A stretch of 48,278 nt of DNA from contig JACPMF010000007.1 in assembly GCA_016186145.1 (NCBI GenBank), positions 85,302-133,579 of the forward strand, given 5' to 3'. Positions 1 through 48,278 of this stretch are shown here, in pieces; the stretch's first letter is position 1; each line of letters starts with the position of its first letter. Source of the stretch: Candidatus Sungiibacteriota bacterium (GTDB taxonomy: Bacteria > Patescibacteriota > Minisyncoccia > Sungbacterales > SURF-37). The notes beneath the pieces were generated by a model. It searched no databases, was not told the DNA's origin, and was given only the letters and a program-made list of their open reading frames with translations. Made by a program: the position numbers and the translations under genes.

Positions 1-297
1 TTTCCGGTCGTGTTCCTTGCCGGAATGGAAGAAGGCATACTCCCGCACGCAAAAGCGACAAAAGAGCCTTCGGCCATTGAAGAAGAACGGCGACTCTGTT
101 ATGTCGGCATCACGAGAGCGCAAAAAAAGCTTTACCTCACGTGGGCATTAAGCCGCACAATCTTTGGAGACCGTATCGCAAATACCCCCTCTCGATTCCT
201 CAAAGAAATTCCCAAAGAATATCTGGAAATGAACGAGGAGATGAATATTTTAGAAGATGAAGAATATGAAGATGAAGACGAAGAACTTATTATATAG
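1..297 (+). CDS. UvrD/PcrA-family SF1 DNA helicase, C-terminal end only (5' part lies left of the window)
   Basis: Frame 1 is open from nt 1. VVFLAGMEEGILPH...EEERRLCYVGITRAQKKLYLTWA...PSRFLKEIP matches the conserved C-terminal helicase motifs of UvrD/Rep/PcrA. Acidic tail. Confidence 0.8.
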   Translation, partial: FPVVFLAGMEEGILPHAKATKEPSAIEEERRLCYVGITRAQKKLYLTWALSRTIFGDRIANTPSRFLKEIPKEYLEMNEEMNILEDEEYEDEDEELII

Positions 298-326
298 AAC
301 TAGGAACTAGAAACCGGTTCCCAAAC

Positions 327-1157
327 ATGCGCAATCTTCTCGGCCAGCATTTTCTCAAAACGCGCGCTCCTATTGAACTTATGTTGAAGTCCGCCAAGGA
401 AGAACCGGCGGTAGATTTGATATTAGAAGTAGGCCCGGGCCAGGGCGCGCTAACCCAAGAACTTGCCAAAACCTTTCCCGCTGTCATTGCTGTTGAAAAA
501 GACCGTCAGCTCGCAGAATGGCTGAAAAGAAATTTAGAAGTTGAGAAATTTTCCGCCACGGGCGGATCCCCGCCTGCTGGCCGGCATGGCGCCCCTGGCG
601 GAAGAAATTGTGAAATTATTACCGCTGATATTTTGAAAATTGATTGGCCGAAGCTCGTTTCTGGAAAATCTTACGCTCTCATCGCAAACATACCCTACTA
701 CTTAACATCCCGTCTTATCCGCGTTTTCCTCGAAGCCGACCGCCAACCGTCATATATGGTTTTAATGGTACAAAAAGAAGTTGCGGAAAGAATCGTCGCA
801 GAACCCCCGCAGATGACTCTTCTTTCACTTTCCATCCAAGCGTACGGAAAACCAAAATTGATCGCCCGCGTATCCAAAAAGGAGTTCTTGCCCCAACCGG
901 AAGTTGACTCGGCGATCATAAAAATTTCGGGCATCTCAAAAGATTTCTTCACAAAAAATAAAATTTCGGAAAAAGAATTTTTCATCCTCGCAAAGACGGC
1001 GTTTTCGCAAAAGAGAAAACAGATAATAAACAGCTTGGAAAAATTTTACGGCAGTAAAAATTTAGCAGCGGCACAAATAAAAAAAGCCGCCCTCTCGCCC
1101 ACCTCACGCCCACAAGAGCTTGCGCTCACACACTGGCTAAAACTTCTTAAAACATAA
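327..1157 (+). CDS. rsmA: 16S rRNA (adenine1518/1519-N6)-dimethyltransferase RsmA/KsgA
   Basis: LGQHFL start, SAM-binding EVGPGQGALT and the NIPYY motif, at typical length. Carries an atypical GC-rich in-frame insert at about 553-603. Confidence 0.9.
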   Translation: MRNLLGQHFLKTRAPIELMLKSAKEEPAVDLILEVGPGQGALTQELAKTFPAVIAVEKDRQLAEWLKRNLEVEKFSATGGSPPAGRHGAPGGRNCEIITADILKIDWPKLVSGKSYALIANIPYYLTSRLIRVFLEADRQPSYMVLMVQKEVAERIVAEPPQMTLLSLSIQAYGKPKLIARVSKKEFLPQPEVDSAIIKISGISKDFFTKNKISEKEFFILAKTAFSQKRKQIINSLEKFYGSKNLAAAQIKKAALSPTSRPQELALTHWLKLLKT

Positions 1158-1161
1158 GTGT

Positions 1162-1193
1162 GTCAAAAAATATGCTATAGCATATTTTTTGAC
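1162..1193. terminator. Perfect 16-bp palindromic hairpin between convergent genes (bidirectional terminator candidate)
   Basis: GTCAAAAAATATGCTA/TAGCATATTTTTTGAC lies right after the rsmA stop and right after the stop of the minus-strand gene. A/T runs on both sides. Confidence 0.7.
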
Positions 1194-1218
1194 AAAAAGA
1201 CCTTGGGGCGGCCGCGAG

Positions 1219-2298
1219 CTAGCCGCAACCGCAGATTCCGGTGGTTTGATCAAAAATCGCATTTTGGTACCCTTCGCATACGCTGTTAAGACACCCTACC
1301 TGTACATTGCACGCCGCGCCGTACGGACCGCAGTCTTCCACGAAAGCGCAGCCGGTTGTACAAAAGAAGCCGCAATTACAACATATTGTAGCCAAGTTTG
1401 ATCCCGGCGTCTGATCCGCGGGATTGTCGTCTTTGTAACAGTCCCCTTTTGTAACCCAAGCGGCATATGCCGGTTTTGACCGCATAAAGACGTAGGCAAA
1501 GCCGTCCAAGATGTCCTGCAAAATCGCGGGCTTCGATTTGTTTACAAACCGCTGGCCGCCGGGAAGGACTACCGACGCCTTTCTTCCTGAACGAATGTTG
1601 CCTTTTTCTCCGTCAACCAGTTCCGGCAAAACCTCGTCTATTCCGCGTATAAAATTATTATAATCCTCCGCGGTAATCCAGCCCTTAAAAAGGGCATAGG
1701 CGTCAAGAGCTTTTACAAAGTTGTAAATATCGGCATCGGAGGCAAAGGCAACATGCTGGCTCGAACTTATGAAGCCGTCGTTAACCATCAAACCTCTCAT
1801 ATCAAAAAGATAGTCACGGTAGTGCTTGGGCCAAATTATTTCAAAAATCTCTTTCTCCGACAGCTGTTGATACTGAAAAACGGCCGGTGGCGATGAAAAA
1901 ACCGGTTGATCTGTTGACGTTTTTTCAGAAGCTGCTTCTTTTTTTCCAGTAAATACTCCTGGAACCAAAGAAGAAACTGGCTTAAGAATCTCAACCGCAA
2001 GCGGCGGCAACTGAAAAGTTGATCCAAAAAACTCTATTTTTGCTTCCCTTTCGATCTCCGAACCTCTTGCAGAGATTGTTGCCTCTTGCCGGACTTTTTT
2101 TAAAGCTTGCTCTCCGGTTGGCTCGAGAGCTACCGGCGGGACCCCTCCGGAAACTAACGGGCGGGGAGCCACAGGCGGCTTTTCCGGCGTAAAAACAAAT
2201 AAAAGCCCCGCAGTTGCTATAACAGCCGCGGAAATGGCTGAAACTATAATAACTGCCTGTCGGTTCATACTTAACATCTTAACACCAAAGCGAGCCAT
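1219..2298 (-). CDS. Membrane-anchored hypothetical protein with a very Cys-rich C-terminal ~75 aa
   Basis: 359-aa ORF with an N-terminal TM segment (AVIIVSAISAAVIATAGLLFVF). The C-terminus is ...CYKDD...ICCNCGFFCTTGCAFVEDCGPYGAACNVQVGCLNSVCEGY...GICGCG. The exact start (M1/M8/M11) is uncertain. Confidence 0.6.
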   Translation of the reverse strand: MARFGVKMLSMNRQAVIIVSAISAAVIATAGLLFVFTPEKPPVAPRPLVSGGVPPVALEPTGEQALKKVRQEATISARGSEIEREAKIEFFGSTFQLPPLAVEILKPVSSLVPGVFTGKKEAASEKTSTDQPVFSSPPAVFQYQQLSEKEIFEIIWPKHYRDYLFDMRGLMVNDGFISSSQHVAFASDADIYNFVKALDAYALFKGWITAEDYNNFIRGIDEVLPELVDGEKGNIRSGRKASVVLPGGQRFVNKSKPAILQDILDGFAYVFMRSKPAYAAWVTKGDCYKDDNPADQTPGSNLATICCNCGFFCTTGCAFVEDCGPYGAACNVQVGCLNSVCEGYQNAIFDQTTGICGCG

Positions 2299-2347
2299 CC
2301 TAAAATTTTCATTGGCGGGGCCGGCTAACAGCTATCCCCAAAGCGAA

Positions 2348-2654
2348 CCGCCGCGAGAATTTTCCATTACGGAGATTTTGGTCGCAAATGGTGAAAGCGG
2401 CGAAAAGGGAAACCCGAGCCGCAGCGTAAGGGCGAAAAGCGTTTAAATAGCTTTTCGCGGGCATTGCGAGGAAGCGAGCGAAGCGAGCTCCCGCAGCAGG
2501 ATGCCCGGGAACGGGTTCCCCTCGACGACGCGTGTCCAGGGTGTAGAACTGCGCGTGCCGCTTCGCGGCATGCTCGTTACACCCGTGCGGAAGCTATTCA
2601 AACGCTTCCGCACCCATTTGTCAAAATCGCAGTTCTGGAAAATTCTCGCGGCGG
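2348..2654. other. ~300-nt GC-rich structured intergenic element closed by a perfect 19-bp helix; contains two inverted copies of structured module 2
   Basis: CCGCCGCGAGAATTTTCCA (2348-2366) is the exact reverse complement of 2636-2654. Inside are many hairpins, and module-2 copies at 2430-2510 (+) and 2535-2603 (-). Confidence 0.45.
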
Positions 2655-2724
2655 TGAGCGACGTTATCCACAGAAAAACTACACTTTCTACGCATTTTTT
2701 CCACAGGGGAGTATAATTAAATCA

Positions 2725-3723
2725 ATGAGAAATAACGAGCATTTACGGAAAACTCTTGGAAAACACCGGAGGTGGTTTTTGGTTTTCGGCGGGGTATTGA
2801 CTTTAGCGGTTACCGCCATTTTCTTCTTTGTACCCTTCTCACCCAAAGAAAATAAACGTTATTCAGGCCCGCCCAAAACAAAAGAAGAGGTAATTGAGCT
2901 ATTAAACCGCGATACTGACAACGACGGCCTGAAAGATTGGGAAGAGAAAATATACGGAACTGACCCGGAAAATGCCGATACTGACGGCGACGGAACTCCC
3001 GACGGCGAAGAAATAAAACTTTCAAGAAACCCGCTCCGCCCCGGGCCGGGAGACGAACTCTCTATCCCGCTCCCCCCGCCAACAAACGGCAACAAGACAG
3101 AGGCTTTGGCAAACGAATTCATCGGCCGCTCGCTCACCCAAATCCTTGCCGAGAGCGTAACAGGAGGAGAATTACCAACCGATCTCTCGGGCGTGCCCGC
3201 CCTTAACACCTATACGCAAAAACTCGGCGAGGAGCGCCCCCTCGACAAAGTCATACCGCCGGAAACGCGAGAGCTTGCCCTGTCGGACGACAACTCGCCG
3301 GAGACGGTTAAAAAGTACTTCAACCGCATCGCGGATATTTACGATAAAAATTTCTCGCCAATTGATAGCGACATAAATATCCTGTATCTTGCCGCGGCGG
3401 GCAACAACCCGAAGGCTTTCAGGCGGCTTGACGCCAATGTAAAAGCGCTTGAAAACGCCATAGCAGAAATAAAAAAAACAACAGTGCCCTCAAAGTGGAC
3501 CAAATTCGCCAAAGACGATATCTGGTACTTGTCTAAAACACTTGCTGCCGTGAAAATTCTTAAAAATAGCGAGAATGACCCTGTTTCATCACTTCTTATC
3601 TTGCGAGACCGTATTCAACTAGTGGAAGACATGAAAAATTTATATCTTGACACCAAAAAAAACTTAGCTGCCGCCGGAATCGCCTTTGAAAAAGACGAGT
3701 TGGCGTCTTGGCTTTTGCAATAA
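2725..3723 (+). CDS. Membrane-anchored protein with thrombospondin-type-3-like Ca-binding repeats
   Basis: ATG at 2725 is in frame with the longer track ORF and follows a TATAAT at 2712-2717. TM segment WFLVFGGVLTLAVTAIFFFV. Asp-rich repeats DTDNDGLKDWEE...DTDGDGTPDGEE. Confidence 0.65.
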   Translation: MRNNEHLRKTLGKHRRWFLVFGGVLTLAVTAIFFFVPFSPKENKRYSGPPKTKEEVIELLNRDTDNDGLKDWEEKIYGTDPENADTDGDGTPDGEEIKLSRNPLRPGPGDELSIPLPPPTNGNKTEALANEFIGRSLTQILAESVTGGELPTDLSGVPALNTYTQKLGEERPLDKVIPPETRELALSDDNSPETVKKYFNRIADIYDKNFSPIDSDINILYLAAAGNNPKAFRRLDANVKALENAIAEIKKTTVPSKWTKFAKDDIWYLSKTLAAVKILKNSENDPVSSLLILRDRIQLVEDMKNLYLDTKKNLAAAGIAFEKDELASWLLQ

Positions 3724-3732
3724 TAAAACAAA

Positions 3733-5457
3733 ATGAGCACTGCCGCCGTTTATAAAGAATACATTGCTCTATTGGTGCTTGCCATATTCGCCTGCGGTCT
3801 TATCATTGCCCCGTTATCAGTTAAGGCGACGGTGCCGACCGCGGAAGTCGTTAATGTACCAATCCTGATAGGCAAGGCGGTTCTTCAACTTGCCGAGCTG
3901 GTATTTCAATCGGCGCAAGAATACGCCCTGGTTCTAAAAGAGTATGTTCTGGATCCGGCGGCAAAGCTTCTTGTTTCATTCATGATCCAAACCCTGACCC
4001 GGGCAGTCATCGGCTGGATCCAAAGCGGTGGAAACACAAATTTCATCTCGAATCTGCAAGCGGCAACAGCAAGGGTTGCGGATGAAGCCGCGGGTGAATT
4101 CCTTAATCAGCTTGCCGGCACAAACCTCTGCCAGCCATTCTCGTTCGACATCAAACTCATCTTCCAGATACCAACCCTGCGGGATAAGCTCACCTGCACC
4201 GCAACGGACATTTTTAGAAATCTGGAAACTTCGTATGAGAACTTCCTCAATAATTTTACCAACGGGGGGTGGATTGCATTCCAAACCGCAATGCTCCCCC
4301 AAAATAACTACATCGATGTTCTTATCAATACGTACGATGAAAAACTTCGCCGTGAATCACGGCAGGTTGCTATACTTGAAAGTCAATACCAAGCGGGGCA
4401 AGGATTTGTTGGTGTCAGAATAAAAAAAGAGCTTTGCGAAGACATCATTGACGACGACGGGGAACCCGCAGCAAGTTGCACTACGCAATACATAAATACA
4501 ACACCGGGAACTCTTGTTTCTGACCAGCTCAAAAAAACTTTCAGTTCCGGCTGGGACCAGGCGGTTGACGCCGACGAAATCGGGGAGGCAATTGATGCAA
4601 TTATTGTAGCACTCGTACAGCAGCTCATCTCTTCGGCACAAGCCGGTCTTGCATCCGGCGACGAAGAAAGCGGAATTTACGATCCCGGCTTTGGAACATC
4701 GGCGCCGCTGCCGCGGCCCTTACCGAACCTCTTTATACCAACAGGACCGGTGCCGACCGCTACAACCACCATCCTTGCCGGAGATACTGTCAGATTCCGC
4801 GGCACGATCCAAAATAACGGTGGGAGAACCGATGAGCTTTTCAACGCGCGTTTTGAAATCGATGTTAACGCCGACGCCTCCGTTGACGCGATCCTTTCCC
4901 CTGATACGCCGGTTGACGGCCTGCTCGACAACGGCTCCATTGACATAACTTCAGGACCATGGATAGCAACGGAAGGCGTCCACCGCATCATACTTTGCGC
5001 CGACCAGCCGATTTCGGTTGTTGCCGAATCCCTCGAAACCGACAACTGCAACGGCGGAAGCTCGGGAACCTTCGCCGTCGGCTCACGACCCGACCTCTTC
5101 ATCTCTCAAAACCCATCAATGTTTTCCGGCGTACCGGTATCCGGATCGAAAATCACATTCGGCGGCATCGTCGGAAACCAAGGTGGGAATACGGCAACTT
5201 CCACATTTGAAAATACATTCCAGATTGACTTCGACAACAATGGCAGTATAGACGTTCAACTCACCCCAAGCCCAACCATTGCAAACCTCACGCCCGGCAC
5301 AACTCAACAGGTACTTTCTAACCAGTGGACCGCCGTCGCCGGCACGCACCGCGTGATTCTCTGCGCGGATACTCCATTCGACACGATCAGAGAAACCAAC
5401 GAAGCGAACAACTGCAATCCCACAGGAACGGGAATATTTACGATAACGACCTTTTAG
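3733..5457 (+). CDS. Secreted/anchored protein with two C-terminal CARDB-like repeats
   Basis: N-terminal hydrophobic signal/anchor. Two ~110-aa repeats each end ...W(I/T)A..G.HR(I/V)ILCAD.P......E.NNCN. Confidence 0.6.
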   Translation: MSTAAVYKEYIALLVLAIFACGLIIAPLSVKATVPTAEVVNVPILIGKAVLQLAELVFQSAQEYALVLKEYVLDPAAKLLVSFMIQTLTRAVIGWIQSGGNTNFISNLQAATARVADEAAGEFLNQLAGTNLCQPFSFDIKLIFQIPTLRDKLTCTATDIFRNLETSYENFLNNFTNGGWIAFQTAMLPQNNYIDVLINTYDEKLRRESRQVAILESQYQAGQGFVGVRIKKELCEDIIDDDGEPAASCTTQYINTTPGTLVSDQLKKTFSSGWDQAVDADEIGEAIDAIIVALVQQLISSAQAGLASGDEESGIYDPGFGTSAPLPRPLPNLFIPTGPVPTATTTILAGDTVRFRGTIQNNGGRTDELFNARFEIDVNADASVDAILSPDTPVDGLLDNGSIDITSGPWIATEGVHRIILCADQPISVVAESLETDNCNGGSSGTFAVGSRPDLFISQNPSMFSGVPVSGSKITFGGIVGNQGGNTATSTFENTFQIDFDNNGSIDVQLTPSPTIANLTPGTTQQVLSNQWTAVAGTHRVILCADTPFDTIRETNEANNCNPTGTGIFTITTF

Positions 5458-5545
5458 GTTTGAATCATGAGTCGGGAATAAAAGATCGCCTTTCAGGTTC
5501 GTAATTCTTAACTCGACTATTATCCGGGGCTTGGAACCTGGTTTA

Positions 5546-8500
5546 ATGAAAAACATTTTAAAAAACTTGATTTGCGGGCTTCTCCTTTTCGGTTTCCTTT
5601 TACCGCTGTTTTCGGCAACGCTTATTTTGCCGCACGAAGCTTACGCAGCAGATGTTGGCGTATCAAGTACGGGGGCGGCATCTATCAAGAATGCATTTGA
5701 GAACGCAAGGGGGTGTAGCGGTTGGAACCCACTGAACTGGATAAATTTAGACTGCATTATTCTTAATGTTATTTGGGCCGTAGATAACTTTTTATTAGGA
5801 TGGCTTCTTGACCTCGCATCGGAGCTTTTTAATTGGTCGGTCGAAAAAAACCTAACCGATATTACCGACAACGCATTCGTTACCACCGGCTGGGGAATCG
5901 TCCGCGATATCACCAACCTGTTTTTTATCTTTATCCTTCTTTGGATTGCCCTTGCCACGATTTTTAACATCCCGCGATACGGCGCGAAAGACCTTTTGGC
6001 GACGCTTATTATCTCAGCGCTCTTAATTAACTTCAGCCTGGCCATAGGTGGATTCTTTATTAAATTCTCAAACGCCCTGGCCCTGACTTTTCATGATGCG
6101 ATACGCGCACGCGGGAGTGTTACTTTGCAATTGTTGGACTTCACAAATATTCAAAAATTCACCCTTGGCACCCCCCCAGCTCCGGCAGGAACACCGTCAG
6201 CACAACAAACTCCTACAACACCGCCAACGCCGCAAAGAAAAGATGCGCGTTGTAAACAATTTGCAGAGGCAATTATGGCCGCTATAAAAAGGACGGACCA
6301 GAATGCCGCGACATGGGACACACGCTATAACGAGGCATACAAGACATGCGCAAACGACCCGACAACGGATAAAATATTAGAGAACGAGGTGATCGACCTA
6401 AAAGTTAAAGAGGCAATAAACATAGCGCTTTGGCTCATCATCCTCATACCTATTCTTATTTTTGTGTTTCTTGCAGGGGCCGTATTCTTCTTAATTCGCT
6501 ATCTACAACTGGCAATTCTTCTCGTATTTTCGCCGATTGTTTTTCTTTTCTGGATTCTCCCTGACACAAAACATATCTGGAGCGACTGGTGGAACCGGCT
6601 CATCAAGCAGTCCTTCTTTGCCCCGGCTTATCTTTTCCTACTCTTTTTGACAATAACAACTTTTAATCAGTGGAGCGGCAGGACTATTGTTTCTTCGGGC
6701 ACAACCACTGCCGCGGTAACAAGCGTAAGCCCGTTAGCAGAAAACAAGGAACCGCCTCTTTTGAAAAACGCGGCGATCGGCGGACTTGGAACTGGCCTGC
6801 GAACGCAAGAGGCGCTTGCTGAAGTCACATCACCGGCACCGAAGCCAAAATCAAACGACTTTTTTACACTCGGTTTCGAAATGGTGCTTTTTGTAGCACT
6901 CATGATCATGAACCTGATGGTCGCCCAACAGATGGGAATTAAGTTTGCCGGAACCGTAACGGGATGGGGTAGTCGCGCGACGCGCTGGGGCGGAAGAAAA
7001 GTCCGCGGTGCTGCATACCGCCAAGCAATACGAGCCGGAACAGGAGCTGCACGCGGAGTTACAGAAAGCGCTCTTGGCAGGGCAATGGCGCGCACTCCAG
7101 GATTTCGTGCGCTTCTTACACCGGCTGTTGCAATCCAAAAGCAGCGCGAAGCTATTGACGCAGACCGCGCAAAACGCGTTGCCGAACTTGCCCAGGTTTC
7201 TCCGGTTGCCGCCGCCGAACGGCTTCAGGGCGAAAGCATGGCGGTGAAAGCCGCTTATGCCAAATCGGCAAGCCCTGAAGCGATGAGAAAAATTTTAGGA
7301 GGAATGACCACAAAGAACCCTGATGGAAGCAATAACTACGACGCACAAGAAGAATATGTGCGCCAGATGAATGAAAATGCGGATCGCTACCGCATTGAGG
7401 ACCTCGACAAGAAAGTTGGCGAGGCAATGGCAAAAGACCCGCGCGGTCTTACCCTCCGAACTGTAGCGAAAACCGGCGCCAGCACCAGCGACCCAAATTT
7501 CCAACAAAAAGTTAACAGCTACCTTGCCGGTTTGGACGACAGAGAGTTTGCTCAAACGATGACAGCGAAAACTATTGAGGAAAACCCATACGCGCAAAAT
7601 TACATTGTAAGAAACTTCAAAGACGAACGCCGCATTGGCAACGCCGTTTTGGGCACACCGGAAAAAATAACAGCTTTCAAAAAACTGATAAGCAAACTGG
7701 CCGAAGAAGTAGACCACGGCCTTACATTGCCTTTCTTGCCGCCCGATGAACGAAGCAAAAAAGAAATTGAATATGCATCAACCGCCATGGAAAACGCTGG
7801 CAACCACGATGGCGCGACAGCGCTTGCAACTACACCAATTCTAGAAGTGCTGGCCGGCGCCGGCGTTCGTAAATTCACCCGTGAAGATTACCAACCCCCA
7901 ATCGGCGCCTGTTGCTTGCCAACTGGAAACTGCGTTATAACAACCTCTGTTGATTGCAGGACGCAGGGGGGCAGCTTCATGGGCATTGGGGTTCCATGCA
8001 CGCCCGGACTTTGTTCGCCAACAACACCGCCACCACCTCCGCCGCCGCAACCCGGACCACCACCTCCGGGAGGACCTCCACCACCAACTCCACCAGCACC
8101 GCCGCCTAGAACCCCGCCAAGAACTCCACCGCCCCCAACAACACCACCGACAACACCAAGAGGGCCAACACCACCAACCCCGCCAGCACCTCCAAGCGGA
8201 GGAGCGCTTCCGTCAGCAGCAACAGCCGGATTAAGCCGTCGCGGCTTACCACCACTCCCTGCTCCACCAGCGCTACCTCCTCCAACAACACCTCCGCCGG
8301 CCGGGGGAGGGCTTCCATCAATACTGGAGGCCGCAATGAAACGCCGTGGCTTAAGCCCCCTTCCTCAAACATCGCCAACCACACCATCGGCGCCCATAAC
8401 TCCGTCACCCACACCACCAACGCCAACACCTCCCGCGGGGACCGTTATTCCTCCAACCACGCCAACAACAAGAACGCCGCGACAAAAAACAACCGGAGTT

Positions 8501-8941
8501 CCCGCAAAGGCAGACCCGAATGATCTTGCGGCGTTTTCCCGCAATCTTGCCGCCGCGCTAAACGAGCGCGTGGCTAACCAACTCACCCCCCTTGTAGAAA
8601 ACATGGACAGGATCAATGCGGCGGTCGCAACAATTTCACAAGAAATCGGTCAGGGAACGCTAAACTCAGAAAACGCGCGACGAGCCATAAAAACCCTCAC
8701 GCAGGAAATCAAAGACATGCGGCCGCGCGGGGCAGTACAGAACGACAGCAGGGAAACGCTGACAAAAATTATGGCGCGCATCCGAAGAATCGAGGAAACA
8801 AGCAGAAGCATTGCTGAATCTGTCGCCGCATCAGACGAAGATGCTAATAAAGAAACAGCATCGCTGCTTAGGGGCCTTCACGACGCGAGCAGCCAAACCC
8901 GTCTCGCGCTTGCAAGGAAACGCGGTCTTCTTCCGAGTTAG
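5546..8941 (+). CDS. Giant polytopic membrane protein, VirB6/TrbL-like N-terminal half plus Cys motif, long Pro-rich tract and coiled C-terminus
   Basis: ATG at 5546. Multiple TM segments in the first ~460 aa. Position next to VirB3/VirB4-like genes. PPPPPPPQPGPPPPGGPPPPTPP... low-complexity tract around 8020-8470. Confidence 0.6.
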   Translation: MKNILKNLICGLLLFGFLLPLFSATLILPHEAYAADVGVSSTGAASIKNAFENARGCSGWNPLNWINLDCIILNVIWAVDNFLLGWLLDLASELFNWSVEKNLTDITDNAFVTTGWGIVRDITNLFFIFILLWIALATIFNIPRYGAKDLLATLIISALLINFSLAIGGFFIKFSNALALTFHDAIRARGSVTLQLLDFTNIQKFTLGTPPAPAGTPSAQQTPTTPPTPQRKDARCKQFAEAIMAAIKRTDQNAATWDTRYNEAYKTCANDPTTDKILENEVIDLKVKEAINIALWLIILIPILIFVFLAGAVFFLIRYLQLAILLVFSPIVFLFWILPDTKHIWSDWWNRLIKQSFFAPAYLFLLFLTITTFNQWSGRTIVSSGTTTAAVTSVSPLAENKEPPLLKNAAIGGLGTGLRTQEALAEVTSPAPKPKSNDFFTLGFEMVLFVALMIMNLMVAQQMGIKFAGTVTGWGSRATRWGGRKVRGAAYRQAIRAGTGAARGVTESALGRAMARTPGFRALLTPAVAIQKQREAIDADRAKRVAELAQVSPVAAAERLQGESMAVKAAYAKSASPEAMRKILGGMTTKNPDGSNNYDAQEEYVRQMNENADRYRIEDLDKKVGEAMAKDPRGLTLRTVAKTGASTSDPNFQQKVNSYLAGLDDREFAQTMTAKTIEENPYAQNYIVRNFKDERRIGNAVLGTPEKITAFKKLISKLAEEVDHGLTLPFLPPDERSKKEIEYASTAMENAGNHDGATALATTPILEVLAGAGVRKFTREDYQPPIGACCLPTGNCVITTSVDCRTQGGSFMGIGVPCTPGLCSPTTPPPPPPPQPGPPPPGGPPPPTPPAPPPRTPPRTPPPPTTPPTTPRGPTPPTPPAPPSGGALPSAATAGLSRRGLPPLPAPPALPPPTTPPPAGGGLPSILEAAMKRRGLSPLPQTSPTTPSAPITPSPTPPTPTPPAGTVIPPTTPTTRTPRQKTTGVPAKADPNDLAAFSRNLAAALNERVANQLTPLVENMDRINAAVATISQEIGQGTLNSENARRAIKTLTQEIKDMRPRGAVQNDSRETLTKIMARIRRIEETSRSIAESVAASDEDANKETASLLRGLHDASSQTRLALARKRGLLPS

Positions 8942-8969
8942 TAAAAACAATTCGCGTTGTTATTACATT

Positions 8970-8995
8970 AAAAACCAAGCTAAAGCTTGGTTTTT
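8970..8995 (+). terminator. Rho-independent terminator candidate
   Basis: AAAAACCAAGC-TAAA-GCTTGGTTTTT lies 29 nt after the stop of the 5546-8941 gene. Confidence 0.7.
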
Positions 8996-9007
8996 AAGTT
9001 CCGTAAT

Positions 9008-9036
9008 TTGACACAATCTATAATAAGATGTATAAT
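9008..9036 (+). promoter_or_regulatory. Consensus sigma-70-type promoter
   Basis: TTGACA (9008-9013), 17 nt, TATAAT (9031-9036). Confidence 0.6.
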
Positions 9037-9186
9037 TTATAGCAACGACGACTGTAATGAGGAGTTCTTAAAAAATATTTTAGGCACCCGCTTGCCTATG
9101 CGTTGAACGTCGAAACAACAACCGGGCGCCCCCGATGCACAGGCACCGGGTGTTCAAAATCTAAAAAAACAAAGCTGGAGGAGAAA

Positions 9187-9633
9187 ATGGCGAAAAGAAG
9201 GCACAGAGAACCTATTGACCCGGCGGCGGAAGAGGCCTATCGGCAGTACCTCTTTCGGGTAATCGACGAAAAAGCCGTTGAGCGGGACAGGATCGCCGCA
9301 ACATCGGGAAAGCCGCCGAAGCCAACCACGGAGTCGCCGGCAACGGACATTTCTCTGTTCGGACTGATAGCAGTTCTTGGCACGATCGGCGCGGCCGTAA
9401 TAACCATTATCACGGCTCAAGAACGCCCGGGGGCGCTCATTCCGATCTGGCTCTTTTTCGAAGGCCCGATGTTCTTATCGCTTGGGCTCGCGGCGAACCA
9501 GATTTTCGTAAAACCGCAGCCGCCAGCGCACTCGGCACCCATTCGCTGGTTCACGGCGTACGGGATGTTCACGGCTGTCGCGAACGCCTTGGTTGCCCTG
9601 CTGACGGGCATCACCAGAGTCGTCAGCGGATAG
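9187..9633 (+). CDS. Small membrane protein (3-4 TM)
   Basis: ATG at 9187 is preceded by GGAGGAG. The C-terminal two thirds are hydrophobic. The track ORF start at 9103 is judged an upstream extension. Confidence 0.55.
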   Translation: MAKRRHREPIDPAAEEAYRQYLFRVIDEKAVERDRIAATSGKPPKPTTESPATDISLFGLIAVLGTIGAAVITIITAQERPGALIPIWLFFEGPMFLSLGLAANQIFVKPQPPAHSAPIRWFTAYGMFTAVANALVALLTGITRVVSG

Positions 9634-9823
9634 CCCGGGCCGCCGCATCGGAGGCCCCGCAAGACAAAGCGCGAAGCGCAAGTCTAGCGGGGCTTTTAAT
9701 ATTGCGGCATGCGGTACTACAACATGTTATCCACAAGCCGCTAAAAACGAGATTCTCAAGGCATTTTATGATATAATGTAAAAAACCGCAGGCTAAGTTA
9801 GAGTTAAAACCACCTTCAATAAC

Positions 9824-10861
9824 ATGGCCATAAACAACTCAAGCAGCAACATAACCGAGGAAACAATCCTTACACGCTACGAGTCCCTGCCCGAAGACTT
9901 AAAGCAAGCTCTCATGGGTGTTGAGACCGCCGGAGAGCTCTATAAAATAGGTAAAAATGCAAACTTAAGCGTTGAAAAGATTGGCCGCCTCGCTGAAGAA
10001 GTCGGATTAATAATTTTAGGACTCACCCCTTCCCAAAACTTCATCTCGGACTTAAAACAAATGCTCGAGGTGCCCCAGGAAAAAGCCGAAGAGGTCGCAT
10101 CAGAGGTCAACACACGCATCTTTCTTCCGATACGCGAATCACTCAAGCGCCTGCATGGCGCTTCATGGAGCGAGGGCATCACAAAGCTCCCAGTCACAGC
10201 CGAAAGACCAAGAAGCGCTTTTGATGAAGGAAAAAAGGCGCCCGCTTTCTCATTGCCTCCCGCCTTTCAAAAAGAACCGGCGTCTCCGTCACAAGCAAAA
10301 CCGGAAATCAAAAAACCTGTGATGCCGCCGCCACTGGCAGCGCCAATTGAAAAGATTTCTTTACAACCGACAACCCCCTCAACCCCAAAAGAGCCCCTCA
10401 TTATTCAGCCAATGGGTGGCGCATCGGCAATAACAAGACCCGCTCCTGATCGCGGAGTATTTAAAAACGAAATAAGGCCGCCTTCTCTAATACCTGCGGA
10501 AAGAAAGCCGGTCCCCCCGCCCCCGCCAATAATCCAGCCACCCCAAGTTCGAGTCGCGGCCCCTGATACAAAATCTGAAATAAAAAAAATACAGACCCCA
10601 ACACCCCCACCACCGCCCCCGGTGCCGCCGAAAATTCCGATATTTGAAAAACCGGCATTACTAACTCCTCCGGAACCGTTAGGCCAACCCTCTTCCTTAA
10701 AAAGCATTGAACCTCGCGCGAAGGACCTGAAACCATCCCCTGTCCCTGCGGAAAGACCCTGGGGTGTTAGGGAAGACAAAGAAGTTAAACCGTCCGTTCA
10801 AATCCCCCCATCGACGCCTTCACAACCCGGGTTTGACCCATATAGAGAACCACTTGAATAG
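9824..10861 (+). CDS. Pro-rich protein of unknown function
   Basis: 345-aa ORF with a structured ~110-aa N-terminal domain followed by PPPPP-rich low complexity. TATAAT at 9772-9777 lies upstream. Confidence 0.55.
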   Translation: MAINNSSSNITEETILTRYESLPEDLKQALMGVETAGELYKIGKNANLSVEKIGRLAEEVGLIILGLTPSQNFISDLKQMLEVPQEKAEEVASEVNTRIFLPIRESLKRLHGASWSEGITKLPVTAERPRSAFDEGKKAPAFSLPPAFQKEPASPSQAKPEIKKPVMPPPLAAPIEKISLQPTTPSTPKEPLIIQPMGGASAITRPAPDRGVFKNEIRPPSLIPAERKPVPPPPPIIQPPQVRVAAPDTKSEIKKIQTPTPPPPPPVPPKIPIFEKPALLTPPEPLGQPSSLKSIEPRAKDLKPSPVPAERPWGVREDKEVKPSVQIPPSTPSQPGFDPYREPLE

Positions 10862-10943
10862 AAGCAGATTTACGCGGATGACAACGCGGAAAAAACGCGG
10901 ATCCGCATGAATCCGCGTAGCTATCCGTATTTATCCGCTTCTA
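10861..10943 (+). repeat. 83-nt intergenic repeat, copy 1 (4 GCGGAT-like + 4 ATCCGC-like units)
   Basis: Differs at only 3 of 83 positions from 11367-11449 by my alignment. Starts in the upstream stop codon and ends 4 nt before the next ATG. Confidence 0.9.
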
Positions 10944-10947
10944 AGGC

Positions 10948-11364
10948 ATGCGTCAATTCCAAGTTCCCCAATTTATAAACATCGAAGACAAAATTATCGG
11001 GCCGCTCACGCTAAAACAATTTCTCTATCTTGTCGGCGGAGGGGCTGCCGTCCTCCTCGCGTGGTTTGGTCTCAACACATTCTTTTTTGTTCTCGTTTCG
11101 GCGCCGACAACAGCCCTTTCTCTTGCGCTTGCTTTCTTAAAAATTAACGACCAAACATTTCCAACGGTCTTTATGAATAGTTTAAACTTCTACCTAAAAC
11201 CCCGGCTCTACTTGTGGAAACGGGCCGCCCCAGCAAGGACGGCCGGCATGCTTCCAAAAGAAGACGCGGAAAAACAAACAAAAATCAAACTTCCGACACT
11301 CACCGAGTCAAGACTAAATGACCTTTCCTGGAGCTTAGACATTAAGGAGAAACTTAACCGTTGA
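10948..11364 (+). CDS. PrgI/VirB3-like small membrane protein
   Basis: MRQFQVPQFINIEDKIIGPLTLKQFLYLVGGG... followed by two TM segments is the PrgI-family N-terminal pattern. Adjacent to VirB4. Confidence 0.6.
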   Translation: MRQFQVPQFINIEDKIIGPLTLKQFLYLVGGGAAVLLAWFGLNTFFFVLVSAPTTALSLALAFLKINDQTFPTVFMNSLNFYLKPRLYLWKRAAPARTAGMLPKEDAEKQTKIKLPTLTESRLNDLSWSLDIKEKLNR

Positions 11365-11366
11365 TA

Positions 11367-11449
11367 GAAGCGGATCTATGCGGATGACAACGCGGAAAAA
11401 ACGCGGATCCGCATGAATCCGCGTAGCTATCCGTATTTATCCGCTTCTA
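11367..11449 (+). repeat. 83-nt intergenic repeat, copy 2
   Basis: See 10861-10943. Begins 2 nt after the upstream stop codon (TGA 11362-11364) and ends 2 nt before the ATG at 11452. Confidence 0.9.
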
Positions 11450-11451
11450 AT

Positions 11452-12117
11452 ATGCAGCAGACCGAATCGCAAAAGGCCGCGAAGGCAAAGGCGGCACAGG
11501 ATTTCCTCGCAGTCGACTTTATCCGAGACGGCGTTATTTCCCTTAGAGGCACCCAGGGACTACGAATGGTCCTAATGGCGTCCTCTTTCAACTTTGCCCT
11601 CAAGTCCTCTGAAGAACAAGACGCGACCATCATGCAATACGAAAACTTTTTAAATTCTTTGGACTTTCCAATCCAGTTCGTAATCCACTCCAGAAGACTC
11701 AACATAACTCCATACCTTGAAACCCTCAAAGAGCGGGAAAAAGAAGAAACGAACGAGCTGTTAAAAATCCAGGTCGGCGAATACATCGAATTTGTGCGTT
11801 CTTTCGTCGAACTGACTAACATCGTCACAAAAACTTTTTATGTAATCGTGCCGTTTACACCGACAATCGCGGAGAAGGCGGGTGTTGCCTCGTTTTTACC
11901 GGCGTTTTTCAAAAACAAGAAGGACGCCGGCGGAACCGATAACGGAAATTCTTTCACAGAGCACAAAAACCAGCTTTTACAGCGAGCAGACGCGGTATCC
12001 GCCGGATTGAGACGGTTCGGCATACGAAGCGCTGCGCTGAATACAGAAGAACTCGTCGAGCTTTTCTACGGACTCTACAACCCCGCAGAGGCAGAGAGAC
12101 AGAAGCTTAAAGAATAA
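11452..12117 (+). CDS. VirB4 N-terminal-domain-like protein without an ATPase domain
   Basis: ATG at 11452 (the track start 11413 lies inside the repeat). FIRDGVISLRGTQGLRMVLMASSFNFALKSSEEQD...FLNSLDFPIQFVI resembles the N-terminal region of Gram-positive-type VirB4 proteins. No Walker motifs. Confidence 0.45.
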   Translation: MQQTESQKAAKAKAAQDFLAVDFIRDGVISLRGTQGLRMVLMASSFNFALKSSEEQDATIMQYENFLNSLDFPIQFVIHSRRLNITPYLETLKEREKEETNELLKIQVGEYIEFVRSFVELTNIVTKTFYVIVPFTPTIAEKAGVASFLPAFFKNKKDAGGTDNGNSFTEHKNQLLQRADAVSAGLRRFGIRSAALNTEELVELFYGLYNPAEAERQKLKE

Positions 12118-12120
12118 TCA

Positions 12121-12209
12121 ACGAATTACGAATCTTTTGCGAATCTACGAATACTCGTTGCTGTCGCGTGAAATATTATTCGTATATTCGTACTGGATTC
12201 GTAATTCGC
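12121..12209. repeat. Imperfect palindrome built from 4 (A/G)CGAAT + 4 ATTCG(T/C) units
   Basis: Left-arm units at 12121, 12128, 12139, 12147. Mirror units at 12178, 12186, 12197, 12204. CGAATTACGAATC (12122-12134) pairs perfectly with 12196-12208. Confidence 0.85.
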
Positions 12210-12227
12210 TGGTGGAGCGAAGCGGAT

Positions 12228-14042
12228 ATGGCCATTCTTGGTTTCGGAAAAAAACAAAGACAAACAGAAGAAATACTCCCGGTTTTTCCGGAAGAAATTT
12301 ATCGCGCGGCGGAAATAACGCTCAAAGACGTCATCGCGCCGTCAGCCCTTGAAATCAGTCCGAATTTTCTGCGTCTTGGAGAGCGTCTCGCGCGCACTCT
12401 TTTTGTATTTTCATATCCCCGGTTTCTGCACACGAACTGGTTCTCGCCGATCATTAATCTCGATAAAATCTTTGATATTTCTATCTTTATTCACCCGGTA
12501 GACACTGCGGTAATACTTCGCGAGCTAAGAAAGCAGGTGGCGCGGGTACAGTCGCAAATTTCCCTCCGCGAAGAAAAAGGCCTCGTTCGAGACCCGATGC
12601 TTGATACGGCGTATCGAGACCTTGAGGTGCTGCGCGACCGCCTCCAGCAGGCGCAGGAACGACTTTTTAACGTCGGCCTCTACATAACGGTCTACGGATC
12701 AAACGAACAAGAACTTGATAAGGCGGAAAACGAAATTCGGTCAATGATGGAATCGAAGCTCGTCTACATAAAACCCGCGCTCTTCCAACAAGAAGAGGGA
12801 TTCAATGCAACCCTTCCGTTAAACACCGACCATTTGCTTATCCATAATTACCTGAACTCGGGCCCGGTATCCTCAACTTTTCCGTTCGTCTCTTTCGATC
12901 TTACCTCCAACAAAGGCGTGCTCTACGGCATCAACCGGCACAACAACTCCTTAATTCTCTTTGACCGCTGGTCCCTCCCAAACGCAAACTCGGTCACCTT
13001 TGCCGTCTCGGGGGCGGGGAAATCATATGCAACAAAACTCGAAATTCTCCGCTCGCTCATGTTCGGCGGAGAAGTCATTGTCATCGACCCGGAACGCGAG
13101 TACAAGTATTTAACCGAGACCGTTGGGGGTGCTTACTTCAATATCTCACTCGCCTCGCCCCATCACATAAATCCGTTCGACCTCCCGCTCCCCCGCGAGG
13201 ATGAATCGCCGGCAGATGTCCTTCGCTCAAACATCGTAAACCTCATTGGGCTTTTCCGCATCATGCTCGGCGGACTCACGCCGACCGAGGACGCCATCCT
13301 CGACCGGGCAATTACCGAAACGTACGCGGCGAGAGACATCACCCCTGAATCGGATTTCACAAAAACAAGCACCCCCACCCTCTCCGACCTTGCCCTAGTC
13401 CTTGCAAACACCGAGGGCGGAGATGAACTTGCGGTGAAACTGAAAAAGTACACCGAAGGAACATGGGCCGGGTTCATAAACCAGCCAACCAACATTAATG
13501 TGCAAAACCGCCTTGTGGCGTTTTCGGTACGGGACATGGAAGAAGAACTCCGGCCCGTCGCCATGTATATCGTTCTCCATTACATTTGGAATATCGTCCG
13601 GTCAGAACTCAAACAGCGCCTGTTGGTGGTAGACGAAGCGTGGTGGCTTATGCGCCAAGAAGACGGCGCATCGTTCCTTTTCGGCATCGCAAAGCGGGCA
13701 CGGAAATATTATCTCGGCCTTGCCACCATTACCCAGGACGTAGCCGACTTTTTGGGTTCGCCCTATGGCCGCCCTATTGTTACAAACTCTTCAATGCAAC
13801 TCCTCCTCAAACAGTCTCCGGCGACGATAAAAACCGTAGTCGAAGCATTCAATCTTACCGAGGAAGAAAAATTTCTGCTCTTGGAAACAGAAGTCGGGGA
13901 GGGCATCTTTTTTGCCGGCTTAAAGCATGTCGCCATCAAGGTTATCGCCTCCTATACCGAGGACCAAATCATCACTACCGACCCCGCGCAGCTTATGGTT
14001 ATCAGAAAAGCAAAAGAAGAGTTTCAGAAGGCGGGACAATAA
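12228..14042 (+). CDS. virB4: VirB4/TrbE-family conjugation/T4SS ATPase
   Basis: ATG at 12228. Walker A is VSGAGKSYA and Walker B is LLVVDEAW, with a VirB4-like N-terminal domain. About 600 aa. Confidence 0.85.
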   Translation: MAILGFGKKQRQTEEILPVFPEEIYRAAEITLKDVIAPSALEISPNFLRLGERLARTLFVFSYPRFLHTNWFSPIINLDKIFDISIFIHPVDTAVILRELRKQVARVQSQISLREEKGLVRDPMLDTAYRDLEVLRDRLQQAQERLFNVGLYITVYGSNEQELDKAENEIRSMMESKLVYIKPALFQQEEGFNATLPLNTDHLLIHNYLNSGPVSSTFPFVSFDLTSNKGVLYGINRHNNSLILFDRWSLPNANSVTFAVSGAGKSYATKLEILRSLMFGGEVIVIDPEREYKYLTETVGGAYFNISLASPHHINPFDLPLPREDESPADVLRSNIVNLIGLFRIMLGGLTPTEDAILDRAITETYAARDITPESDFTKTSTPTLSDLALVLANTEGGDELAVKLKKYTEGTWAGFINQPTNINVQNRLVAFSVRDMEEELRPVAMYIVLHYIWNIVRSELKQRLLVVDEAWWLMRQEDGASFLFGIAKRARKYYLGLATITQDVADFLGSPYGRPIVTNSSMQLLLKQSPATIKTVVEAFNLTEEEKFLLLETEVGEGIFFAGLKHVAIKVIASYTEDQIITTDPAQLMVIRKAKEEFQKAGQ

Positions 14043-14211
14043 AAGGCTTTGTCCAAAATTTGGAGGCGGGCGAACAAATTTTGGTTACAAAACCTTTACC
14101 CTGTTAAATAATTTCGCCTTTGGCGAAATTGCCGCAGAGCGGCATTTAACAGGGTGCTGAATTTTATAGTTTCATTTACTCGCTTTGCTCGTAAATTCAA
14201 ATAAAATTCGC
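14040..14211 (+). repeat. Family-A structured intergenic cassette, copy A (sense to + strand genes)
   Basis: Starts at the virB4 stop codon. Long hairpin 14042-14097, then CCCTGTTAAAT (14099-14109)/ATTTAACAGGG (14144-14154) enclosing two hairpins, then the shared ~60-nt leader ending at ATG 14212. Confidence 0.85.
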
Positions 14212-14763
14212 ATGCCTGAAGCCGCAACACAAACAATCGAGGACGCGCCGGAAGCAAAACAGGTAGAAGAGGGCGAACAACAAGGAGAAAAGAACGCCGA
14301 CGCTAAGAGCGATTCAAAAATATCAACCGCGCAAGCCGGACTTATGATCGGCGTAGCCCTGCTTTTTGACGGGGCCCAGTTTGTAATCGGGGCGCTTGCC
14401 GGACTTACCGTATTTCTCCTCCCGCTCGGCATTGCGGTCGGATGGGTTGTTGATATTTGGGCATGGCTTACATTCTTTTTATGGCTGCATTCGCTTGGAT
14501 TGAGTATGATAAAGAAGGGTGGGGCTAGTGGAGGCGGTTTGGGGAAAGAGCCGTTTGTCATTATCGCGCTCGCGTTCGGTATTGAATTTATACCCATCAT
14601 CAACGCGCTCCCGGCCTGGACCGCAGCCATCGCAACATTGATTTTTAGACAGCGCACCGAAGCCATCCTTCGGACCGCGGGTGGAATAGAAAAAGCGCTG
14701 GAGCCAACATCCAAACTTAAACTCAAAAGTCTATCGTCCAAAACCGACAGCGAAAATGAATAA
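14212..14763 (+). CDS. Membrane protein (4 TM) with acidic N-terminus
   Basis: ATG at 14212 sits directly after the shared leader. The hydrophobic core is in operon orientation. The mirror ORF on the minus strand is rejected. Confidence 0.6.
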   Translation: MPEAATQTIEDAPEAKQVEEGEQQGEKNADAKSDSKISTAQAGLMIGVALLFDGAQFVIGALAGLTVFLLPLGIAVGWVVDIWAWLTFFLWLHSLGLSMIKKGGASGGGLGKEPFVIIALAFGIEFIPIINALPAWTAAIATLIFRQRTEAILRTAGGIEKALEPTSKLKLKSLSSKTDSENE

Positions 14764-15733
14764 ATCCATTTCACAATTTTTCGTTCTCATATTATTACTT
14801 GCCGCTCTTTCCCCGCACGCAGCACTCACCCAAACGCTTCAAAACCTGACCTTGGCGATCAACCCGCCCTTTCCAAAAGCGGAAGAGGAGGTACAGGCGA
14901 AGGCAATTCTTGTCGGAGCCGATCAAGACCTTTCGTCTTTTGAATGGTACAAAGACGGCAAGCAGGACAAATCAGCATCAGGAAAAGGCAAAAATGTTTT
15001 TATATTCAAAGTTGGAAACGGGCCAAGAACAATTATTGACGCCGTCGTCATGACCCCTGACGGGAACCGTCTGTCTGCAACGCGGGCAATCACCAGAGAA
15101 CGTCCGGTTATAATATGGTCGGCAAATACTTCGGTTCCGCTTTGGTACAAGGGCAAACCCCTACCAAGCCCCGGGTCAACCGTAACGATTATGGCGCTTC
15201 CCGGCGCCGGATTCGGAGAGTCCGCGTCGGAGCTCTTCTACTCATGGAACATCAACCTCGAACCGCATCCGGAAGTCTCCGGCATCGGAAAAAACAAATT
15301 CACGCTCAAAACATCGCTGGTCCCCGACGTCAGCCAGCAGATTATCGTCCGAATCTCAAACGCGAACCAGACAATAGCACAAGAAGCAACCCTTATCCTG
15401 CCGACCCGCAGTACAGAGCTTCTGGTATATAGACTTACCCCCGCCGGACTCACCGACTTCTCAAAAACAATATCCGAATTCGGTGGCACGGCTGGCGGGA
15501 TTTTTGACTTCATCGCCACCCCGTTCTATTTTCGCCAAGACCTCGCCTTTCCACCCGTCTTCGTATGGTCTGTCAGCGGACAGGCCTCTCCGAGCGGTGA
15601 TAAACCAAATATCTTAAGCATTAAAACCAACTCCGGAGAATCTTCCGAAAGCGCTGTCTCGATAAGCGCATCGGCCGGCAAAGGAATTGAGAAACAAGAG
15701 GCAGAATATTTATTTAGAGCGCGCTTCCGGTGA
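14756..15733 (+). CDS. Secreted hypothetical protein
   Basis: Signal-peptide-like N-terminus (FFVLILLLAALSPHAAL). Overlaps the upstream stop by 8 nt, consistent with translational coupling. Confidence 0.6.
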   Translation: MNKSISQFFVLILLLAALSPHAALTQTLQNLTLAINPPFPKAEEEVQAKAILVGADQDLSSFEWYKDGKQDKSASGKGKNVFIFKVGNGPRTIIDAVVMTPDGNRLSATRAITRERPVIIWSANTSVPLWYKGKPLPSPGSTVTIMALPGAGFGESASELFYSWNINLEPHPEVSGIGKNKFTLKTSLVPDVSQQIIVRISNANQTIAQEATLILPTRSTELLVYRLTPAGLTDFSKTISEFGGTAGGIFDFIATPFYFRQDLAFPPVFVWSVSGQASPSGDKPNILSIKTNSGESSESAVSISASAGKGIEKQEAEYLFRARFR

Positions 15734-15837
15734 AGCTGAATCATGAATAATGAATTAGAAATCAGAAATAAAAACTACTTTTCGCGTTCATCCGCATTCA
15801 TAATTCATTATTCATAATTCCTGATTCCCGATTTTAA

Positions 15838-16287
15838 ATGTCCAAAACGCCCATCATAACATTCTTTTTCATTGCAATAGCCATACTGCTTGGCGCCGAT
15901 TTCGTTTATGCCGTGACCGTCGAAATTGCCGGCCAAAACGAAGCGGTCCAACAACAGCTTGCCGCGGCAACCGCAAGCGACTATTTGAGCAATCTCTATG
16001 TATGGATGCTCGGCATTGTCGGTCTTGCAAGTTTGTTCGCCCTTATTTACGGCGGCGTTCTTTATATTTTTTCCGGAGCAATTGAGTCAACCTCTGAAGC
16101 GAAACGATGGATGACAAACGCCTTGTGGGGCCTGCTTCTTGCCGCCACATCATGGCTTATTCTCAATACCATCAATCCGGAACTTGTAAAAAAATTCGGT
16201 GTTGGAGAGATCATTTATAAATACTGCATGAAAGCAGCAAAAACCGCGGAAGATAGGGCGGTCTGTGAAAAAACAAGAGAGCAATAA
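15838..16287 (+). CDS. T4SS pilin-like (TrbC/VirB2-like) two-TM protein
   Basis: Signal/TM segment, then two hydrophobic helices (...LGIVGLASLFALIYGGVLYIF...ALWGLLLAATSWLILNTINPEL). Size and context fit a pilin. Confidence 0.55.
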   Translation: MSKTPIITFFFIAIAILLGADFVYAVTVEIAGQNEAVQQQLAAATASDYLSNLYVWMLGIVGLASLFALIYGGVLYIFSGAIESTSEAKRWMTNALWGLLLAATSWLILNTINPELVKKFGVGEIIYKYCMKAAKTAEDRAVCEKTREQ

Positions 16288-16302
16288 AAAAATATCGACA
16301 AC

Positions 16303-17508
16303 ATGGACACTAAAACCAGCAGAAGAAAAATCTTCATAATCGTCATCGTTACCACGGTCATTGCCGGAGTAGGTTTTTTCTTTTTTGGGTTATTGCTACC
16401 AACAGCACCGACAGCGGACGGCGAACCAACTTCCTTTTTCGGGCGTCTCCCTATTATTGGCGGGAGGGTTGGCTCGAAAGTAACCGAGGCCCCTCCGGCC
16501 ACACAACAACCTGTCCCGGGGGCAACACCCGGTGCGGCCGAACAGCGACGCCTGATTCAAATCACCGATGAGCCAATAATTGGCCCGGCGATCAGCGAGA
16601 GCGGAGAAAAAATTTTCTATTACCGTAAACGAGATGGACACCTTGTCAGCAACAACTTCACCGGAGGACAAGAAGAGACAATTTCCAACCTGACTATTTT
16701 AAACATCCTTGAGGTTTTGTGGTCGCCGGACAGAAAAAATGCAGTCGTAACCTACCAAGACGGCGAGATAATAAAGAGGTTTATAACAGAAGCGACCTCA
16801 ACCCCGAAAGTAACGTTCCTGCCGCAAGAAAGCGAGAACCCCGCGTGGTCGCCTGACAACAACACGATTTTTTGGATGACCCGGCAAGGAGAAAATCGCA
16901 CCCTTACGAGCGCCTCCCGAAACGGTCAAAATCCGCGTGGCCGCGGGTTTACAACACCCATTCCCGACCTCCAACCCATAGCGCTTACCCCAGACATAGT
17001 TGCCCTCATTCCAAAAACCGCTTCTTTTTACGAAACGCCGCTTTTTGTGCTCAACCTCAAAACCCTCGCCCAAAACACCGCGCTCTTTACCTTCGGCCTG
17101 ACCGCAATTAACGATACTGACCCAAAAAGCCAGCTTGTTCTCTACAACTCAACGAACCGTCTTGGCGCCATGCAAGACATTCATGCTGCGGACCTTCAAT
17201 CCGGGAAAGATACAAGCTGGCCGATAAAGACCTTGCCGGAAAAATGCGTTTTCGCAAAAGACGGCACAGCGCTCTTTTGCGCAGTACCCAAAGAAATACC
17301 CGCACGCGGCATGCCGGAAGTCTGGTATAAAGGACAAGTCTCTTTTTCGGACGCATTCTTCCGCATCGACTTGAACACAAGCAAAGCGGAACAGATTTTG
17401 AGCGAAAGTGGCTATGACGCGGTATATCTCGCAACATCGGCCGATAAGAAGTTTTTGTTCTTTACGGATAAAAAAACAAGCTTTTTATACAGCCTGTTGC
17501 TAGACTAA
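16303..17508 (+). CDS. Anchored periplasmic/extracellular beta-propeller-like protein (TolB-like WSPD repeats)
   Basis: N-terminal TM segment. Repeated ...WSPD... motifs (VLWSPDRKN, PAWSPDNNT). Confidence 0.5.
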   Translation: MDTKTSRRKIFIIVIVTTVIAGVGFFFFGLLLPTAPTADGEPTSFFGRLPIIGGRVGSKVTEAPPATQQPVPGATPGAAEQRRLIQITDEPIIGPAISESGEKIFYYRKRDGHLVSNNFTGGQEETISNLTILNILEVLWSPDRKNAVVTYQDGEIIKRFITEATSTPKVTFLPQESENPAWSPDNNTIFWMTRQGENRTLTSASRNGQNPRGRGFTTPIPDLQPIALTPDIVALIPKTASFYETPLFVLNLKTLAQNTALFTFGLTAINDTDPKSQLVLYNSTNRLGAMQDIHAADLQSGKDTSWPIKTLPEKCVFAKDGTALFCAVPKEIPARGMPEVWYKGQVSFSDAFFRIDLNTSKAEQILSESGYDAVYLATSADKKFLFFTDKKTSFLYSLLLD

Positions 17509-17640
17509 ATCCGAAATACGAATATCGAAATTCGAAACAAATTCTAAATTCGAATGTTCCAAACTCCAAATTGTTTGGATTTTTGAATTTGGGTCATTGT
17601 GATTTGTTTCGGATTTAGAATTTCGTGCTTCAAATTTTTC

Positions 17641-18099
17641 TCAAGGGTATGGCTTAATCACAACCCTTCTTCCTTCTCCCTCTCCAATTGATTCGGTGGT
17701 TATGTCCGGGTATTCGGAAAGAACAGTATGGACTGTACGCCGCTCGAACGGAGACATTGGTTTTAAAACAATTTCTTTGCGATACAAACGAACCTTCTTC
17801 GCAACACGCTTTACCTCTTCCTTCAACTCCTCAAGACGGTGGAGACGGTATCCATTGATATCAACCAGAAACTTAACCCCCAACTCCCCGGTTTCTTTTT
17901 CGACAAGCCGTTTAATAAGATATTCAAACGCGAAAAGATTCTCCGCCCTGGAACCAATGAGAAGCCGGCCGTCCGGGGTCACAACATTAAAATAAGAGGA
18001 GACGTCTTCCGGACGTCCGCCCTCCTCGACGGCCGCCTCAATACCCGCCCTCTCTAAAACTTCTGCGATTTTTTTAGCGATAAGTTCCGTATGATTCAC
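17641..18099 (-). CDS. jag: Jag/SpoIIIJ-associated RNA-binding protein (KH + R3H)
   Basis: Sits downstream of yidC. The C-terminus ...RRTVHTVLSEYPDITTESIGEGEGRRVVIKP is R3H-like. Confidence 0.8.
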   Translation of the reverse strand: MNHTELIAKKIAEVLERAGIEAAVEEGGRPEDVSSYFNVVTPDGRLLIGSRAENLFAFEYLIKRLVEKETGELGVKFLVDINGYRLHRLEELKEEVKRVAKKVRLYRKEIVLKPMSPFERRTVHTVLSEYPDITTESIGEGEGRRVVIKPYP

Positions 18100-18173
18100 T
18101 TCGTTGTAGAGCGAGAGCCGCGAGGTGGGCGTTGAGTTAGAAAAGAAGGGCTGGGAACTTGCTAATAGTTCAA

Positions 18174-18932
18174 CTAACCGTTCTGCACCTGATTCTTAAT
18201 CCCTGGCTCTTTAAACTTTTTTCTTAACCAAATTTGCTCCACTATAGCAAGGAGATTCATTATTGTCCAGTAGAGCGGCAAAGCCGCCGGCAACGAGAAT
18301 GACCAGATAGTAATAAGTACCGGAAAAAAATACTTCATCTGCAACGAAAGAATTTTTGAAAGATCCGGCTCATGCGGTTTCGCGCTCCTTAGTGTCAGCG
18401 ATTCCGGCTGCGGAACAAGGCGCGCCTGCAGAAATTGCGACGCGCCCGCGAGAAATCCAATGATGTAGTTTTTTTCGGTCAGGCTCACTATGCCAAACAT
18501 GGTGGCGCTAAAAAATTCCGGTACTGCAACGACGGAGTAAAGCGCGGAAACATCTAGCGGCGAAAGCCCCCGCCAGAATACATTGTAGAGCGCTATAAGA
18601 AGCGGGAGTTGGACAAGAATAGGCAGGCACCCGGAAAACGGATTCACTTTTTCTTGCGCATAAAGCTCCATAAGACGGCGCGCTTGTTCATCTTTCTTCT
18701 CTTTATACTTTTCCTGTATTTCCTTTATCTTCGGGCCAAGTGAGCGCATCGCCGCCTGGCTTTTAAACATCTTGGCTGTGGCCGGGAAAAGCAAGATCCG
18801 CACGAGAACGGTGAGAGAAATAATCGCAAGGCCAAGGTCCGGAAAGGGAAGAAGTGAATATATAAAAATAAGCCCGTTAAAGAGCGGACGGTATAATATT
18901 TCATGGTATGCGCTATAAAGCATCTCGGGCAT
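18174..18932 (-). CDS. yidC: Membrane protein insertase YidC (short form)
   Basis: Five-TM core with ...NPFSGCLPILVQLPLLIALY... in the conserved rnpA-yidD-yidC-jag order. Confidence 0.9.
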   Translation of the reverse strand: MPEMLYSAYHEILYRPLFNGLIFIYSLLPFPDLGLAIISLTVLVRILLFPATAKMFKSQAAMRSLGPKIKEIQEKYKEKKDEQARRLMELYAQEKVNPFSGCLPILVQLPLLIALYNVFWRGLSPLDVSALYSVVAVPEFFSATMFGIVSLTEKNYIIGFLAGASQFLQARLVPQPESLTLRSAKPHEPDLSKILSLQMKYFFPVLITIWSFSLPAALPLYWTIMNLLAIVEQIWLRKKFKEPGIKNQVQNG

Positions 18933-19028
18933 GTTCTAGATACGAATTTCAAAGCTCAAATGATAATAGAATCAGGAATCAAGAATTAAGAATTATGAAT
19001 ACGAAGGGCGGTCTTTATTCCTAATTCA

Positions 19029-19286
19029 TTATTCATGATTCATGATTCGATATTTCCCTTCCACCGGGTCATATCCTCCTCTAGAAAACGGGGTGCAGCG
19101 TATAACTCTGTAAAGCGACAACATGCTCCCTTGTATCAGTCCATATTGACTAACAGCTTGATGTGCGTATTCTGAACAAGAAGGAAAAAAACGACACCTG
19201 CCACCGAAGGATATAAACCAATCGCTGTGGTCGGAAGAAAATGTGCGCTGCCAAATTCGGATGAGTGTTAAAACAATGGTTGTCAT
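19029..19286 (-). CDS. yidD: Membrane protein insertion efficiency factor YidD
   Basis: CRFFPSCSEYAHQAV...RCTPFSRGGYDP is the YidD signature. ATG at 19286 overlaps the rnpA stop (ATGA). Confidence 0.85.
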   Translation of the reverse strand: MTTIVLTLIRIWQRTFSSDHSDWFISFGGRCRFFPSCSEYAHQAVSQYGLIQGSMLSLYRVIRCTPFSRGGYDPVEGKYRIMNHE

Positions 19287-19630
19287 GATATAAGATTTGC
19301 TCTTACAAAAAGTTGCGCGAGAAGACAATAGAAGTTGCTTCTGGTAGCTTCCGTGGACGGCTTTCGGAAAATAACGGCAACATCATGCCCGCCCGCAATG
19401 ACAGATTGATGTTTGCGGACCCATTCAGCGGCACGACGCCGGATCTTGTTCCGTAAAACACTCCTCTTCGCTATCTTTTTGGGCACGATAAAAACAAAAC
19501 GGCTTCCTTTTTCTGTAGACCGCGCGAAGTACCGCATGGTAGCCAACTCATTTGAAACAATCCTGCCGCGGCGGACCGCCGCACCCACCTCAGAAGATGC
19601 CCGCAAACGGTTCACTCGAGGGAGAGCCAT
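19283..19630 (-). CDS. rnpA: RNase P protein component
   Basis: Start MALPRVNRL at 19630. Basic KKIAKRSVLRNKIRRRAAEWVR motif. Sits between rpmH and yidD. Confidence 0.85.
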   Translation of the reverse strand: MALPRVNRLRASSEVGAAVRRGRIVSNELATMRYFARSTEKGSRFVFIVPKKIAKRSVLRNKIRRRAAEWVRKHQSVIAGGHDVAVIFRKPSTEATRSNFYCLLAQLFVRANLIS

Positions 19631-19664
19631 AAGAGTCAAATAACCAATTACCGTTTGCCGGTAA

Positions 19665-19802
19665 TTAAGAAACGGCAAGACGCGCTCTCCTTTTCTTTCT
19701 GCGGCGGGTAAGGACCCTCCGCCCTCCTGCGGTGCGGGATCGCACCAAAAAACCATGGGTGCGCTTCCGTTTTCTTTTTTTGGGCTGATAGGTAACCGAC
19801 AT
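19665..19802 (-). CDS. rpmH: 50S ribosomal protein L34
   Basis: Hand translation gives [45 protein letters not shown]. Below the ORF-track size cutoff. Confidence 0.9.
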
Positions 19803-20064
19803 ATTTTAAATACTACCGTAAACAGTGAACGATGAACAGGGAACAAGACCTACCAACACGCAGTAGTCCACCGCCTCCTTTTTTCGTTTACTGATTCTCG
19901 CAATTAACAACATATAAACAGTTTGTTCAGAAAAGGAAGGTTTTCTTATTGTGGTTTGTTTAACGATAGTATTGGTATACTTGATAACAGAGCGTCAAGA
20001 CTGACGACGGAGAAATAATTACAAGTCTTGGTTCTAAAATAAATCCATATAAACAGGAGGCACT

Positions 20065-21435
20065 ATGGATTACCGCGAACTTTGGAAAGCAGCGCTTGGG
20101 GAAATAGAACTTGCGATCCCAAGACCGAGTTTTATTACATGGTTCAAAGAAACGGCTGTTTTTGAGATTTCTGATGGAATCGTAACAATATCGGTCCCAA
20201 ACGGTTTTGCAAAGGAGTGGTTGCAATCGAAATACAACAAATTCATTATCCGTGCCTTGAGAAATGTGGCGGACGATAGTGTCCGAGATGTTGCTTTTGT
20301 GGTTGGAAGGGCCTCGGTAGACGGAACCGGTGTAAAAACCAAGGAGCGTCAGAAAGTAAGGCTTATCCCAACCGTAAGCGATGAAATGCAGCTAAAAGAT
20401 CTGCATATTGACCCGGAAACCGGCCTTAACCCGCGCTATACATTTGAAAACTTTATCGTCGGGTCTTTCAACGAACTCGCGCATGGTGCTGCGCGCGCCG
20501 TTGTCCAAAACCTCGGTTCGGCCTATAACCCCCTTTTTATCTTCGGGGGTGTTGGTTTGGGAAAAACCCACCTCATACAGGCAATAGGAAACGAGATTGC
20601 CGGGAGCCACGGCGCAAAAGTCAGATATGTTACATCCGAAAAATATATGGGGGAGATCGTCGAGGCGCTTTCAAACCAGACAATCAATCAGCTGAAGGAA
20701 CGCTACCGGAAAGTCGACCTTCTCATTATGGACGACATCCAATTCATCGCAAGAACAGAGAAAATGCAGGAAGAATTCTTCCATACATTCAACGTCCTAT
20801 ACCAGCAAAATAAACAAATTGTAATATCCTCCGACCGTCCGCCGTCCGCAATCCCGACGTTAGAGAACCGCCTCCGCTCGCGTTTTGAAGGAGGGTGTCT
20901 TATTGACGTTGGGGAGCCGGATCTTGAAACACGCCTGACCATACTAAAAGCAAAAGCCGGTGAAAAAGGGATTGCCCTTCCGGAAGACGTATTTCTTCAC
21001 ATTGCGTCGGTCATCAAAAATAACATCCGGGAGCTTGAAGGGGCCCTTACCCGTCTCGCGCTCAGCGCCCGGACATCTTCCGCAACACCAACCCTCGAAG
21101 AGACAAAGAAAATACTCGAACAAGTAGCCCAAGCGCCAAAAAAATTCACTTCTCCTAAAAAAGTAATCAAGGTTGTCGCCGACTTCTACGAGATCATGGA
21201 AAAAGATCTCGTCAACCCAAGTAGAAGAAAAGAAATCGTGAAACCGCGCCAAATTGCGATGTATATTCTCCGTGAGGAGCTAAAGTGCTCATACCCTTTC
21301 ATTGGTGAAAAACTCGGAAAAAAAGACCACACGACAGCAATCCACGCGTGCAAAAAAATAGACGGGGAACTAAAAACAGACCTCGATTTACAAAACTCGA
21401 TAAAACTAATCAAAGAAAAAATCTACTCCGTCTAA
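20065..21435 (+). CDS. dnaA: Chromosomal replication initiator DnaA
   Basis: AGGAGG SD. Walker A is GGVGLGKTHL, with AAA+ domain III and a C-terminal DNA-binding helix (...KDHTTAIHACKKI). Confidence 0.95.
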   Translation: MDYRELWKAALGEIELAIPRPSFITWFKETAVFEISDGIVTISVPNGFAKEWLQSKYNKFIIRALRNVADDSVRDVAFVVGRASVDGTGVKTKERQKVRLIPTVSDEMQLKDLHIDPETGLNPRYTFENFIVGSFNELAHGAARAVVQNLGSAYNPLFIFGGVGLGKTHLIQAIGNEIAGSHGAKVRYVTSEKYMGEIVEALSNQTINQLKERYRKVDLLIMDDIQFIARTEKMQEEFFHTFNVLYQQNKQIVISSDRPPSAIPTLENRLRSRFEGGCLIDVGEPDLETRLTILKAKAGEKGIALPEDVFLHIASVIKNNIRELEGALTRLALSARTSSATPTLEETKKILEQVAQAPKKFTSPKKVIKVVADFYEIMEKDLVNPSRRKEIVKPRQIAMYILREELKCSYPFIGEKLGKKDHTTAIHACKKIDGELKTDLDLQNSIKLIKEKIYSV

Positions 21436-21697
21436 CAAGCTGTTCAATAAGGTGTGGGCGTACTTGTGTGTTTCTTTGTTAATAACTAGATGCGTATCGT
21501 GTTGAAAAAAAATGCTTTTTTTGTTTTTTAAAAAGATATGTTTTTTGTCCGCGCTATTTCCCAAGAATCTCCACATCTTTTCCATAAAGAGAAAATAAAA
21601 AATATTTCCTTAAAGCGCCGTACTACAACGTTATCCACCAGTTTTTCTTTCTAATAACAATAATAAATTTAAATTAAATATATTATTATAGTTACCT
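21436..21697. promoter_or_regulatory. Candidate oriC/DUE region between dnaA and dnaN
   Basis: TTATCCACC at 21631-21639, TCTCCACAT-like box near 21570, and a very AT-rich run at 21650-21690. Confidence 0.45.
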
Positions 21698-22795
21698 ATG
21701 AAAATAATCTGTACGAGAAACAACCTTCGCAATACCTTCCAGCTCGTAGAGCGTTTTACCGGAAAGAGCCTTACCCTTCCTATTCTTGGTAGTATATTTT
21801 TTGAGGCCGACGAGAAAAAAATACGGTGCGTGGCGACAAACCTTGAGGTTGGTATTGAGGTTGTTATGCCCGGGAAGGTTATCAGAGGCGGATCCGTTGC
21901 CATACCCGGAAGAATCGCGAACACTCTTGTTCAGTCCTTGGACGAGGAGAATGTTTTATTAGAAGAAAAAGACGGAGCGATCACTATAAAAACGGACTCT
22001 TCAAGTTTTACTCTTCAGGGGTTGTCTCCAAAGGATTTCCCGCCGCTTCCAAAGATCAAAAGGGAGCACGAATTCAGTATTCCAGCTAACATTCTTAAGA
22101 AAGGGCTTGTCCAGGTTCTTCCCGCCGTGTCTGTTTCTGACTTTAAGCCGGAGCTTTCTGGGGTTTATTTGAAGCGTGATGCGCGGGCGGTTACACTCGC
22201 CGCCACCGACTCTTTTCGTCTTGCTGAAAAACTTTTTCAGTTGCAAACACCCGGCGATGCTGTTTCTTGCATAATCCCTTGGAAGACATGCCAGGAGTTA
22301 TCAAGGATACTTCCGGAGGACGGAGAGGAATATGTTACCGTTCGCCAAGGAGAGAACCAGGTTATGTTTGATTTTTCAGAGGTTCATATGGTGTCGCGTC
22401 TTATCGACGGAACATACCCTGACTATGTGTCGATCATCCCTAAAGATTTTTCTTCTCATCTCGCTGTTCCGAGGGAAGATCTTGTAAAAAGGGTGAGAGC
22501 GGCAAGCGTTCTCTCGTCGAAACTGAACGATATCGTGTTGAGCTCGTCCGAGGACGAGGTGTTTATTGAAACCGCGAACTCTGAGTTAGGAAAGAGCCGT
22601 ATTCGGCTTTTGACCAAGGGAAGAGGAAAGGAAACAAAAGTTTCGTTCAACTTTCGTTACCTTTCAGACGGGCTTGAGGCAATAGACGGGGAAGAAGCGC
22701 TTATTTCGTTGAATGGCGACTCGTCACCGGCGCTCGTTTCCAGTTCCCAGGACCAGTCCTTCAGGTATATCCTTATGCCGATCCGGAGCGTCTGA
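21698..22795 (+). CDS. dnaN: DNA polymerase III beta sliding clamp
   Basis: 365 aa, immediately after dnaA, with a three-domain clamp-like pattern (...RLIDGTYPDY...). Confidence 0.9.
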   Translation: MKIICTRNNLRNTFQLVERFTGKSLTLPILGSIFFEADEKKIRCVATNLEVGIEVVMPGKVIRGGSVAIPGRIANTLVQSLDEENVLLEEKDGAITIKTDSSSFTLQGLSPKDFPPLPKIKREHEFSIPANILKKGLVQVLPAVSVSDFKPELSGVYLKRDARAVTLAATDSFRLAEKLFQLQTPGDAVSCIIPWKTCQELSRILPEDGEEYVTVRQGENQVMFDFSEVHMVSRLIDGTYPDYVSIIPKDFSSHLAVPREDLVKRVRAASVLSSKLNDIVLSSSEDEVFIETANSELGKSRIRLLTKGRGKETKVSFNFRYLSDGLEAIDGEEALISLNGDSSPALVSSSQDQSFRYILMPIRSV

Positions 22796-22825
22796 TTTTT
22801 GTTGTTGGTTGTTTGTCGGCGGTTG

Positions 22826-25354
22826 TTAATTTGGTGCGGCCGGTTGGTTAAATGGAATAACCGTCTCGCCGACGTTACCTACATTGTCGTATGCTTTAAC
22901 AACAATATTTGGCAGTACCTCGCCAAGCGCCGTTTTTTCTACCGTGAAAGATACGATGCCGGAGGTATCCGGCTTTGTTGAGGCAAGAAGAGAGTCAAGA
23001 ATAATTGCGTTGACTTCTTTTATCGGATAGTTTCCGGAAACAGAAAGAGTAAAACGGTATTGTTCTCCTTCGTCAGCAAGGCCGGCAAGCTGTATTTTGG
23101 GTTTGTTTTTTTCGGTGTGAATGTCGTCATATTCTGTTGGGGCCTGTATCGCAGGGCGCGCTACGAAGCCAGACGTCTTCAACCATTGTTGAAACGAGCG
23201 TTCCCAGTTTACAAGTTGCGGGTCTTGCATTGGGTTTCCCGGTGGCGTACCAAGCGGGTCGTTTCGGTCAATCCAAAAAAGCGGGTCGTGCGGCTCTCCG
23301 TACGCAACCTCGACGATCGTATCTTCCGGGGTAAGGGCGGTCGCGAGTTTTCCTGAAATGCGGTCGATGCGAAACACTGCCCCGCCCTGCCAAAGGCCGT
23401 TTATGACCGGTTTTGGCGATTTTTTGTAGTCGGGCTTTGTAAAAAACTCCGGGAGCGTATCTTTGAGCGCAAACCGCATGAATTTGTTCCACATGGGTGC
23501 TGCAGCAAGAACGCCGGATCCTTTTTGTTGGATGGACTCCGGGTAGTTATTTCCTGCCCATACGCCGACTACGAGGGACGGTGTGTAGCCCACTGTCCAT
23601 GCGTCTCGGTATTCCTGCGTCGTTCCGGTTTTTGCGGCGGCTTGCCGGTCGGGAAGCCAGAGCGATCCCCGTGGTTGGAATATCCCAACTCGTGCGTCGT
23701 CGTCGGAAAGAACGTCATTTACGATTCGCGCGGCCTCGGTGTCGAAAACTTGCCGCGGCTCGGTTTTTGTCTCTTCTAAAACACGTCCTTCCGCCTCAAC
23801 CTTGAGGATTGCGCGGTGTGGGGCAAGAAGGCCATCGGTTGCGAGCGCTCCATATGCCGATGTCATTTCAAGGAGTCGTACCTCCGCCCCGCCTAAAACC
23901 AACGAAAGTCCGAATCGTGAGCGGTCTTTTAGGGTGGTAATTCCGGCCTGTTCGGCGTTTTGAATAGAGCCTTCGATGCCTGCAAGATACAATGTTTTAA
24001 CTGATGGAACGTTTAGTGACTGGGCAAGGGCCTTGCGGAGTGTTACCGGACCACGGAATGTTTCATCGTAGTTTCCCGGGTGGTAACAGTCTTCTGTTTT
24101 CACGCGCGGATCTTGTGGTCCACCGTCTAAGGAACAGAGCGGATTGAATTCGGTGGGAATGTCGAAAAGCATGGTTTCCGGTGTGTACCCCTTTTTGAAC
24201 GCGGTTAGGTAGATAAACGGCTTGAACGCAGAACCCGGCTGGCGAAGGCTTGTTGCGACATTGACCTTCGGATCAAAAAAACAATTAATCCCGGGAGCGC
24301 AGCCGGCGGGGAGCGGTTCTGCCTGGTACCAGTCGCGAGAGCCGACCATTACGAGGATGTCCCCGGTTTTGGGGTCTACTGCAGTGAGCGCCGCGTTGTA
24401 TGCCTTGATCGCCTTCTCATTGAATTCCGCTCCTTCCTTTATAATTTTTTCCGCTTCTTCTTGCAGCCGCCAATCAAGCGTCGTGCGAATCACGAGCCCG
24501 CCCTCCTCAAGCGCCTCTTCCCCGTACTTCTCAGCCAAAAGTTCTTTCACGTACATTACGAAGTGAGGGGCGCGAATACCCGTAGCACCGACCCGGATGT
24601 TTATTTTTTCCTTCTTTGCTTCTTCGGCCGCGTTCTCGGTGAGGTAGCCAAACTCGGCCATTTTAGCAAGGGCCCCGTTTTTACGCTCCATGAGCTCGTT
24701 GGTGTGGTTTAAATAGTATGTTGGGGCCTTCGGGAGTGCGGCGAGGGTGGCGGCTTGGGCAATGCTGAGATTTGGCGTTGAGGTGCCGAAATACGTTTGG
24801 CTTGCCGCTTCAATGCCATATGCGTTTGATCCGTACGGAATCTGGTTCAAATAAAGGTGGAGAATCTCATTTTTTGAGTAGCGTGATTCAAGAAGGATGG
24901 CAAGAAGCGCTTCTTTTATTTTTCTCTGTATCGTTCGCTCGCGGCCGAGTATGGAGTTTTTGATAAGCTGTTGCGTTATGGTTGAACCGCCCTGCCGGAA
25001 GTTTCTGGAAAATATGTCGACAACGAAGGCGCGGGTAATACCGCGGAAATCGATGCCCCCGTGTTTATAAAAACCGGAGTCTTCAAGGACGATCGTTGCG
25101 TTTTTTACCGCTGGCGGTATCGATTCGAAGGGTATTATCGTTCGTTTTTCTTCTCCATGAATTTCGTAAAGGAGTACTTCCCCGGTTCTGTCGTAGATCC
25201 TTGTTGATTCCGCAACCTTCCGTTCCTCAAATTTTGCGGGATTGGGCAGGTCGCGGAGGAGTAATGCGAGCGCAATAGCTCCAAAGACCGTGCCGACGGC
25301 AAGGAGGGAAAGGAAAAGGACGGCTGTTCGGCGGGCAAAATTTTTCTTGCGCAT
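22826..25354 (-). CDS. Bifunctional class A penicillin-binding protein (transglycosylase/transpeptidase) with C-terminal extension
   Basis: ATG at 25354 (MRKKNF..., then a TM segment). GT51 motifs EDSGFYKHGGID and GGSTITQQL. Transpeptidase motifs SAFKP and KTGTT. Confidence 0.9.
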   Translation of the reverse strand: MRKKNFARRTAVLFLSLLAVGTVFGAIALALLLRDLPNPAKFEERKVAESTRIYDRTGEVLLYEIHGEEKRTIIPFESIPPAVKNATIVLEDSGFYKHGGIDFRGITRAFVVDIFSRNFRQGGSTITQQLIKNSILGRERTIQRKIKEALLAILLESRYSKNEILHLYLNQIPYGSNAYGIEAASQTYFGTSTPNLSIAQAATLAALPKAPTYYLNHTNELMERKNGALAKMAEFGYLTENAAEEAKKEKINIRVGATGIRAPHFVMYVKELLAEKYGEEALEEGGLVIRTTLDWRLQEEAEKIIKEGAEFNEKAIKAYNAALTAVDPKTGDILVMVGSRDWYQAEPLPAGCAPGINCFFDPKVNVATSLRQPGSAFKPFIYLTAFKKGYTPETMLFDIPTEFNPLCSLDGGPQDPRVKTEDCYHPGNYDETFRGPVTLRKALAQSLNVPSVKTLYLAGIEGSIQNAEQAGITTLKDRSRFGLSLVLGGAEVRLLEMTSAYGALATDGLLAPHRAILKVEAEGRVLEETKTEPRQVFDTEAARIVNDVLSDDDARVGIFQPRGSLWLPDRQAAAKTGTTQEYRDAWTVGYTPSLVVGVWAGNNYPESIQQKGSGVLAAAPMWNKFMRFALKDTLPEFFTKPDYKKSPKPVINGLWQGGAVFRIDRISGKLATALTPEDTIVEVAYGEPHDPLFWIDRNDPLGTPPGNPMQDPQLVNWERSFQQWLKTSGFVARPAIQAPTEYDDIHTEKNKPKIQLAGLADEGEQYRFTLSVSGNYPIKEVNAIILDSLLASTKPDTSGIVSFTVEKTALGEVLPNIVVKAYDNVGNVGETVIPFNQPAAPN

Positions 25355-25422
25355 GCTCGAAATATACTGGTTTATTGCGGAATCTGCAACGGAGAGTTGC
25401 GAAAAAGCAGTAGCACCGTACA

Positions 25423-26631
25423 ATGAAAAACATGGAATCGAAAGTTGATAAAAAAGCGGCTGGCCGGATACTGACGGAGCGGGTCGAGGATGTTATTGAG
25501 CGCGAATCGCTTCAGAAGAAGCTCTTTTCCGGGAAAAGGCTCGTGGTAAAACTTGGAGCAGACCCATCCCGTCCTGACTTACATTTGGGTCATGCGTTGG
25601 TGCTCCGGAAGTTGAGAGAGTTTCAAGATCTCGGCCATAGGGCGGTTTTTATCATTGGTGATTTTACCGCAATGATCGGCGACCCTTCAGGAAAGGCCGA
25701 TAGCCGCGAGCCGCTGACCCGTGAAGAAGCGCGCGCAAACGCGGAGACTTATTTTGATCAGGTCGGGAAGATTGTTGATCTGGAAAAAGCGGAGGTCCGC
25801 TATAACAGCGAGTGGTTTTCAAAAATGGACCTTGCCGCGTTTTTGCCGATTGCGGCGAATTTTTCATTGCGGCGGATAATGGATCGCGAGGATTTTCAAA
25901 AAAGAATCAGGGCTGGCGGGGAGGTTGGTCTCCACGAGGGGTTTTATCAGGTATTTCAGGCGTATGATTCAGTCGTGGTGAAAGCCGACGTGGAGCTTGG
26001 CGGTCGGGATCAGCTGGTAAATATGCTTGCCGGGCGCGAGCTCCAAAAGAAAGTCGGCCAGCCGCCACAGGATATAGTTATCGCGCCGCTTTTGGTTGGT
26101 CTTGACGGAAAACAGAAGATGTCAAAATCTCTCAAGAATTATATCGCTCTTACTGACAACCCGCGTGAAATGTTTGGGAAAGTTATGTCTGTTCCAGACT
26201 CGTTGATTTTCCAATACGCCGAACTTGCCGCTTTTTTTGATGAGAAAGGGCTCAAAGAGGCCGCATCACTTGTTAAGAAGGCGCCCTTAGCGGCAAAGCA
26301 AGATGTCGCTAGTCGTATTGTTGGGCTTTACTGGGGAGAAGGCGCGGCAACAGAGGCGAGGCGTGCGTTCGAAGCGCGATTTAGCCGGCATGGGAAAGGG
26401 GGCGGCGCCTATGAAGAAAGGACGGGTTTCAGCGGGTTTTCAAATTTAAACGACGTAGTTTTGCTTCTCGGCGGCGCGCGTTCCAACTCTGAAGCGCGGC
26501 GGCTTATTTCGGGGGGGGCTGTTGAAGTTGACGGAGTTGTTATAAAAGACCCTAAAAACCGTATCGACTTTTCGAAGGCACATCGTTTCCGAATCGGCAA
26601 AAAAGGGTTCTTTAAAACCGTGCCGCAATAA
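25423..26631 (+). CDS. tyrS: Tyrosyl-tRNA synthetase
   Basis: HLGH (HIGH) and KMSKS motifs, with a C-terminal S4-like domain (EARRLISGGAVEVDG). Confidence 0.85.
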   Translation: MKNMESKVDKKAAGRILTERVEDVIERESLQKKLFSGKRLVVKLGADPSRPDLHLGHALVLRKLREFQDLGHRAVFIIGDFTAMIGDPSGKADSREPLTREEARANAETYFDQVGKIVDLEKAEVRYNSEWFSKMDLAAFLPIAANFSLRRIMDREDFQKRIRAGGEVGLHEGFYQVFQAYDSVVVKADVELGGRDQLVNMLAGRELQKKVGQPPQDIVIAPLLVGLDGKQKMSKSLKNYIALTDNPREMFGKVMSVPDSLIFQYAELAAFFDEKGLKEAASLVKKAPLAAKQDVASRIVGLYWGEGAATEARRAFEARFSRHGKGGGAYEERTGFSGFSNLNDVVLLLGGARSNSEARRLISGGAVEVDGVVIKDPKNRIDFSKAHRFRIGKKGFFKTVPQ

Positions 26632-26635
26632 AACA

Positions 26636-26660
26636 CCCCGGCGTGCCGGGGCGTTTTATT
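26636..26660. terminator. GC hairpin + T-run between convergent tyrS and the acidic ORF
   Basis: CCCCGG-CGTG-CCGGGG followed by CGTTTTATT. Confidence 0.7.
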
Positions 26661-26895
26661 ATTCTTCGTTGCCGTCCTCTCCTCCCGCTTCGCCGTCGTC
26701 TTCTTTCTCGTCTTCGTCCTCGTCTTCGTATGAGTCGTCGTCGTAGTATTCGTCGTCTTCTTCGTCGTCCTGGTTTATGACAAAAATCGGACTGACTCGC
26801 TCAAAAGTATCTAACATACGCGTTATGAACGTATTTTTCGATATTTTGCTTTTTGTTGTTAGTCGACCTTTTTCTTGAAAAGAAACGAGAATCAA
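26659..26895 (-). CDS. Small protein with extremely acidic C-terminal half
   Basis: 78-aa ORF downstream of ruvC with a TTG start and weak SD. C-terminus is DDEEDDEYYDDDSYEDEDEDEKEDDGEAGGEDGNEE. Confidence 0.4.
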   Translation of the reverse strand: MILVSFQEKGRLTTKSKISKNTFITRMLDTFERVSPIFVINQDDEEDDEYYDDDSYEDEDEDEKEDDGEAGGEDGNEE

Positions 26896-26908
26896 CTTTC
26901 TCGATTTC

Positions 26909-27391
26909 TTACTTTCCGTCTTTGTTTGCCTGCAGGGCCGTGAGGGCTATCGCAATTGCGTCAGTGATGTCATCAAGCGCAGGAAGGGCTGCCTGTTTGA
27001 GAATCAGGCGAGCCATGTCTTTAACCTGACGTTTGTCGGCTTTTCCATATCCGGTGACAGCCATTTTTACCTCACCCGGCGTATACTCGCATACCTTAAT
27101 GGAACGTTCTGCGGCCGTCAAGAGAAATACCCCCCGCGCTTCGGCGACCGCGAGCGCTGTTCTTATATTCTTCGAAAAGAAAATTTTTTCAAGCGCGATA
27201 ATGTTAGGGCTGTGGATATCTAACAGTTGAAGAAGGTGTTTCCTCACGGATTTGAGACGTTCTCCTTGTTCCCGCGCCTCCGGCTGTATTGACCCCGCGT
27301 CTATGAGGATTGGGTCGCCGGTTCGTTCGTTTTTTGCAACCACCGCATACCCGACGATGGCGGTTCCGGGATCAATGCCAAGGATAGTCAT
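26909..27391 (-). CDS. ruvC: Holliday junction resolvase RuvC
   Basis: MTILGIDPGTAIVGYAVV..., 160 aa, RuvC catalytic Asp/Glu pattern. Confidence 0.9.
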   Translation of the reverse strand: MTILGIDPGTAIVGYAVVAKNERTGDPILIDAGSIQPEAREQGERLKSVRKHLLQLLDIHSPNIIALEKIFFSKNIRTALAVAEARGVFLLTAAERSIKVCEYTPGEVKMAVTGYGKADKRQVKDMARLILKQAALPALDDITDAIAIALTALQANKDGK

Positions 27392-27490
27392 ATCATATAT
27401 TAAGTGTTAAATCCGAATTAGGAATCAGGAATTAAGAATCGTGGAGATGAATGATACAAAAAGAGGTTTTTGTTCCCGGTTCATAGTTCG

Positions 27491-28219
27491 TTATTCATCA
27501 TTCATGTTCGTAAACACTTCCTGTATGTCGTCGTGTTCGTCGAGTTGCTCTTCAAGTTTTTCAAGTTTTGCCTTCGCTTCCGGCGGAACAGAGATTGGGT
27601 TTTGGGGCACATAGTCGATGTGCGGCTCCCCAGCCGGTATTTTCTTTTCAGCAAGCCGCGCTTTGAACGTATCAAGGGCTGCCGGATCAACATACGCCGT
27701 GTATCCTTCGGCGAACTCACGGACATCTTCTGCGCCGGCCTCAATGAGTTTTAGCACAAAGTCATCTAAGGGCCGCGCGATTGTTTCCTTTGGGAAGTCA
27801 ACTGCACCGGTTTTTTTAAACATCCAGCTTACACTACCTTCTGCGGCGAGCTTCCCGTCGTTTTCGGAAAGGAGATGTTTTATCTCGTTCGTGGTCCTGT
27901 TTCTGCTGTCGGTAACGCCGAAAATTAAAAGCGCAGTGCCTTCCGGGCCATAGGCCTCGTAACGCACTTCTTCAAGGTTTTCCTTGGCTCCTGCTCCCGC
28001 GGCTCGTTCTATGGCCCTCGTTACGTTTTCTTTCGGCATTCCTGCGGACCGCGCCGTCTCCACTGCCATGCGGAGCTTTGGGTTCATTGCCGGGTCCGCC
28101 CCTTTTTCTTTTGCGGCAATGCTGATGAGCCGCGCCATTTTCGAGAAAATCTTTCCTTTTTTGGCGTCGGTAAGGGCTTTTTTGTGTTTTATCTGTGCCC
28201 ATTTTGAGTGTCCGCTCAT
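27491..28219 (-). CDS. YebC/PmpR-family transcriptional regulator
   Basis: ATG at 28219. MSGHSKWAQIKHKKALTDAKKGKIFSK... is the family hallmark. Confidence 0.9.
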   Translation of the reverse strand: MSGHSKWAQIKHKKALTDAKKGKIFSKMARLISIAAKEKGADPAMNPKLRMAVETARSAGMPKENVTRAIERAAGAGAKENLEEVRYEAYGPEGTALLIFGVTDSRNRTTNEIKHLLSENDGKLAAEGSVSWMFKKTGAVDFPKETIARPLDDFVLKLIEAGAEDVREFAEGYTAYVDPAALDTFKARLAEKKIPAGEPHIDYVPQNPISVPPEAKAKLEKLEEQLDEHDDIQEVFTNMNDE

Positions 28220-28261
28220 GTTACATAACCTACAACTTATATCAGTATATCGCAATTTTTC

Positions 28262-28290
28262 TTGACTTTTTTCTTTCTATGGTGTATAAT
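28262..28290 (+). promoter_or_regulatory. Near-consensus sigma-70-type promoter facing the high-GC ORF
   Basis: TTGACT (28262-28267), 17 nt, TATAAT (28285-28290). AGGAGG at 28342-28347 lies 8 nt before the ATG at 28356. Confidence 0.6.
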
Positions 28291-28355
28291 CAAAGCATCT
28301 TTGAAAACTGAAGAATTCGTTACCCCGAACCCCCAACCAACAGGAGGAACGAGAG

Positions 28356-28994
28356 ATGCAGAAAAAGAGCTGGACGGACCGATTCGTCGACATCACCCCA
28401 CGGATGGCGGCTCAGGCCGCCTTCGTCTTCATCGGTGAGAACGCCGAGAAGACGCGGCAAATCAAGTGGCCGGCAACCCATGTGCACCACGAGGAGCCGC
28501 GCATGCGCGGCGACAAGCGGCTGGACGCGACCACGAAGGTCTACCTTTTCGGGATGACGGACATCGAGTCCGTCATGGCGAGCTTCCGGTTCGCCGACCT
28601 CGCGGCTCAGATGATCCAACTCGGCGCCGTGGAGGCGTACGTCGAGTGGACCTTCATGCGGCGGAATGCCCGCGCGGTTTGCGCCCGGGCGTCCGAGGAC
28701 GCGGTCTGGGGATTCGGCCGTCCGCACCCGCGGAAGCCGAACTTCAAGCCGCATGCTGACCTCGCGGGCCCGCTGGTCGACTACCGGCCGAGCATGAAGG
28801 AAGGGTGGGTTTTCGAGCCCGTGGTCATGAAGGTGCTCCCGTCATTCGGCGAGGAGTACGCGATGGTGCTCGCGTCGGAATGGAGCGCCGATCAGGTGGC
28901 CATGGTCGCGAGCGACGCGACGGAACTCCCGCCGCACCTCGCGGAGTACCGGTTCAGCGGGACCGGTGGTGCCGCAGAGTCTCCGTCAGAGTAA
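28356..28994 (+). CDS. Orphan 212-aa soluble protein in a high-GC compositional island; no family recognised
   Basis: Strong SD. G/C-ending codons dominate. Stop-poor in other frames (shadow ORFs on both strands). Hairpins follow downstream. Confidence 0.7.
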   Translation: MQKKSWTDRFVDITPRMAAQAAFVFIGENAEKTRQIKWPATHVHHEEPRMRGDKRLDATTKVYLFGMTDIESVMASFRFADLAAQMIQLGAVEAYVEWTFMRRNARAVCARASEDAVWGFGRPHPRKPNFKPHADLAGPLVDYRPSMKEGWVFEPVVMKVLPSFGEEYAMVLASEWSADQVAMVASDATELPPHLAEYRFSGTGGAAESPSE

Positions 28995-29042
28995 CGACGG
29001 AGAGGCAAGAGTGGCCTTGCCAGTAATCTAGTGTTAATGAAG

Positions 29043-29063
29043 CCCGGTGTCACTACCGGGTTT
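29043..29063 (+). terminator. Hairpin + TTT after the high-GC ORF
   Basis: CCCGGT-GTCACT-ACCGGG-TTT. Confidence 0.5.
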
Positions 29064-29080
29064 AGTCATTTACGGCGGGG

Positions 29081-30610
29081 TTAGTTTTCTTGTCGGCTCC
29101 GATATTGCAGCGCTTCCAACATATGATTTTCTTTAATGCTTTCCGACTCTGCAAGGTCGGCAATGGTACGCGCAACTTTGATTGTTCGGTAATATGAGCG
29201 CGGAGACATCGAGTGTTTTTCATACGCTTCGAGGAGGAGCGCTTTGACACTTTCCGTAAGCGGGCAGTGTTTTTTTATTTCCCGAAGTCCCATTTCCGAA
29301 TTCGTAAAGATTTTTTGGCCGATGAATCTCTCTTTCTCTATTCTTCGCGCCCGCTCGACATTTTTGCGGGCCTCGGCAACAGCGGTATTGTCGGCTTCGT
29401 CAGGCGTTTCTTCGTCAATCTTTTTTATTTCAACCTTTGGAACATCAATAAAAAGGTCAATCCGGTCAAGAAGGGGCCCGGAAATTTTTCTTTGATATTT
29501 TGTGATTTGACCGGGCGTACAGACGCATTCATGCGGCGGGTTGTTTAGGTGCCCGCACGGGCATGGGTTCATTGCCGCAACAAGGATAACATGCGCTGGA
29601 AAAGCAACGGTTCCTTGCGCCCGCGAGACCGTGATGACGCGGTCTTCCATGGGTTCACGGAGTGAATTCAATACATACGATTGAAATTCCGGCAGTTCGT
29701 CAAGAAAAAGAACTCCGCGGTGCGCGAGAGTTATCTCGCCCGGCCTGATCGGGTTTCCCCCGCCGGCAATGGCGACCTGCGAGGAGGTGTGGTGCGGCGA
29801 GCGAAAGGGGCGTTCGGTGTTCACTTCCCCGTTTTTTAAAAATCCTCCGGCGCTATAAATTTTTGCAACTTCAATCAATTCTTCTTCCGCAAGCTCCGGA
29901 AGAATAGACGGTAATGTCCGCGCAAGAATTGTTTTTCCTGTTCCCGGCGGACCCTGCATAAGGAGATTGTGGCCGCCGGCCGCGGTGATTTCTAAGGCGC
30001 GTTTTGCGTGCCCTTGTCCTTTTATAAGGGAGAAATCGGATCGGTTGTCCTTTTCCGCCTTTTCCGTTTTTTCCGCAAGATATGCGGCAATCGTTTTTTT
30101 GTTTTCGAGGTCATCGAGCAGTTCAAGGATATTTTTAGTTTCTTTTATCTCAATGCCGGAGACGAGGGAGGCTTCACTTCCGTTTCCTTCCGGCACGTAG
30201 AGTGTTGCAAAGCCGGCATTTTTCGCCGCGATTGCCGCGGCAAGCACTCCACGGACCGGTTTTACCGATCCGTCGAGTCCCAGTTCTCCTAAGAATATTT
30301 TCTTTTCCGGATTAAATTTTGTTTGGTCAGATGCGAGAAGGTACCCGAGCGCGATCGGCAAATCAAACGCCGGCCCCTCTTTTTTGATGTCGGCCGGCGC
30401 AAGGTTTACGATAACGCGATGCGGTTTTTTGTGCGGAGCTCTCCCGCCGATGTTTTTTATTGCCGCCCCGATGCGCTCCCGCGACTCCTGGATTTCTTTA
30501 TCGGCAAGCCCCACGATGGAAAAAATGTGAAGACCCGGAGAGAGGTCAACTTCAACCGTTATGATTGTCGCATCAAGCCCCGTAAGTTGTGCTGAATAGA
30601 GTTTCACCAT
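29081..30610 (-). CDS. comM: ComM/YifB Mg-chelatase-like AAA+ ATPase
   Basis: ATG at 30610 (MVKLYSAQL...). Lon-like N-terminal domain, Walker A GPPGTGKT and a ChlI-like C-terminus. Confidence 0.85.
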   Translation of the reverse strand: MVKLYSAQLTGLDATIITVEVDLSPGLHIFSIVGLADKEIQESRERIGAAIKNIGGRAPHKKPHRVIVNLAPADIKKEGPAFDLPIALGYLLASDQTKFNPEKKIFLGELGLDGSVKPVRGVLAAAIAAKNAGFATLYVPEGNGSEASLVSGIEIKETKNILELLDDLENKKTIAAYLAEKTEKAEKDNRSDFSLIKGQGHAKRALEITAAGGHNLLMQGPPGTGKTILARTLPSILPELAEEELIEVAKIYSAGGFLKNGEVNTERPFRSPHHTSSQVAIAGGGNPIRPGEITLAHRGVLFLDELPEFQSYVLNSLREPMEDRVITVSRAQGTVAFPAHVILVAAMNPCPCGHLNNPPHECVCTPGQITKYQRKISGPLLDRIDLFIDVPKVEIKKIDEETPDEADNTAVAEARKNVERARRIEKERFIGQKIFTNSEMGLREIKKHCPLTESVKALLLEAYEKHSMSPRSYYRTIKVARTIADLAESESIKENHMLEALQYRSRQEN

Positions 30611-30714
30611 GAGCATATTCGTAGCAAACAAAGGTTAGGTCTGTCAAAACTTAACTCCGCAGCATATAATTAAACCGAAAAGGTCGAACTTGTTATTAAC
30701 GAGATCGTCGCAAT

Positions 30715-31008
30715 ATGCAAAGAAAAAAAATTAAAAAACTCCCTGCGCTGATGACCCACGCTGAATCTTTGAAGCTTTTCAATGAGATCGTCGCAATGCG
30801 ATTAAAGGGATTATCGGCACGTCAAAAGCAAAGTTGGTGGGACTGCTTTGTAGAATGTCTTGGCGTAGAGAATGAGGCAGTTAAGAATTGTATTGCCGGA
30901 TGTACAGCCCTTTGTATTGCAAAGCCCCCGGTGTGCGGAGGTTGTATCATCGCGTGCGGCGGAGTGGCTTGGTACAAAATTTTTAAGTGCTTGTGGAAAT
31001 GCTCATAG
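30715..31008 (+). CDS. Small Cys-rich protein/peptide (12 Cys in the last 55 aa)
   Basis: 97-aa ORF with a basic helical N-terminal half, then ...WWDCFVECLG...NCIAGCTALCIAKPPVCGGCIIACGG...KCLWKCS. Has its own terminator. Confidence 0.55.
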   Translation: MQRKKIKKLPALMTHAESLKLFNEIVAMRLKGLSARQKQSWWDCFVECLGVENEAVKNCIAGCTALCIAKPPVCGGCIIACGGVAWYKIFKCLWKCS

Positions 31009-31037
31009 CTGTAAAAGTGTGTGCTTAGCGAAAAAAT

Positions 31038-31063
31038 AACCTCATTGGATGAGGTTGTTTTTT
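31038..31063 (+). terminator. Rho-independent terminator
   Basis: AACCTCAT-TGG-ATGAGGTT followed by GTTTTTT. Confidence 0.75.
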
Positions 31064-31372
31064 AAAGGTGCTTTCAAGGTTATTAGCATCGCGGTTGGGC
31101 TTTACTTAAAAGGTAAGCCAAAATCAAAACAGCATCTCTTAAAAAGAGCGCCGTTAATTACAACACTAGAACTAGAGCGTGTCTAAATCGCTATCAGGGA
31201 AGTTAAGTAATAAAAATTCTATATTTTCTGTTTTTTCTTCCGGAAAAATTTTTTCCAGCGTTTCCGGCGCTATTTTTATTAAACCTTCTGTTGATTTCAA
31301 AAGGAGTTGTTTTTTGATTTCCGGGTCGAAATACTGTTCCGGTCCGCCCGACGGTTTTCCATCCGCGAGCCA

Positions 31373-32545
31373 TTACTTATAGTAAGTGAGGATCTCGCGC
31401 ATAGGAACATAAACAAATTTGGTATCGTCAACTGGTTGTCGTGTCACGCTGCTTCTTTCTCTAATTTCCTCGCGCATTGCTTCAAAATCCTTCCTTTTTT
31501 TAGCACGTGGTTTTCTCGCAATATTGATTGTTAGTTGAATTCCAATCCGCTTTCTTTTGTTATCCTCGTAATCTTTTACCGACATGCCGTTATCAGCTAC
31601 CGCAACCCCCCTGAGCCATCTTTTTTTCCTCAATTTAAAATCATATTTAAGTTCTACGTCTTCAAACGCAGTTGATCTTTCTACACCAAAACCTACACTC
31701 GGGTGGTTAAAAGATATCCTTGTTAAGAGTTCGCGGCATGCTCGCTCAGACACTATCCCGCGAACGTTACCATGTTGCATTTCGCTCAACAACAAAACCT
31801 CAAGGTCTTTTTCTCCAACTCGTGAACCTACTGCCGAAATTCCTTGCGTTGCAAAGAGCTCCTCATCGTACAGTTTTTCAACGTCACGGCGCGCTTCATT
31901 TATTAAAATTCGCTTTGCGATAGCGCGAAAAACAGAATACGGCATTTCACCATCAGGGGTATATGTTATACCCCACGCGTAGTCTGAAACAACATCTCCG
32001 ATCCCGAGTACTCTTTTTTGCCCGCTATTATCAATGACGTAGAAGCTCTTTTTGTCGTCGTCATAAAATAAAGTTTGCCTTTCCTCCGAGTTAAATTCTT
32101 CTATTTGTTTTTCTTCGTCTAGTGCCCGAAGCGACCGAGAAAGTTGTTTAACGCGGTTTTTCTTTTTCGCCGTGTATTCTATCTTTCCCAAAAGACGCTT
32201 TTTCTCTTTAACCCGCACCTTCTCTCCACCTCCTATTCTTTGTCTGGGTCGCCTCTCAAAAGAAACTCCGAACCTTTCTTTCCACCATACGTTTCGTGCC
32301 TTATCGAAAAAGGACTGTTCTTCAGAAGTTAGGTCTCGCTCGTGAAGTATGATTGCCATCAAAACCCTCTGCATCCGTTCCGGTAGTTCGTCTTTTGCAT
32401 CCAACATAATTTCTAAATAGCCGCGCTGGGTTTCTGCGGCGGTTTCTAACCCAGATTCTTTTTCTACAATTTTTTCTTCTGGCTCCGTAGACGGAGTTTC
32501 TGTCTGCGGAACATTTTCAATTTTTGGCCCACCTTTTATCTCCAT
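31373..32545 (-). CDS. Hypothetical protein (possible PD-(D/E)xK-like motif near the C-terminus)
   Basis: 390-aa ORF with no recognised family. ...FEDVELKYDFK... is only weakly suggestive of a nuclease fold. Confidence 0.5.
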   Translation of the reverse strand: MEIKGGPKIENVPQTETPSTEPEEKIVEKESGLETAAETQRGYLEIMLDAKDELPERMQRVLMAIILHERDLTSEEQSFFDKARNVWWKERFGVSFERRPRQRIGGGEKVRVKEKKRLLGKIEYTAKKKNRVKQLSRSLRALDEEKQIEEFNSEERQTLFYDDDKKSFYVIDNSGQKRVLGIGDVVSDYAWGITYTPDGEMPYSVFRAIAKRILINEARRDVEKLYDEELFATQGISAVGSRVGEKDLEVLLLSEMQHGNVRGIVSERACRELLTRISFNHPSVGFGVERSTAFEDVELKYDFKLRKKRWLRGVAVADNGMSVKDYEDNKRKRIGIQLTINIARKPRAKKRKDFEAMREEIRERSSVTRQPVDDTKFVYVPMREILTYYK

Positions 32546-32764
32546 TTTGTTGAAATTTTCTACGTTCCTATTATATCACGTTGGTAATAATCGGTATTGT
32601 TCTCTGGCGGAGCATTGACAAAAATTTTTCATTGCGGAGGTATAGCAACAAACCAACGAGCGAACAAAACAAAATAACGAAAATTCGCTTACTTCGAATT
32701 TCCGTTAATCATTTTGTGCGGTTCGCGAGAAAGGTTTGTCTATGCCGCAGCTGAAAAATTTTTG

Positions 32765-33148
32765 TTAATGCGAAGCGTGTTCTATGTCAGCCAGCGCCGC
32801 CGGATTTGCCTGAAGCCGCTCAAAAGGGATTTCGCCGCTGCACTTTGCGCAAACCCCATAAATGCCCTTTTCCATTCGTTCAAGAGCTTCATTTACTTCT
32901 TTAAGGCGGTCCTCCAACGCAAACTCTTCGGAAAGCTCTGCTCCGTATTCTTCGATTTCGTCCTGCCGTTCTTCAAGGGCGCCCGAAGAAAAGCTCGATT
33001 TTTCTCCCATTGACGGAAAACGGGCGTCCCAGTCCCCTTTCATTTTTGGATCTTTGGTTGCAAAGGACGCAAGCAATTTCTCCAAGTTTTGTTTTTCCGC
33101 GAGGAGTTTATTTTTCAGTTCGGATAAAATTTTTGGGTCAAGAGCCAT
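32765..33148 (-). CDS. DksA/TraR-family protein with degenerate zinc finger
   Basis: Coiled-coil N-terminus. ...YGVCAKCSGEIPFERLQANPAA... has only the first CxxC pair. Confidence 0.65.
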   Translation of the reverse strand: MALDPKILSELKNKLLAEKQNLEKLLASFATKDPKMKGDWDARFPSMGEKSSFSSGALEERQDEIEEYGAELSEEFALEDRLKEVNEALERMEKGIYGVCAKCSGEIPFERLQANPAALADIEHASH

Positions 33149-33334
33149 GCGAATTTTATTTATGAGCCTTAGCGAATAACTATAAAATTCAGCACCCTGT
33201 TAAATAATTTCGCTGAAGGCGAAATTCCTCTGCCCAAAAAATCATAGATTTATTGGGCAGAGGATTTAACAGGGTAAAGGTTTTGTAACCAAAATTTGTT
33301 CGACATTTCTCCAAATTTTGGACAAAGCCCTTTA
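33149..33334 (-). repeat. Family-A structured intergenic cassette, copy B
   Basis: Runs from the upstream stop (33332-33334) to the downstream ATG (33148). CCCTGTTAAAT at 33195-33205 and ATTTAACAGGG at 33264-33274. Carries the shared leader. Confidence 0.85.
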
Positions 33335-34225
33335 CCGTGCTTCAAATAATCTATTAATTGTTACCTCCAACGCCTCTTCCGAGGTTGTTATCACCAAATA
33401 GCTTCTTGCCGGAAAAATGAAATAGCCGATCCCAACGTCTTGTTTTAAAGAGAGAAACCGATAATCGACATTCTTAAGTGTTTTGTCGACAAACGGGGCA
33501 ATGATCGGTTCCAAGGTTTCTTCCAGAAGGAAAGCCTCAAGGTCTCGCTGAAGGGAGTTTTCTCGACCGAGCATTCCTGTAAAAGTGCGCGCGGTGTCGC
33601 GACTTGCGGTAATGAAGACCGTTTTCGGCCCGCTTGCTCCGTAGTAGATATAGAAAAAAAATTCATTCGAGAGGGAACTCCAAGTTTCTTGCAGATTTGT
33701 GTTGAGGATGCTGAGGAAGTTCTGCGTAGTAGCGGGCTGCCTTATTTCTCCGGCGCCTTTTATTTTGAAGTAAAGCCGTTTGAAAGAGCCCGTGCGTTCT
33801 CGCGCCGCCGCAGCCGAAGAAAGGGCTTGTCGTAATTGGGTAAGGTTGCCTGCAATCTCCAGTGCCTGTGTTTTTTCAACAGAGATGGGAGATGTTGGAA
33901 TTTTTTCTTCCGCCGGTTGCGCGGGTGTTGTTGCTGGGGTGAGGGATTGGTAAACAAACCATCCGCCGATTGCAACAAATAATAGCGCCGCGACAGAAAT
34001 AGCTATTACGGCAAGGGGTGGGATTCGCGGTTTTCGTTCGGCGGTTTCCGGAAGGGCCCCTTGCTGTTTTGTCATGATGTCAAGGAGGGAGGTTTTTCCT
34101 CCTTTCATGTATTCTGCGATGTCGGACTTCATGGTCCGTATTTTTGCCTCTTGTCGCGATGTTCCTGTTACCGCAGCATTTTTTGATTCGTCCTCGGGAC
34201 GATTTTGTTGTTCTGGGGTTGGCAT
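33332..34225 (-). CDS. Membrane-anchored hypothetical protein
   Basis: 297-aa ORF with one TM segment (PPLAVIAISVAALLFVAIGGWFVY). Confidence 0.55.
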   Translation of the reverse strand: MPTPEQQNRPEDESKNAAVTGTSRQEAKIRTMKSDIAEYMKGGKTSLLDIMTKQQGALPETAERKPRIPPLAVIAISVAALLFVAIGGWFVYQSLTPATTPAQPAEEKIPTSPISVEKTQALEIAGNLTQLRQALSSAAAARERTGSFKRLYFKIKGAGEIRQPATTQNFLSILNTNLQETWSSLSNEFFFYIYYGASGPKTVFITASRDTARTFTGMLGRENSLQRDLEAFLLEETLEPIIAPFVDKTLKNVDYRFLSLKQDVGIGYFIFPARSYLVITTSEEALEVTINRLFEAR

Positions 34226-34381
34226 TTTTATTTTAGCTACAATACCTCGCGGCTTGCCGCGCGGATAAAATAGAGTAGAAGCTAAAATATCCTGAGCGAA
34301 GTCGAAGGATTACCACCTGATATTGATACCATGATGCTTGCATTGAGGGGGGGGGAAGATGAAATTATGAGCGTTTCTTTT

Positions 34382-36610
34382 CTAGCGCCGGTGATATCGT
34401 TCTGGACGATGCCCTGATCCGCGGCTCGGACCGCCGTCGTTACGGTGTTCAGGCCGCCCTCCGTCTGCGGCATGGCGCTCTATTTCCTCCGCGGTGTAGC
34501 GGTCGGGTACTCGTTTCAATGACAGGTTGACTCTGCCCTGTTCGTCTACGTCTTTAACGAGCACCGGGACGATGTCTCCCGGTTTTACTATATCAGACAC
34601 GCGTTCCACTCTCCACGGCGCAAGTTCGGATATATGGACCAGTCCTTCCTGGCGCGGGCCTATTTCCACCATTGCTCCGAATTCAAAGAGGCGTGTCACT
34701 TTTCCCTCTAAAAGCTCTCCCGGCCGTATTTCTCTGGTGATGTTTTTAATAAGACCAACGGCTTTGTCGAGGGCCTCTTTGCTGTCAGCGGTGACGAAAA
34801 CGCGTCCGTCGTCTTCAATGTCAATCTGGGCGCCTGTTTGAGCGATTATCTCATTTATGGTTTTGCCGCCCGGTCCAATGAGTGCGCCAATTTTTTCCGG
34901 GTTTATCTGAAGCGCGAGTATTCGCGGGGCGTATGGAGACAGTTCAGGCCGCGGGTGCGGCAATGTTTTTTCGAGCACATCGAGAACCTGTGTTCGTCCT
35001 TGCCGCGCCTGTTCGAGCGTCTTTTCCAGGATTTCCATATTTACCCCGTCTATTTTTACATCCATCTGAATTGCGGTTACCCCGTCTTTGGTGCCCGCTA
35101 CTTTAAGATCCATGTCGCCGTAGTGATCTTCCGGCCCTTGTATGTCAGTCAAAATCGCATACCGCTGTTGTTTGTTGTCTGTTATTGGATTTTGGTCAAT
35201 CATAAGCCCCATCGCTACCCCCGCGGCATGTTTTTTCAGCGGGACCCCCGCGTCCATCAGGGCAAGTATTGAGCCGCAAACGGATGCCATTGAGGACGAA
35301 CCGTTCGAGGAGAGGATTTCAGAGACGATACGCATGGTGTACGGGAATTCCTCTTCTTTTGGAATAAGCGGCGTGAGCGCGCGTTCGGCAAGGGCGCCGT
35401 GGCCGATCTCGCGTCTTCCCGGACCGCGCATCGGCTTTATTTCACCGACGGAATATGGCGGAAAGTTGTAGTGATGGATGAAACGTTTTTTCTTCCGTAC
35501 ATCCATGCCTTCGATAATGAGTTGATCACCCGGCGCGCCGAGAGTAAGGGTTGAAAGCGCTTGGGTTTCTCCGCGAATGAAAAGCCCGGAGCCATGGACT
35601 CTCGGCAATATTCCCGCGTCGGCCGAGAGAGGGCGGATTTCGTCAAGCCTTCTTCCGTCCGGCCGTTCTCCGTTCTCGATAATTCTTTTGTGGACGATCT
35701 TATCGATTTCTTCTTCCCAGAGATAGTTTATAGTATTTCCTGTGCCCTGCTCCGGGAAGTTCGTTTTTGCATGCTCGATCCATTTTTGTTTCAGTGCTTC
35801 GATTTTTGCGTTCCTGGCCGTCTTTTCTTTTTCCCAGAGCGCCTCTTCAAGCGGTTTCGAGAAAGCGCCGACAAGCGCATCAGCAAGCGGCCCGGTAGTA
35901 TCCATAAGTTTTACTGGCCGTTTTGCCGGCGAAACAAAAGAGATGACTTCTTTTTCGAAAGCTATTATTTTTTTGATTTCTTCGTGTCCGAGGGTTATCG
36001 CTTTCAGCACTTCTTGTTCGGGTTCTTCGGAGGCCCCCGCTTCGAGCATGTTTATTTTTGATTCGGTCCCGGATACCACAAGATCGAGCGTTGAGGCGGC
36101 TCGTTCTTCAAAGGTTGGGTTGATGACAAAGTTGCCGTTGACCTTTCCGACTCGAACTCCTGCAACCGGGCCGTCCCACGGGATGTTAGAAGTTGAAAGC
36201 GCAAGCGATGCGCCGATAAGCGCCGGAATATCCGAGTCGTTTTGGTCGTCGAAAGAAAGGACGGTTGCGATGACCTGTACCTCATTCCGCATTCTCAGGT
36301 CAAATCGCGGGCGGATTGTACGGTCAATAAGCCGTCCTGAAAGTACGGCCTCTTCCGAAGGGCGGGTTTCCCGTTTTACAAAGCGGCTCCCAAAAATTTT
36401 CCCGGCCGCATAGAATTTTTCTTCGTATTCAACGGTCAACGGAAAGAAATCCCCTCCTTCGCGGGGGTCTTTCGCCATCACGGCGGTTACCAGCACCATC
36501 GTGTCTCCTATGCGCGTAACAATGCTTCCTGCCGCTTGACCGGCAAGGTTAGTAAGTTCGGCGGATAGTGTTTTTCCGCCGACTTCAACAGAGAATTTTT
36601 TAGACTGCAT
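34382..36610 (-). CDS. pnp: Polynucleotide phosphorylase
   Basis: ATG at 36610 (MQSKKFSVEVGGK...). Two RNase PH domains, KH and S1 (GKVTRLFEFGAMVEI), and a basic Gly/Arg tail. Confidence 0.95.
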   Translation of the reverse strand: MQSKKFSVEVGGKTLSAELTNLAGQAAGSIVTRIGDTMVLVTAVMAKDPREGGDFFPLTVEYEEKFYAAGKIFGSRFVKRETRPSEEAVLSGRLIDRTIRPRFDLRMRNEVQVIATVLSFDDQNDSDIPALIGASLALSTSNIPWDGPVAGVRVGKVNGNFVINPTFEERAASTLDLVVSGTESKINMLEAGASEEPEQEVLKAITLGHEEIKKIIAFEKEVISFVSPAKRPVKLMDTTGPLADALVGAFSKPLEEALWEKEKTARNAKIEALKQKWIEHAKTNFPEQGTGNTINYLWEEEIDKIVHKRIIENGERPDGRRLDEIRPLSADAGILPRVHGSGLFIRGETQALSTLTLGAPGDQLIIEGMDVRKKKRFIHHYNFPPYSVGEIKPMRGPGRREIGHGALAERALTPLIPKEEEFPYTMRIVSEILSSNGSSSMASVCGSILALMDAGVPLKKHAAGVAMGLMIDQNPITDNKQQRYAILTDIQGPEDHYGDMDLKVAGTKDGVTAIQMDVKIDGVNMEILEKTLEQARQGRTQVLDVLEKTLPHPRPELSPYAPRILALQINPEKIGALIGPGGKTINEIIAQTGAQIDIEDDGRVFVTADSKEALDKAVGLIKNITREIRPGELLEGKVTRLFEFGAMVEIGPRQEGLVHISELAPWRVERVSDIVKPGDIVPVLVKDVDEQGRVNLSLKRVPDRYTAEEIERHAADGGRPEHRNDGGPSRGSGHRPERYHRR

Positions 36611-36645
36611 ACGACCTGAAAGCCGCGCGTCGTGCCAGAGCGGTT

Positions 36646-36694
36646 GAGTAATCGCGACCATTCACTAGCTGCTAGTGCGCAATCGTGATTACTC
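36646..36694 (-). promoter_or_regulatory. Long hairpin in the pnp 5' leader
   Basis: GAGTAATC...CACTAGC/GCTAGTG...GATTACTC: 8-bp and 7-bp stems around a 9x9 internal loop. Confidence 0.45.
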
Positions 36695-36743
36695 CGCAAA
36701 CTTTTTCGCTCCTGTCACTGCCGCGTGGCATTAAATTAATTTG

Positions 36744-37241
36744 TTAGCGTGTTCGCAGAAGAAATTTGGGTTCAGAACCAAGGTCGGTAAAATCATCAGC
36801 GGCCTCCTTTATTTTTTGCGAAGCGGTGCGGTCAAAAGCCATAACTTCTACCCGCCGCCCTCTTCCTTTCAAGTATTCTACGAGCGGAATGAAATCTCCG
36901 TCCCCGGAAACGATCACGAGCGTATCCACGATTTCCGACGTGCGAACGGCGTCAAGCGCCATCCCAACGTCCCAGTCCGCCTTTTTGGCTCCGCCGAAAA
37001 ATTCTTGCAGGTCTTTCACCCGAATCTCGATCCCCGATTTCTCTAGTGCTTCAAAAAAAGCTTTTTCCTCTCCGGTTTTAGTGCGTACTACATAGGCAAA
37101 AGCCCTGATTAATTTTCTCCCGGCAACCGCCTCCTTTACCACTTCACGGAAATTTACTCTTGCGTTGAGCAGGTTTCTCGCCGAGTGGTACATGTTTTGG
37201 ACATCAATGAAGACGGCGACGCGTTGTTCTTTGTGTTTCAT
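36744..37241 (-). CDS. NYN/LabA-like domain protein
   Basis: ATG at 37241. VAVFIDVQNMYHSARN...VIVSGDGDFIPLV is the LabA/NYN signature. Confidence 0.75.
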   Translation of the reverse strand: MKHKEQRVAVFIDVQNMYHSARNLLNARVNFREVVKEAVAGRKLIRAFAYVVRTKTGEEKAFFEALEKSGIEIRVKDLQEFFGGAKKADWDVGMALDAVRTSEIVDTLVIVSGDGDFIPLVEYLKGRGRRVEVMAFDRTASQKIKEAADDFTDLGSEPKFLLRTR

Positions 37242-37297
37242 GCCAATGTTGTCTAAATTTGCAAGCCCAATGTGCAGCAAATTTAACTACAACATTG

Positions 37298-37445
37298 AGC
37301 ACCCTGTTAAATAATTTCGCCTCTGGCGAAATTCCTCTAACAAATAAACCTTTTGCTTTATTTGTTAGAGGATTTAACAGGGTAAAGGTTTGCTAACTAA
37401 ATTTTGTTCGTCCTGCGGACTCCAAAATTTGGAGCAAGCCCTTTA
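37298..37445 (-). repeat. Family-A structured cassette, copy C (lacks the shared leader)
   Basis: Starts at the rpsO stop (37443-37445). CCCTGTTAAAT at 37302-37312 and ATTTAACAGGG at 37372-37382. Confidence 0.85.
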
Positions 37446-37709
37446 TTTTCTCAATCCCAGCTTTTTAATCAATGAGTTGTAACTTCTTGTATTTTCGCGC
37501 CTGAGGTAGTCAAGAAGTTTTTTGCGGCGCGCGACCATGCCCAAAAGCCCCCTGCGGGAATGGTTGTCCTTTGGATGTTTCTTGAGGTGGTCAGTGAGTT
37601 GCTTTATCTCCGTGGTGAGCAGTGCGGTTTGAACTTCAACAGAACCGGTGTCGGTCGGGTGGTCTTTGAATTTGTCCATTATCTTAGCTTTTTCTTTTGA
37701 GGTGAGCAT
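37443..37709 (-). CDS. rpsO: 30S ribosomal protein S15
   Basis: ...[29 protein letters not shown]... is the S15 signature. 88 aa. Confidence 0.95.
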
Positions 37710-37884
37710 GCGAATTTTGTTTGAATTTATGAGCGAAGCGAGTAAATGAAACTATAAAATTCAGCACCCTGTTAAATAAAACCTTCGGTTTTCTTTTGCC
37801 GCAGGCAAAAGATTTAACAGGGTAAAGGTTTGCCAACTGCGATTTCTGCGCCTACAGCTTGAAATCGCAGGCCAAGCCCTTTAT
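37710..37884 (-). repeat. Family-A structured cassette, copy D (with shared leader, immediately upstream of rpsO)
   Basis: CCCTGTTAAAT at 37767-37777 and ATTTAACAGGG at 37812-37822. All three variable hairpins differ in sequence from the other copies but are still perfectly paired. Confidence 0.85.
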
Positions 37885-37920
37885 AGCATACTTTTGCCCT
37901 TTTTACAACAGCGGCGGAAA

Positions 37921-37942
37921 ACAAAAACCCCGCGTTGCGGGG
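37921..37942 (-). terminator. Rho-independent terminator of the 37953-38564 gene
   Basis: On the minus strand, CCCCGC-AAC-GCGGGG followed by TTTTTGTTTT. Confidence 0.75.
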
Positions 37943-37952
37943 CAGGGTGTTT

Positions 37953-38564
37953 TTACAGATATTGGCCCGTATTGATGGCTGGGTCCGCATTTTTTCTGAA
38001 AAGCGCGGAAACAGAAATGAGAGATTGTGAGAACCGTTGGACGAGCTGTTCTTTGTCGTCCGGTCCAAGGTCAACCTTTCGACTATATTCTCCGTTCCCG
38101 TTTTCTTCGTTTGAAGGATTTTGTTTCTGAGTAGCGGTTTCTGCCATTCGTATCTTTAAATAAGTGTGGAGTTCTTTGAGATCCTGCATAAACGGGGAAT
38201 ACTCGTTCGTTTCGGGCGGTGCAAGGAATATTTGAGCGATAATGTGCAGGACGGTTTGTACCGCGACTTCTTCCAAGAAGTGTTCTCTGTCGAGATCGCC
38301 GGATTCCAGCAAAATTTGGTATGGCGGCGGGAGGCCGTTCATTTTCGTAAACACTCTTTCAACCAAGGCCCTCGGATCCTTTAATGTTTCTACAAAGCTA
38401 AGGAATTGCTCCGGCACTACGCTGCCAAGCTGAGTGAATGTAGACAGCATAATCTTTTTCTTTCTCGGTTCACTCACTTGGGCAAACCGCGATTCGCCGA
38501 GCGCAAAGGACTCGGTTAAAACCTTCTTTAAAAATTCGTCCACCGGCATTGTGCGAAGTGCCAT
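37953..38564 (-). CDS. Hypothetical protein
   Basis: 203-aa ORF with its own terminator. No recognised family. Confidence 0.55.
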   Translation of the reverse strand: MALRTMPVDEFLKKVLTESFALGESRFAQVSEPRKKKIMLSTFTQLGSVVPEQFLSFVETLKDPRALVERVFTKMNGLPPPYQILLESGDLDREHFLEEVAVQTVLHIIAQIFLAPPETNEYSPFMQDLKELHTYLKIRMAETATQKQNPSNEENGNGEYSRKVDLGPDDKEQLVQRFSQSLISVSALFRKNADPAINTGQYL

Positions 38565-38632
38565 TTGGCCCCCCTTTAGTATTTTAAAGATCGTAATTAT
38601 ACCTTACGACAAATGCTAATATTTTTCAAGAA

Positions 38633-38780
38633 AGCCGAAGGTGGGAATCCTCTTCCTCTGAAATTTTGCGCGCCCCTCGATATAACTCGGGACAGGCAAA
38701 ATTTCTCCCCCAGAGCCCGGGTTTCCAAAATCGTAAAGCAGTTTACGATTTTGGAATACCCTTCGATTCCCATCTTCACC
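38633..38780. ncRNA. Family-B structured element, copy 1 (three-way junction; tRNA-3'-end-like terminal inverted repeats)
   Basis: P1 is TGGGAATC (38642-38649)/GATTCCCA (38765-38772). There is a 15-bp hairpin TTCCAAAATCGTAAA/TTTACGATTTTGGAA and a 10-bp stem GAAATTTTGC/GCAAAATTTC. About 60 nt are identical to 48016-48137. Confidence 0.5.
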
Positions 38781-38788
38781 TCAACCAT

Positions 38789-38827
38789 CAAAAACAAAAC
38801 CACTTTTTATAGGTGGTTTTGTTTTTG
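38789..38827. terminator. 15-bp perfect hairpin between the tRNA locus and the family-B element
   Basis: CAAAAACAAAACCAC-(9 nt)-GTGGTTTTGTTTTTG. Confidence 0.6.
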
Positions 38828-38829
38828 AT

Positions 38830-39063
38830 AGCCGAAGATGGGAATCGAACCCACATTTCTACTTTACGAAAGTAATGTCCCGATTTTGTTCAAACTTTTG
38901 AAGCCAGGGGTGGGAGTCGAACCCACAACCTCTGCTTTACGAAAGCATTGCTCTGCCATTGAGCTACCCTGGCTGCAAAAGTTTGAACAAAATCGAGGAT
39001 CCTCGATTCGCCAACCGCGCTCCGCGCGGGCGAATCGGGACTCTACCATTGAACTACTTCGGC
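38830..39063 (-). tRNA. Interrupted tRNA-Thr(CGU)-like gene: 23-nt 5' part and 48-nt 3' part separated by a 163-nt insertion that contains another tRNA
   Basis: The 5' part 39063-39041 is GCCGAAGUAGUUCAAUGGUAGAG. The 3' part 38877-38830 is CAUUACUUUCGUAAAGUAGAAAUGUGGGUUCGAUUCCCAUCUUCGGCU. Joined, they give a 71-nt cloverleaf. Confidence 0.65.
38902..38973 (-). tRNA. tRNA-Thr (anticodon CGU), intact, no encoded CCA
   Basis: GCCAGGG UA GCUC AAUGGCA GAGC A AUGCU UUCGUAA AGCAG AGGUU GUGGG UUCGACU CCCAC CCCUGGC U. All four arms pair (one A/G mismatch at 27:43). Confidence 0.92.
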
Positions 39064-39066
39064 ACG

Positions 39067-40380
39067 CTATTCTTTTTTCAACGCCCCCTCAGTATACGTA
39101 TTTCCTGGATTCCACAAGAGCCAGCCACTTGCTCTCGCGTCTTCTGCCGCTCTGATTTGCTGCCTAACCTTTTCGGCATCATAATAGATCCCGCGCACCG
39201 TATCAACCTTTAAGTCGAAATCTTGAATCCACGGCCGCAGCTTTGTTTCGGACTTCTTCTTCGTGTTTGCCTTGTTAATAATTGGCGGCTCTTTGCCCGA
39301 TACGGCGCTCGTGTTCTCTGCTAAAATGGTGGCCGGTGCCGAAGTTGCAAATACGTCTTTTCCTGCGAGGAAGTCGGAAGCGATGACGAGTGAACGGTAT
39401 ACGACCTCATATGGGTGGCTGGAAACGACGTTTTCGGCAACTTCTGCCCGGTAGGGATAGTAGAGCGCCGGGAGACCCCGTTCGGCGTCGGCGGGGACCT
39501 GAAAGCCGCTGTAGTAGTGGCTTGGATAAGTCATAAAGGATATGTAATCAAAGGAGTCGCCCAAGTCTTCAAGCCGTTGGCCGATACCGAGATCGCTTTT
39601 TTGGATCGCTACATAACCGAAAAGGTCTGCCGAAAGAATGATTTGCGGTTTTTCTGTTTTTAATTCGTTTTTTAGGTACTGGAAAAAGTCTCGGAGTACC
39701 TCGTGCCGTTTTTTGGTCTTTTGATCAAACGTGGGATAAACAATGTTCGAAGTATCCCCGTCTGATGGGAAACGGATGTAGTCAAATTGGATCTCGTCGA
39801 AACCGTAGTTAATTGCTTGTTTTGCGACCGCGGCGGTATATTCCCATGCGCCTTGAGATGCCGGGTCGAGCCATGCATTTCCACGCTGGTCGAGCCACAA
39901 TCGTCCATCTGCTCGTTTCAGGGCAAGCTCCGGACTTGCTTTTGCTTTGACCGTGTCGTTGAAGACAACAAGCCGGGCAATAACCCAGATACCTTTTTGG
40001 TGGAATTTTTGTATCAAGCTTCGTAGAGACTCCGGTAAAAATATTCCATCCGTTTCTTTTATATCAATCACTACGCCGTTTAGTTCGGTTGTCTCCAGGA
40101 GTTCGATGACGTCATTTCTAAGGCGTGTTGCCGCTCTTCCTGGATCGTTTGCGACTGTTGTTGTCATATACACTCCCTTTATGTTCTCGGAGCGCTCCCG
40201 AGCCTCTCTGATTAGCTCTTCTACGCTTTTTTCTTCTATCGCATCCGACGCAGTTAATTCTGATACTGCCGCTGGGAGGCTTTCGGGGATAAGGTTTTTA
40301 GTGAAGCGGAATGCAAAAAACACAATCACGGCGGTCGCGATGCTTAAAAACAAAAGAATTCTTATTCTTATTGGGTTCAC
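39067..40380 (-). CDS. Putative glycoside hydrolase (DUF4015-like TIM-barrel)
   Basis: N-terminal TM segment. ...GVYMTT...LNGVVIDIKE...WLDPASQGAWEYTAAVAKQAINYGFDEIQFDYIRFPSDG.... Confidence 0.6.
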   Translation of the reverse strand: MNPIRIRILLFLSIATAVIVFFAFRFTKNLIPESLPAAVSELTASDAIEEKSVEELIREARERSENIKGVYMTTTVANDPGRAATRLRNDVIELLETTELNGVVIDIKETDGIFLPESLRSLIQKFHQKGIWVIARLVVFNDTVKAKASPELALKRADGRLWLDQRGNAWLDPASQGAWEYTAAVAKQAINYGFDEIQFDYIRFPSDGDTSNIVYPTFDQKTKKRHEVLRDFFQYLKNELKTEKPQIILSADLFGYVAIQKSDLGIGQRLEDLGDSFDYISFMTYPSHYYSGFQVPADAERGLPALYYPYRAEVAENVVSSHPYEVVYRSLVIASDFLAGKDVFATSAPATILAENTSAVSGKEPPIINKANTKKKSETKLRPWIQDFDLKVDTVRGIYYDAEKVRQQIRAAEDARASGWLLWNPGNTYTEGALKKE

Positions 40381-41153
40381 CTTTTTAAGATAGGATGCAC
40401 AATAATCATGCCCTTTCTGCCCTGTTCGACGCTTGCTGGCGACCCGGTCCAGTCGTGGGTTGCTTCCATTATATTGTTATAGCCGTATCGGAATGCGTTG
40501 CCGAATTTAGTTCCTGGCTCGTTTACAATGAATTCACTTGTTGCCTCGTCATAACCCCGGATAACCGCCATATGGTAGTGGGGCGGACTCGTAAAGTAGG
40601 GGTTTTCGAGAAGCTCGCCGGCGAGCGGCACGATGACTAAATTGCCGAGAGTTAACTCCTTTTTTATATTCTCAACGGTGACGTTGTCGTATCTGATTTC
40701 AAAGTTTTGGTAACGGTAAAATCCATTGATGAGCCGTCCGGTGTCTTCCAGGTTTGTGTCTCGGTGGTATCCAAAAACCCGCTCTTCAAACTGCACTTGC
40801 TTTAAAATTTCTTCTGCGGCGAATGCCGGAGTGAGTTCAAATCCGCGCGCCCAGGCGACAGCCATTAATACGGAAGTTTCTTCGCATGCGTCCTGCCATG
40901 GTTGGTCCCAATTTCCATACGGAGCCTGCGAAGAGAAAGGGACATCAAGTAAGAGTTTTTCTGGTAAAACTGCGGCGTTTTGCGACGGCACCGGAACTTT
41001 TGGTTGCTGTTCCGCGCTGATTTTTTTGTCAGTCGAGTTTTCTCCCCAAAAAGCCGGGTAAACAAAAAAACTAACCGCGGCGATAGTTGAAAAAATAATT
41101 ACTCCAGAGACCCTGTTGTTTGCAAAGCGGTCCATCGCTACACCAAGAAGCAT
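40377..41153 (-). CDS. Peptidase C39-like domain protein, membrane anchored
   Basis: ...LDVPFSSQAPYGNWDQPWQDACEETSVLMAVAWA... The stop overlaps the downstream start by 4 nt. Confidence 0.55.
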   Translation of the reverse strand: MLLGVAMDRFANNRVSGVIIFSTIAAVSFFVYPAFWGENSTDKKISAEQQPKVPVPSQNAAVLPEKLLLDVPFSSQAPYGNWDQPWQDACEETSVLMAVAWARGFELTPAFAAEEILKQVQFEERVFGYHRDTNLEDTGRLINGFYRYQNFEIRYDNVTVENIKKELTLGNLVIVPLAGELLENPYFTSPPHYHMAVIRGYDEATSEFIVNEPGTKFGNAFRYGYNNIMEATHDWTGSPASVEQGRKGMIIVHPILKR

Positions 41154-41291
41154 ACCTATTTTACCTTAAAAACGCCAGGGTTTTGGTTAGTCTTTAAAGA
41201 TTTGTGGTCTCTTCAGTCGGCGGTTGGTTAGCGGATAAAAAACCAAAAGCGGCCGGAGGGCCGCTTTGGAATTATTTTCGCGCGAAAATAA

Positions 41292-41570
41292 TTATTGAAC
41301 CATTTCTTTCAGCTGCTTTGCGGCGCGGAACTTCGGCGCAGTTTTTGCGGCGATCTGTATTTTTTCGCCGGTTCGCGGGTTGATTCCTTCGCGAGCCGCA
41401 CGGCGGGAAACTTTGAAAACGCCGAAACCGGCGACTTTCACTTGTTCTCCTTTCACCATTGCTTTGGTAACTTCATCGAACATTCCATCAACCGCTTCTT
41501 GTGCCGCCTTTTTTGTTGTGCCGAGTTTATTCATCAGCCACTCCGCAAGCCATTTTTTGTCGTATTTCAT
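41292..41570 (-). CDS. hup: HU-family DNA-binding protein
   Basis: ...VAGFGVFKVSRRAAREGINPRTGEKIQIAA.... 92 aa. Confidence 0.9.
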   Translation of the reverse strand: MKYDKKWLAEWLMNKLGTTKKAAQEAVDGMFDEVTKAMVKGEQVKVAGFGVFKVSRRAAREGINPRTGEKIQIAAKTAPKFRAAKQLKEMVQ

Positions 41571-41869
41571 CGTACTATTTTTTTGTGATTGCTTGTTTTC
41601 ATTTCGACCTTTACCCGGGCTCGCCGGGATGGAAACCTAACAAATGCAGGTTTTCCACACTTTTTAAAGCATAGCAAAATGTTAGTATTTGCTCAATTTT
41701 TTTATTAACACCCCCGGGTATTTGTATAAAACAAGAGGCACGCCCAAAAGGGTTTTGTGCTTTTCAGCGTAATTGTTCCACGGCTATAGTGCGAAACGCC
41801 CAAGTTATCTATGCGAATAATGCCGATAATTCGTATAATTAGCATTTGTATTCGCATTGTTCGCGTTAT

Positions 41870-43402
41870 TTACCTGGCAAAGTCAATCACCCTTGTTTCT
41901 CGTATCACGTGCACTTTTATTTCACCCGGGTACTTTAATTCGTTTTCGACGCGGAGGGCGATTTGGCGCGCGAGGTTTCGCGCTTCAAGGTCGCTGATTT
42001 TTTCCGGTGAAACGAAAATACGAATTTCTCTTCCGGCCTGGATGGCGTATGTTTTTTCGACCCCGTCAAAGGAGTTCGCTATTGCTTCAAGGTCTTGGAG
42101 GCGTTTCAAGTAATTTTCTACCGAATCCCTTCGCGCTCCGGGGCGACCCGCCGAGATTGCGTCTGCGGTTTGAACGATTATTGATTCCAGCGTTTCGTAG
42201 GGGTACTCCTCGTGGTGCGACTGCATCGCTTGAACTATGCGGTTGTCCACCCCGAACTTTTGCAAAATGCGCCGTCCGATTTCAACATGGGTGCCTTGAA
42301 CTTCGTGGTCAACTGCTTTTCCGATGTCGTGGACGAGGGCCCCCTTTTGCGCTATGGCTTTGTCTCCGCCGAGTTCTTCGGCCAGCATCCCTGCCATGTG
42401 GGCCATTTCGATAGAGTGAGTCAGGACATTTTGTCCGAAGCTTGTTCTGAATTTAAGGCGCCCGAGAAGATGAAGAAGGCGCTCGTCGATGTCGAAGGCC
42501 CCTATTTCGTATGCCGCGGCCTTCCCCGCTTCGCGGATTTGTTTTTCTATTTCTGCTTTCGATTTTTCAACGAATTCTTCTATTCGCGCGGGCTGTATTC
42601 TTCCGTCTGCAATGAGATTTTCGAGCGCAAGCTTGGCGATGTGGCGGCGTACCGGGTCAAAGCCGGAAATCACGATTGCTCCCGGCGTGTCGTCGACGAT
42701 CACTTCCACTCCCGCTGCGCGCTCGAATGCCCGGATATTCCTTCCTTCACGGCCGATGACCTTTCCTTTGATATCGTCCGAAGTAATCGGAACAGTTGTC
42801 GTGGTGACCTCCGATGTTGTTGCGGAGGCAAGCCGCTGAATGATTGCCGCAAGGATGTTTTTTGCTTTTCGTTCAAGCTCTTCCATTCCCGCGTTTTCAA
42901 GCTTTCTTATTCTTACCATGACGTCTTCTCCCGACTCCTTCTCTACTTGCTCGGTGAGCATTTTTATCGCATCTTCACGGGTCATTCCCGCCACCTGTTC
43001 GAGCTTTTTGGTTATCTCCTGTTTCAGCGACTCAATCTCGGTCTTTACGACCTTAACCCGTTCGATCTTTGAATCAAGTTCGCGCTGGCGCTCGTCGAGC
43101 TCAAAGAGCTTTTTGTCGAGCGTTTCCTCTCGGCCTCTTAGACGGTCCTCGGCTTTTCTTATGTCCTCTGTCCGCGATTTTATATCCCGCTGTGATTCTT
43201 CAATAATCTTAACGGCGCGATTTTTTGACTCAAATGTTATTTCTTGCGCCTCGCGCTTCGCGTCTTCTACAAGCTTTTTGAGTTTTGCCTCAATGGAGCT
43301 TTTTCTCCTTTGTGCAATAAGCTGACGAGTGAAATACCCTATGCCGATTCCGGCTAGGGCGGCGAGTGCTACAAAAACAAAATTCGCTGTTGTCATATTC
43401 AA
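41870..43402 (-). CDS. rny: Ribonuclease Y
   Basis: N-terminal TM segment, coiled coil, KH (GKVIGREGRNIRAFE) and HD domain (LVHDIGKAVDHE). Confidence 0.95.
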   Translation of the reverse strand: MNMTTANFVFVALAALAGIGIGYFTRQLIAQRRKSSIEAKLKKLVEDAKREAQEITFESKNRAVKIIEESQRDIKSRTEDIRKAEDRLRGREETLDKKLFELDERQRELDSKIERVKVVKTEIESLKQEITKKLEQVAGMTREDAIKMLTEQVEKESGEDVMVRIRKLENAGMEELERKAKNILAAIIQRLASATTSEVTTTTVPITSDDIKGKVIGREGRNIRAFERAAGVEVIVDDTPGAIVISGFDPVRRHIAKLALENLIADGRIQPARIEEFVEKSKAEIEKQIREAGKAAAYEIGAFDIDERLLHLLGRLKFRTSFGQNVLTHSIEMAHMAGMLAEELGGDKAIAQKGALVHDIGKAVDHEVQGTHVEIGRRILQKFGVDNRIVQAMQSHHEEYPYETLESIIVQTADAISAGRPGARRDSVENYLKRLQDLEAIANSFDGVEKTYAIQAGREIRIFVSPEKISDLEARNLARQIALRVENELKYPGEIKVHVIRETRVIDFAR

Positions 43403-43805
43403 ACAGCGGAAAAAAAGCTCCTCGGAAAAGGATTAGAGATTAAAGATTGTTGCCGTCAGATTGTTATTACCGGCTATTTTCTCTGAATCGCGGCTTATTA
43501 TGAATGTCCGGCGGCTTAAAACTTTGAAATGGTTTCGGTTGATAGGATTTAACGCCATATACAAAGAATGTACTTTCTTGCCTCTATACCTGACTATTTT
43601 GCCGATGGAGGCTGCGTTTCCGCTCCAGTTATTTTTCTGATTCTAACTTACATTACCGAATGTAGCACGAGCCGGTTTTTTTGTCCATCATATCATACAC
43701 GTAACAATCATCATCCTTGACACCTTAAACTGCTTATGCAACAAATACCTAAAGAAAAGTGTATTAAAGTCTATGTTTTAATATTCTTTAAAAAAGGAGG
43801 AATCA

Positions 43806-43973
43806 TTGAAAAAGGCCTTGTGCCTGAAAGATGTTATTAGGCTCGAAGAAAAATACGGAGTTGAGATCGGTAATAAACAATCCCTCTCTGTTGCCCACAA
43901 ACTTTTACGCGAATTCAATAGATCAAGACATTTTAAGAAGAGTACAACAAAAAGATCAAAAAAGAGTGCTTAA
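43806..43973 (+). CDS. Small basic protein (55 aa), not in the ORF track frame
   Basis: AGGAGG (43795-43800), 5 nt, then TTG. Product is MKKALCLKDVIRLEEKYGVEIGNKQSLSVAHKLLREFNRSRHFKKSTTKRSKKSA. The stop lies inside the terminator palindrome 43961-43982. Confidence 0.4.
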   Translation: MKKALCLKDVIRLEEKYGVEIGNKQSLSVAHKLLREFNRSRHFKKSTTKRSKKSA

Positions 43974-44008
43974 GCACTCTTTTCTTTTAAATCGTCGTTG
44001 TTTATTAG

Positions 44009-44350
44009 CTAACCAGTCGATAATTTGTTTCGCATTGCGGCAAGCTCTTGTCCGTGCGACCATATGTCGCGGGCGATGATGGCAACCAGTACAGTCGTTG
44101 CAACAAAGGAGAATTGCAGTGCGGGTGTCAGGATCGTAAAGCTTCTGCCGAAGAATAGGAAAAAAGCATAGAACCCGTCAGATGCGGAAATGGCATTCGC
44201 CACGATATTTGCGGGCGAGATGTACTGGAGTGCCCAGGTAAAGAGGGCAACAAGGCCGGCGGTTTCTGTAGCAAGCGGTGCGGCTTTCCGGACAAACCAA
44301 ATCGTGTAAACCCTCCGCATGATTCTTTTTTTTAGTTCTTTTTCCATCAT
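44009..44350 (-). CDS. Putative anti-sigma/membrane protein downstream of the ECF sigma factor
   Basis: Start MMEKELKK at 44350. Three TM segments. Assignment is from position after the sigma gene only. Confidence 0.45.
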   Translation of the reverse strand: MMEKELKKRIMRRVYTIWFVRKAAPLATETAGLVALFTWALQYISPANIVANAISASDGFYAFFLFFGRSFTILTPALQFSFVATTVLVAIIARDIWSHGQELAAMRNKLSTG

Positions 44351-44370
44351 AATTTTTATTTTTATAGCTC

Positions 44371-44500
44371 GCTGGTATGTTTTTGAGGGCCTCAGGAGAC
44401 CGAGCGGGCATGGTTCGCCGCAAAGCGGCGAGAGCGAGGTCGGATGCGGAGCGAGTTCCACTCGCTGGGTGGAACGAGCGTCCCGAAAAAACATATCAGC
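44371..44500. other. GC-rich structured insert between the sigma and anti-sigma genes, closed by a 14-bp helix
   Basis: GCTGGTATGTTTTT (44371-44384) pairs with AAAAACATATCAGC (44487-44500). The core contains CGAGCGGGCAT plus a CGCCGC-AAA-GCGGCG hairpin, related to module 2. Confidence 0.45.
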
Positions 44501-44503
44501 GTG

Positions 44504-45112
44504 CTATACCTCACCTCTTTGTTCTAACACCTTTTTGATACTTTTTCTTGCTCTGAAAAGTTTCATCTTCAGGGCGCCCATGGAAAGACCCCCCTCTTTT
44601 GCTATGTTTCGATACGATTTGTCTTCGAGATAGTAGGCCTGTAAAAGCGACCGGAGGTCTTCGGGGATTTCTTCGAGGGCGGAGCTGATAACGCTTTCAA
44701 TCCCTCTTTCGTGCACAAAACCGGCATGGACTCGTTGTGATTCGGTTACGGTAGGGTCATATTCTTCGGGAATGAGCATGGCGTCGTTCTTCTTTCTATT
44801 ATAGTGGGTGATGGCGACATTCATGACGATCTTATACGCCCATGATTTGAATTTCGCCTTGTTTTTATCAAAGTGTTTCGCAAATCTGTAAATCTTAATA
44901 AAGGCCTCTTGAACGACATCCTCGGCCGCCTCCCGGTTTTTTACGACGCGTTGTGCTACGCGCAGAAAAGAGGCTTGGTAGCGGTCCACTAAAATTTCAA
45001 AAAGCCCCGGGCGGTGCTTTGCGGCCTCAAGGACGTCTTCATCGGTAAATTGTTCCTGTTCCCCCTCGGCGTTTTCTTCAAAGCCAAGGTATTCTGTTCG
45101 CTTTTTTGGCAT
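44504..45112 (-). CDS. ECF-type sigma-70 family sigma factor
   Basis: Region 2 is ...AAEDVVQEAFIKIYRF.... Region 4 HTH is ...SYRNIAKEGGLSMGALKMKLFRARKSI.... 202 aa. Confidence 0.85.
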   Translation of the reverse strand: MPKKRTEYLGFEENAEGEQEQFTDEDVLEAAKHRPGLFEILVDRYQASFLRVAQRVVKNREAAEDVVQEAFIKIYRFAKHFDKNKAKFKSWAYKIVMNVAITHYNRKKNDAMLIPEEYDPTVTESQRVHAGFVHERGIESVISSALEEIPEDLRSLLQAYYLEDKSYRNIAKEGGLSMGALKMKLFRARKSIKKVLEQRGEV

Positions 45113-45300
45113 CTTAGAAAAACAAAAGGCATTATTGAACGAACGCCAGCCAGTTTATATAGCTAGCACCATTTTTCAATAAAGCGCAATATTGACTTTG
45201 CAGCATTTGTATTGTGTTTCAAAACAAACCCTTGCAGGAATTTCGTTATTATGTTAGTTAACAATAATAAGGGTAGCCTTAACGGAAGAAAGGAGAAATC

Positions 45301-45432
45301 ATGAATGACAGCACTGTTTTGATTGGATTGTTTGTTCTTTTATTGATGGCCGTCCTTTTAGGTGTTTTGCAGAGGTTTAGAAAGGCCATTATTAACTATT
45401 TTGACTTGTTTTCGGAGCGCCGAAAGCAATAA
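45301..45432 (+). CDS. 43-aa single-TM peptide (below the ORF-track cutoff)
   Basis: GAAAGGAGAAATC then ATG. Product is MNDSTVLIGLFVLLLMAVLLGVLQRFRKAIINYFDLFSERRKQ. A terminator lies 25 nt downstream. Confidence 0.45.
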   Translation: MNDSTVLIGLFVLLLMAVLLGVLQRFRKAIINYFDLFSERRKQ

Positions 45433-45456
45433 AATCAAAAAATTTTAGATCGGTCT

Positions 45457-45483
45457 GGTTGTCTGTGCGACAACCCTTTTTTT
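45457..45483 (+). terminator. Rho-independent terminator
   Basis: GGTTGTC-TGTGC-GACAACC followed by CTTTTTTTT. Confidence 0.7.
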
Positions 45484-45542
45484 AAAAGGACGGTTCGATT
45501 TACGATGAATATAAATGGGCACATCTGGACTCGAACCAGCGT

Positions 45543-45615
45543 TCCCGGGCGTAGAACTGCGCCGCTTTCGGCGTGCTCGTTATGCCCGCTCGAAGCAAAG
45601 ACATTTGCTTCTCGC
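45543..45615 (-). repeat. Structured module 2, copy b
   Basis: GCGAG-[GAAGCAAA UGUC UUUGCUUC]-GAGCGGGCAUAACGAGCA-[CGCCG AAA GCGGCG]-CAGUUCUACGCCCGGGA. Confidence 0.7.
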
Positions 45616-45642
45616 CCTCTGCAATGCCTGCCCCGTTACAAA

Positions 45643-45828
45643 TGGGCGTAGTAGGGATCGAACCTACGACCTTTCGCATGCTTGCCCGCCCAAATTTCTG
45701 AACAATGGACGGTGCAGGATTCGAACCTGCGGCCCCTGCAATGTGAATACAGTGCTCTACCGCTGAGCTAACCGTCCAGAAATTTAGGCGGGTGAAAAGC
45801 GAACGCTCTGCCACTGAGCCATACGCCC
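45643..45828 (-). tRNA. Split tRNA with anticodon loop UUUUCAC (UUC, Glu-type): 37-nt + 35-nt halves separated by a 114-nt insertion carrying tRNA-Val
   Basis: Halves are 45828-45792 and 45677-45643. Joined they read GGGCGUA UG GCUC AGUGGCA GAGC G UUCGC UUUUCAC GCGAA AGGUC GUAGG UUCGAUC CCUAC UACGCCC A. Every stem is Watson-Crick. Confidence 0.7.
45706..45777 (-). tRNA. tRNA-Val (anticodon CAC), intact, no encoded CCA
   Basis: GGACGGU UA GCUC AGCGGUA GAGC A CUGUA UUCACAU UGCAG GGGCC GCAGG UUCGAAU CCUGC ACCGUCC A. Confidence 0.93.
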
Positions 45829-45933
45829 ATATCCATTTGTAACGGGGTGAAAGTCCCGACGGCTCCGCCGTCGCGGATCCTCGATTTTGCAGCTCCGACG
45901 TCAAGCTGGAGGCAAAATCGGGACAGCGCTCTA

Positions 45934-46015
45934 TCCCGGGCATGGTACTGCGCTGTCCGACTAAAGTCAGACTGCTCGTAATGCCCGCGAGAATCCTATT
46001 TAAACGGATTCTCGC
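45934..46015 (-). repeat. Structured module 2, copy a
   Basis: GCGAG-extended hairpin GAGAAUCC GUUUAAAUA GGAUUCUC-GCGGGCAUUACGAGCA-[GUCUGAC UUUA GUCGGAC]-AGCGCAGUACCAUGCCCGGGA. Confidence 0.7.
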
Positions 46016-46056
46016 CCAACTGAGCTATGTGCCCTTAACAACTAGAAAGCTAACAT

Positions 46057-46704
46057 CTAAATCCCCAGTTTATTGATGATTTTTTCGTGGGGAGAGTCCA
46101 GAACATCCCGCACAAAGCGATCATTCATGTCGAGGCGGTAGCGGAACTCCGGCGTTGTCATCACCGAGTAATTGAGTTCTTTGCCGGTATCCGCCCGGAG
46201 TTTCTTGAGAAAAGAGTTGATACGGTCTTTTTTCAGTTTGTCTCCAACAAGCATGATGTCCGCCAAGGAGGAATCGCTTTTTATAAAAACGCCGGAAAGG
46301 AGCGCAACTTTTATATCGCCGAGAGAACGAATTCTTTCCGTGAGCCCGCCTCCTACAGAAGGGGCGGCGCGGGATACGAGATTTTTAAGCTCCGGATACA
46401 AGACGAACTCTTTATTTGCAAAAAATACCCGTTCACGCACCGTTTTTAGTTTTGGCTTTACGGTTTTTTTTCCTCGTCTTGTTTTTCTGGGCAGTTCAAT
46501 TGTTTGTTTAGCAATTCTTGTGCCGACAAGGCCTATTTTGAGCAGTTTTTTGATTTCTTTTTGGAAGCGTTGCTTGTTTATCTGAGCGCTTGCCACAGCT
46601 TTTTCAATGCTAAATTCGGCACCCGGGTTCATAAGAAAAAGCTTCAGGGCGCTTATTTTTGACCGAGATTCAAAAAGTTGTTCAAGCACTTTGCCAAGCT
46701 GCAT
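46057..46704 (-). CDS. Hypothetical protein with N-terminal winged-helix-like region
   Basis: 215-aa ORF. The N-terminal ~70 aa is HTH-like. No firm family. Confidence 0.5.
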   Translation of the reverse strand: MQLGKVLEQLFESRSKISALKLFLMNPGAEFSIEKAVASAQINKQRFQKEIKKLLKIGLVGTRIAKQTIELPRKTRRGKKTVKPKLKTVRERVFFANKEFVLYPELKNLVSRAAPSVGGGLTERIRSLGDIKVALLSGVFIKSDSSLADIMLVGDKLKKDRINSFLKKLRADTGKELNYSVMTTPEFRYRLDMNDRFVRDVLDSPHEKIINKLGI

Positions 46705-46774
46705 TTCAATGGCATTATAACAAGTTTTATGCTGCGTAACAAGTAAGAAAAAGACCCGCAGTACGGGTCAGAAT

Positions 46775-47329
46775 TTAGTCGCAGTAAAGGGCAAGCCGGT
46801 GCCTGCGATGGGAGATTTTTTCGGAAATTTCTTTTTCGAGTGCGCGGGATACTCCTTTTGCCAGCTCGACAATTTTTTCTTCAGTCGCGCGACTTTCCGT
46901 CGCTCCCTTAATGTAGTCTTTTGCAAGCATGCGGATTTCGGTTTCTTCAGGGCCCCGCCGCAAGATTTTTAGCGCCTCGAGAAGCCCCCATAGTATTCCC
47001 CTGCGGGCAAACTCTTTCGCCAAAAGATTTACCGTCGACCTTGATGCGCCGAGTCTTGCGAATTGCACCATAAGGGCCGGTGCCGGAAGTTCAAGTGTGC
47101 TTGTGATCCAGGTTGTCTTTTTTGAGCGTGAAATATAGTCGCGGATTACCGCATCCACGGTGATTTTATTTGCTCCCAAATCTTTTGCAAGCGAAAGCGC
47201 GGAAGAGAACCGCGCCCCGGATGTTTCCGGATTAAACTCCCCAGTTCTTGCTTTTGCCGCATTATATCCTTGCGTCATGAGGGTCTGAATCACTACACTT
47301 ACCGGAATCAGCCAATTTTTTTTCGCCAT
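46775..47329 (-). CDS. Hypothetical protein
   Basis: 184-aa ORF with no recognised motifs. Confidence 0.5.
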   Translation of the reverse strand: MAKKNWLIPVSVVIQTLMTQGYNAAKARTGEFNPETSGARFSSALSLAKDLGANKITVDAVIRDYISRSKKTTWITSTLELPAPALMVQFARLGASRSTVNLLAKEFARRGILWGLLEALKILRRGPEETEIRMLAKDYIKGATESRATEEKIVELAKGVSRALEKEISEKISHRRHRLALYCD

Positions 47330-47407
47330 ACCCTATCCTCCTCTCTTGATTGTTTATAGTAGCAATACACGAATGTTTTAAAAGCGAATCAAAACACCTA
47401 CTAAGGT

Positions 47408-47749
47408 TCAGTCCACTAAGGCTTGTTCAATCTGTTGGGGTAGTTCTGTTTTTGCTCGTTCTTCACCCTTGGCTGTTAATGAGATCAGCCCCTCTTCGTT
47501 TACCGTGACAAACCCGTGATCCACCAAGTATCTTTTCAGAATTTGTTTTTCTTTCTCCGCTTTTTCTAATTCTACAAAACCACACACAAAGTTAGCTTTT
47601 TCTTCAGATTCAGCAAGTTTTCTGATTATGTCCTCAAATGTAACCCCGGCTTCAGCCAATAAAAAAATAGTTCTTGTAACTGCGTCAACCTGATGCTGAA
47701 GTACAACTTTAACCATTTCTTCAGTGGTGAGCCCTCTTGTTGTCGTCAT
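47408..47749 (-). CDS. Hypothetical protein
   Basis: 113-aa ORF preceded by GGGAGG. Confidence 0.5.
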   Translation of the reverse strand: MTTTRGLTTEEMVKVVLQHQVDAVTRTIFLLAEAGVTFEDIIRKLAESEEKANFVCGFVELEKAEKEKQILKRYLVDHGFVTVNEEGLISLTAKGEERAKTELPQQIEQALVD

Positions 47750-47765
47750 GAGGCGTCCTCCCTTT

Positions 47766-47933
47766 TTAAAGATCTCTTTGTTCCTCGTGTATATACCACT
47801 TATATATGGTAATGAGCCCTATGTGCCAGAATTTTGTTCCGCCATCTAAGAAGTAGTCTTTTTCAAAAAAAGGTCTAAAATAAGGCTGCCATTTAATTTC
47901 CCAACGAAAGAGGTTTCCGTAACGGTCTCGCAT
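47766..47933 (-). CDS. Possible 55-aa aromatic-rich small protein
   Basis: Hand translation gives MRDRYGNLFRWEIKWQPYFRPFFEKDYFLDGGTKFWHIGLITIYKWYIHEEQRDL. The stop is 17 nt before the next start. Weak SD. Confidence 0.3.
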   Translation of the reverse strand: MRDRYGNLFRWEIKWQPYFRPFFEKDYFLDGGTKFWHIGLITIYKWYIHEEQRDL

Positions 47934-48003
47934 TTTTGTCTCTCGTTCTTTTAATTTAATTTACTGCAAACAAAAATAGCACTACAGCGCTATTTTGTCA
48001 AAA

Positions 48004-48146
48004 GTGAGCGGGTAAGGGGAATCCTCTTCCTCCGAAATTTTGCGCGTGCCTCCGGCACAGGCAAAGTTTCTCCTCCAGAGCCCGGGTTTCCAAAATCGTA
48101 AAGCAGTTTACGATTTTGGAATACCCTTCGATTCCCCCATTATCAC
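48004..48146. ncRNA. Family-B structured element, copy 2
   Basis: P1 is GGGGAATC (48016-48023)/GATTCCCC (48130-48137). Same 15-bp hairpin as copy 1. The P3 tip is replaced by GTGCC-TCC-GGCAC. Terminator-like hairpins flank it at 47973-47996 and 48161-48189. Confidence 0.5.
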
Positions 48147-48278
48147 AATCATCGCAAATTAAAATACCCGTCGTAAGAGGGGTATTTTAATTTCCGATAA
48201 GTATATTTACGACTGCGCTCGAACTTACTTTATCAAAAATCTCTGACCAAAGGAAGCCGCCCCGCCGCCGCTCGCTAA

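Follow-up and report, generated by a model that had tools for sequence, protein, structure and literature searches.

The DNA elements described here share features with several known systems. Free-standing GIY-YIG homing genes (phage T4 seg, intron-encoded I-TevI), whose nuclease domain is a classical homing-endonuclease fold, likewise have a GIY-YIG gene as their sole gene, lie between or inside host genes, spread horizontally, and leave remnants; free-standing homing endonucleases normally also have a DNA-binding domain. MITEs and their parent IS are similar in that the MITEs are short, non-coding, multi-copy sequences that share their inverted repeats with a coding parent, arise by internal deletion, and are intergenic, nestable, and assembly-breaking. 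REP/BIME sequences with their RAYTs are likewise dispersed extragenic palindromes at gene ends; their DNA is recognised in its folded form, and they may contribute to mRNA stability. The inverted terminal repeats of AAV have the same T-shaped order A-[B-B']-[C-C']-A', with 3-nt loops and a flip/flop order of the small arms. At the protein level, the nearest family is that of the UPF0213/YhbQ-like proteins, for whose solved members we know of no assigned function or mobile context.

The stretch of DNA analysed here (48 kb, hereafter the window) contains four hairpin-rich cassettes of ~175-205 nt, each of which makes up a complete stop-to-start spacer. A very compact selfish DNA element is the probable source of these cassettes, which would be its non-autonomous, MITE-like copies. 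Each cassette was divided into three modules, namely a hairpin (H1), a T-shaped core in which 11-bp arms CCCTGTTAAAT/ATTTAACAGGG surround two abutting perfect triloop hairpins, and a second hairpin (H3), which is an H1-type hairpin in inverted copy that terminates at an ATG. The 17-mer CCTTTACCCTGTTAAAT has four exact matches in the window compared with 0.15 expected, and the 28-mer ATTTAACAGGGTGCTGAATTTTATAGTT, with at most three mismatches allowed, has four matches compared with 0 expected. The features of the four copies, with scores for the H1 covariance model R1, are as follows.

14040-14214, + strand: cassette copy A (H1, T-shaped core, and H3 including the ATG)
12168-14042, + strand: gene upstream of copy A, VirB4/TraG-like; its stop codon is the cassette TAA at 14040-14042
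14040-14098, + strand: copy A H1, a three-tier hairpin (R1 74.5 bits; fold; covariation)
14099-14154, + strand: copy A T-shaped core, left arm CCCTGTTAAAT at 14099-14109 and right arm ATTTAACAGGG at 14144-14154
14110-14143, + strand: copy A interior, AATTTCGCC hairpin and GCCGC hairpin
14155-14214, + strand: copy A H3, inverted H-type hairpin TGCT...GCA (R1 on the antisense strand only, 18.3 bits)
14212-14214, + strand: ATG of the gene downstream of copy A, a membrane-protein gene
33146-33334, - strand: cassette copy B (H1, T-shaped core, and H3 including the ATG)
33275-33334, - strand: copy B H1 (R1 78.5 bits); TAA at 33332-33334 is the stop of a 297-aa gene
33195-33274, - strand: copy B T-shaped core, arms at 33264-33274 and 33195-33205
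58 nt between these arms, - strand: copy B interior, CCTCTGCCCAA hairpin then AATTTCGC hairpin (flipped polarity)
33146-33194, - strand: copy B H3 (fold and stem table), with the ATG at 33146-33148 of a DksA/TraR-type zinc-finger gene
37239-37445, - strand: cassette copy C (H1, T-shaped core, and H3 including the ATG)
37383-37445, - strand: copy C H1 (R1 79.7 bits); TAA at 37443-37445 is the rpsO stop codon
37302-37382, - strand: copy C T-shaped core, arms at 37372-37382 and 37302-37312
59 nt between these arms, - strand: copy C interior, 15-bp CCTCTAACAAATAAA hairpin then AATTTCGCC hairpin (flipped polarity)
37239-37301, - strand: copy C H3, CAATGTTGT/ACAACATTG variant (R1 on the antisense strand, 22.6 bits, E 0.004)
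37239-37241, - strand: ATG of the gene downstream of copy C, an NYN-domain gene
37707-37883, - strand: cassette copy D (H1, T-shaped core, and H3 including the ATG)
37823-37883, - strand: copy D H1, CTGCGATTTC/GAAATCGCAG variant (R1 70.8 bits)
37767-37822, - strand: copy D T-shaped core, arms at 37812-37822 and 37767-37777, with CTTTTGCC and AAAACC hairpins inside
37707-37766, - strand: copy D H3 (R1 on the antisense strand, 14.6 bits), with the ATG at 37707-37709 of rpsO

An earlier note on the window had described four copies with 10-bp inner stems, an 11-bp perfect inverted repeat, and enclosed hairpins of unrelated sequence, and all of these were found again, as was the swap of the AATTTCGC hairpin to the other side in copy A relative to copies B and C. 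The four loci given there stand, but copy C is longer, as its third module reaches the ATG at 37239-37241. The part 3' of the 11-bp repeat is also a hairpin (H3), closing at the start codon, which the earlier description had missed. In copies A, B, and C the upstream gene does end in frame at the cassette TAA, as had been claimed for three copies. In copy D it is not a stop codon in use; the upstream gene there ends 70 nt earlier and has its own terminator (37927-37948). The cassette does recur as a genuine stop-to-start unit, fitting exactly in 19/26 and 20/29 cassettes, and sets gene boundaries in these genomes from stop to start without a Shine-Dalgarno sequence; none precedes the cassette-fed genes of the window, and one is present at dnaA.

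H1 and H3 are copies of one hairpin type in opposite orientations, R1 matching H3 on the antisense strand. The proposal that hairpin pairing is kept by compensatory rather than random change was borne out for H1, in which 95.3% of cells are paired and 17 of 24 pairs are doubly changed, a value reached by none of 500 shuffles. The H3 stems are also compensated, including a change from TGC/GCA to TAC/GTA (stem table). A U-G pair in the outer H1 stem had been thought to be possible only on the antisense strand, but this stem has two registers, the continuous one of which has one wobble and one mismatch on each strand, and outside the outer stem the wobbles of H1 favour the sense strand (9 versus 2-4). 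Together with a conserved asymmetric internal loop, the covariation of H1 argues for selection on a folded single strand, which could be RNA. Such selection is not explained by a nuclease model of the kind set out below.

Two abutting perfect hairpins fill 63 of 78 core interiors, triloops are found in 106 of 138 core hairpins, and the interior pairs comprise 901 Watson-Crick pairs and 20 G-U pairs. Both interior polarities occur, even within single genomes, so that the segment between the 11-bp repeats is indeed found in both orientations, as the earlier note had anticipated from the window, here on contigs and at different loci. In copy A the AATT hairpin is on the left, which is the polarity of the ORF-bearing cassettes described next, and copy A is colinear with these in alignment A5.

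The same arms bound a 280-293-bp unit in related CPR genomes, in Bdellovibrionota, and in Bacteroidota, and the only gene of this unit is predicted to encode an 85-aa stand-alone GIY-YIG nuclease of the UPF0213/YhbQ type. On the coding strand, the complete element reads TT(C/T)A-CCCTGTTAAAT, a leader of ~15-30 nt, the 85-codon ORF, and tAT TTA ACA GGG-TAA. The right TIR consists of the last four codons of the nuclease gene (Y-L-T-G), and the left TIR lies within the 5' leader. The window cassettes are homologous to the ORF-bearing element: in alignment A5 they are colinear with ORF-bearing cassettes from three CPR genomes (L089, L199, L206), H1, left arm, right arm, H3, and ATG all aligning and the ORF alone being missing from the window copies, and the arms CCCTGTTAAAT/ATTTAACAGGG with the adjoining AATTTT are common to window cores and ORF-bearing units. 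The encoded protein matches the Pfam GIY-YIG family (PF01541) with 56-57 bits and has a weak match to TIGR01453. It consists of a catalytic domain and a 15-aa tail, with no recognisable separate DNA-binding domain, and the catalytic-type residues Y6, Y17, G19, R27, H31, and E63 are invariant in 15 sequences. Among solved structures, the UPF0213 proteins 1zg2 and 1ywl come closest, with the same size and a single domain, at an E-value of only 1e-6; the ...KNRLKSYLTG tail of the clade and the bounding inverted repeats set the present proteins apart from that family. The nuclease family comprises >2,600 close homologues and ~6,000 clusters at 50% identity. Read-through 89-aa forms and fused N-terminal extensions in databases are artefacts of the element ends.

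The arms are constrained as DNA. In 9 of 9 distinct genes, the synonymous sites of the four arm codons show no difference, while the neighbouring codons vary, and the two arms co-vary through three independent compensatory double changes, in L229 (TCCTG/CAGGA), in L232 (GTCAAAT/ATTTGAC), and in L226 (CCCCGTCAAAT/ATTTGATGGGG), the last at the price of a Thr>Met replacement. These changes could equally serve the pairing of the 5' and 3' ends of an mRNA.

The element has spread across phyla. Nuclease amino-acid identity is 69-86% among Patescibacteria, Bdellovibrionales, and Odoribacter; for comparison, the best match of the window PNPase has at most 60% identity. A published list of transfers out of Patescibacteria includes a GIY-YIG gene (PMC12455944). 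The partner arm is present at 91 of 116 matches to the 17-mer, across many phyla, and cores also occur nested and in tandem. In one case an ORF-bearing unit is inserted in another gene, a PF05635 gene broken by it into pieces of 60 and 51 aa, and units are also found without the scaffold between unrelated housekeeping genes. Each nuclease protein examined lies in a different housekeeping gene context, and each exact nuclease sequence is found at one locus only, so that a recent burst of ORF-bearing copies is not directly indicated. The 17-mer loci, compared at the nucleotide and protein levels, have no flanks orthologous to the window except for NYN-pnp in L102, and among 80 rpsO-pnp loci from metagenomes the element is present in none, the best relative being 60% identical. 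No ORF-bearing copy lies inside the 48-kb window, and a trans-acting source of the nuclease in this genome is assumed.

The window's own metagenome was examined as contigs from runs X1-X4 of groundwater samples. Intact, internally deleted, and gene-less forms of the unit coexist there, and the joints form a series of internal deletions that remove 64 to 262 nt of the ORF, one of which has 258 nt replaced by two hairpins. The arms have a word depth of 480-1700, compared with 20-220 for the ORF and 8-40 for unique flanks. The depth of cores amounts to 30-60x the flanks, with values of 620-880 for the core of copy C compared with 8-30 in the flanking sequence, and gene-less cores outnumber ORFs several-fold to tens-fold, at many unrelated loci. 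Presence/absence alleles were found for both copies next to rpsO. In a strain variant from run X4, positions 37241-37440 of copy C are exactly absent (200 nt; joint 37240>37441), and on a variant contig of X4 positions 37710-37882 of copy D are replaced by 9 nt (joint 37709>37883). The empty site of copy C shows no target-site duplication (TAAAG|TG). At L226, an imperfect AATCTT/AATGCTT repeat is possible as a target-site duplication and is not required.

Compared with the systems introduced above, the present element differs from free-standing homing genes in that it encodes a bare 85-aa UPF0213-type catalytic domain without a DNA-binding domain, has 11-15-bp TIRs, one of them built from its own last codons, and is accompanied at unrelated loci by many gene-less derivatives. 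The unit is carried on chromosomes of uncultivated bacteria and is absent from the phage and plasmid collections searched: the nuclease has no match in PHROGs, PADLOC, or the plasmid or phage collections, and the 17-mer occurs on a single contig in IMG/VR. As with MITEs, the gene-less copies share TIRs with a coding parent and are short, multi-copy, and non-coding, with no ORF in the cores. The parent, however, encodes a GIY-YIG nuclease alone, with no DDE, HUH, serine, or tyrosine transposase, a target-site duplication was not found, and the interior is formed by two perfect triloop hairpins rather than a random remnant. An associated transposase was not found among 120 neighbouring genes, which are housekeeping genes with no family enriched. 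Unlike REP/BIME sequences, the cassettes have no family GTAG/CGTC tag and no Y1 (RAYT) gene; the Y1 family is absent from the 120 neighbouring genes and from the window's genes, and the tag is absent from the window copies. Their arms are conserved across phyla and they have a nuclease-coding parent. The resemblance to AAV is an analogy of shape only, as the present sequences are internal to bacterial chromosomes, with far shorter stems, no Rep/HUH protein, and no linear genome end.

Several other explanations were weighed against descent from a selfish element. If the unit were a homing gene, the nuclease would cut an unoccupied H1/H3 scaffold or another dispersed repeat and double-strand-break repair would copy the unit in from an occupied copy. 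Gene-less cores would then be occupied sites that have degenerated or become immunised as the unit invades, decays, and is lost in a homing cycle. The GIY-YIG fold with its TIGR01453 match, the single locus of each exact protein, the graded series of ORF deletions in one community, and the slot between H1 and H3, which takes several different inserts bounded by inverted repeats and beginning CCC...GGG, are consistent with homing. We nevertheless regard it as somewhat unlikely, given that scaffold-free units lie between unrelated housekeeping genes and in the PF05635 gene with no homologous empty repeat there, that at such sites the arms belong to the insert and not to the target, and that the DNA-binding domain usual in free-standing homing endonucleases is missing. 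A vertically kept host nuclease gene, for example in repair, with the arms forming an mRNA-closing stem (5' leader with 3' end) for stability or autoregulation and the short cores being dead pseudogene stumps not mobilised in trans, would fit the complementarity of the arms (with G-U on the coding strand in L226), the conserved catalytic residues, and the one locus per exact protein. This appears quite improbable in view of the excess of gene-less cores at many unrelated, nested, and tandem positions, the cross-phylum identity of near 70-80%, the unit inside another gene, and the C-A combinations on the coding strand of L232 and many cores, which are pairable only on the other strand. An inverton, in which the downstream gene is controlled through recombinase-driven flipping of the segment between the 11-bp repeats, would account for both interior polarities, even in one genome. 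Known invertases need a longer segment for synapsis than the interiors of 17-59 nt, however, the interior has no promoter, no recombinase gene is associated, and the polarity differences lie between loci (contigs), making this explanation very improbable.

The earlier note had read the cassettes as structured RNA, whether a terminator, a processing site, or an antisense RNA. This is not supported as the main reading, because the arms are TIRs of a protein-coding element, one of them being the end of the nuclease gene itself, because the flanking modules are mutual inverted copies like the terminal repeats of mobile DNA, and because Rfam gave no match and the argument from the strand of the U-G pair fails. 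With Rfam 15, at gathering and permissive thresholds, no cassette match was obtained in the window, where only tRNAs and noise were reported, and no family matched at 18 related loci. A host cis-acting RNA cassette, folding in a polycistronic transcript to stabilise or terminate the upstream gene at its 3' end, to serve as a processing site, and to give the downstream gene a structured Shine-Dalgarno-less leader, with the link to the nuclease secondary, is likewise unlikely. It would explain the strong H1 covariation and compensated H3 stems, the sense-strand wobbles of H1, the fixed orientation to genes with its exact stop/start fit, a solo H3 immediately 5' of the rplK ATG in L030, and the cassette-fed genes without a Shine-Dalgarno sequence, unlike dnaA. 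Arguing against it, promoter and terminator scans of the cassettes gave nothing above shuffled expectation, with no U-tract after the hairpins and a TTAACA/TATAGT promoter-like pair spaced by just 13-15 nt; H3 as an inverted H1 would yield different RNAs from one strand; cores in other phyla have the opposite orientation to genes; in the parent element the arms belong to the coding sequence; the interior hairpins are nearly pure Watson-Crick with triloops; and cassette-less strains exist. The narrower idea of a cis-regulatory RNA of one gene family was rejected because the genes downstream of related elements are unrelated (L10, purF, lexA, HU, and carbamate kinase). An added RNA-level role may exist for H1 and H3.

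Our preferred reading of the window copies as MITE-like relics of a selfish element is based on the shared and co-varying arms, the splitting of a gene, and the deletion forms and empty alleles in the metagenome. The window copies would have lost the ORF and gained two short perfect hairpins in its place, so that the arms form the closing stem of a T-shaped three-way structure. In this CPR lineage, the unit occupies the central slot of a CPR-specific scaffold of two inverted ~60-nt hairpin modules (H1 and H3), and the H1-core-H3 cassette acts as a single unit of insertion and deletion. The nuclease is suggested to recognise and cut folded (cruciform or T-shaped) ends, thereby mobilising both the unit that encodes it and, acting in trans, the copies without a gene. 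Filler hairpins may persist because the T shape is kept, and a cassette may be tolerated because the stop context and the ATG are restored for its neighbours. The exact stop-to-start fit is not predicted by simple insertion and counts against the main reading. So do the lack of an ORF-bearing copy in the window and of a recognisable DNA-binding domain in the protein, the failure to establish a target-site duplication, the single locus of each exact protein, the equally good fit of the arm changes to mRNA end pairing, and the selection on a folded single strand in H1.

More tentatively, and as a possibility that we place short of an even chance, the element may represent a new class of mobile element in which a bare 85-aa GIY-YIG (UPF0213-type) nuclease is the sole mobility protein, is structure-specific for its own cruciform or T-shaped TIRs, and mobilises T-shaped gene-less copies in trans, which CPR bacteria have taken up within a paired-hairpin scaffold as whole stop-to-start spacers. 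No prior description of such an element was found in the literature searched by keyword and sequence string, the sole double match to the sequence strings being a primer and its target. If such a class exists, the UPF0213/YhbQ-like family would gain its first assigned biological role, and with it a testable function for a large stand-alone GIY-YIG protein family of unknown role; the GIY-YIG fold would be added to the enzymes of TIR-bounded prokaryotic elements; and few protein-coding mobile elements known from bacteria would be as small. An assembly-breaking, cross-phylum repeat of CPR and groundwater genomes would then stem from a ~290-bp selfish gene and not from an RNA motif, and the 85-aa protein with its 55-nt T-shaped substrate would be a simple model for structure-specific DNA recognition.

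Other candidate systems were also compared with the cassettes. An IS200/IS605-type element was rejected, as H1 and H3 are inverted and not direct and the parent gene is GIY-YIG and not TnpA (Y1)/TnpB. For an integron attC, the order of the boxes (GTTAAAT ... ATTTAAC) is the reverse of RYYYAAC ... GTTRRRY and the flanks are housekeeping genes. Only the sequence TGTTAAAT resembles the XerD arm; a Xer/dif site was set aside, since the arms face the wrong way and are 17-290 nt apart compared with a central region of 6-8 bp. A LexA box (CTGT..ACAG), considered as one copy is upstream of lexA in L114, does not fit the varying spacing, and TIGR-Tas arrays are tandem and next to Tas genes, in contrast to the dispersed single units here. 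The window spans a dnaA-dnaN origin-like region, and cassette orientation is confounded with gene orientation. In one MAG, a core lies 78 nt inside the end of an IS-like repeat having at least seven copies, where it is probably a passenger.

Direct reading and alignment resolved the four places in the window into one cassette type that can be aligned end to end. The 17-mer CCTTTACCCTGTTAAAT occurs exactly four times in the window versus 0.15 expected, and a 28-mer located 3' of the second arm occurs four times versus 0 expected. Each cassette comprises a hairpin (H1), a core with 11-bp arms, and a second hairpin (H3), and the four copies lie between the following genes:

14040–14214, + strand: copy A; upstream, a VirB4/TraG-like ATPase; downstream, a membrane protein
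33146–33334, − strand: copy B; upstream, a hypothetical protein; downstream, a DksA/TraR-type protein
37239–37445, − strand: copy C; upstream, rpsO; downstream, an NYN-domain gene, then pnp
37707–37883, − strand: copy D; upstream, a hypothetical gene with an intrinsic terminator; downstream, rpsO

In gene-sense orientation all four copies start with TAA(A)GGGCTT and end with ...GCATG, the ATG of which is the start of the downstream gene. The ORF frames upheld the claim that this TAA is the real in-frame stop codon of the upstream gene in copies A, B, and C. Among 26–29 CPR cassettes, 19 use the H1 TAA to terminate a long upstream ORF in frame, and in 20 a long ORF starts at the ATG after H3. 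The four-copy cassette of the earlier note and its details proved correct by direct reading, alignment, and word counts save for three points. Copy C, placed at 37298–37445, was drawn too short, as the cassette continues to 37239. The arms and the hairpins that they enclose were recognized, but the stretch beyond the second arm was not described as a hairpin. Finally, the argument that a U-G pair in the outer stem points to the antisense strand fails, since the H1 outer stem has one wobble and one mismatch on each strand. Being equal on both strands, this stem gives no information on strand; the H1 G-U pairs outside it (sense 9 versus 2–4) favor the sense strand.

An intrinsic terminator (37927–37948, − strand; CCCCGCAACGCGGGG followed by a T run) lies 20 nt past the stop of a 203-aa gene and ~40 nt before copy D; as the organism uses such ordinary terminators, the cassette would be needless for termination. 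The genes rpsO and pnp are usually adjacent, and here the NYN-domain gene (a predicted RNase; 36744–37241) separates them. The NYN-pnp pair is also present in a locus from another genome (L102), and the window encodes RNase Y, the RNase P protein, and PNPase. Copy A sits directly 3' of the VirB4/TraG P-loop ATPase gene in a T4SS-like cluster (9824–16287; PrgI, a TraC-like gene, the VirB4/TraG P-loop ATPase, and a T4SS pilin), and in a Parcubacteria genome (L198–L205) a cassette bearing an ORF lies immediately 5' of PrgI in the homologous cluster (L199 1501–3270).

H1, bounded by TAAAGGGCTT and CCTTTA, adopts a common fold in 26 cassettes drawn from the window and CPR metagenome-assembled genomes: a 5-bp outer stem, a bulge, a 5-bp stem, and a 2-nt 3'-side bulge lead to a 10-bp stem, an internal loop (5'-NA and 5'-GNA), and a small apical hairpin. 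In a 21-sequence alignment 95.3% of cells are paired and 17 of 24 pairs carry changes in both partners. Covariation scores 0.447 versus at most 0.087 with the partners slid, and none of 500 shuffles reached the observed values, which bears out the proposal of hairpins that vary in sequence yet stay paired. H3 is a long hairpin, from TGCT to GCATG, with the start codon at or within its 3' foot. Its stems GAATTTTAT/ATAAAATTC, CAATGTTGT/ACAACATTG, and CAAATTTGT/ACAAATTTG co-change, and a TGC/GCA stem becomes TAC/GTA, altered on both sides. The H1 covariance model, which finds the four window H1 copies at 71–80 bits, matches H3 regions on the opposite strand only, at 22.6, 18.3, and 14.6 bits in the window and at up to 45 bits in other genomes. 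H3 is thus an inverted copy of an H1-kind module, and the cassette layout is H → core ← H.

Among the genomes matched by the H1 model, the H1/H3 scaffold occurs in CPR-type genomes only, and other inverted-repeat-bounded inserts can occupy the slot between H1 and H3; the scaffold is a layer separate from the core. These alternative inserts (L030 4900–5160, − strand; L055 7400–7667; L026 1713–1900) are ~110 nt long and have different inverted repeats, e.g., CCCGCCCAAGTTTTTGG...CCAAAAATTTGGGTGGG and CCCAGCACCCAGC...GCTGGGT, likewise with a CCC start and a GGG end. A solo H3-type hairpin at L030 4139–4184, with neither H1 nor core, stands directly 5' of the rplK ATG, and the rplK start codon is paired within its stem (CATGTTTGT...ACAAACATG).

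The core is an 11-bp perfect repeat, CCCTGTTAAAT/ATTTAACAGGG, flanking an interior. In 63 of 78 distinct interiors two hairpins abut and leave no base unpaired, either between each other or beside the arms, 106 of 138 interior loops are 3 nt, and interior pairs number 901 Watson-Crick versus 20 G-U. The core is a predicted T-shaped palindrome, and the scarcity of G-U pairs and the prevalence of triloops fit a DNA structure better than RNA. A 17-mer scan of one genome per species returned at least 116 loci, and the partner arm was present at 91 of the 116 listed. Labelled taxa among the matches listed include many Patescibacteria as well as Desulfobacterota, Planctomycetota (Scalindua, Brocadiaceae), Omnitrophota, Elusimicrobiota, Atribacteria, Cloacimonadota, Bdellovibrionales, and an Odoribacter. 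Nested (L015, L037) and tandem (L005) copies occur, as do 73–81-nt interiors. Flanks outside the CPR cassettes read TTCA-arm...arm-TAAAGG, and an unrelated gene often follows directly, with its ribosome-binding site and ATG. Such cross-phylum sequence conservation is not what would be expected of a structured RNA with variable hairpins, and a coding partner was therefore sought.

Additional H1-model matches included cassettes in which an ORF follows the left arm in place of the two hairpins. This ORF-bearing unit spans 280–293 bp from arm to arm and consists of the left arm, AATTTT... with a short AT-rich leader, an 85-codon ORF, the right arm, and the stop. The right arm forms the last four codons of the ORF (tAT TTA ACA GGG, Y-L-T-G), and in the common arrangement the stop is the TAA of TAAAGG. 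The product is a GIY-YIG catalytic domain (PF01541 at 56–57 bits) with the UPF0213 proteins BH0048 and EF2693 as closest solved relatives and no match in phage or defense libraries. The product is invariant at its GIY, YIG, Arg, His, and Glu positions, with 69–86% identity between copies from CPR, Bdellovibrionales, and Odoribacter. There are more than 2,600 close homologues (85–89 aa) from Patescibacteria, mostly unnamed or annotated as "GIY-YIG nuclease family protein"; an exhaustive search yielded ~6,000 clusters at E ≤ 1e-3, with many representatives truncated or fused. The 89-aa forms are read-through into H3 in cassettes that have TGCT in place of the stop. In an alignment of window and ORF-bearing cassettes (A5), the window's four cassettes are colinear with three ORF-bearing cassettes except for the ORF, and no ORF copy was found within the 48-kb window. 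At the level of sequence, these comparisons show the window copies to be gene-less derivatives of an inverted-repeat-bounded GIY-YIG unit.

In anammox genomes (Scalindua/Brocadiaceae; L033, L042, L076, L104, L116) the core interior is AT-rich and 74–80 nt long, the inverted repeat reaches 21 bp (GCAACCTTTACCCTGTTAAAT); a T-G position within it and a GTAGCC outside it are conserved. The interior ends (...TATAAAATATG.. / ..AATAAAACTT) look like remnants of the nuclease leader and gene 3' end. Seven contigs of the MAG JAHJSK01 (L047, L048, L054, L056, L057, L074, L094) end in one repeat, running 95 nt from a core to ...TTTGACA, with two copies of GTAGGACATTTCTAAATTGCT; by appearance it is one end of an IS present in at least 7 copies, which carries the core 78 nt inside its terminus. 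An IS30-like transposase fragment adjoins one copy of this repeat.

Contexts and alleles show that the GIY-YIG unit moves horizontally, that it inserts both between genes and inside them, and that it decays through internal deletions. The ORF-bearing unit lies in varied housekeeping contexts (adh/unit/mraZ, PrsW/unit/HSP20, folD/unit/glyA, glycosyltransferase/unit/epimerase, and hypothetical/unit/PrgI), often with spacers of just 4–23 nt, and at L226 206–876 it splits a PF05635 (23S rRNA intervening-sequence protein) gene into 60 + 51 aa. In the groundwater metagenomes from which the window derives, examined as contigs, word depth is 480–1700 for the arms, 20–220 for the ORF, and 8–40 for unique flanks. 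ORF deletions of 64, 71, 87, 147, 170, and 258–262 nt occur on these contigs, one of which has GCCTATGGCAAAATTCCCGCCTTGCGGG (two filler hairpins) in place of 258 nt. One contig joins 37240 to 37441 and omits copy C precisely (200 nt); this allele reads ...TAAAG/TGAAAC (joint at the slash), and the NYN gene start becomes GTG. Another contig has 9 nt in place of the 173 nt of copy D. Given these alleles without copies C and D, strains differ by insertion or deletion of the H1-core-H3 cassette as a whole. A GIY-YIG gene is listed in a published survey among transfers out of Patescibacteria (PMC12455944).

Nine distinct genes share the same four arm codons down to every synonymous site, whereas the Arg, Leu, Lys, and Ser codons just before them vary, and arm changes are matched by the partner arm: the pair is TCCTGTTAAAT/ATTTAACAGGA in L229, GTCAAAT/ATTTGAC in L232, and CCCCGTCAAAT/ATTTGATGGGG in L226, where two double changes and one G-T pair come at the cost of Thr>Met. 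Distant homologues with other C-termini are without the left arm. The arms are thus constrained as paired DNA or RNA, beyond codon constraint; in one rival explanation they would be the mRNA-closing stem of a vertical gene. A host RNA cassette, another rival, would be consistent with the covariation and conserved asymmetric loop of the H1/H3 scaffold, which show selection on a folded strand. No Rfam family matches any cassette part, and simple promoter and terminator scans gave nothing above chance. Because H3 mirrors H1, we favor a role at the DNA level, with the two modules serving as extended terminal repeats, but they may also act as RNA.

An inverton is a further, unlikely rival for the core. 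The polarity of the core is marked by an AATTT-starting hairpin, as this is homologous to the leader start of the ORF-bearing unit; the hairpin adjoins the left arm in 22 and the right arm in 5 H-cassettes, and the left arm in 14 and the right arm in 9 cases elsewhere. Both polarities occur within three other genomes and within the window, where the interior of copy A is indeed reversed relative to B and C, with the hairpin on the opposite side; these are comparisons between loci. Homing of the nuclease unit into a pre-existing repeat is a further rival. The element is like a free-standing homing endonuclease gene in its workings, but has terminal repeats and no DNA-binding domain.

We favor a mobile unit whose enzyme acts on shape. 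The nuclease carries no DNA-binding domain, UvrC and SLX1 provide a precedent for bare GIY-YIG/URI domains acting on DNA structure, and the gene-less derivatives retain a perfect three-way shape even as their sequences differ; on these grounds, the enzyme is proposed to recognize the folded ends (a cruciform or single-stranded T) and to cut there. Copying or movement of the cut unit would follow, and the T-shaped copies without the gene would borrow the nuclease in trans. The unit may also limit harm to its neighbors: the left arm has stops in two frames, the right end supplies TAA and AAGG(AG) ahead of the next gene, and the CPR scaffold provides the A of the downstream ATG.

A MITE with its parent is likewise similar in workings, but the parent here is without a known transposase class, and no target-site duplication was established. 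Parvovirus terminal repeats are similar in shape and in having two configurations, as an analogy only. REP/RAYT, IS200/IS605, attC, and dif were rejected as the identity of the element. No description of the element was found in the literature searched by sequence and keywords, which is no proof of absence. Since it lacks defining features of both MITEs and homing endonucleases and no description was found, there is a fair chance that it represents a new class of mobile element.

An origin-like region at 17641–22795 of the window carries jag (R3H), yidC, and rnpA on the − strand and dnaA and dnaN on the + strand, with a TTATCCAC box at ~21633 in the AT-rich dnaA-dnaN spacer; the cumulative GC-skew minimum falls at ~20–22 kb. 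The cassette-bearing gene blocks on either side face this region and would therefore be head-on to replication. A second intergenic repeat family has 87-nt copies at 10858–10944 and 11364–11450 that are 97% identical, carry GAAGCGGAT...ATCCGCTTC, and bracket a PrgI-like gene (10948–11364), resembling the way in which copies C and D bracket rpsO. A third repeat of ~130 nt (38643–38771 and 48017–48136; 92–96% identical) contains the palindrome TTTCCAAAATCGTAAAGCAGTTTACGATTTTGGAA, and one of its copies is close to a tRNA at 38902–38973. An AT-rich short-period repeat (ATTCATAATTCATTATTCATAATTC...) occupies three intergenic sites, at 15796–15834, 19017–19055, and 27479–27517.

Follow-up and report, generated by a model that had tools for sequence, protein, structure and literature searches.

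Elements that integrate into tRNA genes reportedly share with their targets a block of identity that begins in the T loop and extends as far as the gene's 3' end, and tmRNA genes are said to be used as well. Certain casposons have the 3' end of a tRNA gene as their specific insertion site. The insertion sequence IS608 relies on pairing between a guide sequence and the cleavage site. The element described here, Family B, occurs twice in a stretch of 48,278 nt (the window) and stands in a fixed relation to the 3' parts of tRNA genes. It is likely to be a small, non-coding, non-autonomous, structured mobile DNA element that is specific for the segment of tRNA and tmRNA genes between the T loop and the 3' end. 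Literature searches found no description of such an element, and Family B is apparently both widespread and undescribed among the ultra-small (Parcubacteria/CPR) bacteria.

Two copies in the window

ARAGORN and Rfam together call only two tRNA genes in the window, both of them on its minus strand: tRNA-Thr(CGU), at 38900-38974, and tRNA-Val, at 45705-45778. The initial annotation, made from the sequence alone, had reported two copies of a three-way-junction element at 38633-38780 and 48004-48146, and both were found at these positions (Table 1). Their cores are near-identical between GGGAATCC and CCCTTCGATTCCC, differing in a pairwise alignment by three substitutions and an exchanged P3 tip. 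Both also have the hairpin as described, 15 perfect base pairs closed by a GCAG loop, and the swap of the P3 tip in copy 2 is equally evident from the alignment.

Table 1. Coordinates of the two Family B copies and their flanks in the window
Feature	Position	Strand	Description
Copy 1, segment C	38633-38649	-	Direct repeat of the tRNA-Thr 3' part, positions 57-73; minus-strand letters GATTCCCACCTTCGGCT
Copy 1, junction J31	38650-38659	-	Purine-rich tract AGAGGAAGAG; 3' end of the donor-derived core
Copy 1, helix P3	38660-38705	-	AT-rich base of 10 bp and variable tip; covarying pairs
Copy 1, junction J23	38706-38718	-	GGGCTCTGGGGGA on the minus strand
Copy 1, helix P2	38719-38761	-	19-bp hairpin with one bulged A; minus-strand loop CTGC
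Copy 1, segment B	38762-38777	-	GGGAATCGAA; reverse complement of T-loop positions 54-60 plus 61-63
Copy 1, linker	38778-38786	-	Between the tRNA end and B
Copy 1, AT-rich hairpin	38787-38829	-	One long palindrome with linker, B and tRNA end
Outer tRNA-Thr(CGU) gene, 3' part	38830-38849	-	Positions 54-73; copy 1 follows this end in minus-strand reading
Copy 2, segment C	48006-48023	-	GATTCCCCTTACCCGCTC; direct repeat of the tRNA-Gly(UCC) 3' part
Copy 2, core	48024-48126	-	J31 48024-48033, P3 48034-48070, J23 48071-48083, P2 48084-48126
Copy 2, segment B	48127-48138	-	GGGGGAATCGAA; reverse complement of tRNA-Gly positions 54-65
Copy 2, linker and flank	48139-48278	.	12-nt linker, then 128 nt (48151-48278)

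Inspection of the sequence shows that the outer tRNA-Thr(CGU) gene next to copy 1 was later interrupted by a nested tRNA cassette reaching to about 39070. The left end of copy 1 (38633-38649) is identical to the 3' end of this split gene (38830-38846) at 16 of 17 nt, while its right end (38765-38777) is an inverted copy of the same 3' end; segment B is here lengthened, the inverted tRNA 3' sequence reaching 16 nt. Matches of Rfam hairpin models to 38754-38858 reflect nothing more than a long hairpin.

The left end of copy 2 had been thought to resemble the 3' end of a different tRNA. It is that of tRNA-Gly(UCC), located at 356-426 on contig C1, with 17 of 18 nt shared. Beyond its linker the sequence at 48151-48278, which is also the contig end, is identical in inverted sense to the DNA immediately downstream of tRNA-Gly(UCC) (contig C1, 354-226). 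This 128-nt inverted identity would mean that tRNA-Gly and copy 2 are separated either by a long palindrome or by an unresolved island, and both junctions of copy 2 are present in metagenome contigs at about the depth of the genome. Of the terminator-like hairpins said to bracket copy 2, the AT-rich hairpins themselves are real, but the prediction tool does not class them as terminators.

Family size and hosts

Relatives were collected with BLAST and a covariance model built on 25 curated copies, giving a set of about 100 non-redundant elements. The window's own genome (0.98 Mb) has just the two copies. Within the order, 35 of 62 genomes contain Family B; for the class Paceibacteria the figure is 63 of 401 sampled genomes (16%), with 1-9 copies each. 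Among named genomes, a pattern scan places it in the Moranbacteria, Azambacteria, Yanofskybacteria, Uhrbacteria, Andersenbacteria and Wolfebacteria, all of them Parcubacteria/Paceibacteria. The core spans about 115-130 nt without an open reading frame, and no ORF-bearing relative occurs in the 97 loci examined. Viral contigs gave no true match, their sole pattern match being a coding region. When all Rfam families were searched, including the Y-RNA-like, tRNA-like, 6S and CsrB-like ones to which a relationship had been suggested, only the two true tRNAs passed the gathering score; at E values up to 10 the element matches only chance hairpins (miRNA models).

In four groundwater metagenomes, coverage of the conserved P2 region of copy 1 (38714-38771) exceeds that of the remaining genome 20- to 100-fold, and many other community members therefore carry relatives of Family B. 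The DNA metagenome contigs likewise show the conserved part at high depth, derived from other community members.

Target sites and flanking segments

The search for further copies, and for their adjacency to tRNA 3' ends, bore out the association first seen in the window. For 81 of the approximately 100 elements, a tRNA or tmRNA gene of the same orientation lies within 300 nt upstream, mostly at a distance of 10-130 nt, and in most of the others the upstream repeat copy lies beside a tRNA that ARAGORN does not call. The targets comprise 24 isoacceptor types plus tmRNA. Read in tRNA sense, the unit begins with the tRNA, followed by an AT-rich hairpin and a 12-16-nt linker, segment B, the core of about 100 nt, and segment C. 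The gap between tRNA and B is 50-69 nt in 50 of the 81 elements and 10-29 nt in 13. Within the core, the order is GAA, the P2 hairpin, a purine-rich junction, the P3 hairpin and a second purine-rich junction. As a consensus this reads B (GGGAWTCGAA), GGGTATTYC-P2-GRAAACCC, GGGCTCYGRAGGAG, P3, GGKGAGGAG and C; in the family alignment the conserved block of J23 is ACCCGGGCTCYGRAGGAG and the J31 tract is conserved as GGKGAGGAG / GGAGGAAGAG.

Segment C is a direct repeat of the 3' part of the tRNA. Its left limit falls in the T loop, between positions 56 and 57, in all of about 90 cases, and it is mostly 17-21 bp long, ending around position 74; at a minority of loci the repeat continues for 13-63 nt beyond the tRNA. 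Segment B consists of about 10-12 nt complementary to tRNA positions 54-63/65. In 54 of the 81 elements its reverse complement agrees in full (10 of 10 nt) with positions 54-63 of the neighbouring tRNA, and a further 19 agree at 9 of 10. Rare T loops are tracked as well (TGCAAAT, TGCAATT, TCCGAAT, TTCGAGT, TTCAACT), and B also matches positions 54-56, including the TGC and TCC variants, which lie outside the repeat.

The tRNA 3'-end sequences seen at the ends of the element by the initial annotation are real, on both sides, but its reading of them as a mimic of an acceptor/T-stem is unsupported. The terminal segments copy whichever tRNA or tmRNA adjoins them (24 isoacceptor types), one directly and one inverted, and the acceptor part is mostly unpaired. 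The tRNA-like look of the element appears to come only from the copies of its landing site that it carries.

Other rearrangements of tRNA genes were encountered in the same genomes. Arrays of partial tRNA 3' halves together with mixed small elements are located behind tRNA-Pro (L133:1688-2200 and L135, in G002 and G008) and tRNA-Asp (L132, in G010), and suggest repeated replacement of tRNA 3' parts. At L103:1640-1945 (G125), ARAGORN misses a tRNA whose 3' end includes an encoded CCA (...CCCTGCCCACCA), since about 250 nt are inserted after its D arm; the insertion may be an intron or another element.

Movement between tRNA genes

With B and C excluded, core identity is 0.773 for elements at different tRNAs of the same genome, against 0.702 for the same tRNA in different genomes and a baseline of 0.679. 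Nearest neighbours form 15 pairs of the same genome and different tRNAs, and only six of the same tRNA in another genome. A shared genome thus goes with greater core similarity than a shared tRNA does, and hence the element moves from one tRNA gene to another. Examples of such same-genome pairs have identities of 0.97 and 0.90 (both in G032) and 0.95 (G377), and the Thr/Gly pair of the window is also among them. In such near-identical copies B and C each fit their own tRNA, which is intact; the flanks were therefore made from the target at insertion rather than carried along. Independent, diverged copies in tandem occur at L035, L112 and L021/L128.

The same layout is found around other cores, which make up at least two further families. 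At the tRNA-Gly site of one genus, three genomes have Family B and two have a different core with the B...C architecture. In this second core family (L308 and L311, the tRNA-Gly loci of G135 and G163) B is followed by GAAAGCCGG..., and the core ends with ...GTGACC, after which segment C begins. A third version, with a single hairpin, is found at L106:1868-1950 and shows the same succession of T-loop complement, core and repeat. The locus L074:1245-1440 is a further example of other cores with the Family B layout. Insertions directed to the T loop thus appear to form a superfamily.

Close relatives in two genera have only occupied or otherwise rearranged sites and no empty one, so that the boundaries of the insertion are defined by the repeats alone. 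No deletion allele occurs in the DNA metagenome contigs.

The palindrome next to segment B

Between tRNA position 57 and B the sequence is palindromic. Beside B, copy 1 repeats in inverted orientation 13 nt from the 3' part of the tRNA and 17 nt from the DNA that follows it, with ACCTCAACC standing in for the last four tRNA bases (GGCT). In copy 2 the inverted repeat comprises 11 nt (TTCGATTCCCC) and at least 127 nt of the sequence downstream of tRNA-Gly, and 13 unrelated bases take the place of the 10 acceptor bases. The inverted copy beside B is without the acceptor segment even in copy 2, which is apparently recent, and a simple duplication model leaves this acceptor-less arm unexplained. 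An arrangement of inverted copy, core and direct copy would be expected if the core had bridged both strands of a DNA end cut at the T loop, an idea that the missing acceptor segment does not fit well.

Such a bridge is central to the view that Family B is a by-product of break repair, where a nuclease cuts the T-arm (e.g. one of the tiny GIY-YIG or LAGLIDADG-like homing enzymes that are common around these sites) and snap-back synthesis primed by microhomology brings in a core copied from another locus. On the bottom strand the core would be joined to the 3' end left after the complement of T54, and on the top strand to the 5' end at R57; off-centre opening of the bridging hairpin would give the palindromic module from tRNA to B. 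The geometry of the flanks fits, as does the palindrome arm of 12 to more than 127 nt, and potential nucleases are at hand, with tiny GIY-YIG ORFs in 7 of the 97 loci (once 10 nt after segment C) and LAGLIDADG-like genes beside tRNA-Met in six. However, these genes have no fixed position, and 7% is close to chance for a common selfish gene; the inverted arm lacks the acceptor segment; and the T-arm is intact after insertion and would thus still be cleavable. An origin of this kind is considered unlikely.

Folding, covariation and strand

Single strands of both copies fold into the proposed three-way junction, with z scores of -6.6 to -8.8 relative to shuffled sequences on either strand. The compensatory changes inferred by the initial annotation from two copies are real, and the pattern persists in further ones: an alignment of 47 further elements has both-side changes in 29 of 32 pairs, and 92.5% of its pairing cells can pair compared with 74.1% in shuffles, none of 500 shuffles attaining the observed value. 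Slid controls collapse in the same test. Both P2 and P3 covary strongly, including all 10 pairs of the P2 core. Across 99 elements this core stem is 98.4% Watson-Crick with less than 1% wobble pairs, and the P2 loop is CTGC in 61 of the 99.

The long P1 helix that had been drawn into the acceptor region exists in copy 1 but is not a family trait, since relatives average only 1-5 extra pairs; pairing past 7 bp dies out within 1-5 positions and the acceptor part is mostly unpaired. P1 is nothing other than segments B and C, both matched to the target and pairing with one another, and its 'covariation' reflects this.

The sense strand gives the more stable fold in 90 of the 99 elements. Over all helices, 64 G-T pairs were counted against 28 A-C pairs on the tRNA-sense strand, which is the minus strand of the window. 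The excess favours this strand as the one that folds, but is only a hint because the alignment was fitted to a sense-strand model.

Strong covariation, the G-T excess and the greater stability of the sense strand are also what a functional small RNA of tRNA operons might show. Such a stable RNA would be transcribed together with the tRNA or by read-through from it, its 3' tail, a copy of the tRNA 3' end, would be matured by tRNA-processing enzymes, and it might act as a decoy or in the quality control of tRNAs. The copies at L036 and L116 would suit it, lying inside tRNA arrays with spacers of 12-13 nt and no hairpin. Most other copies stand behind a hairpin and T-run expected to stop transcription of the tRNA, the distribution is patchy (16% of the class genomes, 0-9 copies), there is neither a conserved promoter nor an Rfam match, and the acceptor part of the tail is usually unpaired. 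The near-absence of wobble pairs from P2 is unusual for RNA helices, and tandem copies and copies hopping within a genome are transposon behaviour. A small RNA of this type is thus judged improbable. Two suggestions of the initial annotation meet the same objections. Copy 2 had been likened to an independent gene, at odds with the lack of an Rfam match or conserved promoter, the patchy occurrence at 1-9 copies per genome and the near-identical copies at different tRNAs; and the purine-rich junctions had been offered, speculatively, as an SD/anti-SD or GGA-motif sponge, which finds no support in either Rfam or a conserved promoter.

Search for a mobilising enzyme

The unit itself includes no ORF, and no enzyme gene recurs at a fixed position among the proteins encoded next to the element at the 97 loci. 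A large-serine-recombinase island as parent was suggested by two orphan copies, 10 and 17 kb past their own tRNA (L139 and L141). In both, the tRNA whose 3' part recurs in the orphan has a large serine recombinase gene immediately next to it, and L120 is similar. The right end of the island is located 57 nt (L139) and 56 nt (L141) upstream of B, equal to the usual gap of the mini-element, and repeats merely the final 4-7 nt of the tRNA; the islands therefore entered between the tRNA and a pre-existing element. This parent was rejected, given that no copy of Family B lies within 20 kb of 14 other recombinase islands next to tRNA genes and that the recombinase is not enriched (32 of 63 Family B genomes, 205 of 401 overall).

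The same findings largely refute the reading of Family B as an attachment-site relic, or a cis-mobilisable mini-island, of a tRNA-integrating island or phage that carries an attP-like tRNA 3' end: the identity block from T loop to 3' end and the use of tmRNA form the classic pattern of tRNA integration, and three orphan copies lie 4-17 kb from a tRNA with a large serine recombinase gene beside it, but a 3' end borne by the element cannot give matching ends at different tRNAs with near-identical cores, the genome has a lone Xer-like tyrosine recombinase, and viral contigs hold no true match, making this very improbable.

Large serine recombinase genes (450-550 aa) convergent to tRNA genes are found in about half of the sampled Paceibacteria genomes. 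The window's own genome has about five, among them those at 10657-12245 and 17383-18857 on contig C1. The islands are 4-17 kb in size and lie at the very 3' end of the tRNA, flanked by a repeat of no more than 4-7 nt (L139:9483-19945, L141:2813-19850).

Other candidates were also rejected. The single Xer-like gene of the genome represents the tyrosine integrases, and none occurs near any copy. The Y1 transposase (PF01797) is absent from the genome and is not enriched among Family B genomes (37 of 63, against 243 of 401). Neither Cas1 (PF01867) nor the IS110 transposase (PF01548) has a match in the genome. A phage-borne attP would have the coding-region match mentioned above as its only counterpart in viral contigs. 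Segment C does not derive from reverse-transcribed mature tRNA: of 67 C copies, 14 have CCA after the discriminator, compared with 19 of the 67 corresponding genes, and the pairs disagree in both directions.

Small nuclease genes occur in the neighbourhood of some loci. ORFs of 81-88 aa encoding GIY-YIG nucleases were observed, without fixed position, beside tRNA genes or Family B in the 7 loci noted above (e.g. L106:2142-2403, L070:1119-1371, L124:1641-1902). Proteins of 220-257 aa with an N-terminal HTH and an LYWAEGSK motif are encoded beside the tRNA-Met genes of six loci (L100:1108-1798, L071:357-1131, L109, L111, L016 and L095); judged by their sequence, they look like homing nucleases of the LAGLIDADG type.

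Proposed mode of insertion

For Family B as a mobile element of the T-loop-to-3'-end segment, the following course of events may be envisaged. Insertion with a target duplication of about 18 bp would keep the tRNA gene functional, and the element's own hairpin would end transcription of the tRNA. By pairing with the T-loop strand, segment B would serve to match the target, much as a guide does, and it probably takes part in target choice. P1, formed by B with C, would be the automatic outcome of a guide together with a duplicated target. The folded form would be a single strand of tRNA-sense polarity, and the enzyme would be supplied in trans. The G-T excess, and the position of the L036 copy inside a tRNA operon without a hairpin, would fit a transcribed RNA too.

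A bolder version, put forward here only tentatively and on balance doubtful, is that of a protein-less programmable transposon. In it, the B guide of about 10 nt, paired with the T-loop strand, would direct a host or trans-acting enzyme, of a type that has so far had no connection with transposition, to insert the folded single-stranded core with an 18-bp staggered duplication. Changes of single bases in B would retarget it to tRNAs with other T loops, and several unrelated cores (Family B, the GAAAGCCGG family, the single-hairpin minis) would share this logic. Should B indeed function as a guide, Family B would constitute an insertion system of very small size that can be programmed by sequence, of interest for mobile-DNA biology and for tool building.

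More generally, the tRNA genes of minimal genomes (about 1 Mb, with mostly single-copy tRNAs) appear as busy landing sites of tiny selfish elements, which have evolved ways of sparing the tRNA gene. Family B offers an exact solution: always the same T-loop nucleotide, the 3' end rebuilt, a hairpin added, and a segment that mirrors the target. It accounts for many contig breaks and 'tRNA-like' fragments in Parcubacteria assemblies, and should be masked in the prediction of small RNAs or tRNA pseudogenes in these organisms.

Comparison with known elements

With the islands of tRNA and tmRNA genes and their CIMEs, Family B has in common the targets, the repeat from T loop to 3' end, the restored gene and the accretion in tandem. 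Unlike them it has no cis integrase or cargo; it carries no attP copy of its own, no cognate integrase was found, and its 3' end is re-made for each target. The inverted target copy (B) also sets it apart, as does its absence from viral contigs.

The likeness to MITEs and palindromic repeats (Rickettsia palindromic elements, Correia, RUP) is considerable. Family B is non-coding, strongly structured, multi-copy and non-autonomous, measures only about 170-200 bp when its hairpin and repeat are included, is flanked by a target duplication and is patchy in relatives; it has also moved, with same-genome copies up to 0.97 identical. The duplication is made anew for each target and, at mostly 17-21 bp, is unusually long. 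Unlike MITEs, Family B is strictly site-specific for one tRNA/tmRNA position and has a very low copy number, and no transposase-bearing parent was found. Its terminal inverted segments are derived from the target instead of being encoded by the element: B and C match the local tRNA rather than a family consensus.

Casposons and CRISPR spacer integration likewise produce long target duplications (14-37 bp), but Family B is 100 times smaller than a casposon, has no polymerase or cargo, and resides in a genome without a Cas1 (PF01867) match. The bridge RNAs of IS110 resemble it in having a structured non-coding part of about 150 nt with short target-complementary segments. The long duplication of Family B differs from the 2-nt core of IS110, whose transposase (PF01548) has no match in the genome.

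IS200/IS605 elements and the PATEs derived from them leave no target duplication, unlike Family B, and their Y1 gene (PF01797) is absent from the genome and not enriched among hosts. They share with Family B a function that apparently resides in folded single-strand hairpins and, as in the guide-cleavage-site pairing of IS608, a segment 5' of the hairpin foot that is complementary to the insertion point.

Follow-up and report, generated by a model that had tools for sequence, protein, structure and literature searches.

A tRNA-Thr(CGU) gene carried by a two-hairpin palindromic element inside a second tRNA-Thr(CGU) gene of a Sungiibacteriota bacterium

In a contig of a Candidatus Sungiibacteriota bacterium, of which we analysed a stretch of 48,278 nucleotides (the window), an intact tRNA-Thr(CGU) gene lies within an interrupted gene of the same identity. 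The 163 nt insertion that separates the two halves of the outer gene is a copy of a dispersed family of pseudo-palindromic DNA elements, here called the two-hairpin element (2HE). The nest is probably the product of a DNA-level replacement by a cargo-bearing mobile element; the inner tRNA would then be the working gene and the outer halves the recent relic of another. An earlier sequence-only reading had taken the outer gene for a split tRNA that is joined at the RNA level. This joining finds no support in the data presented here, in which 2HE is a dispersed DNA palindrome that is kept in frame in protein genes.

Anatomy of the tRNA-Thr nest

ARAGORN and Rfam, run over the 48 kb, returned two tRNAs, Thr(CGU) at 38902–38973 and Val(CAC) at 45706–45777, both on the minus strand, and no others. 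The inner tRNA-Thr is a cloverleaf with conserved D and T loops that scores 67 bits against RF00005 (gathering threshold 29); ARAGORN calls it as Thr(cgt) at 38900–38974, and CCA is not encoded. It is bracketed by a perfect 20 bp inverted repeat (38881–38900 and 38976–38995), which extends into the inner acceptor stem to form a 29 nt repeat of 97% complementarity. Only CA separates the helix from G1 of the inner tRNA, and a single T follows the discriminator.

The outer tRNA-Thr(CGU) is encoded in two pieces on the same strand. The 5' fragment (positions 1–24, GCCGAAGTAGTTCAATGGTAGAG) was read directly at 39041–39063 and starts 4 nt downstream of the stop codon of a DUF4015 gene; the 3' fragment (positions 25–73) lies at 38830–38877, as seen by direct reading and with ARAGORN. 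As encoded, the outer tRNA is not a contiguous cloverleaf and is recognized only with 38878–39040 deleted: in silico deletion of these residues gave an ARAGORN call of a 71 nt tRNA-Thr(cgt) across the junction, the stems of which contain 18 Watson–Crick and three G–U pairs and no mismatches. If the halves were joined as RNA, the junction would read ...AAUGGUAGAG|CAUUACU... and the mature molecule would have ∼71–74 nt. The inner and outer tRNAs share only 78% identity and differ in their acceptor stems.

The insertion point is between G24 and C25 of the outer tRNA, in the 3' strand of the D stem. Judged by its conserved termini and core, the entire insertion (38878–39040, minus strand; first letters TCCCGATT, last letters AATCGGGA) is a 2HE with a tRNA as cargo. 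Hairpin 1, TCC-CGATTCGCC..GGCGAATCG-A-GGA, occupies 39000–39040 (from reading, folding and an inverted-repeat search), and the same search placed the conserved core AATCGAGGATCC at 38997–39008, within the perfect palindrome AATCGAGGA|TCCTCGATT. Hairpin 2 has a stalk with the 5' strand CGATTTTGTTCAAACTTTTG at 38976–38995 (reading and folding), which is one side of a 'cargo bay', and the 3' strand CAAAAGTTTGAACAAAATCG at 38881–38900 (reading), after which the terminal GGA follows at 38878–38880. All of these features are on the minus strand. The MFE fold of the 234 nt locus has the outer acceptor stem, hairpin 1 and a 22 bp stalk topped by the inner cloverleaf, with an energy of −111 kcal/mol (z = −9.9). 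Directly 3' of the outer tRNA there is a perfect 17 bp hairpin (38787–38829, minus strand), which is terminator-like and falls below the terminator criteria of the scan. The neighbouring genes in the window encode RNase Y, PNPase, an ECF sigma factor, an NYN protein and the DUF4015 glycosidase; the best named relatives of the last are from Sungbacteria and Parcubacteria.

The sequence-only reading was sound on this anatomy. Rfam and ARAGORN bear out the intact tRNA-Thr(CGU) at 38902–38973, and reading together with the repeat search gives the perfect 20 bp inverted repeat at 1–2 nt from the acceptor stem. The pieces at 39063–39041 and 38877–38830 do combine into a 71 nt tRNA-Thr(CGU) when ARAGORN is run after the deletion, and direct reading agrees with a 163 nt insertion with the termini given above in the 3' strand of the D stem.

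A dispersed family of two-hairpin elements

The family was searched for with TCCCGATT-N(12-42)-AATCGAKGATCC against 185,579 species genomes. The search matched more than 118 stretches; the family as a whole has the pattern TCCCGA..TCGAGGATCC.CGA..TCGGGA. Patescibacteria (CPR) make up the majority among the matches listed, with Saccharibacteria, Yanofskybacteria, Sungbacteria, Magasanikbacteria, Buchananbacteria and Paceibacterota; the other hosts among these matches are Ignavibacteriota, Stahlbacteria, WOR-3, Bacteroidota and a few proteobacterial MAGs. From the matches listed, 76 complete copies could be parsed, mostly of 54–107 nt (about 55–110 nt for the family as a whole), and their consensus is yTG|TCC-CGA[hairpin 1]TCG-A-GGA TCC-n-CGA[hairpin 2]TCG-GGA|CAa. 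The termini and the core are conserved in the parsed copies, the hairpin interiors vary yet are still paired, and the letters on either side favour a palindrome, yTG|element|CAa. As 2HE is close to its own reverse complement, many copies match on both strands.

Hairpin 1 of the 163 nt insertion has 91% identity to a 2HE hairpin in L120, and the start and core of the element (TCCCGATT ... AATCGAGGATCC) are also found at the Val locus of the window and in its orthologue in L004. Rfam holds no family for 2HE. We found no direct repeat around the 163 nt insertion that could be a target-site duplication, and excision restores the outer tRNA exactly. The family has many dispersed copies with conserved inverted termini, as MITE- and RPE-like elements do (RPE, Rickettsia palindromic element), and like them it shows a presence/absence polymorphism, in this case at the Thr site. 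It lands at many unrelated sites, in the manner of a transposon.

Some copies are longer. Those in L017, L068 and L099 (322–329 nt) have an antisense open reading frame of ∼85 amino acids at the tip of hairpin 2, flanked by a stalk of up to 27 bp. The frame encodes a GIY-YIG domain (Pfam PF01541, E = 1e-17 to 3e-19) that among solved structures comes closest to UPF0213 proteins and to the structure-specific nuclease SLX1. In L016 and L098 a GIY-YIG gene has a broken tRNA on one side and an intact one with matching identity on the other; in L094 the hairpin-2 bay is filled by a Ser-type tRNA, within what appears to be a second Ser tRNA. A nuclease gene is thus found in some copies (L017, L068, L099, L016 and L098), as it would be in a homing cassette; the 48 kb window contains no GIY-YIG frame. 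Since the position in hairpin 2 is shared, the tRNA in the window occupies the nuclease-gene slot of the autonomous-looking copies.

The empty allele

The sequence-only reading had proposed aligning orthologous loci in search of empty alleles, and this search was successful. A Logan contig from a sister sample (L204) is 99.7% identical to positions 40681–39042 of the window and encodes a DUF4015 protein that is 100% identical. It reads GCCGAAGTAGTTCAATGGCAGAAC|ATTAC, with the empty junction ...GGCAGAAC|ATTAC, and so has the outer tRNA uninterrupted and no insertion. A near-identical strain with an uninterrupted outer tRNA and without the inner one speaks against the split-tRNA reading. All five mismatches between L204 and the window are in the last ∼55 nt beside the insertion site (A/G at the gene end, TAA/TAG at the stop codon, CCT/CGT, GGC/GGT and GAA/GAG), and the other ∼1585 nt are identical; for randomly placed mismatches, the chance of this clustering is (55/1640)^5, or ∼4e-8. 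The comparison covers the 5' flank of the insertion, and the four contigs of the downstream gene all begin at 38739, short of the tRNA. The cluster resembles a tract of co-conversion, derived from a diverged donor in which ...GGTAGAG|2HE was already present, and this flank is also present at 2HE insertions in L048 and L024. The number of G–U pairs in the outer tRNA (three, against 0–1 in the orthologues) was considered as a sign of decay and dropped as too weak, because one of the three stems from the flank tract.

Relatives with DUF4015 proteins of 43–80% identity have a single plain tRNA-Thr(CGU) at the locus. It follows DUF4015 in L003 and L004 (60–63% protein identity) and is found at the metagenomic loci L124–127, L132, L135 and L139; in L002 (80% identity) there is no 2HE at the site within the reach of the contig. 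The outer acceptor stem of the window, GCCGAAG, is that of the resident tRNA in L139. The sequence-only reading had named, as what would count against it, relatives in which the inner tRNA alone is present; the reverse is observed, the relatives having only the outer (resident) one, and this marks the inner tRNA as the newcomer. By these comparisons the outer tRNA is the resident gene and the inner tRNA arrived with the element, in a recent event that is polymorphic in the population.

Nests at the Val locus and in other genomes

The second locus of the window, at 45.5–46.0 kb, had been described as having the same architecture. It is indeed nested, and more elaborate than that: there are three tRNA layers and additional hairpin inserts (45516–46034, minus strand, from reading and folding). 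The outermost Val-like tRNA contains two 'type B' two-hairpin inserts, one in the D loop and the other ahead of the T arm, as well as a 70 nt 2HE without cargo after position 29, in the anticodon stem (45854–45923, minus strand; L004 has an orthologous copy), and a stalk-flanked insert at the anticodon. This last insert holds the middle Val-like tRNA (45828–45643, minus strand), the orthologue of the intact tRNA-Val(CAC) of L003, which is in turn broken in its anticodon loop by the stalk-flanked intact tRNA-Val(CAC) at 45706–45777. The outermost copy has a T-stem mismatch, G49–A65, and a shortened anticodon stem. When its splice junctions were enumerated, the tRNA body was recognized with any loop and its identity was ambiguous; UUCAC|AU, corresponding to Val(CAC), would fit best in the window copy.

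The outermost Val halves are about 85–88% alike in the window and L004, with two compensatory pair changes (5–68 and 27–43); the 2HE common to the two loci is strongly diverged inside hairpin 1. In each genome the inner Val copy has the same 27–43 pair as the outermost copy. Selection on the outer tRNA would explain this conservation, as would spread of the cassette between lineages in which the conserved tRNA halves serve as arms, gene conversion by the inner copy, or an exchange of hairpin interiors among 2HE copies.

Equal architecture is found in many independent assemblies. This recurrence excludes chance and upholds the view of the sequence-only reading that the nest is a recurring phenomenon and not a one-off rearrangement. 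In the resolved nests exactly one copy, innermost or adjacent, is uninterrupted, and its identity matches that of the interrupted copies. About a dozen nests besides the Thr nest, the Val nests of the window and of L004 among them, follow this rule, and their outer copies gather further insertions or lose one half. L048 has a four-layer tRNA-Lys nest and a tRNA-Ala nest, and L087 has three layers of tRNA-Ala(UGC). In each outer layer of L087 one 2HE lies in the D loop, at GTTG|GTAG, and a second one, with cargo, lies precisely at the anticodon-loop sequence UUUG|CAA, the preferred target of the family. The outer tRNA-Ala of L075 also has a T-loop 2HE and a CCTGCC/GGCAGG hairpin. L016 (Arg) and L098 (Met) each consist of a dead tRNA, the GIY-YIG gene and a live tRNA, and in L076, L081, L089 and L008 (Glu, Ile, Thr and Val, respectively) a 5' fragment and a 2HE stand beside the intact gene. 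A protein gene is treated likewise in L013 and L092, where a 12-codon 5' fragment of LeuRS and a 2HE precede the intact LeuRS start. The outer Val copy of L003 has lost its 5' half, and the orphan 3' half follows the intact tRNA-Val. The sole case unlike the others is L112, with a cargo-less 2HE in a tRNA-Glu at the edge of the locus and no replacement visible. On these sequences, the pattern across the nests is best read as the signature of serial gene replacement with relics and not of routine splicing.

Orphan 3' halves also occur in L162 and L146; they resemble att scars, yet are only tens of nucleotides apart. Integration of the integrase type was rejected for the Thr nest, as the insert is 163 nt long and has no open reading frame, the copies are nested and not tandem, and there is no att-repeat arrangement.

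Fate of the element in RNA

We deleted 2HE in silico from each copy and noted the longest open frame across the junction, with host genes confirmed by Pfam. The element is present in the genes for UvrA, ScpA, an HhH-GPD glycosylase, LeuRS (two orthologous copies), a PolB-exo-like nuclease and Fmt. The lengths of the in-gene copies (90, 60, 72, 57, 57, 84 and 60 nt) are all divisible by 3, and all of these copies are free of stop codons in the host frame. With flanks of at least 80 codons, 6/6 copies were both divisible by 3 and open, compared with 14/43 intergenic copies. An intron would be under no frame constraint and the in-gene copies are always in frame; the element is therefore carried into the protein and is not spliced out. 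Persistence in frame within protein genes is the hallmark of RPEs. A folding-energy test of the two strands gave no advantage to the sense strand (more stable in six cases, less stable in 12), as is expected for a DNA palindrome and not for an RNA structure, which tolerates G–U pairs.

Known classes of self-removing or excised RNA were also examined at the Thr nest. Bulge-helix-bulge tRNA introns have two 3 nt bulges with a 4 bp helix between them at the exon–intron junctions; both registers and the MFE fold were inspected and no 4 bp exon–intron helix was present, the ends of the insertion pairing with each other or inside the hairpins. Group I introns have a conserved catalytic core, P3–P9. 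A cmscan search of 38600–39300 at E ≤ 10 returned no intron family, and the insertion without the inner tRNA amounts to only ∼90 nt. For known ribozymes and other RNA families, Rfam returned tRNA alone, both at the gathering thresholds and at E ≤ 10.

Weighing the explanations

A perfect outer cloverleaf with a terminal 6–8 bp helix that brings G24 and C25 together is what an intron or split tRNA would look like. The 163 nt would be cut out of the primary transcript, with ligation of the outer halves, the helix UCCCGA/UCGGGA joining the splice sites for an endonuclease and a ligase such as RtcB; the inner tRNA-Thr(CGU) would be released from the intron, and the gene would yield two tRNA-Thr(CGU). 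The precise positions of 2HE in several tRNAs and L112, with no visible spare copy, fit this explanation too. It is nevertheless unlikely. The element stays in frame in protein genes, so that there is no general removal from RNA; it is a strand-symmetric palindrome in which the sense strand is not favoured; and neither a bulge-helix-bulge nor a ribozyme or group I core was matched. Every resolved nest has an uninterrupted copy of the same identity, usually just the innermost one being intact, outer copies go on to gain insertions or lose halves, and the empty allele marks the inner tRNA as the newcomer. The conservation of the outermost Val tRNA, with its compensatory changes, is the reason that rescue at the RNA level keeps a small share of our confidence. 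Slightly more doubtful still is the full form of the idea, in which 2HE is also an RNA-level intron in tRNAs and the nested gene gives two mature tRNA-Thr(CGU), one spliced and one released from the intron; if true, bacteria would have a tRNA splicing pathway of a new type, its mobile introns themselves bearing tRNAs. An assembly artefact, in which the repeat-rich 2HE caused a chimeric join that mimics a nest, is the most improbable of the explanations. Short-read contigs do end near these loci, and the window is the sole source of the filled Thr allele, no independent contig across it having been retrieved. Against this, the two flanks fit together as a tRNA without a base too many or too few, three further samples have an identical Val nest, and the same architecture is present in many unrelated assemblies.

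Drive by a homing endonuclease is a tentative, sharper form of the replacement that we favour, and is compatible with it. A GIY-YIG nuclease from autonomous copies would cut uninterrupted tRNA alleles and repair would copy in the cassette of tRNA arms, 2HE and replacement tRNA; the inner tRNA could then be cut again, giving further nesting. GIY-YIG genes do occupy the cargo bay or separate a dead tRNA copy from a live one, the flank tract beside the insertion resembles co-conversion, and the preferred target TTG^CAA occurs in the anticodon loop of Ala(UGC) itself, where the Ala nests are three deep. The window, on the other hand, has no nuclease gene, the cleavage specificity is putative, the Thr site GAA|CAT matches the target consensus only in part, and the many unrelated sites of the element recall a transposon.

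Replacement of the resident gene by a cargo-bearing element would proceed as follows. A 2HE with a whole foreign tRNA-Thr(CGU) gene at its hairpin-2 tip, bracketed by the 20–22 bp stalk, would have taken the place of the resident allele, bringing with it a short tract of donor flank and dividing the resident gene at G24/C25. The DNA-level event could be transposition or homing, followed by homologous recombination with the tRNA halves and neighbouring DNA as arms, and we infer that the filled allele entered by such recombination. Movement may depend on a GIY-YIG/UPF0213 nuclease acting in trans that is structure-specific or prefers TTG^CAA-like sites. The inner tRNA would be the functional gene, transcribed from the resident promoter or by read-through and probably freed from the stalk by ordinary enzymes, with RNase III cutting the long helix and RNase P, 3' trimming and addition of CCA completing the molecule, and the outer pieces would be the functionless remains of a recently inactivated gene. 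Insertion into a tRNA gene would be tolerated because the element supplies a replacement of the same identity; nests would consequently always be like-in-like and able to stack, and also because the tRNA halves provide homology for spread. Some observations sit less easily with a relic. The outer halves still form a flawless cloverleaf, which is expected if the event was recent and would equally be shown by a functional gene; the compensatory changes in the outermost Val tRNA and the cargo-less 2HE of L112 are further counterpoints.

Relation to known systems

Palindromic elements that lie in frame within genes are a known kind, and so are mobile elements that restore their target tRNA gene. 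RPEs were reportedly described by Ogata et al. in 2000 as in-frame translated insertions in protein genes. RPE- and MITE-like repeats are, like 2HE, short dispersed palindromes of reduced genomes, translated in frame in protein genes, also present in RNA genes and mostly without a transposase; MITEs are the subject of a review (PMC10969869). 2HE differs from them in its unrelated sequence, its strict two-hairpin self-complementary design with a GGATCC core, the GIY-YIG gene of the autonomous-looking copies, and whole-tRNA cargo that leads to like-in-like nests. Integrative elements that target tRNA genes also keep tRNA function by means of the sequence that they carry and leave displaced fragments as relics, and disruption of an archaeal tRNA-Thr by a mobile element has been reported, with population heterogeneity at the locus (PMC3293823). 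Such elements measure kilobases, depend on an integrase or recombinase, rebuild no more than the 3' part and leave their fragments in tandem, whereas the 2HE of the Thr nest has 163 nt, no integrase and the whole tRNA inside a hairpin.

The non-canonical introns and split tRNAs of archaea (reviews PMC4090602 and PMC4033280) resemble the nests in their D-arm sites, in the several interruptions per gene and in the evidence for movement between tRNAs. They have bulge-helix-bulge motifs and are cut by EndA; the 2HE nests, in contrast, are in a bacterial host and have no bulge-helix-bulge at the junctions, the element is not spliced from mRNAs, and an intact copy accompanies the outer gene. Group I introns with GIY-YIG nucleases in bacterial and phage tRNAs (PMC3984707) share with 2HE the tRNA target and the nuclease type, and the co-conversion of flanks that goes with their spread is a possible further parallel. 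2HE has no ribozyme core, is far shorter and lies in the D stem instead of the anticodon loop, and function is preserved through a spare gene and not by self-splicing. In Rfam and in the literature outside subscription journals, we found no description of 2HE, with its bay for a nuclease or tRNA cargo, or of stacked like-in-like tRNA nests.

Biological implications

For annotation, standard tRNA finders detect only the innermost gene of a nest, and the outer fragments may mimic split or intron-containing tRNAs; in-frame 2HE copies add peptide inserts to CPR housekeeping proteins. The link between a mobile DNA palindrome and the small GIY-YIG family UPF0213, which is related to SLX1, suggests a testable role for that family. 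The nests would also be a bacterial counterpart to the archaeal debate over the origin of disrupted tRNA genes. On the replacement reading, a tiny mobile element can colonize the essential single-copy genes of very small genomes by carrying a spare of the gene that it destroys, and the outcome of such colonization would be stacked tRNA genes and trails of tRNA fragments.

Remnants and repeats around the tRNA loci

The stretch downstream of the Thr nest, where an intact tRNA-Thr(CGU) lies within a resident, split tRNA-Thr(CGU), holds additional tRNA-Thr remnants (38633-38785). These are an orphan tRNA-Thr 3' end, GATTCCCACCTTCGGCT, on the minus strand (38649-38633), a 16-nt inverted copy of the T arm and acceptor of the outer tRNA-Thr (38762-38777) and a perfect 15-bp hairpin with an 11-nt piece of the anticodon arm of the inner tRNA-Thr (38723-38756). 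The presence of these remnants suggests an older replacement layer at the same locus. A repeat of about 100 nt is found twice in the window (38643-38756 and 48017-48121; 85% identity between the copies), and its ends resemble a T arm (GGGAATCGAAGG .. GAGGATTCCC); position 38739, inside this repeat, is a break point common to the short-read contigs of four samples. On the upstream side, two related loci (L003 and L004) have a conserved hairpin, GAGCGGTAT(A/G)ATTACACCGCTC, with a TATAAT-like box inside it, about 10 nt ahead of the resident tRNA-Thr. This hairpin is missing upstream of tRNA-Thr in the window, where the tRNA instead adjoins the DUF4015 stop codon.

The second nest (45516-46034, minus strand) has three layers: a Val-like outermost tRNA, a Val-like middle tRNA (45828-45643) and an intact innermost tRNA-Val(CAC), all on the minus strand. 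At every level the stalk-flanked insert starts behind ..UUUUCA/UUUCA and finishes with ..GCAU. The nest also contains a two-hairpin palindromic mobile element (2HE) without cargo (45854-45923, minus strand) and two copies of a distinct two-hairpin insert, which we term type B (45936-46015 and about 45545-45615, both minus strand). In both type B copies a GCGAGAA..TTCTCGC hairpin precedes GGGCATnACGAGCA..GCGCAGT..GCCCGG; their sites in the outermost tRNA are the D loop and a position ahead of the T arm. No further copies were found in the window or the retrieved loci, and no Rfam family matched.

Insertions and fragments in other genomes

Orphan tRNA 3' halves, one or two at a time, follow intact tRNAs (Arg, Ile, Val) in L162 (750-930), L146 (1550-1850) and L003 (1785-1837, minus strand). 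Ahead of each orphan half stands ..GGGCAGGy, which is the 3' strand in a family of CCTGCC/GGCAGG hairpins; members of this family also occur within the interrupted tRNAs of L075, L087 and L101.

A long-hairpin 2HE variant occurs as six copies within 4.6 kb of L088 (1737-6324), about 700-1000 nt apart and each with ..CCTAACGG..CTGA ahead of it; this looks like an array within repeated genes or a repeated module. Protein genes hold in-frame 2HE copies in L116 (421-511), L054 (4958-5018), L040 (3423-3495), L044 (7330-7387), L023 (4792-4849), L067 (3409-3493) and L083 (1515-1575). The host genes encode UvrA, ScpA, an HhH-GPD glycosylase, LeuRS, a PolB-exo-like nuclease and Fmt, and the element contributes 19-30 extra residues, frequently including KSRILD, IEDPRF or NRGSSI, the translated 2HE core. 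In L013 (about 5650-5790) and L092 (about 3940-4080) a LeuRS gene fragment comprising 12 codons of the 5' end (MKYNPQKIEKKW / MKKYDPSKIEKKW) carries a 2HE at ..TGG|CA.., with the intact LeuRS start codon immediately downstream. These LeuRS fragments are the protein-gene equivalent of the tRNA fragments.

Follow-up and report, generated by a model that had tools for sequence, protein, structure and literature searches.

The window, by which we mean the whole stretch of DNA analysed, comprises 48,278 nucleotides from a Candidatus Sungiibacteriota bacterium. On its minus strand, 15 consecutive parts tile positions 46034-45516 without a gap (519 nt), and together they make up an intact tRNA-Val(CAC) gene wrapped in the remnants of two older tRNA-Val genes, here called the middle and the outer shell. 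An earlier note on this DNA had described the locus as tRNA genes nested like Russian dolls. This anatomy was confirmed, all segment strings that it quoted were recovered where it had placed them, and the same architecture was found in related Sungbacteria-like genomes. The inner gene (allele A; 45706-45777, minus strand) is intact, as had been proposed, and encodes no CCA. It is the only gene called in the locus by ARAGORN and Rfam (69.2 bits in the latter), and no shell is called by ARAGORN when introns of 0-400 nt are allowed. The folding energy of the 519-nt strand lies at z = -9.75 relative to 100 shuffles.

Read from its outer end, the locus begins with the outer shell (Val allele D), whose 5' acceptor strand runs on to G18G19 of the D-loop (GGGCACAUAGCUCAGUUGG; 46016-46034). 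The acceptor strand pairs 7/7 with 45517-45523, which bears out the perfect complementarity of GGGCACA and UGUGCCC claimed before. Directly after the GG, the D-loop is interrupted by copy A of module 2, an 82-nt two-hairpin repeat (45934-46015; covariance model R1, 69.9 bits, E 2e-16). The 3' strand of the D-stem, G26 and the first four nucleotides of the anticodon stem follow (UAGAGCGCUGU; 45923-45933, placed by tiling). Between positions 30 and 31 of that stem lies module 1, a 68-nt Y-shaped element (CCCGAUUUUGC...GCAAAAUCGAGGAUC...CGGG; 45855-45922, placed by tiling), to which modules at 38998-39039 and in the related locus L093 are akin. The shell resumes with A31 and the loop nucleotides C32 and U33 (45852-45854), as assigned by homology with other Val(CAC) shells.

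At this point the first of two cassettes begins, with a 5' end UUCAC, a 5' arm CCCGUUACAAAUGG and AUAU (45829-45851); the arm is one side of a perfect 15-bp inverted repeat (I3) and is shared with the related locus L092. Within the cassette, the 5' part of the middle shell (Val allele C) extends through its U33 (45797-45828), where the second cassette opens with UUCAC and a 5' arm CCGCCUAAAUUUCU (45778-45796; repeat I1), an arm type that carries tRNA-Met in L089. Beyond the inner gene, the same parts close in reverse order, placed by tiling and, for the arms, also by their inverted repeats. These are the 3' arm and end of cassette 2 (UUGUUCAGAAAUUUGGGCGGGCAAG; 45681-45705), the 3' part of the middle shell (CAU GCGAA AGGUC GUAGG UUCGAUC CCUAC UACGCCC A; 45643-45680), and the 3' arm and end of cassette 1 (UUUGUAACGGGGCAGG; 45627-45642), an arm that also uses the CCA at the 3' end of the middle shell. 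The outer shell continues with C36 A37 U38, the 3' strand of the anticodon stem (UGCAG) and the V-loop nucleotides AGG (45616-45626), for which L100 provides a homologous 3' half free of inserts. Copy B of module 2 (73 nt; 45543-45615; R1 63.6 bits, E 1e-14) interrupts the variable loop (AGG^AC) at the same site as in L082/L090, and the locus ends with the remaining V-loop, a T arm with a G49.A65 mismatch, the 3' acceptor strand and A73 (45516-45542, placed by tiling).

The helix that flanks the middle tRNA had been given as 13 bp; it is in fact 15 bp and perfect (45631-45645 / 45833-45847). The helix around the inner tRNA spans 19 nt and is 89% complementary (45685-45703 / 45774-45792). Removing four inserts from the outer shell on paper, as had been suggested, does leave a 73-nt sequence that ARAGORN calls as tRNA-Val(cac), and this call is obtained only with a U.U pair in the stem. 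That module 1 is an insert also stands, while its exact edges are ambiguous by one base: the alternative cut CUGU|CCCGA...CGGG|A (45922-45855) yields the stem CUGUA/UGCAG, which is that of the inner tRNA-Val.

Three Logan assemblies, built from other sequencing runs, agree with the window without a single mismatch from 46086 to 45719, to 45903 and to 45876, respectively. The span so matched runs from the outer 5' part through module 2 copy A, module 1 and the arm to the 5' half of the middle shell, and takes in 59 nt of the inner tRNA; it ends at 45719, and the 3' third (45718-45516) lies beyond any independent assembly. Homologous nests are also present in independent, unrelated datasets (L006, L092, L100). 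The Logan contigs do end within the locus and module 2 is a repeated sequence, as might be seen if several tRNA-Val genes had been joined at repeats into a chimera. Such an artefact is scarcely credible against this base-for-base agreement and the recurrence of nests elsewhere; because the three assemblies match without mismatches, misassembly is very unlikely, at least for the 46086-45719 span.

The orthologous locus, recognized by the same two flanking genes, holds exactly one intact tRNA-Val(CAC) in 8/8 related genomes that were read through, and the number of shells around it differs between relatives. Plain Val(CAC) genes with no shell are found in L004/L005, L101 and L103. In L006, a shell of allele A (GGACGGU...) surrounds an intact allele B (GGGCAGU...), and in L092 a shell of allele B surrounds an intact allele C (GGGCGCA...). 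In L100, an intact allele C is accompanied by the 3' arm and by what is left of a D-type shell, its 3' half. An intact allele A is found in L105/L106, with an eroded upstream remnant that still contains UUUUCAC. In the window, the order is D around C around A. The middle shell of the window is 96% identical to the intact C of both L092 and L100, between which identity is 100%, and the shell of L092 is 96% identical to the intact B of L006. The inner gene of the window shares 93% identity with the intact A of L105 and 81% with shell A of L006. Identity between allele classes is 67-82%, and that between host and cargo within the window just 69-75%. The same alleles therefore serve as the working gene in one genome and as an interrupted shell in another, in differing nest order. 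Because these alleles are the intact inner genes of other genomes, both shells of the window are, as judged from allele comparison, former tRNA-Val(CAC) genes.

On the basis of these alignments, a cassette is best described as a complete tRNA gene with complementary arms of 14-21 nt and the ends 5'-UUCAC-CC...GG-CARG-3'; cassettes measure about 100-220 nt and contain no ORF. In seven hosts, namely four Val(CAC) genes, one Met(CAU) gene, L087 and L097, the junction takes the form N33|UUCAC-CC...GG-CARG|N, with the CA of the host replaced. The four Val(CAC) hosts and the Met(CAU) host read N32 U33 | UUCAC-CC...arm...[tRNA]...arm...GG-CARG | N36 A37 N38, the Val(UAC)-type host L087 reads UUUA|UUCAC...CAGG|C, and L097 reads ...CAC-CCCG...GGG-CAAG|U. 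For alleles B and C, which are available both intact and interrupted, comparison of the two states shows the host-loop CA to be replaced exactly as in this junction model. In the Thr(UGU) hosts L095 and L098, a clean cut lies between positions 35 and 36, and the inserts have other ends. No target-site duplication was seen at the cassette junctions, where CA is replaced instead. Target-site duplication, a shared CA core of the kind used in site-specific or bridge-type recombination, and an attC-like core were each considered and rejected, as none predicts both junctions. To our knowledge, an insertion chemistry with no target duplication, a replaced CA and an extra UU fits no known mechanism.

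L092 has one cassette, with arms CCCCGUUACAAAUGG/CCAUUUGUAACGGGG and allele C, inside host B, and the window and L100 have it inside host D; these two hosts differ in their T arms and acceptor stems. Because identical arms with allele C occupy two different host genes, this provides direct comparative evidence that cassettes move. Arm families are also common to different cargo tRNAs: arms of the AAAUUUCU type carry Val-A and Met, and those of the CCCCGUUA type carry Val-C, Val-B, Val(UAC), Val(GAC) and Thr(UGU).

The only other tRNA gene of the window, a tRNA-Thr(CGU) that the earlier note had not flagged, is nested too (38830-39063, minus strand). Its shell, likewise a tRNA-Thr(CGU), is split between positions 25 and 26 into 39063-39040 and 38876-38830. 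Inside it lie an element resembling module 1 (39039-38998), 21-bp cassette arms (38997-38974 / 38901-38877) and the intact tRNA-Thr(CGU) as cargo (38902-38973). After excision, the shell is called by ARAGORN as tRNA-Thr(cgt); in L100 and L105, the orthologous Thr gene is plain and similar to the shell. Further nests or half-nests were found for Val(GAC) (L082/L090, L097, L071), Val(UAC) (L087), Thr(UGU) (L095, L098), Met(CAU) (L089), Asn(GUU) (L086) and Lys(CUU) (L097). Wherever it is readable, in at least 10 nests, the anticodon of the host equals that of the cargo (Val CAC, Val GAC, Thr UGU, Thr CGU, Met CAU, Asn GUU, Lys CUU), and the innermost gene is always intact. This sample of nests is biased because most of the additional examples were located through module 2.

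The earlier note had read the second tRNA as a split tRNA(UUC). This reading is an artefact, because UUCAC...CARG belongs to the insert and replaces the CA of the host loop: the UUC derives from the end of the insert itself, and the body is of the Val type (A73, GCUCAGUGGCAGAGC). Among 143 single deletions made from the middle shell, the sole 72-nt tRNA product has the anticodon UUC and the products called as Val(cac) measure 76-80 nt, so that no single excision yields a Val(CAC) of canonical length. The genuine tRNA-Glu(UUC) of L084, a relative that bears module 2, has the usual Glu body, which is quite different.

Also proposed there was that the shells still act in translation, either as exons from which RNA-level introns are removed or as halves that are ligated, or held together by the helices, after RNase P/Z releases the inner tRNA. 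Several features are compatible with this. The middle shell retains 21/21 stem pairs and the outer shell 20/21, changes in the shells mostly preserve wobble pairing, and the flanking helices abut the junctions. The insert sites (D-loop, 30/31, anticodon loop, V-loop) resemble those of multi-intron archaeal tRNAs, and a 3-bp helix (UUU/AAG; CUU/AGG in the outer shell) can be drawn between CA(C) and CAU bulges, with one-sided changes that retain pairing. A bulge-helix-bulge motif has, where exon meets intron, a 4-bp helix with a 3-nt bulge on either side. The hand-drawn version was rejected against this definition: its helix UUU/AAG has 3 bp, not 4, there is a U.C mismatch, and the unequal bulges would be cut asymmetrically. 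The junctions of modules 1 and 2 contain no such motif. An EndA-type tRNA intron was rejected on the grounds that excision should yield a canonical tRNA whose anticodon loop has 7 nt and whose identity is coherent, and does not; after a single excision, the loop is 9 nt long or else a Val-type body with A73 reads UUC. In a true split tRNA, the isoacceptor has no intact gene and the halves are its only source. A Nanoarchaeum-type split tRNA was discarded on that account, as an intact tRNA of the same anticodon always lies inside the shells, so the halves are not the sole source. The shells are furthermore cut down to halves in relatives (L071, L086, L095, L100), and module 2 also lies outside genes, in both orientations. 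The locus contains neither a group I nor any other known ribozyme: a permissive Rfam search (E <= 10) over 45200-46400 finds the inner tRNA only, in line with the earlier note, and searches at gathering and permissive thresholds of the locus, a 2.3-2.7 kb intergenic composite and seven related loci return only tRNAs. A function of the shells in translation is accordingly quite improbable, and nested introns or joined halves are not supported.

Comparison of relatives shows the shells at different stages of decay, from complete shells to a 5' half, a 3' half or eroded stems. Only the 5' half is left in L071, L086 and L095 and only the 3' half in L100, and stems are eroded in L087 (3/5 anticodon-stem pairs), L098 (an eroded 3' half) and L082. 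By comparison, all 21 stem pairs are kept in the middle shell of the window, the Thr shell and the shells of L006 and L092, where those changes that can be placed preserve wobble pairing. The good preservation of these young shells is a point against the serial-invasion reading given below; it could mean continued constraint at the RNA level or a transcription-linked C>U and A>G bias. In one rival reading, the shells are no decoders but are kept for an RNA role, with the fold and arms scaffolding the processing of the inner-tRNA precursor or protecting it, or with the shell carrying a promoter or leader. In keeping with such a role, the locus folds far better than shuffled sequences, the Thr shell has four G.U pairs and no mismatch, D-stem changes are of the C/A>U/G kind (three in L006, two in L092), and in half-shells found via module 2 it is the 5' half that survives (3/3). 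Strand-biased deamination can, however, also produce a wobble-only pattern. In L100, the 5' half and the 5' arm are gone and the inner gene is still intact, 3 nt past the stop codon upstream, and the plain genes of L004, L101 and L103 need no shell. No promoter was detected upstream of the locus by a scan with the sigma-70 consensus, which says little for this phylum. On balance, we consider retention of the shells for an RNA role unlikely.

The modules within the shells are not specific to this locus. Module 2, a two-hairpin repeat with strong covariation, is dispersed, with four copies in the window under covariance model R1 and 23 further matches at E < 1e-5 in related contigs; its core motif occurs five times in the window (<=2 mismatches) against 0.83 expected. 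Copies C (2432-2510, plus strand; R1 67.5 bits) and D (2535-2613, minus strand; R1 89.5 bits) are intergenic, and the second hairpin (hp2) of copy D is identical to that of the L054 copy. The two lie in opposite orientation in a highly palindromic region of which both strands fold equally well. An alignment of 22 copies resolves two hairpins and a conserved internal loop, ACGAGCA/GCGCAGU. In this alignment, 92.6% of the cells are paired, compared with 77.8% in shuffles and 30-47% in slid controls. The covariation score is 0.393 versus 0.160 and was reached by 0/500 shuffles; among individual pairs, 34/77 alternates between CG (12 copies) and UA (nine), and 37/72 between AU and UA (11 copies each). 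Module 2 is preceded by GG in 21/22 copies, and no target duplication was found at the junctions of the 22.

Within tRNAs, module 2 follows G18G19 or sits in the variable loop, always in the sense orientation. All intra-tRNA copies (12/12) lie in shells that enclose, or lie next to, an intact tRNA with the same anticodon, and among the copies seen none lies within an intact tRNA. The covariance model found no module 2 in the relatives with plain genes or eroded remnants (L004, L005, L100, L101, L103, L105). When public genomes and metagenomes were scanned with a sequence pattern, the only additional copies came from CPR and groundwater contigs. The genome scan returned four true loci and about 72 chance hits, the latter in unrelated, mostly GC-rich bacteria, so the pattern was tightened for the metagenome scan. 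A search of IMG/VR viral contigs for module 2 was negative, and there is hence no sign of a phage vector. Copies that resemble module 1 are those at 38998-39039 and in L093. Neither module matches an Rfam family, and the two appear to represent at least two structured, strongly covarying repeat families that lack annotation.

The reading that we favour, with a probability of roughly 0.65, is serial invasion by tRNA-carrying hairpin cassettes, in which the innermost gene alone is functional. The earlier note had offered serial invasion of tRNA genes by small elements as its alternative; that idea is supported here and can be sharpened in that the invaders carry a replacement tRNA of the same anticodon. 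At each layer, a cassette would enter the anticodon loop of the resident Val(CAC) gene, destroy it by replacing CA, and itself supply a working copy. Cassette C would have entered shell D, and cassette A would then have entered C. The dead shells would remain in the transcript as leader and trailer, gather module 2 in their D and variable loops and module 1 in the anticodon stem, and later be deleted. Given that tRNA genes in these small genomes are presumably single-copy, only those insertions whose cargo decodes the codons of the destroyed gene would survive, which would explain why host and cargo share an anticodon. The same-anticodon rule would in that case arise from selection, not from targeting.

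Nested, inverted partial duplications could alternatively be made in situ, by template switching or slippage driven by hairpins, with no mobile cassettes at all. Inverted partial tRNA copies do lie beside both nests of the window (38762-38777 versus 38834-38849, 16/16; 45492-45507 versus 45522-45537), L086 has an antisense copy of a D-arm, and host and cargo are near-identical in L098. Local rearrangement nevertheless fits poorly, because host and cargo are merely 69-75% identical in the window, the nest order varies by genome (A around B, B around C, D around C around A) and a cassette with identical arms occupies two unrelated hosts. We judge this origin improbable relative to invasion by cassettes.

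For serial invasion, we infer that insertion takes place at the DNA level, most likely in folded single strands, because loops are targeted, elements nest at hairpin tips, no duplication is left and the motif of each module 2 copy keeps to its own strand. The enzyme responsible would be encoded elsewhere. Elements are found in each other's hairpin tips, for example right after ...ACAAAUGG. The inner tRNA would be expected to be released by RNase P, for which rnpA lies in the window, and to have its 3' end trimmed and a CCA added, the last since its gene encodes none. A Pfam search of 40 window ORFs, 16 of which match no family, identified no transposase, recombinase, reverse transcriptase, EndA or RtcB domain and no Y1/RAYT (HUH) transposase. 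This negative result weighs against the cassette reading, as does the unmatched insertion chemistry, though the 48-kb window is a small fraction of the genome.

The locus can be compared with several known systems. Archaeal multi-intron and split tRNA genes are known from Thermoproteales, Nanoarchaeum and Caldivirga, where bulge-helix-bulge introns transpose between tRNAs (PMC10714607, which cites work by Fujishima of 2009 and 2010; PMC4390854). The present inserts are similar in their positions (D-loop, 30/31, anticodon loop, V-loop), their complementary flanks and their nature as mobile units common to tRNAs. Unlike archaeal introns, they are found in a bacterial locus, lack the 3-4-3 bulge-helix-bulge and leave the anticodon loop unrestored, and the cassette carries a whole replacement tRNA while its hosts decay. 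Bacterial group I introns also place an intervening sequence in the anticodon loop of tRNAs, but the ribozyme core is absent here and the host tRNA is not restored.

Phages, ICEs and islands that target tRNA genes are comparable in that an element enters a tRNA gene and viability is kept by the tRNA sequence that it brings. Such integrative elements span kilobases, encode an integrase and duplicate only the 3' part of the tRNA as direct repeats. The cassettes differ in their size of about 100-220 nt, the lack of an ORF and the complete tRNA that they place between both halves of the old gene; with no ORF or integrase and a whole tRNA inside the host, an element of this kind was ruled out. In integron attC sites, RYYYAAC and GTTRRRY stand in that order around the crossover. 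The arms of L006 contain GUUAGGU/ACCUAAC in the opposite order and other arms contain neither, and an attC cassette was rejected.

Modules 1 and 2 resemble REP/REPIN, IS200/IS605-derived, Rickettsia palindromic and MITE-like repeats, being short, dispersed and hairpin-forming with covarying stems, and inserting without duplication, in either orientation, into one another and near a short motif (GG for module 2). Module 2 is dispersed as MITEs and REPs are, in many copies, both orientations, and intergenic as well as genic positions, and its copies C and D form an inverted doublet like that of a REPIN. In contrast to the described REP and IS200-type families, the modules have no Rfam similarity, and the two-hairpin unit contains the conserved internal loop ACGAGCA/GCGCAGU. 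This arrangement, a conserved internal loop in a covarying hairpin adjacent to GG, is unlike the ends of known IS608 and REP elements. Classical MITEs, which combine terminal inverted repeats with target-site duplication, were rejected as a description of module 2, whose 22 junctions show no duplication, and of the cassettes, which have long complementary arms but replace CA and leave no target-site duplication.

In searches of the full-text literature, we found no prior description of nested or self-replacing tRNA cassettes for any mobile element. It is possible, and we suggest this only tentatively, that hairpin-flanked tRNA cassettes form a new class of selfish element, a unit of about 100 nt whose sole gene is a tRNA, which moves as folded single-stranded DNA and spreads between genomes by addictive replacement of the gene with the same anticodon, making itself indispensable; the ACGAGCA/GCGCAGU loop, which is found in module 2 and in long intergenic hairpins, would then be a putative recognition site of the enzyme. 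The chance that tRNA cassettes warrant a separate category, beside non-autonomous structured repeats and the tRNA-targeting elements that compensate for the damage they cause, is considerable. If serial invasion is correct, tRNA genes in reduced genomes are turned over by invasion and replacement in addition to being inherited, and the same Val(CAC) alleles are resident, invader and wreck in different lineages. The locus would be a minimal case of an element that persists as the stand-in for an essential gene. Invasion would also account for tRNA-like debris in CPR genomes and for assembly breaks at tRNA loci, and such debris should then not be read as introns or as changes of anticodon. The partner enzyme of the repeat families could represent a new hairpin-directed activity that inserts DNA or RNA.

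The remaining genes of the window include dnaA and dnaN beside rnpA and yidC, as well as those for RNase Y, PNPase and a sigma factor, together with a cluster resembling type IV secretion. The best named relatives of a neighbouring 215-aa protein are in Candidatus Sungbacteria/Sungiibacteriota (Parcubacteria, CPR), and the source of the DNA is a groundwater CPR bacterium.

A second Russian-doll locus occupies 38830-39063 on the minus strand, where an intact tRNA-Thr(CGU) gene lies inside a shell, that is, an interrupted former tRNA gene, of the same anticodon. The shell is split between positions 25 and 26, and the insert consists of the inner tRNA-Thr(CGU) and an element resembling module 1, the 68-nt Y-shaped insert of the outer tRNA-Val shell. 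The arms flanking the inner tRNA are 21 bp long. All 21 stem pairs of the Thr shell are kept, four of them as G.U, and its anticodon loop is intact.

Both nests in the window are accompanied by antisense partial tRNA copies. These are located just downstream of the Thr shell (38762-38777 versus 38834-38849) and of the outer Val shell (45492-45507 versus 45522-45537), and each derives from part of the T arm and acceptor strand of the tRNA itself. In the related contig L086, an antisense copy of the D arm (~660-690) adjoins a half-shell. Such copies pair with the shell to give long hairpins; they may be the trace of hairpin-driven rearrangement, or the resulting structure may compete with the cloverleaf of the shell.

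A weak match to module 2, the dispersed two-hairpin repeat (contig L054, 4363-4450, minus strand, 32.7 bits), is positioned directly upstream of tRNA-Ala(CGC) (4235-4305) and may represent another eroded 5' half-shell. The sole recombinase seen close to any of these tRNA loci is a large serine recombinase (L103 3253-4372; Resolvase/Recombinase/Zn_ribbon_recom) adjoining tRNA-Leu(GAG); the relative that carries it has a plain Val locus. In the related L004 and L005, a 160-aa ORF 3' of the plain tRNA-Val is annotated by a gene caller. In the window, a 147-aa ORF (45500-45943, minus strand) runs straight across the tRNA-Val nest and is almost certainly spurious.

Module 2 also occurs between divergent genes, where a composite at 2340-2660 encloses copies C (plus strand) and D (minus strand) within an outer helix of 34 nt that is 88% complementary. 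The long arms of this composite and hairpin 2 of module 2 have in common the internal-loop motif AUUACGGAG / CGCAGUUCU. The same arrangement is present in L083, L088, and L094, and the composite had no match in Rfam. A third recurrent module of ~150 nt (GUCCCGCAACUUCCGCGAC...GGGAGCGnGAAGUUGGCGAGGAUCCC...GUUCGGGAUGGUGCGGUGA), is likewise unmatched in Rfam. In L006 (~2817-2960) it is nested inside hairpin 1 of a module 2 copy, and in L094 (~615-800) it is intergenic. A further small dispersed palindromic repeat is a perfect 15-bp hairpin with two identical copies (38723-38756 and 48088-48121; UUCCAAAAUCGUAAA....UUUACGAUUUUGGAA), the core of which, CAAAAUCG, resembles module 1 and arm sequences.

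With respect to gene context, the region at 18174-22795 contains yidC and rnpA followed by dnaA (20065-21435) and dnaN (21698-22795), the GC skew of the window switches sign near 20-22 kb, and this region is probably a replication origin. A type-IV-secretion-like cluster (9824-17508) includes genes for a PrgI-family protein (10948-11364), a VirB4/TraG-like ATPase (12168-14042), and a T4SS pilin (15838-16287). Around the PrgI gene, a 32-nt repeat occurs three times, partly inverted (10912-10943, 11365-11396, 11418-11449).

Follow-up and report, generated by a model that had tools for sequence, protein, structure and literature searches.

The stretch of DNA analysed here, a window of 48,278 nucleotides, contains two places where a tRNA gene is interrupted by sequence that in turn includes an intact tRNA gene. 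The question raised by these nests is whether the interruptions are RNAs that are excised from a transcript, as the first-pass annotation of this DNA implied, or mobile DNA elements that have split the genes they entered. The same small insertion is indeed present in both nests, with sequences exactly as that annotation had quoted them, and the two insertions belong to one family. The evidence assembled below points to mobile DNA in preference to an RNA intron.

In nest 1 the outer, resident tRNA-Thr(CGU) begins 3 nt past the DUF4015 stop codon. Its 5' part of 23 nt (GCCGAAGTAGTTCAATGGTAGAG, 39041..39063, minus strand) and its 3' part of 48 nt (38830..38877, minus strand), both assigned by ARAGORN on the sequence with the insert deleted, are separated by element copy 1, an insert of 163 nt (39040..38878, minus strand). 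When minus 39040..38878 is deleted, ARAGORN calls a 71-nt tRNA-Thr(cgt); the junction follows nt 23 and lies on the 3' side of the D stem, the stem named in the first-pass annotation. Folding resolves the copy into two hairpins. Hairpin 1 (39000..39040, minus) reads TCC-CGATTCGCC[CGCGC GGA GCGCG GTT]GGCGAATCG-A-GGA; it contains a 1-nt A bulge and folds at -18 kcal/mol (z -4.1). Hairpin 2 (38878..38999, minus), TCC-T-CGATTTTGTTCAAACTTTTG ... CAAAAGTTTGAACAAAATCG-GGA, is a 20-bp stem that carries a tRNA gene as its loop. This cargo is an intact inner tRNA-Thr(CGU) (38900..38974, minus; ARAGORN, and 67 bits against the Rfam tRNA model) with 78% identity to the outer one. Read through, the copy is TCCCGATTCGCC[CGCGC GGA GCGCG GTT]GGCGAATCGAGGA then TCCTCGATTTTGTTCAAACTTTTG-[tRNA-Thr 38974..38900]-CAAAAGTTTGAACAAAATCGGGA. 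Look-ups with the DUF4015 and C39 proteins returned no record of another assembly of nest 1, and the contigs recovered through a 203-aa neighbour protein end just before the nest.

Nest 2 as a whole (45516..46034, minus strand; delimited by sequence and ARAGORN) consists of an outer tRNA, A, that can be read as Val(CAC) and that carries four inserts. One of the four is element copy 2, 70 nt long (45923..45854, minus), which sits between nt 29 and 30 of tRNA A (GCGCTG|...|CTTTCAC), in the anticodon stem, again in agreement with the first-pass annotation. Its hairpin 1 (45878..45923, minus; from folding) reads TCC-CGATTTTGC[...]GCAAAATCG-A-GGA, and its hairpin 2 (45854..45877, minus), TCC-G-CGACGGC GGA GCCGTCG-GGA, is without cargo, arm 2 being a 7-bp hairpin with a GGA loop; the complete copy reads TCCCGATTTTGC[CTCCAGCTTGACGTCGGAGCT]GCAAAATCGAGGA then TCCGCGACGGC GGA GCCGTCGGGA. 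Also inside A, in a 13-bp helix, lies a middle tRNA, B (45643..45828, minus; read by eye), which is itself split by a 14-bp helix bearing the innermost, intact tRNA-Val(CAC) (45705..45778, minus; ARAGORN, 69 bits in Rfam). Removal of the inserts from A allows the Val(CAC) reading in ARAGORN, which is permissive here and accepts many boundaries; the same holds for B, where enumeration of the deletion boundaries showed that almost any is accepted. Base pairs 31-39 and 49-65 of A are mismatched, and the anticodon loop of B is irregular, having 8 nt if Val is read. Independent Logan assemblies (L202) match the 5' 316 nt of the nest (46034..45719), element copy included, at 100% identity. Rfam searches of both nests, at gathering thresholds and at E<=10, yielded, apart from noise, just the two inner tRNAs. 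One of the noise matches, to AdoCbl and at chance level, lies across the nest 2 copy on the opposite strand.

Both copies are built on a single plan, TCCCGA-arm1-TCG(A)GGA followed directly by TCC(N)CGA-arm2-TCGGGA, which folds on either strand into two adjacent hairpins. Each hairpin has a 3-bp foot, TCC/GGA, then a 1-nt bulge, then CGA/TCG, and then the arm. The only bulges are single nucleotides internal to the element, and all conserved bases lie in Watson-Crick stems. The first-pass annotation recognized the conserved ends and centre, and the TCCCGA / TCGGGA plan that it described is the same in both copies. Its assignment of roles, however, has to be revised in two respects: AAUCGAGGAUCC is conserved as stated, not as a linker but as the shared centre of the two feet, and the conserved termini do not pair with each other but each with one half of that centre (UCC-CGA...UCG-A-GGA, then UCC-N-CGA...UCG-GGA). 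If N is T, the core reads identically on the two strands, and matches were obtained on each. The arm sequences differ between the copies with their complementarity kept; the arms are free to vary and serve as cargo bays. That an arm can hold a tRNA, a claim made from nest 1, is borne out by further cases (L066, L072, L084, L091, L125), and copies without cargo measure 39-103 nt and are fully paired. Counts of the hairpin loops did not show the predominance of DNA-type GNA triloops that had been considered. A second insert family ("module 2") was sought in all loci, with chance matches only.

Hairpins with this foot and a stem of at least 7 bp occur at only the two loci in a scan of the 48-kb window, and each copy gives a two-hairpin fold at z about -4. 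When one genome per species was scanned for exact matches to the pattern TCCCGATT-N10-40-AATCGAGGATCC, at least 118 more genome loci were found; the occurrence of further copies had been set beforehand as the test of the family. Among the matches listed, Patescibacteria dominate (Saccharibacteria, Yanofsky-, Magasanik-, Sung-, Pacei- and Parcubacteria), and lineage-specific variants are found in MAGs labelled Ignavibacteriota, Bacteroidota, WOR-3, Stahlbacteria, Pseudomonadota and others; the core pattern by which all of these loci were found was fixed, and for many of them the source is a MAG whose binning is uncertain. The window itself derives from a CPR bacterium that resembles Sungbacteria. 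The same pattern gave 0 matches in 2.9 million viral contigs, and a search of a phage database found no similarity. A regular expression for the whole element recovered 140 well-paired copies, of which 93 are unique by locus position and 96 by sequence; they are 39-179 nt in length with a median of 70, and the number of copies differs greatly between genomes. In a set of 55 elements, the six arm pairs beside each foot are paired in 96% of cases, compared to 81% in shuffles and 28-59% in slid controls, and double-sided changes number 202 where 55 are expected, so that the covariation of the arms noticed between the two window copies extends to the family. The insertions in the window are not due to chance: the hairpins are unique within it, their folds have z of about -4, at least 118 loci share the pattern, pairing is in excess, and independent assemblies contain the sequence.

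A structured RNA is expected to show many G·U pairs and few A·C pairs. The stems of the family contain 1278 Watson-Crick pairs, 6 G·T, 4 C·A and 5 other isolated mismatches, i.e., they are about 99% Watson-Crick, with G·U as rare as A·C. Given these nearly pure Watson-Crick stems, the dyad symmetry of the core, and the copies found in frame in protein-coding genes, the covariation is of the type of a DNA palindrome and not of the RNA type. The insertions are precise, in that deletion restores the tRNA or the reading frame, and no target bases are duplicated; the flanks show a weak preference for G|C or G|G, with the G on the left side.

Copies inside protein-coding genes bear directly on the choice between DNA and RNA. 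Long reading frames contain 13 of the 93 unique copies, and 11 of these 13 keep the host frame open, with a length that is a multiple of three and no stop codon; both orientations and different frames occur among them, and the two exceptions resemble spurious ORFs. The host genes, confirmed with Pfam, encode LeuRS and other class I aminoacyl-tRNA synthetases, UvrD, ScpA, a PolB-exonuclease-like protein, Fmt and UvrA, and the LeuRS insert peptide EELW-SRFFADKKSRI(H/R)DSRSESG-Q is common to two Saccharibacteria. The constraint to remain in frame implies that the mRNAs are not spliced. Together with the DNA-palindrome covariation and the existence of relatives that encode a GIY-YIG nuclease (see below), these translated copies make the excised structured RNA implied by the first-pass annotation the weaker reading.

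An empty site is found in a syntenic relative (L120) with the same gene order and a PNPase that is 80% identical. Directly after the DUF4015 stop codon, this relative has a single uninterrupted tRNA-Thr(CGU), and no element copies are present in the relatives L119-L121. Since the outer tRNA-Thr of the window occupies the position of the lone tRNA-Thr in L120, the nest 1 insertion is, as judged from this comparison, derived, and it was the resident tRNA-Thr gene that was split. The empty site in L120, the shared identity of outer and inner genes, and the duplicated gene ends described below lend indirect support to homing, in which an element-free allele would be cut and the element copied in by repair.

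What might move the element is suggested by its neighbors. When all ORFs within 2 kb of elements were clustered into families, two recurred: LeuRS, itself a target, at 10 loci, and at 8 loci a GIY-YIG protein of about 90 aa, the sole recurrent ORF that is not a target. No recurrent transposase emerged from this clustering. Arm 1 exactly encloses the nuclease ORF in three complete elements resolved by eye (L012, L095, and L066), where the start codon is in the 5' stem and the frame continues through the core (..KSRILDF..), and the same arm-1 arrangement is found in L122-L125 and L137. The elements in L125 and L066 are complete units, with GIY-YIG in arm 1 and tRNA-Ala in arm 2, and both interrupt the anticodon of an outer tRNA-Ala, between bases 35 and 36. 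The nuclease matches the Pfam GIY-YIG family (PF01541) with E = 1e-13 to 1e-19; among PDB profiles UPF0213 (1zg2, 1ywl; BH0048, EF2693) matches best, followed by SLX1. It consists of a single GIY-YIG domain, without a DNA-binding domain. How such a bare nuclease would choose targets this varied is left unexplained by its domain content.

The nuclease is also linked to duplicated and nested tRNA genes. A tRNA is present within 600 nt, always on the same strand, at 41 of 80 metagenomic loci encoding relatives of the nuclease, and it often starts 7-25 nt past the nuclease stop codon. At 8 of 22 loci with such a tRNA, against 4% by chance, the first 14 nt of the tRNA are repeated upstream of the nuclease ORF, and in several of those loci the 3' end of the tRNA is repeated downstream. 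Nests like those in the window recur: tRNA-Ala genes are three deep in L066, L072, and L084, where the extra small copies are confined to the D and T loops of the outer genes, the same architecture is seen in L091, and L172 contains a full tRNA-Ser nest without the TCGAGGATCC core. In a further recurrent pattern, an intact gene is directly preceded by a short and diverged copy of its own 5' part, which an element splits. It is found for tRNAs (L004, L013, L039, L073, L086, L101, L126, and L129) and for protein-coding genes, namely those for LeuRS (L007, L089), EF-G (L069, L090) and GatB (L012).

The copies in the window are best read, from comparison with these relatives, as miniature, non-autonomous members of the family. 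They have the features of MITEs in being short, ORF-less, present in many copies, and in sharing their ends with ORF-bearing relatives; a target-site duplication of the MITE type was not found. A nuclease ORF physically inside the element, the trait of a GIY-YIG homing cassette, is present in the relatives and absent from the window copies. The nuclease gene is near only a minority of elements, and the 48-kb window contains no GIY-YIG gene, so the window copies may be fossils or may have been mobilised from elsewhere.

Taken as a whole, these observations are best explained, with a probability that we put at about 0.6, by a miniature palindromic double-hairpin mobile DNA that is linked to a nuclease and that forms nests with spare tRNA genes. 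The pair of hairpins would be the structure on which a structure-specific nuclease acts, by recognition or by cutting, and the nuclease would mobilise the miniatures in trans. The element would enter conserved genes precisely and without duplicating the target. In protein-coding genes, only copies that are in frame and free of stops would survive, to be translated with the host gene; in tRNA genes the element would split the gene, and survival would need a spare. Breaks in conserved genes may be repaired in a way that copies the element and duplicates part or all of the target, a step for which the amplification of a tRNA locus driven by SegB is a precedent. Copies with cargo would bring a spare tRNA of the same identity, or would create it through recombination triggered by the nuclease. 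This spare would be expressed from inside the old gene and released probably by RNase P and RNase Z, with the long flanking helix helping. Re-invasion of the spare would give rise to a nest, in which the outer tRNA halves, presumably dead, would keep gathering small inserts.

A bolder version of this explanation, which we offer tentatively and with less than even confidence, is that the family represents a new class of bacterial mobile element. With the double hairpin as its DNA handle and an SLX1-like bare GIY-YIG nuclease as its motor, the element would break essential genes (those for tRNAs, LeuRS, EF-G, and GatB) and spread by way of the spare copy that it carries or creates. It would thus amount to a cleave-and-rescue drive of natural origin, and the gene fragments next to the hairpins may serve to aim it. 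The matryoshka-like tRNA genes would then be the footprint of its recursion.

The alternative that survives best accepts the same DNA element and differs in what happens after transcription: in tRNA (and rRNA) hosts the element would be removed or neutralised in the RNA, the outer tRNAs would be functional, and a nest would be a polycistronic precursor. The routes could be a structure-specific RNA endonuclease together with a ligase such as RtcB, or trimming by RNase III as for the intervening sequences of rRNA. We consider this unlikely, but it rests on real observations, the first of which concern the state of the outer tRNAs. The outer tRNA-Thr of the window is full length with every stem paired, the outer Ala genes in L072 and L084 likewise keep their full length and their paired stems, which is unexpected for old pseudogenes, and all three show compensatory differences from the inner tRNA. 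On the other side, many outer copies are truncated or degenerate (L004, L039, L073, and L086 are examples), and these truncations, the mismatches in tRNA A, the odd loop of tRNA B, the confinement of small extra inserts to outer copies, and the ORF-containing inserts in anticodons suggest that the outer tRNAs are probably inactive relics. In L109 the sole defect of a tRNA-Glu(UUC) is an element in its D loop, and no spare copy occurs within 8 kb; as many as four inserts are found in one tRNA. Both observations favor removal from the RNA, whereas inserts of several hundred nt that contain ORFs, placed between anticodon bases 35 and 36, speak against it. All of the asymmetric copies in tRNAs that we inspected are in sense orientation, as removal from the RNA would predict, but strand-specific targeting of DNA would lead to the same expectation. 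The rRNA genes of CPR bacteria carry short insertions that are not introns and insertions that encode GIY-YIG proteins (PMC11270868), and these may belong to the same family. Against these points stand the mRNAs, unspliced as the frame constraint on protein-gene copies implies, the rarity of G·U pairs and a dyad symmetry for which there is no RNA rationale. In addition, a BHB motif cannot form, no ribozyme-like unpaired core is present, and there is no Rfam match.

If the mobile DNA explanation is preferred on these grounds, one may still ask whether the nuclease is the mobilising enzyme. The element could be a hairpin MITE moved in single-stranded form by an HUH (Y1) transposase like those of IS200/IS605 or REP-RAYT, with GIY-YIG as a cargo or as a neighbor that shares the tRNA hot spots. 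The precise insertion without target-site duplication would fit such a transposase, as would the imperfect hairpins with an extrahelical base that fold on either strand, and the weak preference for G| at the left flank. However, no transposase family, Y1 or other, recurs within 2 kb of the elements and, apart from the target LeuRS, only GIY-YIG does; the hairpins are terminal and not subterminal, there is no conserved tetranucleotide target, and the ends of IS200/IS605 are asymmetric in contrast to the dyad-symmetric element here. These differences led us to reject the IS200/IS605-PATE and REP/RAYT systems as an assignment for the family, and the position of the GIY-YIG ORF exactly in arm 1, with its frame running through the core, further makes this alternative improbable. 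Least probable is a structural module that benefits the host (a processing stalk, a terminator, or a protein-binding site organising the expression of tRNA clusters), since, despite a core conserved across several phyla and long helices around cargo tRNAs that resemble rRNA processing stalks, the element lies inside many unrelated housekeeping coding sequences and anticodons, is missing from the syntenic relative, and varies greatly in copy number among genomes.

If the mobile DNA explanation holds, it would provide a simple cause for many of the gaps and oddities in the tRNA annotation of CPR/Patescibacteria genomes. ARAGORN and Rfam detect the innermost tRNAs alone in both nests, so gene finders need to model the inserts. 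It would also assign a role to the large orphan UPF0213 family and provide a natural analogue of engineered cleave-and-rescue drives, and an element that has only a nuclease, recognizes shape, and carries a rescue copy of its essential target would be of a new type. The reduced genomes of CPR bacteria would then tolerate selfish DNA within aminoacyl-tRNA synthetases, UvrA and proteins of that kind, which bears on how insertions in proteins are read. Removal at the RNA level, were it the correct explanation, would be equally notable as a third tRNA-intron system in bacteria.

Among known systems, several RNA-level candidates were considered and rejected. Group I introns in tRNAs have a ribozyme core (P3-P9), are about 200 nt or longer, and usually interrupt the anticodon loop; the copies of our element that lack cargo are 39-103 nt long and fully paired, and at E<=10 Rfam matched neither window copy as an element beyond the chance-level AdoCbl overlap. 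Self-cleaving ribozymes (hammerhead, twister, pistol, hatchet, and HDV-like) were rejected on the lack of an Rfam match and of an unpaired conserved core. The BHB motif of archaeal-type tRNA introns consists of two 3-nt bulges separated by a 4-bp helix and is formed by intron and exon flanks. The flanks of the element (GAG|..|CAT, CTG|..|CTT, TTG|..|GTA, TTTG|..|CAA) differ from one another and have no complement in its invariant ends, and with exon flanks unrelated to the conserved ends of the element there is no BHB motif. The BHB introns of Thermoproteales, which include transposed introns, and the split tRNAs of this group (Fujishima et al. 2010, cited in PMC10714607) are nevertheless similar, in that small inserts occupy many non-canonical positions, with several in one tRNA, and behave as mobile units. 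The difference is that those are RNA introns cut by EndA, whereas here the host is bacterial and the element is translated within proteins.

In their relation to protein-coding genes, the Rickettsia palindromic elements (RPEs) are closer. As Ogata and colleagues are said to have described in Science in 2000, RPEs are present in frame in housekeeping protein genes, where they are translated, and also in RNA genes. Both families are palindromic selfish DNA that forms in-frame, stop-free inserts in housekeeping genes, with small copies that lack a transposase. RPEs differ in being 100-150 bp long, in forming a single long hairpin, and in their restriction to Rickettsia and relatives; to our knowledge, neither an autonomous partner nor a gene cargo is known for them.

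In architecture, the closest match is to the double-hairpin elements (DHEs) of mitochondria, found in Allomyces and other chytrids and in Schizosaccharomyces (Paquin et al. 2000, summarised in PMC10085805). DHEs are tens of nt long and form two stem-loops; they reside in intergenic regions and RNA genes, hardly differ from species to species, and are presumed to be mobile (PMC10085805). The likeness, two consecutive stem-loops that are dispersed, multi-copy, and also located within RNA genes, is one of architecture only. DHEs are G+C-rich elements of mitochondria, and neither a nuclease gene nor a tRNA cargo is known from their arms; the element studied here, compared with DHEs by description only, is bacterial, has the core TCCCGA/TCGAGGATCC/TCGGGA, and occurs in tRNA anticodons and protein-coding genes.

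The nuclease and the duplicated tRNAs have a parallel in SegB of phages T4 and T6, a free-standing GIY-YIG homing endonuclease encoded among tRNA genes (PMC13096335). Cuts made by SegB in tRNA DNA lead to recombination and to a duplicated segment of tRNA and nuclease genes (PMC13096335). In both cases a GIY-YIG gene adjoins co-oriented tRNA genes. SegB, however, is phage-borne and has a DNA-binding part, and no hairpin element or nesting is described for it, whereas the nuclease discussed here is a bare catalytic domain of the UPF0213/SLX1 branch, is located in a hairpin arm, and is chromosomal.

For the replacement of a broken gene, the endonuclease cassette in Allomyces atp6, attributed to Paquin and colleagues (1994, PNAS), provides the nearest comparison: it reportedly brought a replacement gene end and left the resident end behind as a fragment. 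Both systems involve a nuclease cassette that enters an essential gene and replaces the broken part, with the displaced fragment staying beside it. In atp6 the 3' end of a protein-coding gene was replaced, whereas here whole tRNAs or the 5' ends of the genes for LeuRS, EF-G, and GatB are duplicated, and this recursively. The literature that we searched contained no earlier description of the family, and its combination of features, a double hairpin whose two arms carry a UPF0213 nuclease and a spare tRNA, respectively, and which nests recursively, appears to be new.

At the loci of three essential protein genes, LeuRS (L007, L089), EF-G (L069, L090) and GatB (L012/L124; L-numbers denote loci gathered from other genomes and metagenomes), the palindromic double-hairpin element splits a diverged duplicate, only the first 12-20 codons long, that lies directly upstream of the respective intact gene. 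The split points are conserved motifs, KKW|Q in LeuRS, AHID|AGK in EF-G and IGL|E in GatB. The gene that most often neighbours the elements is LeuRS, at 10 loci, and it has three different insertion sites. A complete autonomous element together with its GIY-YIG nuclease ORF lies, at L122/L095 (~1330..1900), within a very long (>1000 codons), low-complexity ORF rich in Pro, Glu and Thr. At L035 (~1640..1760) the element occupies the loop between the two arms of a longer inverted repeat, and these arms hold the DnaA-box-like sequences TGTGGATAA and TTATCCACA.

The outer tRNA of nest 2 on the minus strand contains two copies of a second insert family, which we call module 2, one in the D loop (46015..45938) and one in the variable/T region (45615..45547; boundaries ±2 nt). 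In each, a hairpin with the arms GCGAGAATCC..GGATTCTCGC or GCGAGAAGCAAA..TTTGCTTCGAGC precedes GGGCAT(T/A)ACGAGCA...GCGCAGT.C.A.GCCC; module 2 has no match in Rfam and no copies among 200 other loci. Deeper in the nest on the same strand, cargo helices surround tRNA B (CCCCGTTACAAAT/ATTTGTAACGGGG, 45847..45631) and the innermost tRNA-Val (CCGCCTAAATTTCT/AGAAATTTGGGCGG, about 45792..45683). Both are without the TCCCGA/TCGAGGATCC core and are flanked by a TTTCA(C) anticodon-loop remnant on the 5' side and CA(G/A)GCAT on the 3' side. These helices may represent single-hairpin units that have degenerated and whose foot is CCCG/CGGG.

Directly 3' of nest 1, also on the minus strand, is a long perfect palindrome, AAAAACAAAACCAC..GTGGTTTTGTTTTT (38829..38760), which is probably a terminator. 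Four independent short-read assemblies (L206-L209) all start at about 38739, just downstream of this palindrome, and the assembly L202 ends within nest 2; evidently the nests break up short-read assemblies.

The element itself varies in its arms, foot and surroundings. In L085, an Ignavibacteriota MAG, six near-identical copies (about 1737..6267) are spaced 700-1000 nt apart and sit within a longer repeat (flanks ..CGGACTGA|..|GCTGCGGCGG). The arrangement, seen also in L002, L022 and L030, suggests a larger repeated unit of another kind with the double hairpin inside. In WOR-3, Stahlbacteria and unclassified MAGs (L023, L027, L029, L031, L036, L068, L071, L076, L093, L094, L099), a conserved, AT-rich sequence of ~30 nt takes the place of a clean hairpin in arm 1, and arm 2 is reduced to a minimum (TCC-CGC-TTT-GCG-GGA), with short repeats of the GAATTTGG type often present at the flanks. 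Another variant has the foot TGCCGA...TCGAGCATCC (L129, 1424..1472; also L126 and L013); in L129 it interrupts a 5' fragment of tRNA-Glu behind nt 11, and this fragment is followed by GIY-YIG and an intact tRNA-Glu. Because TGC/GCA here replaces TCC/GGA, the foot of the element can covary too.
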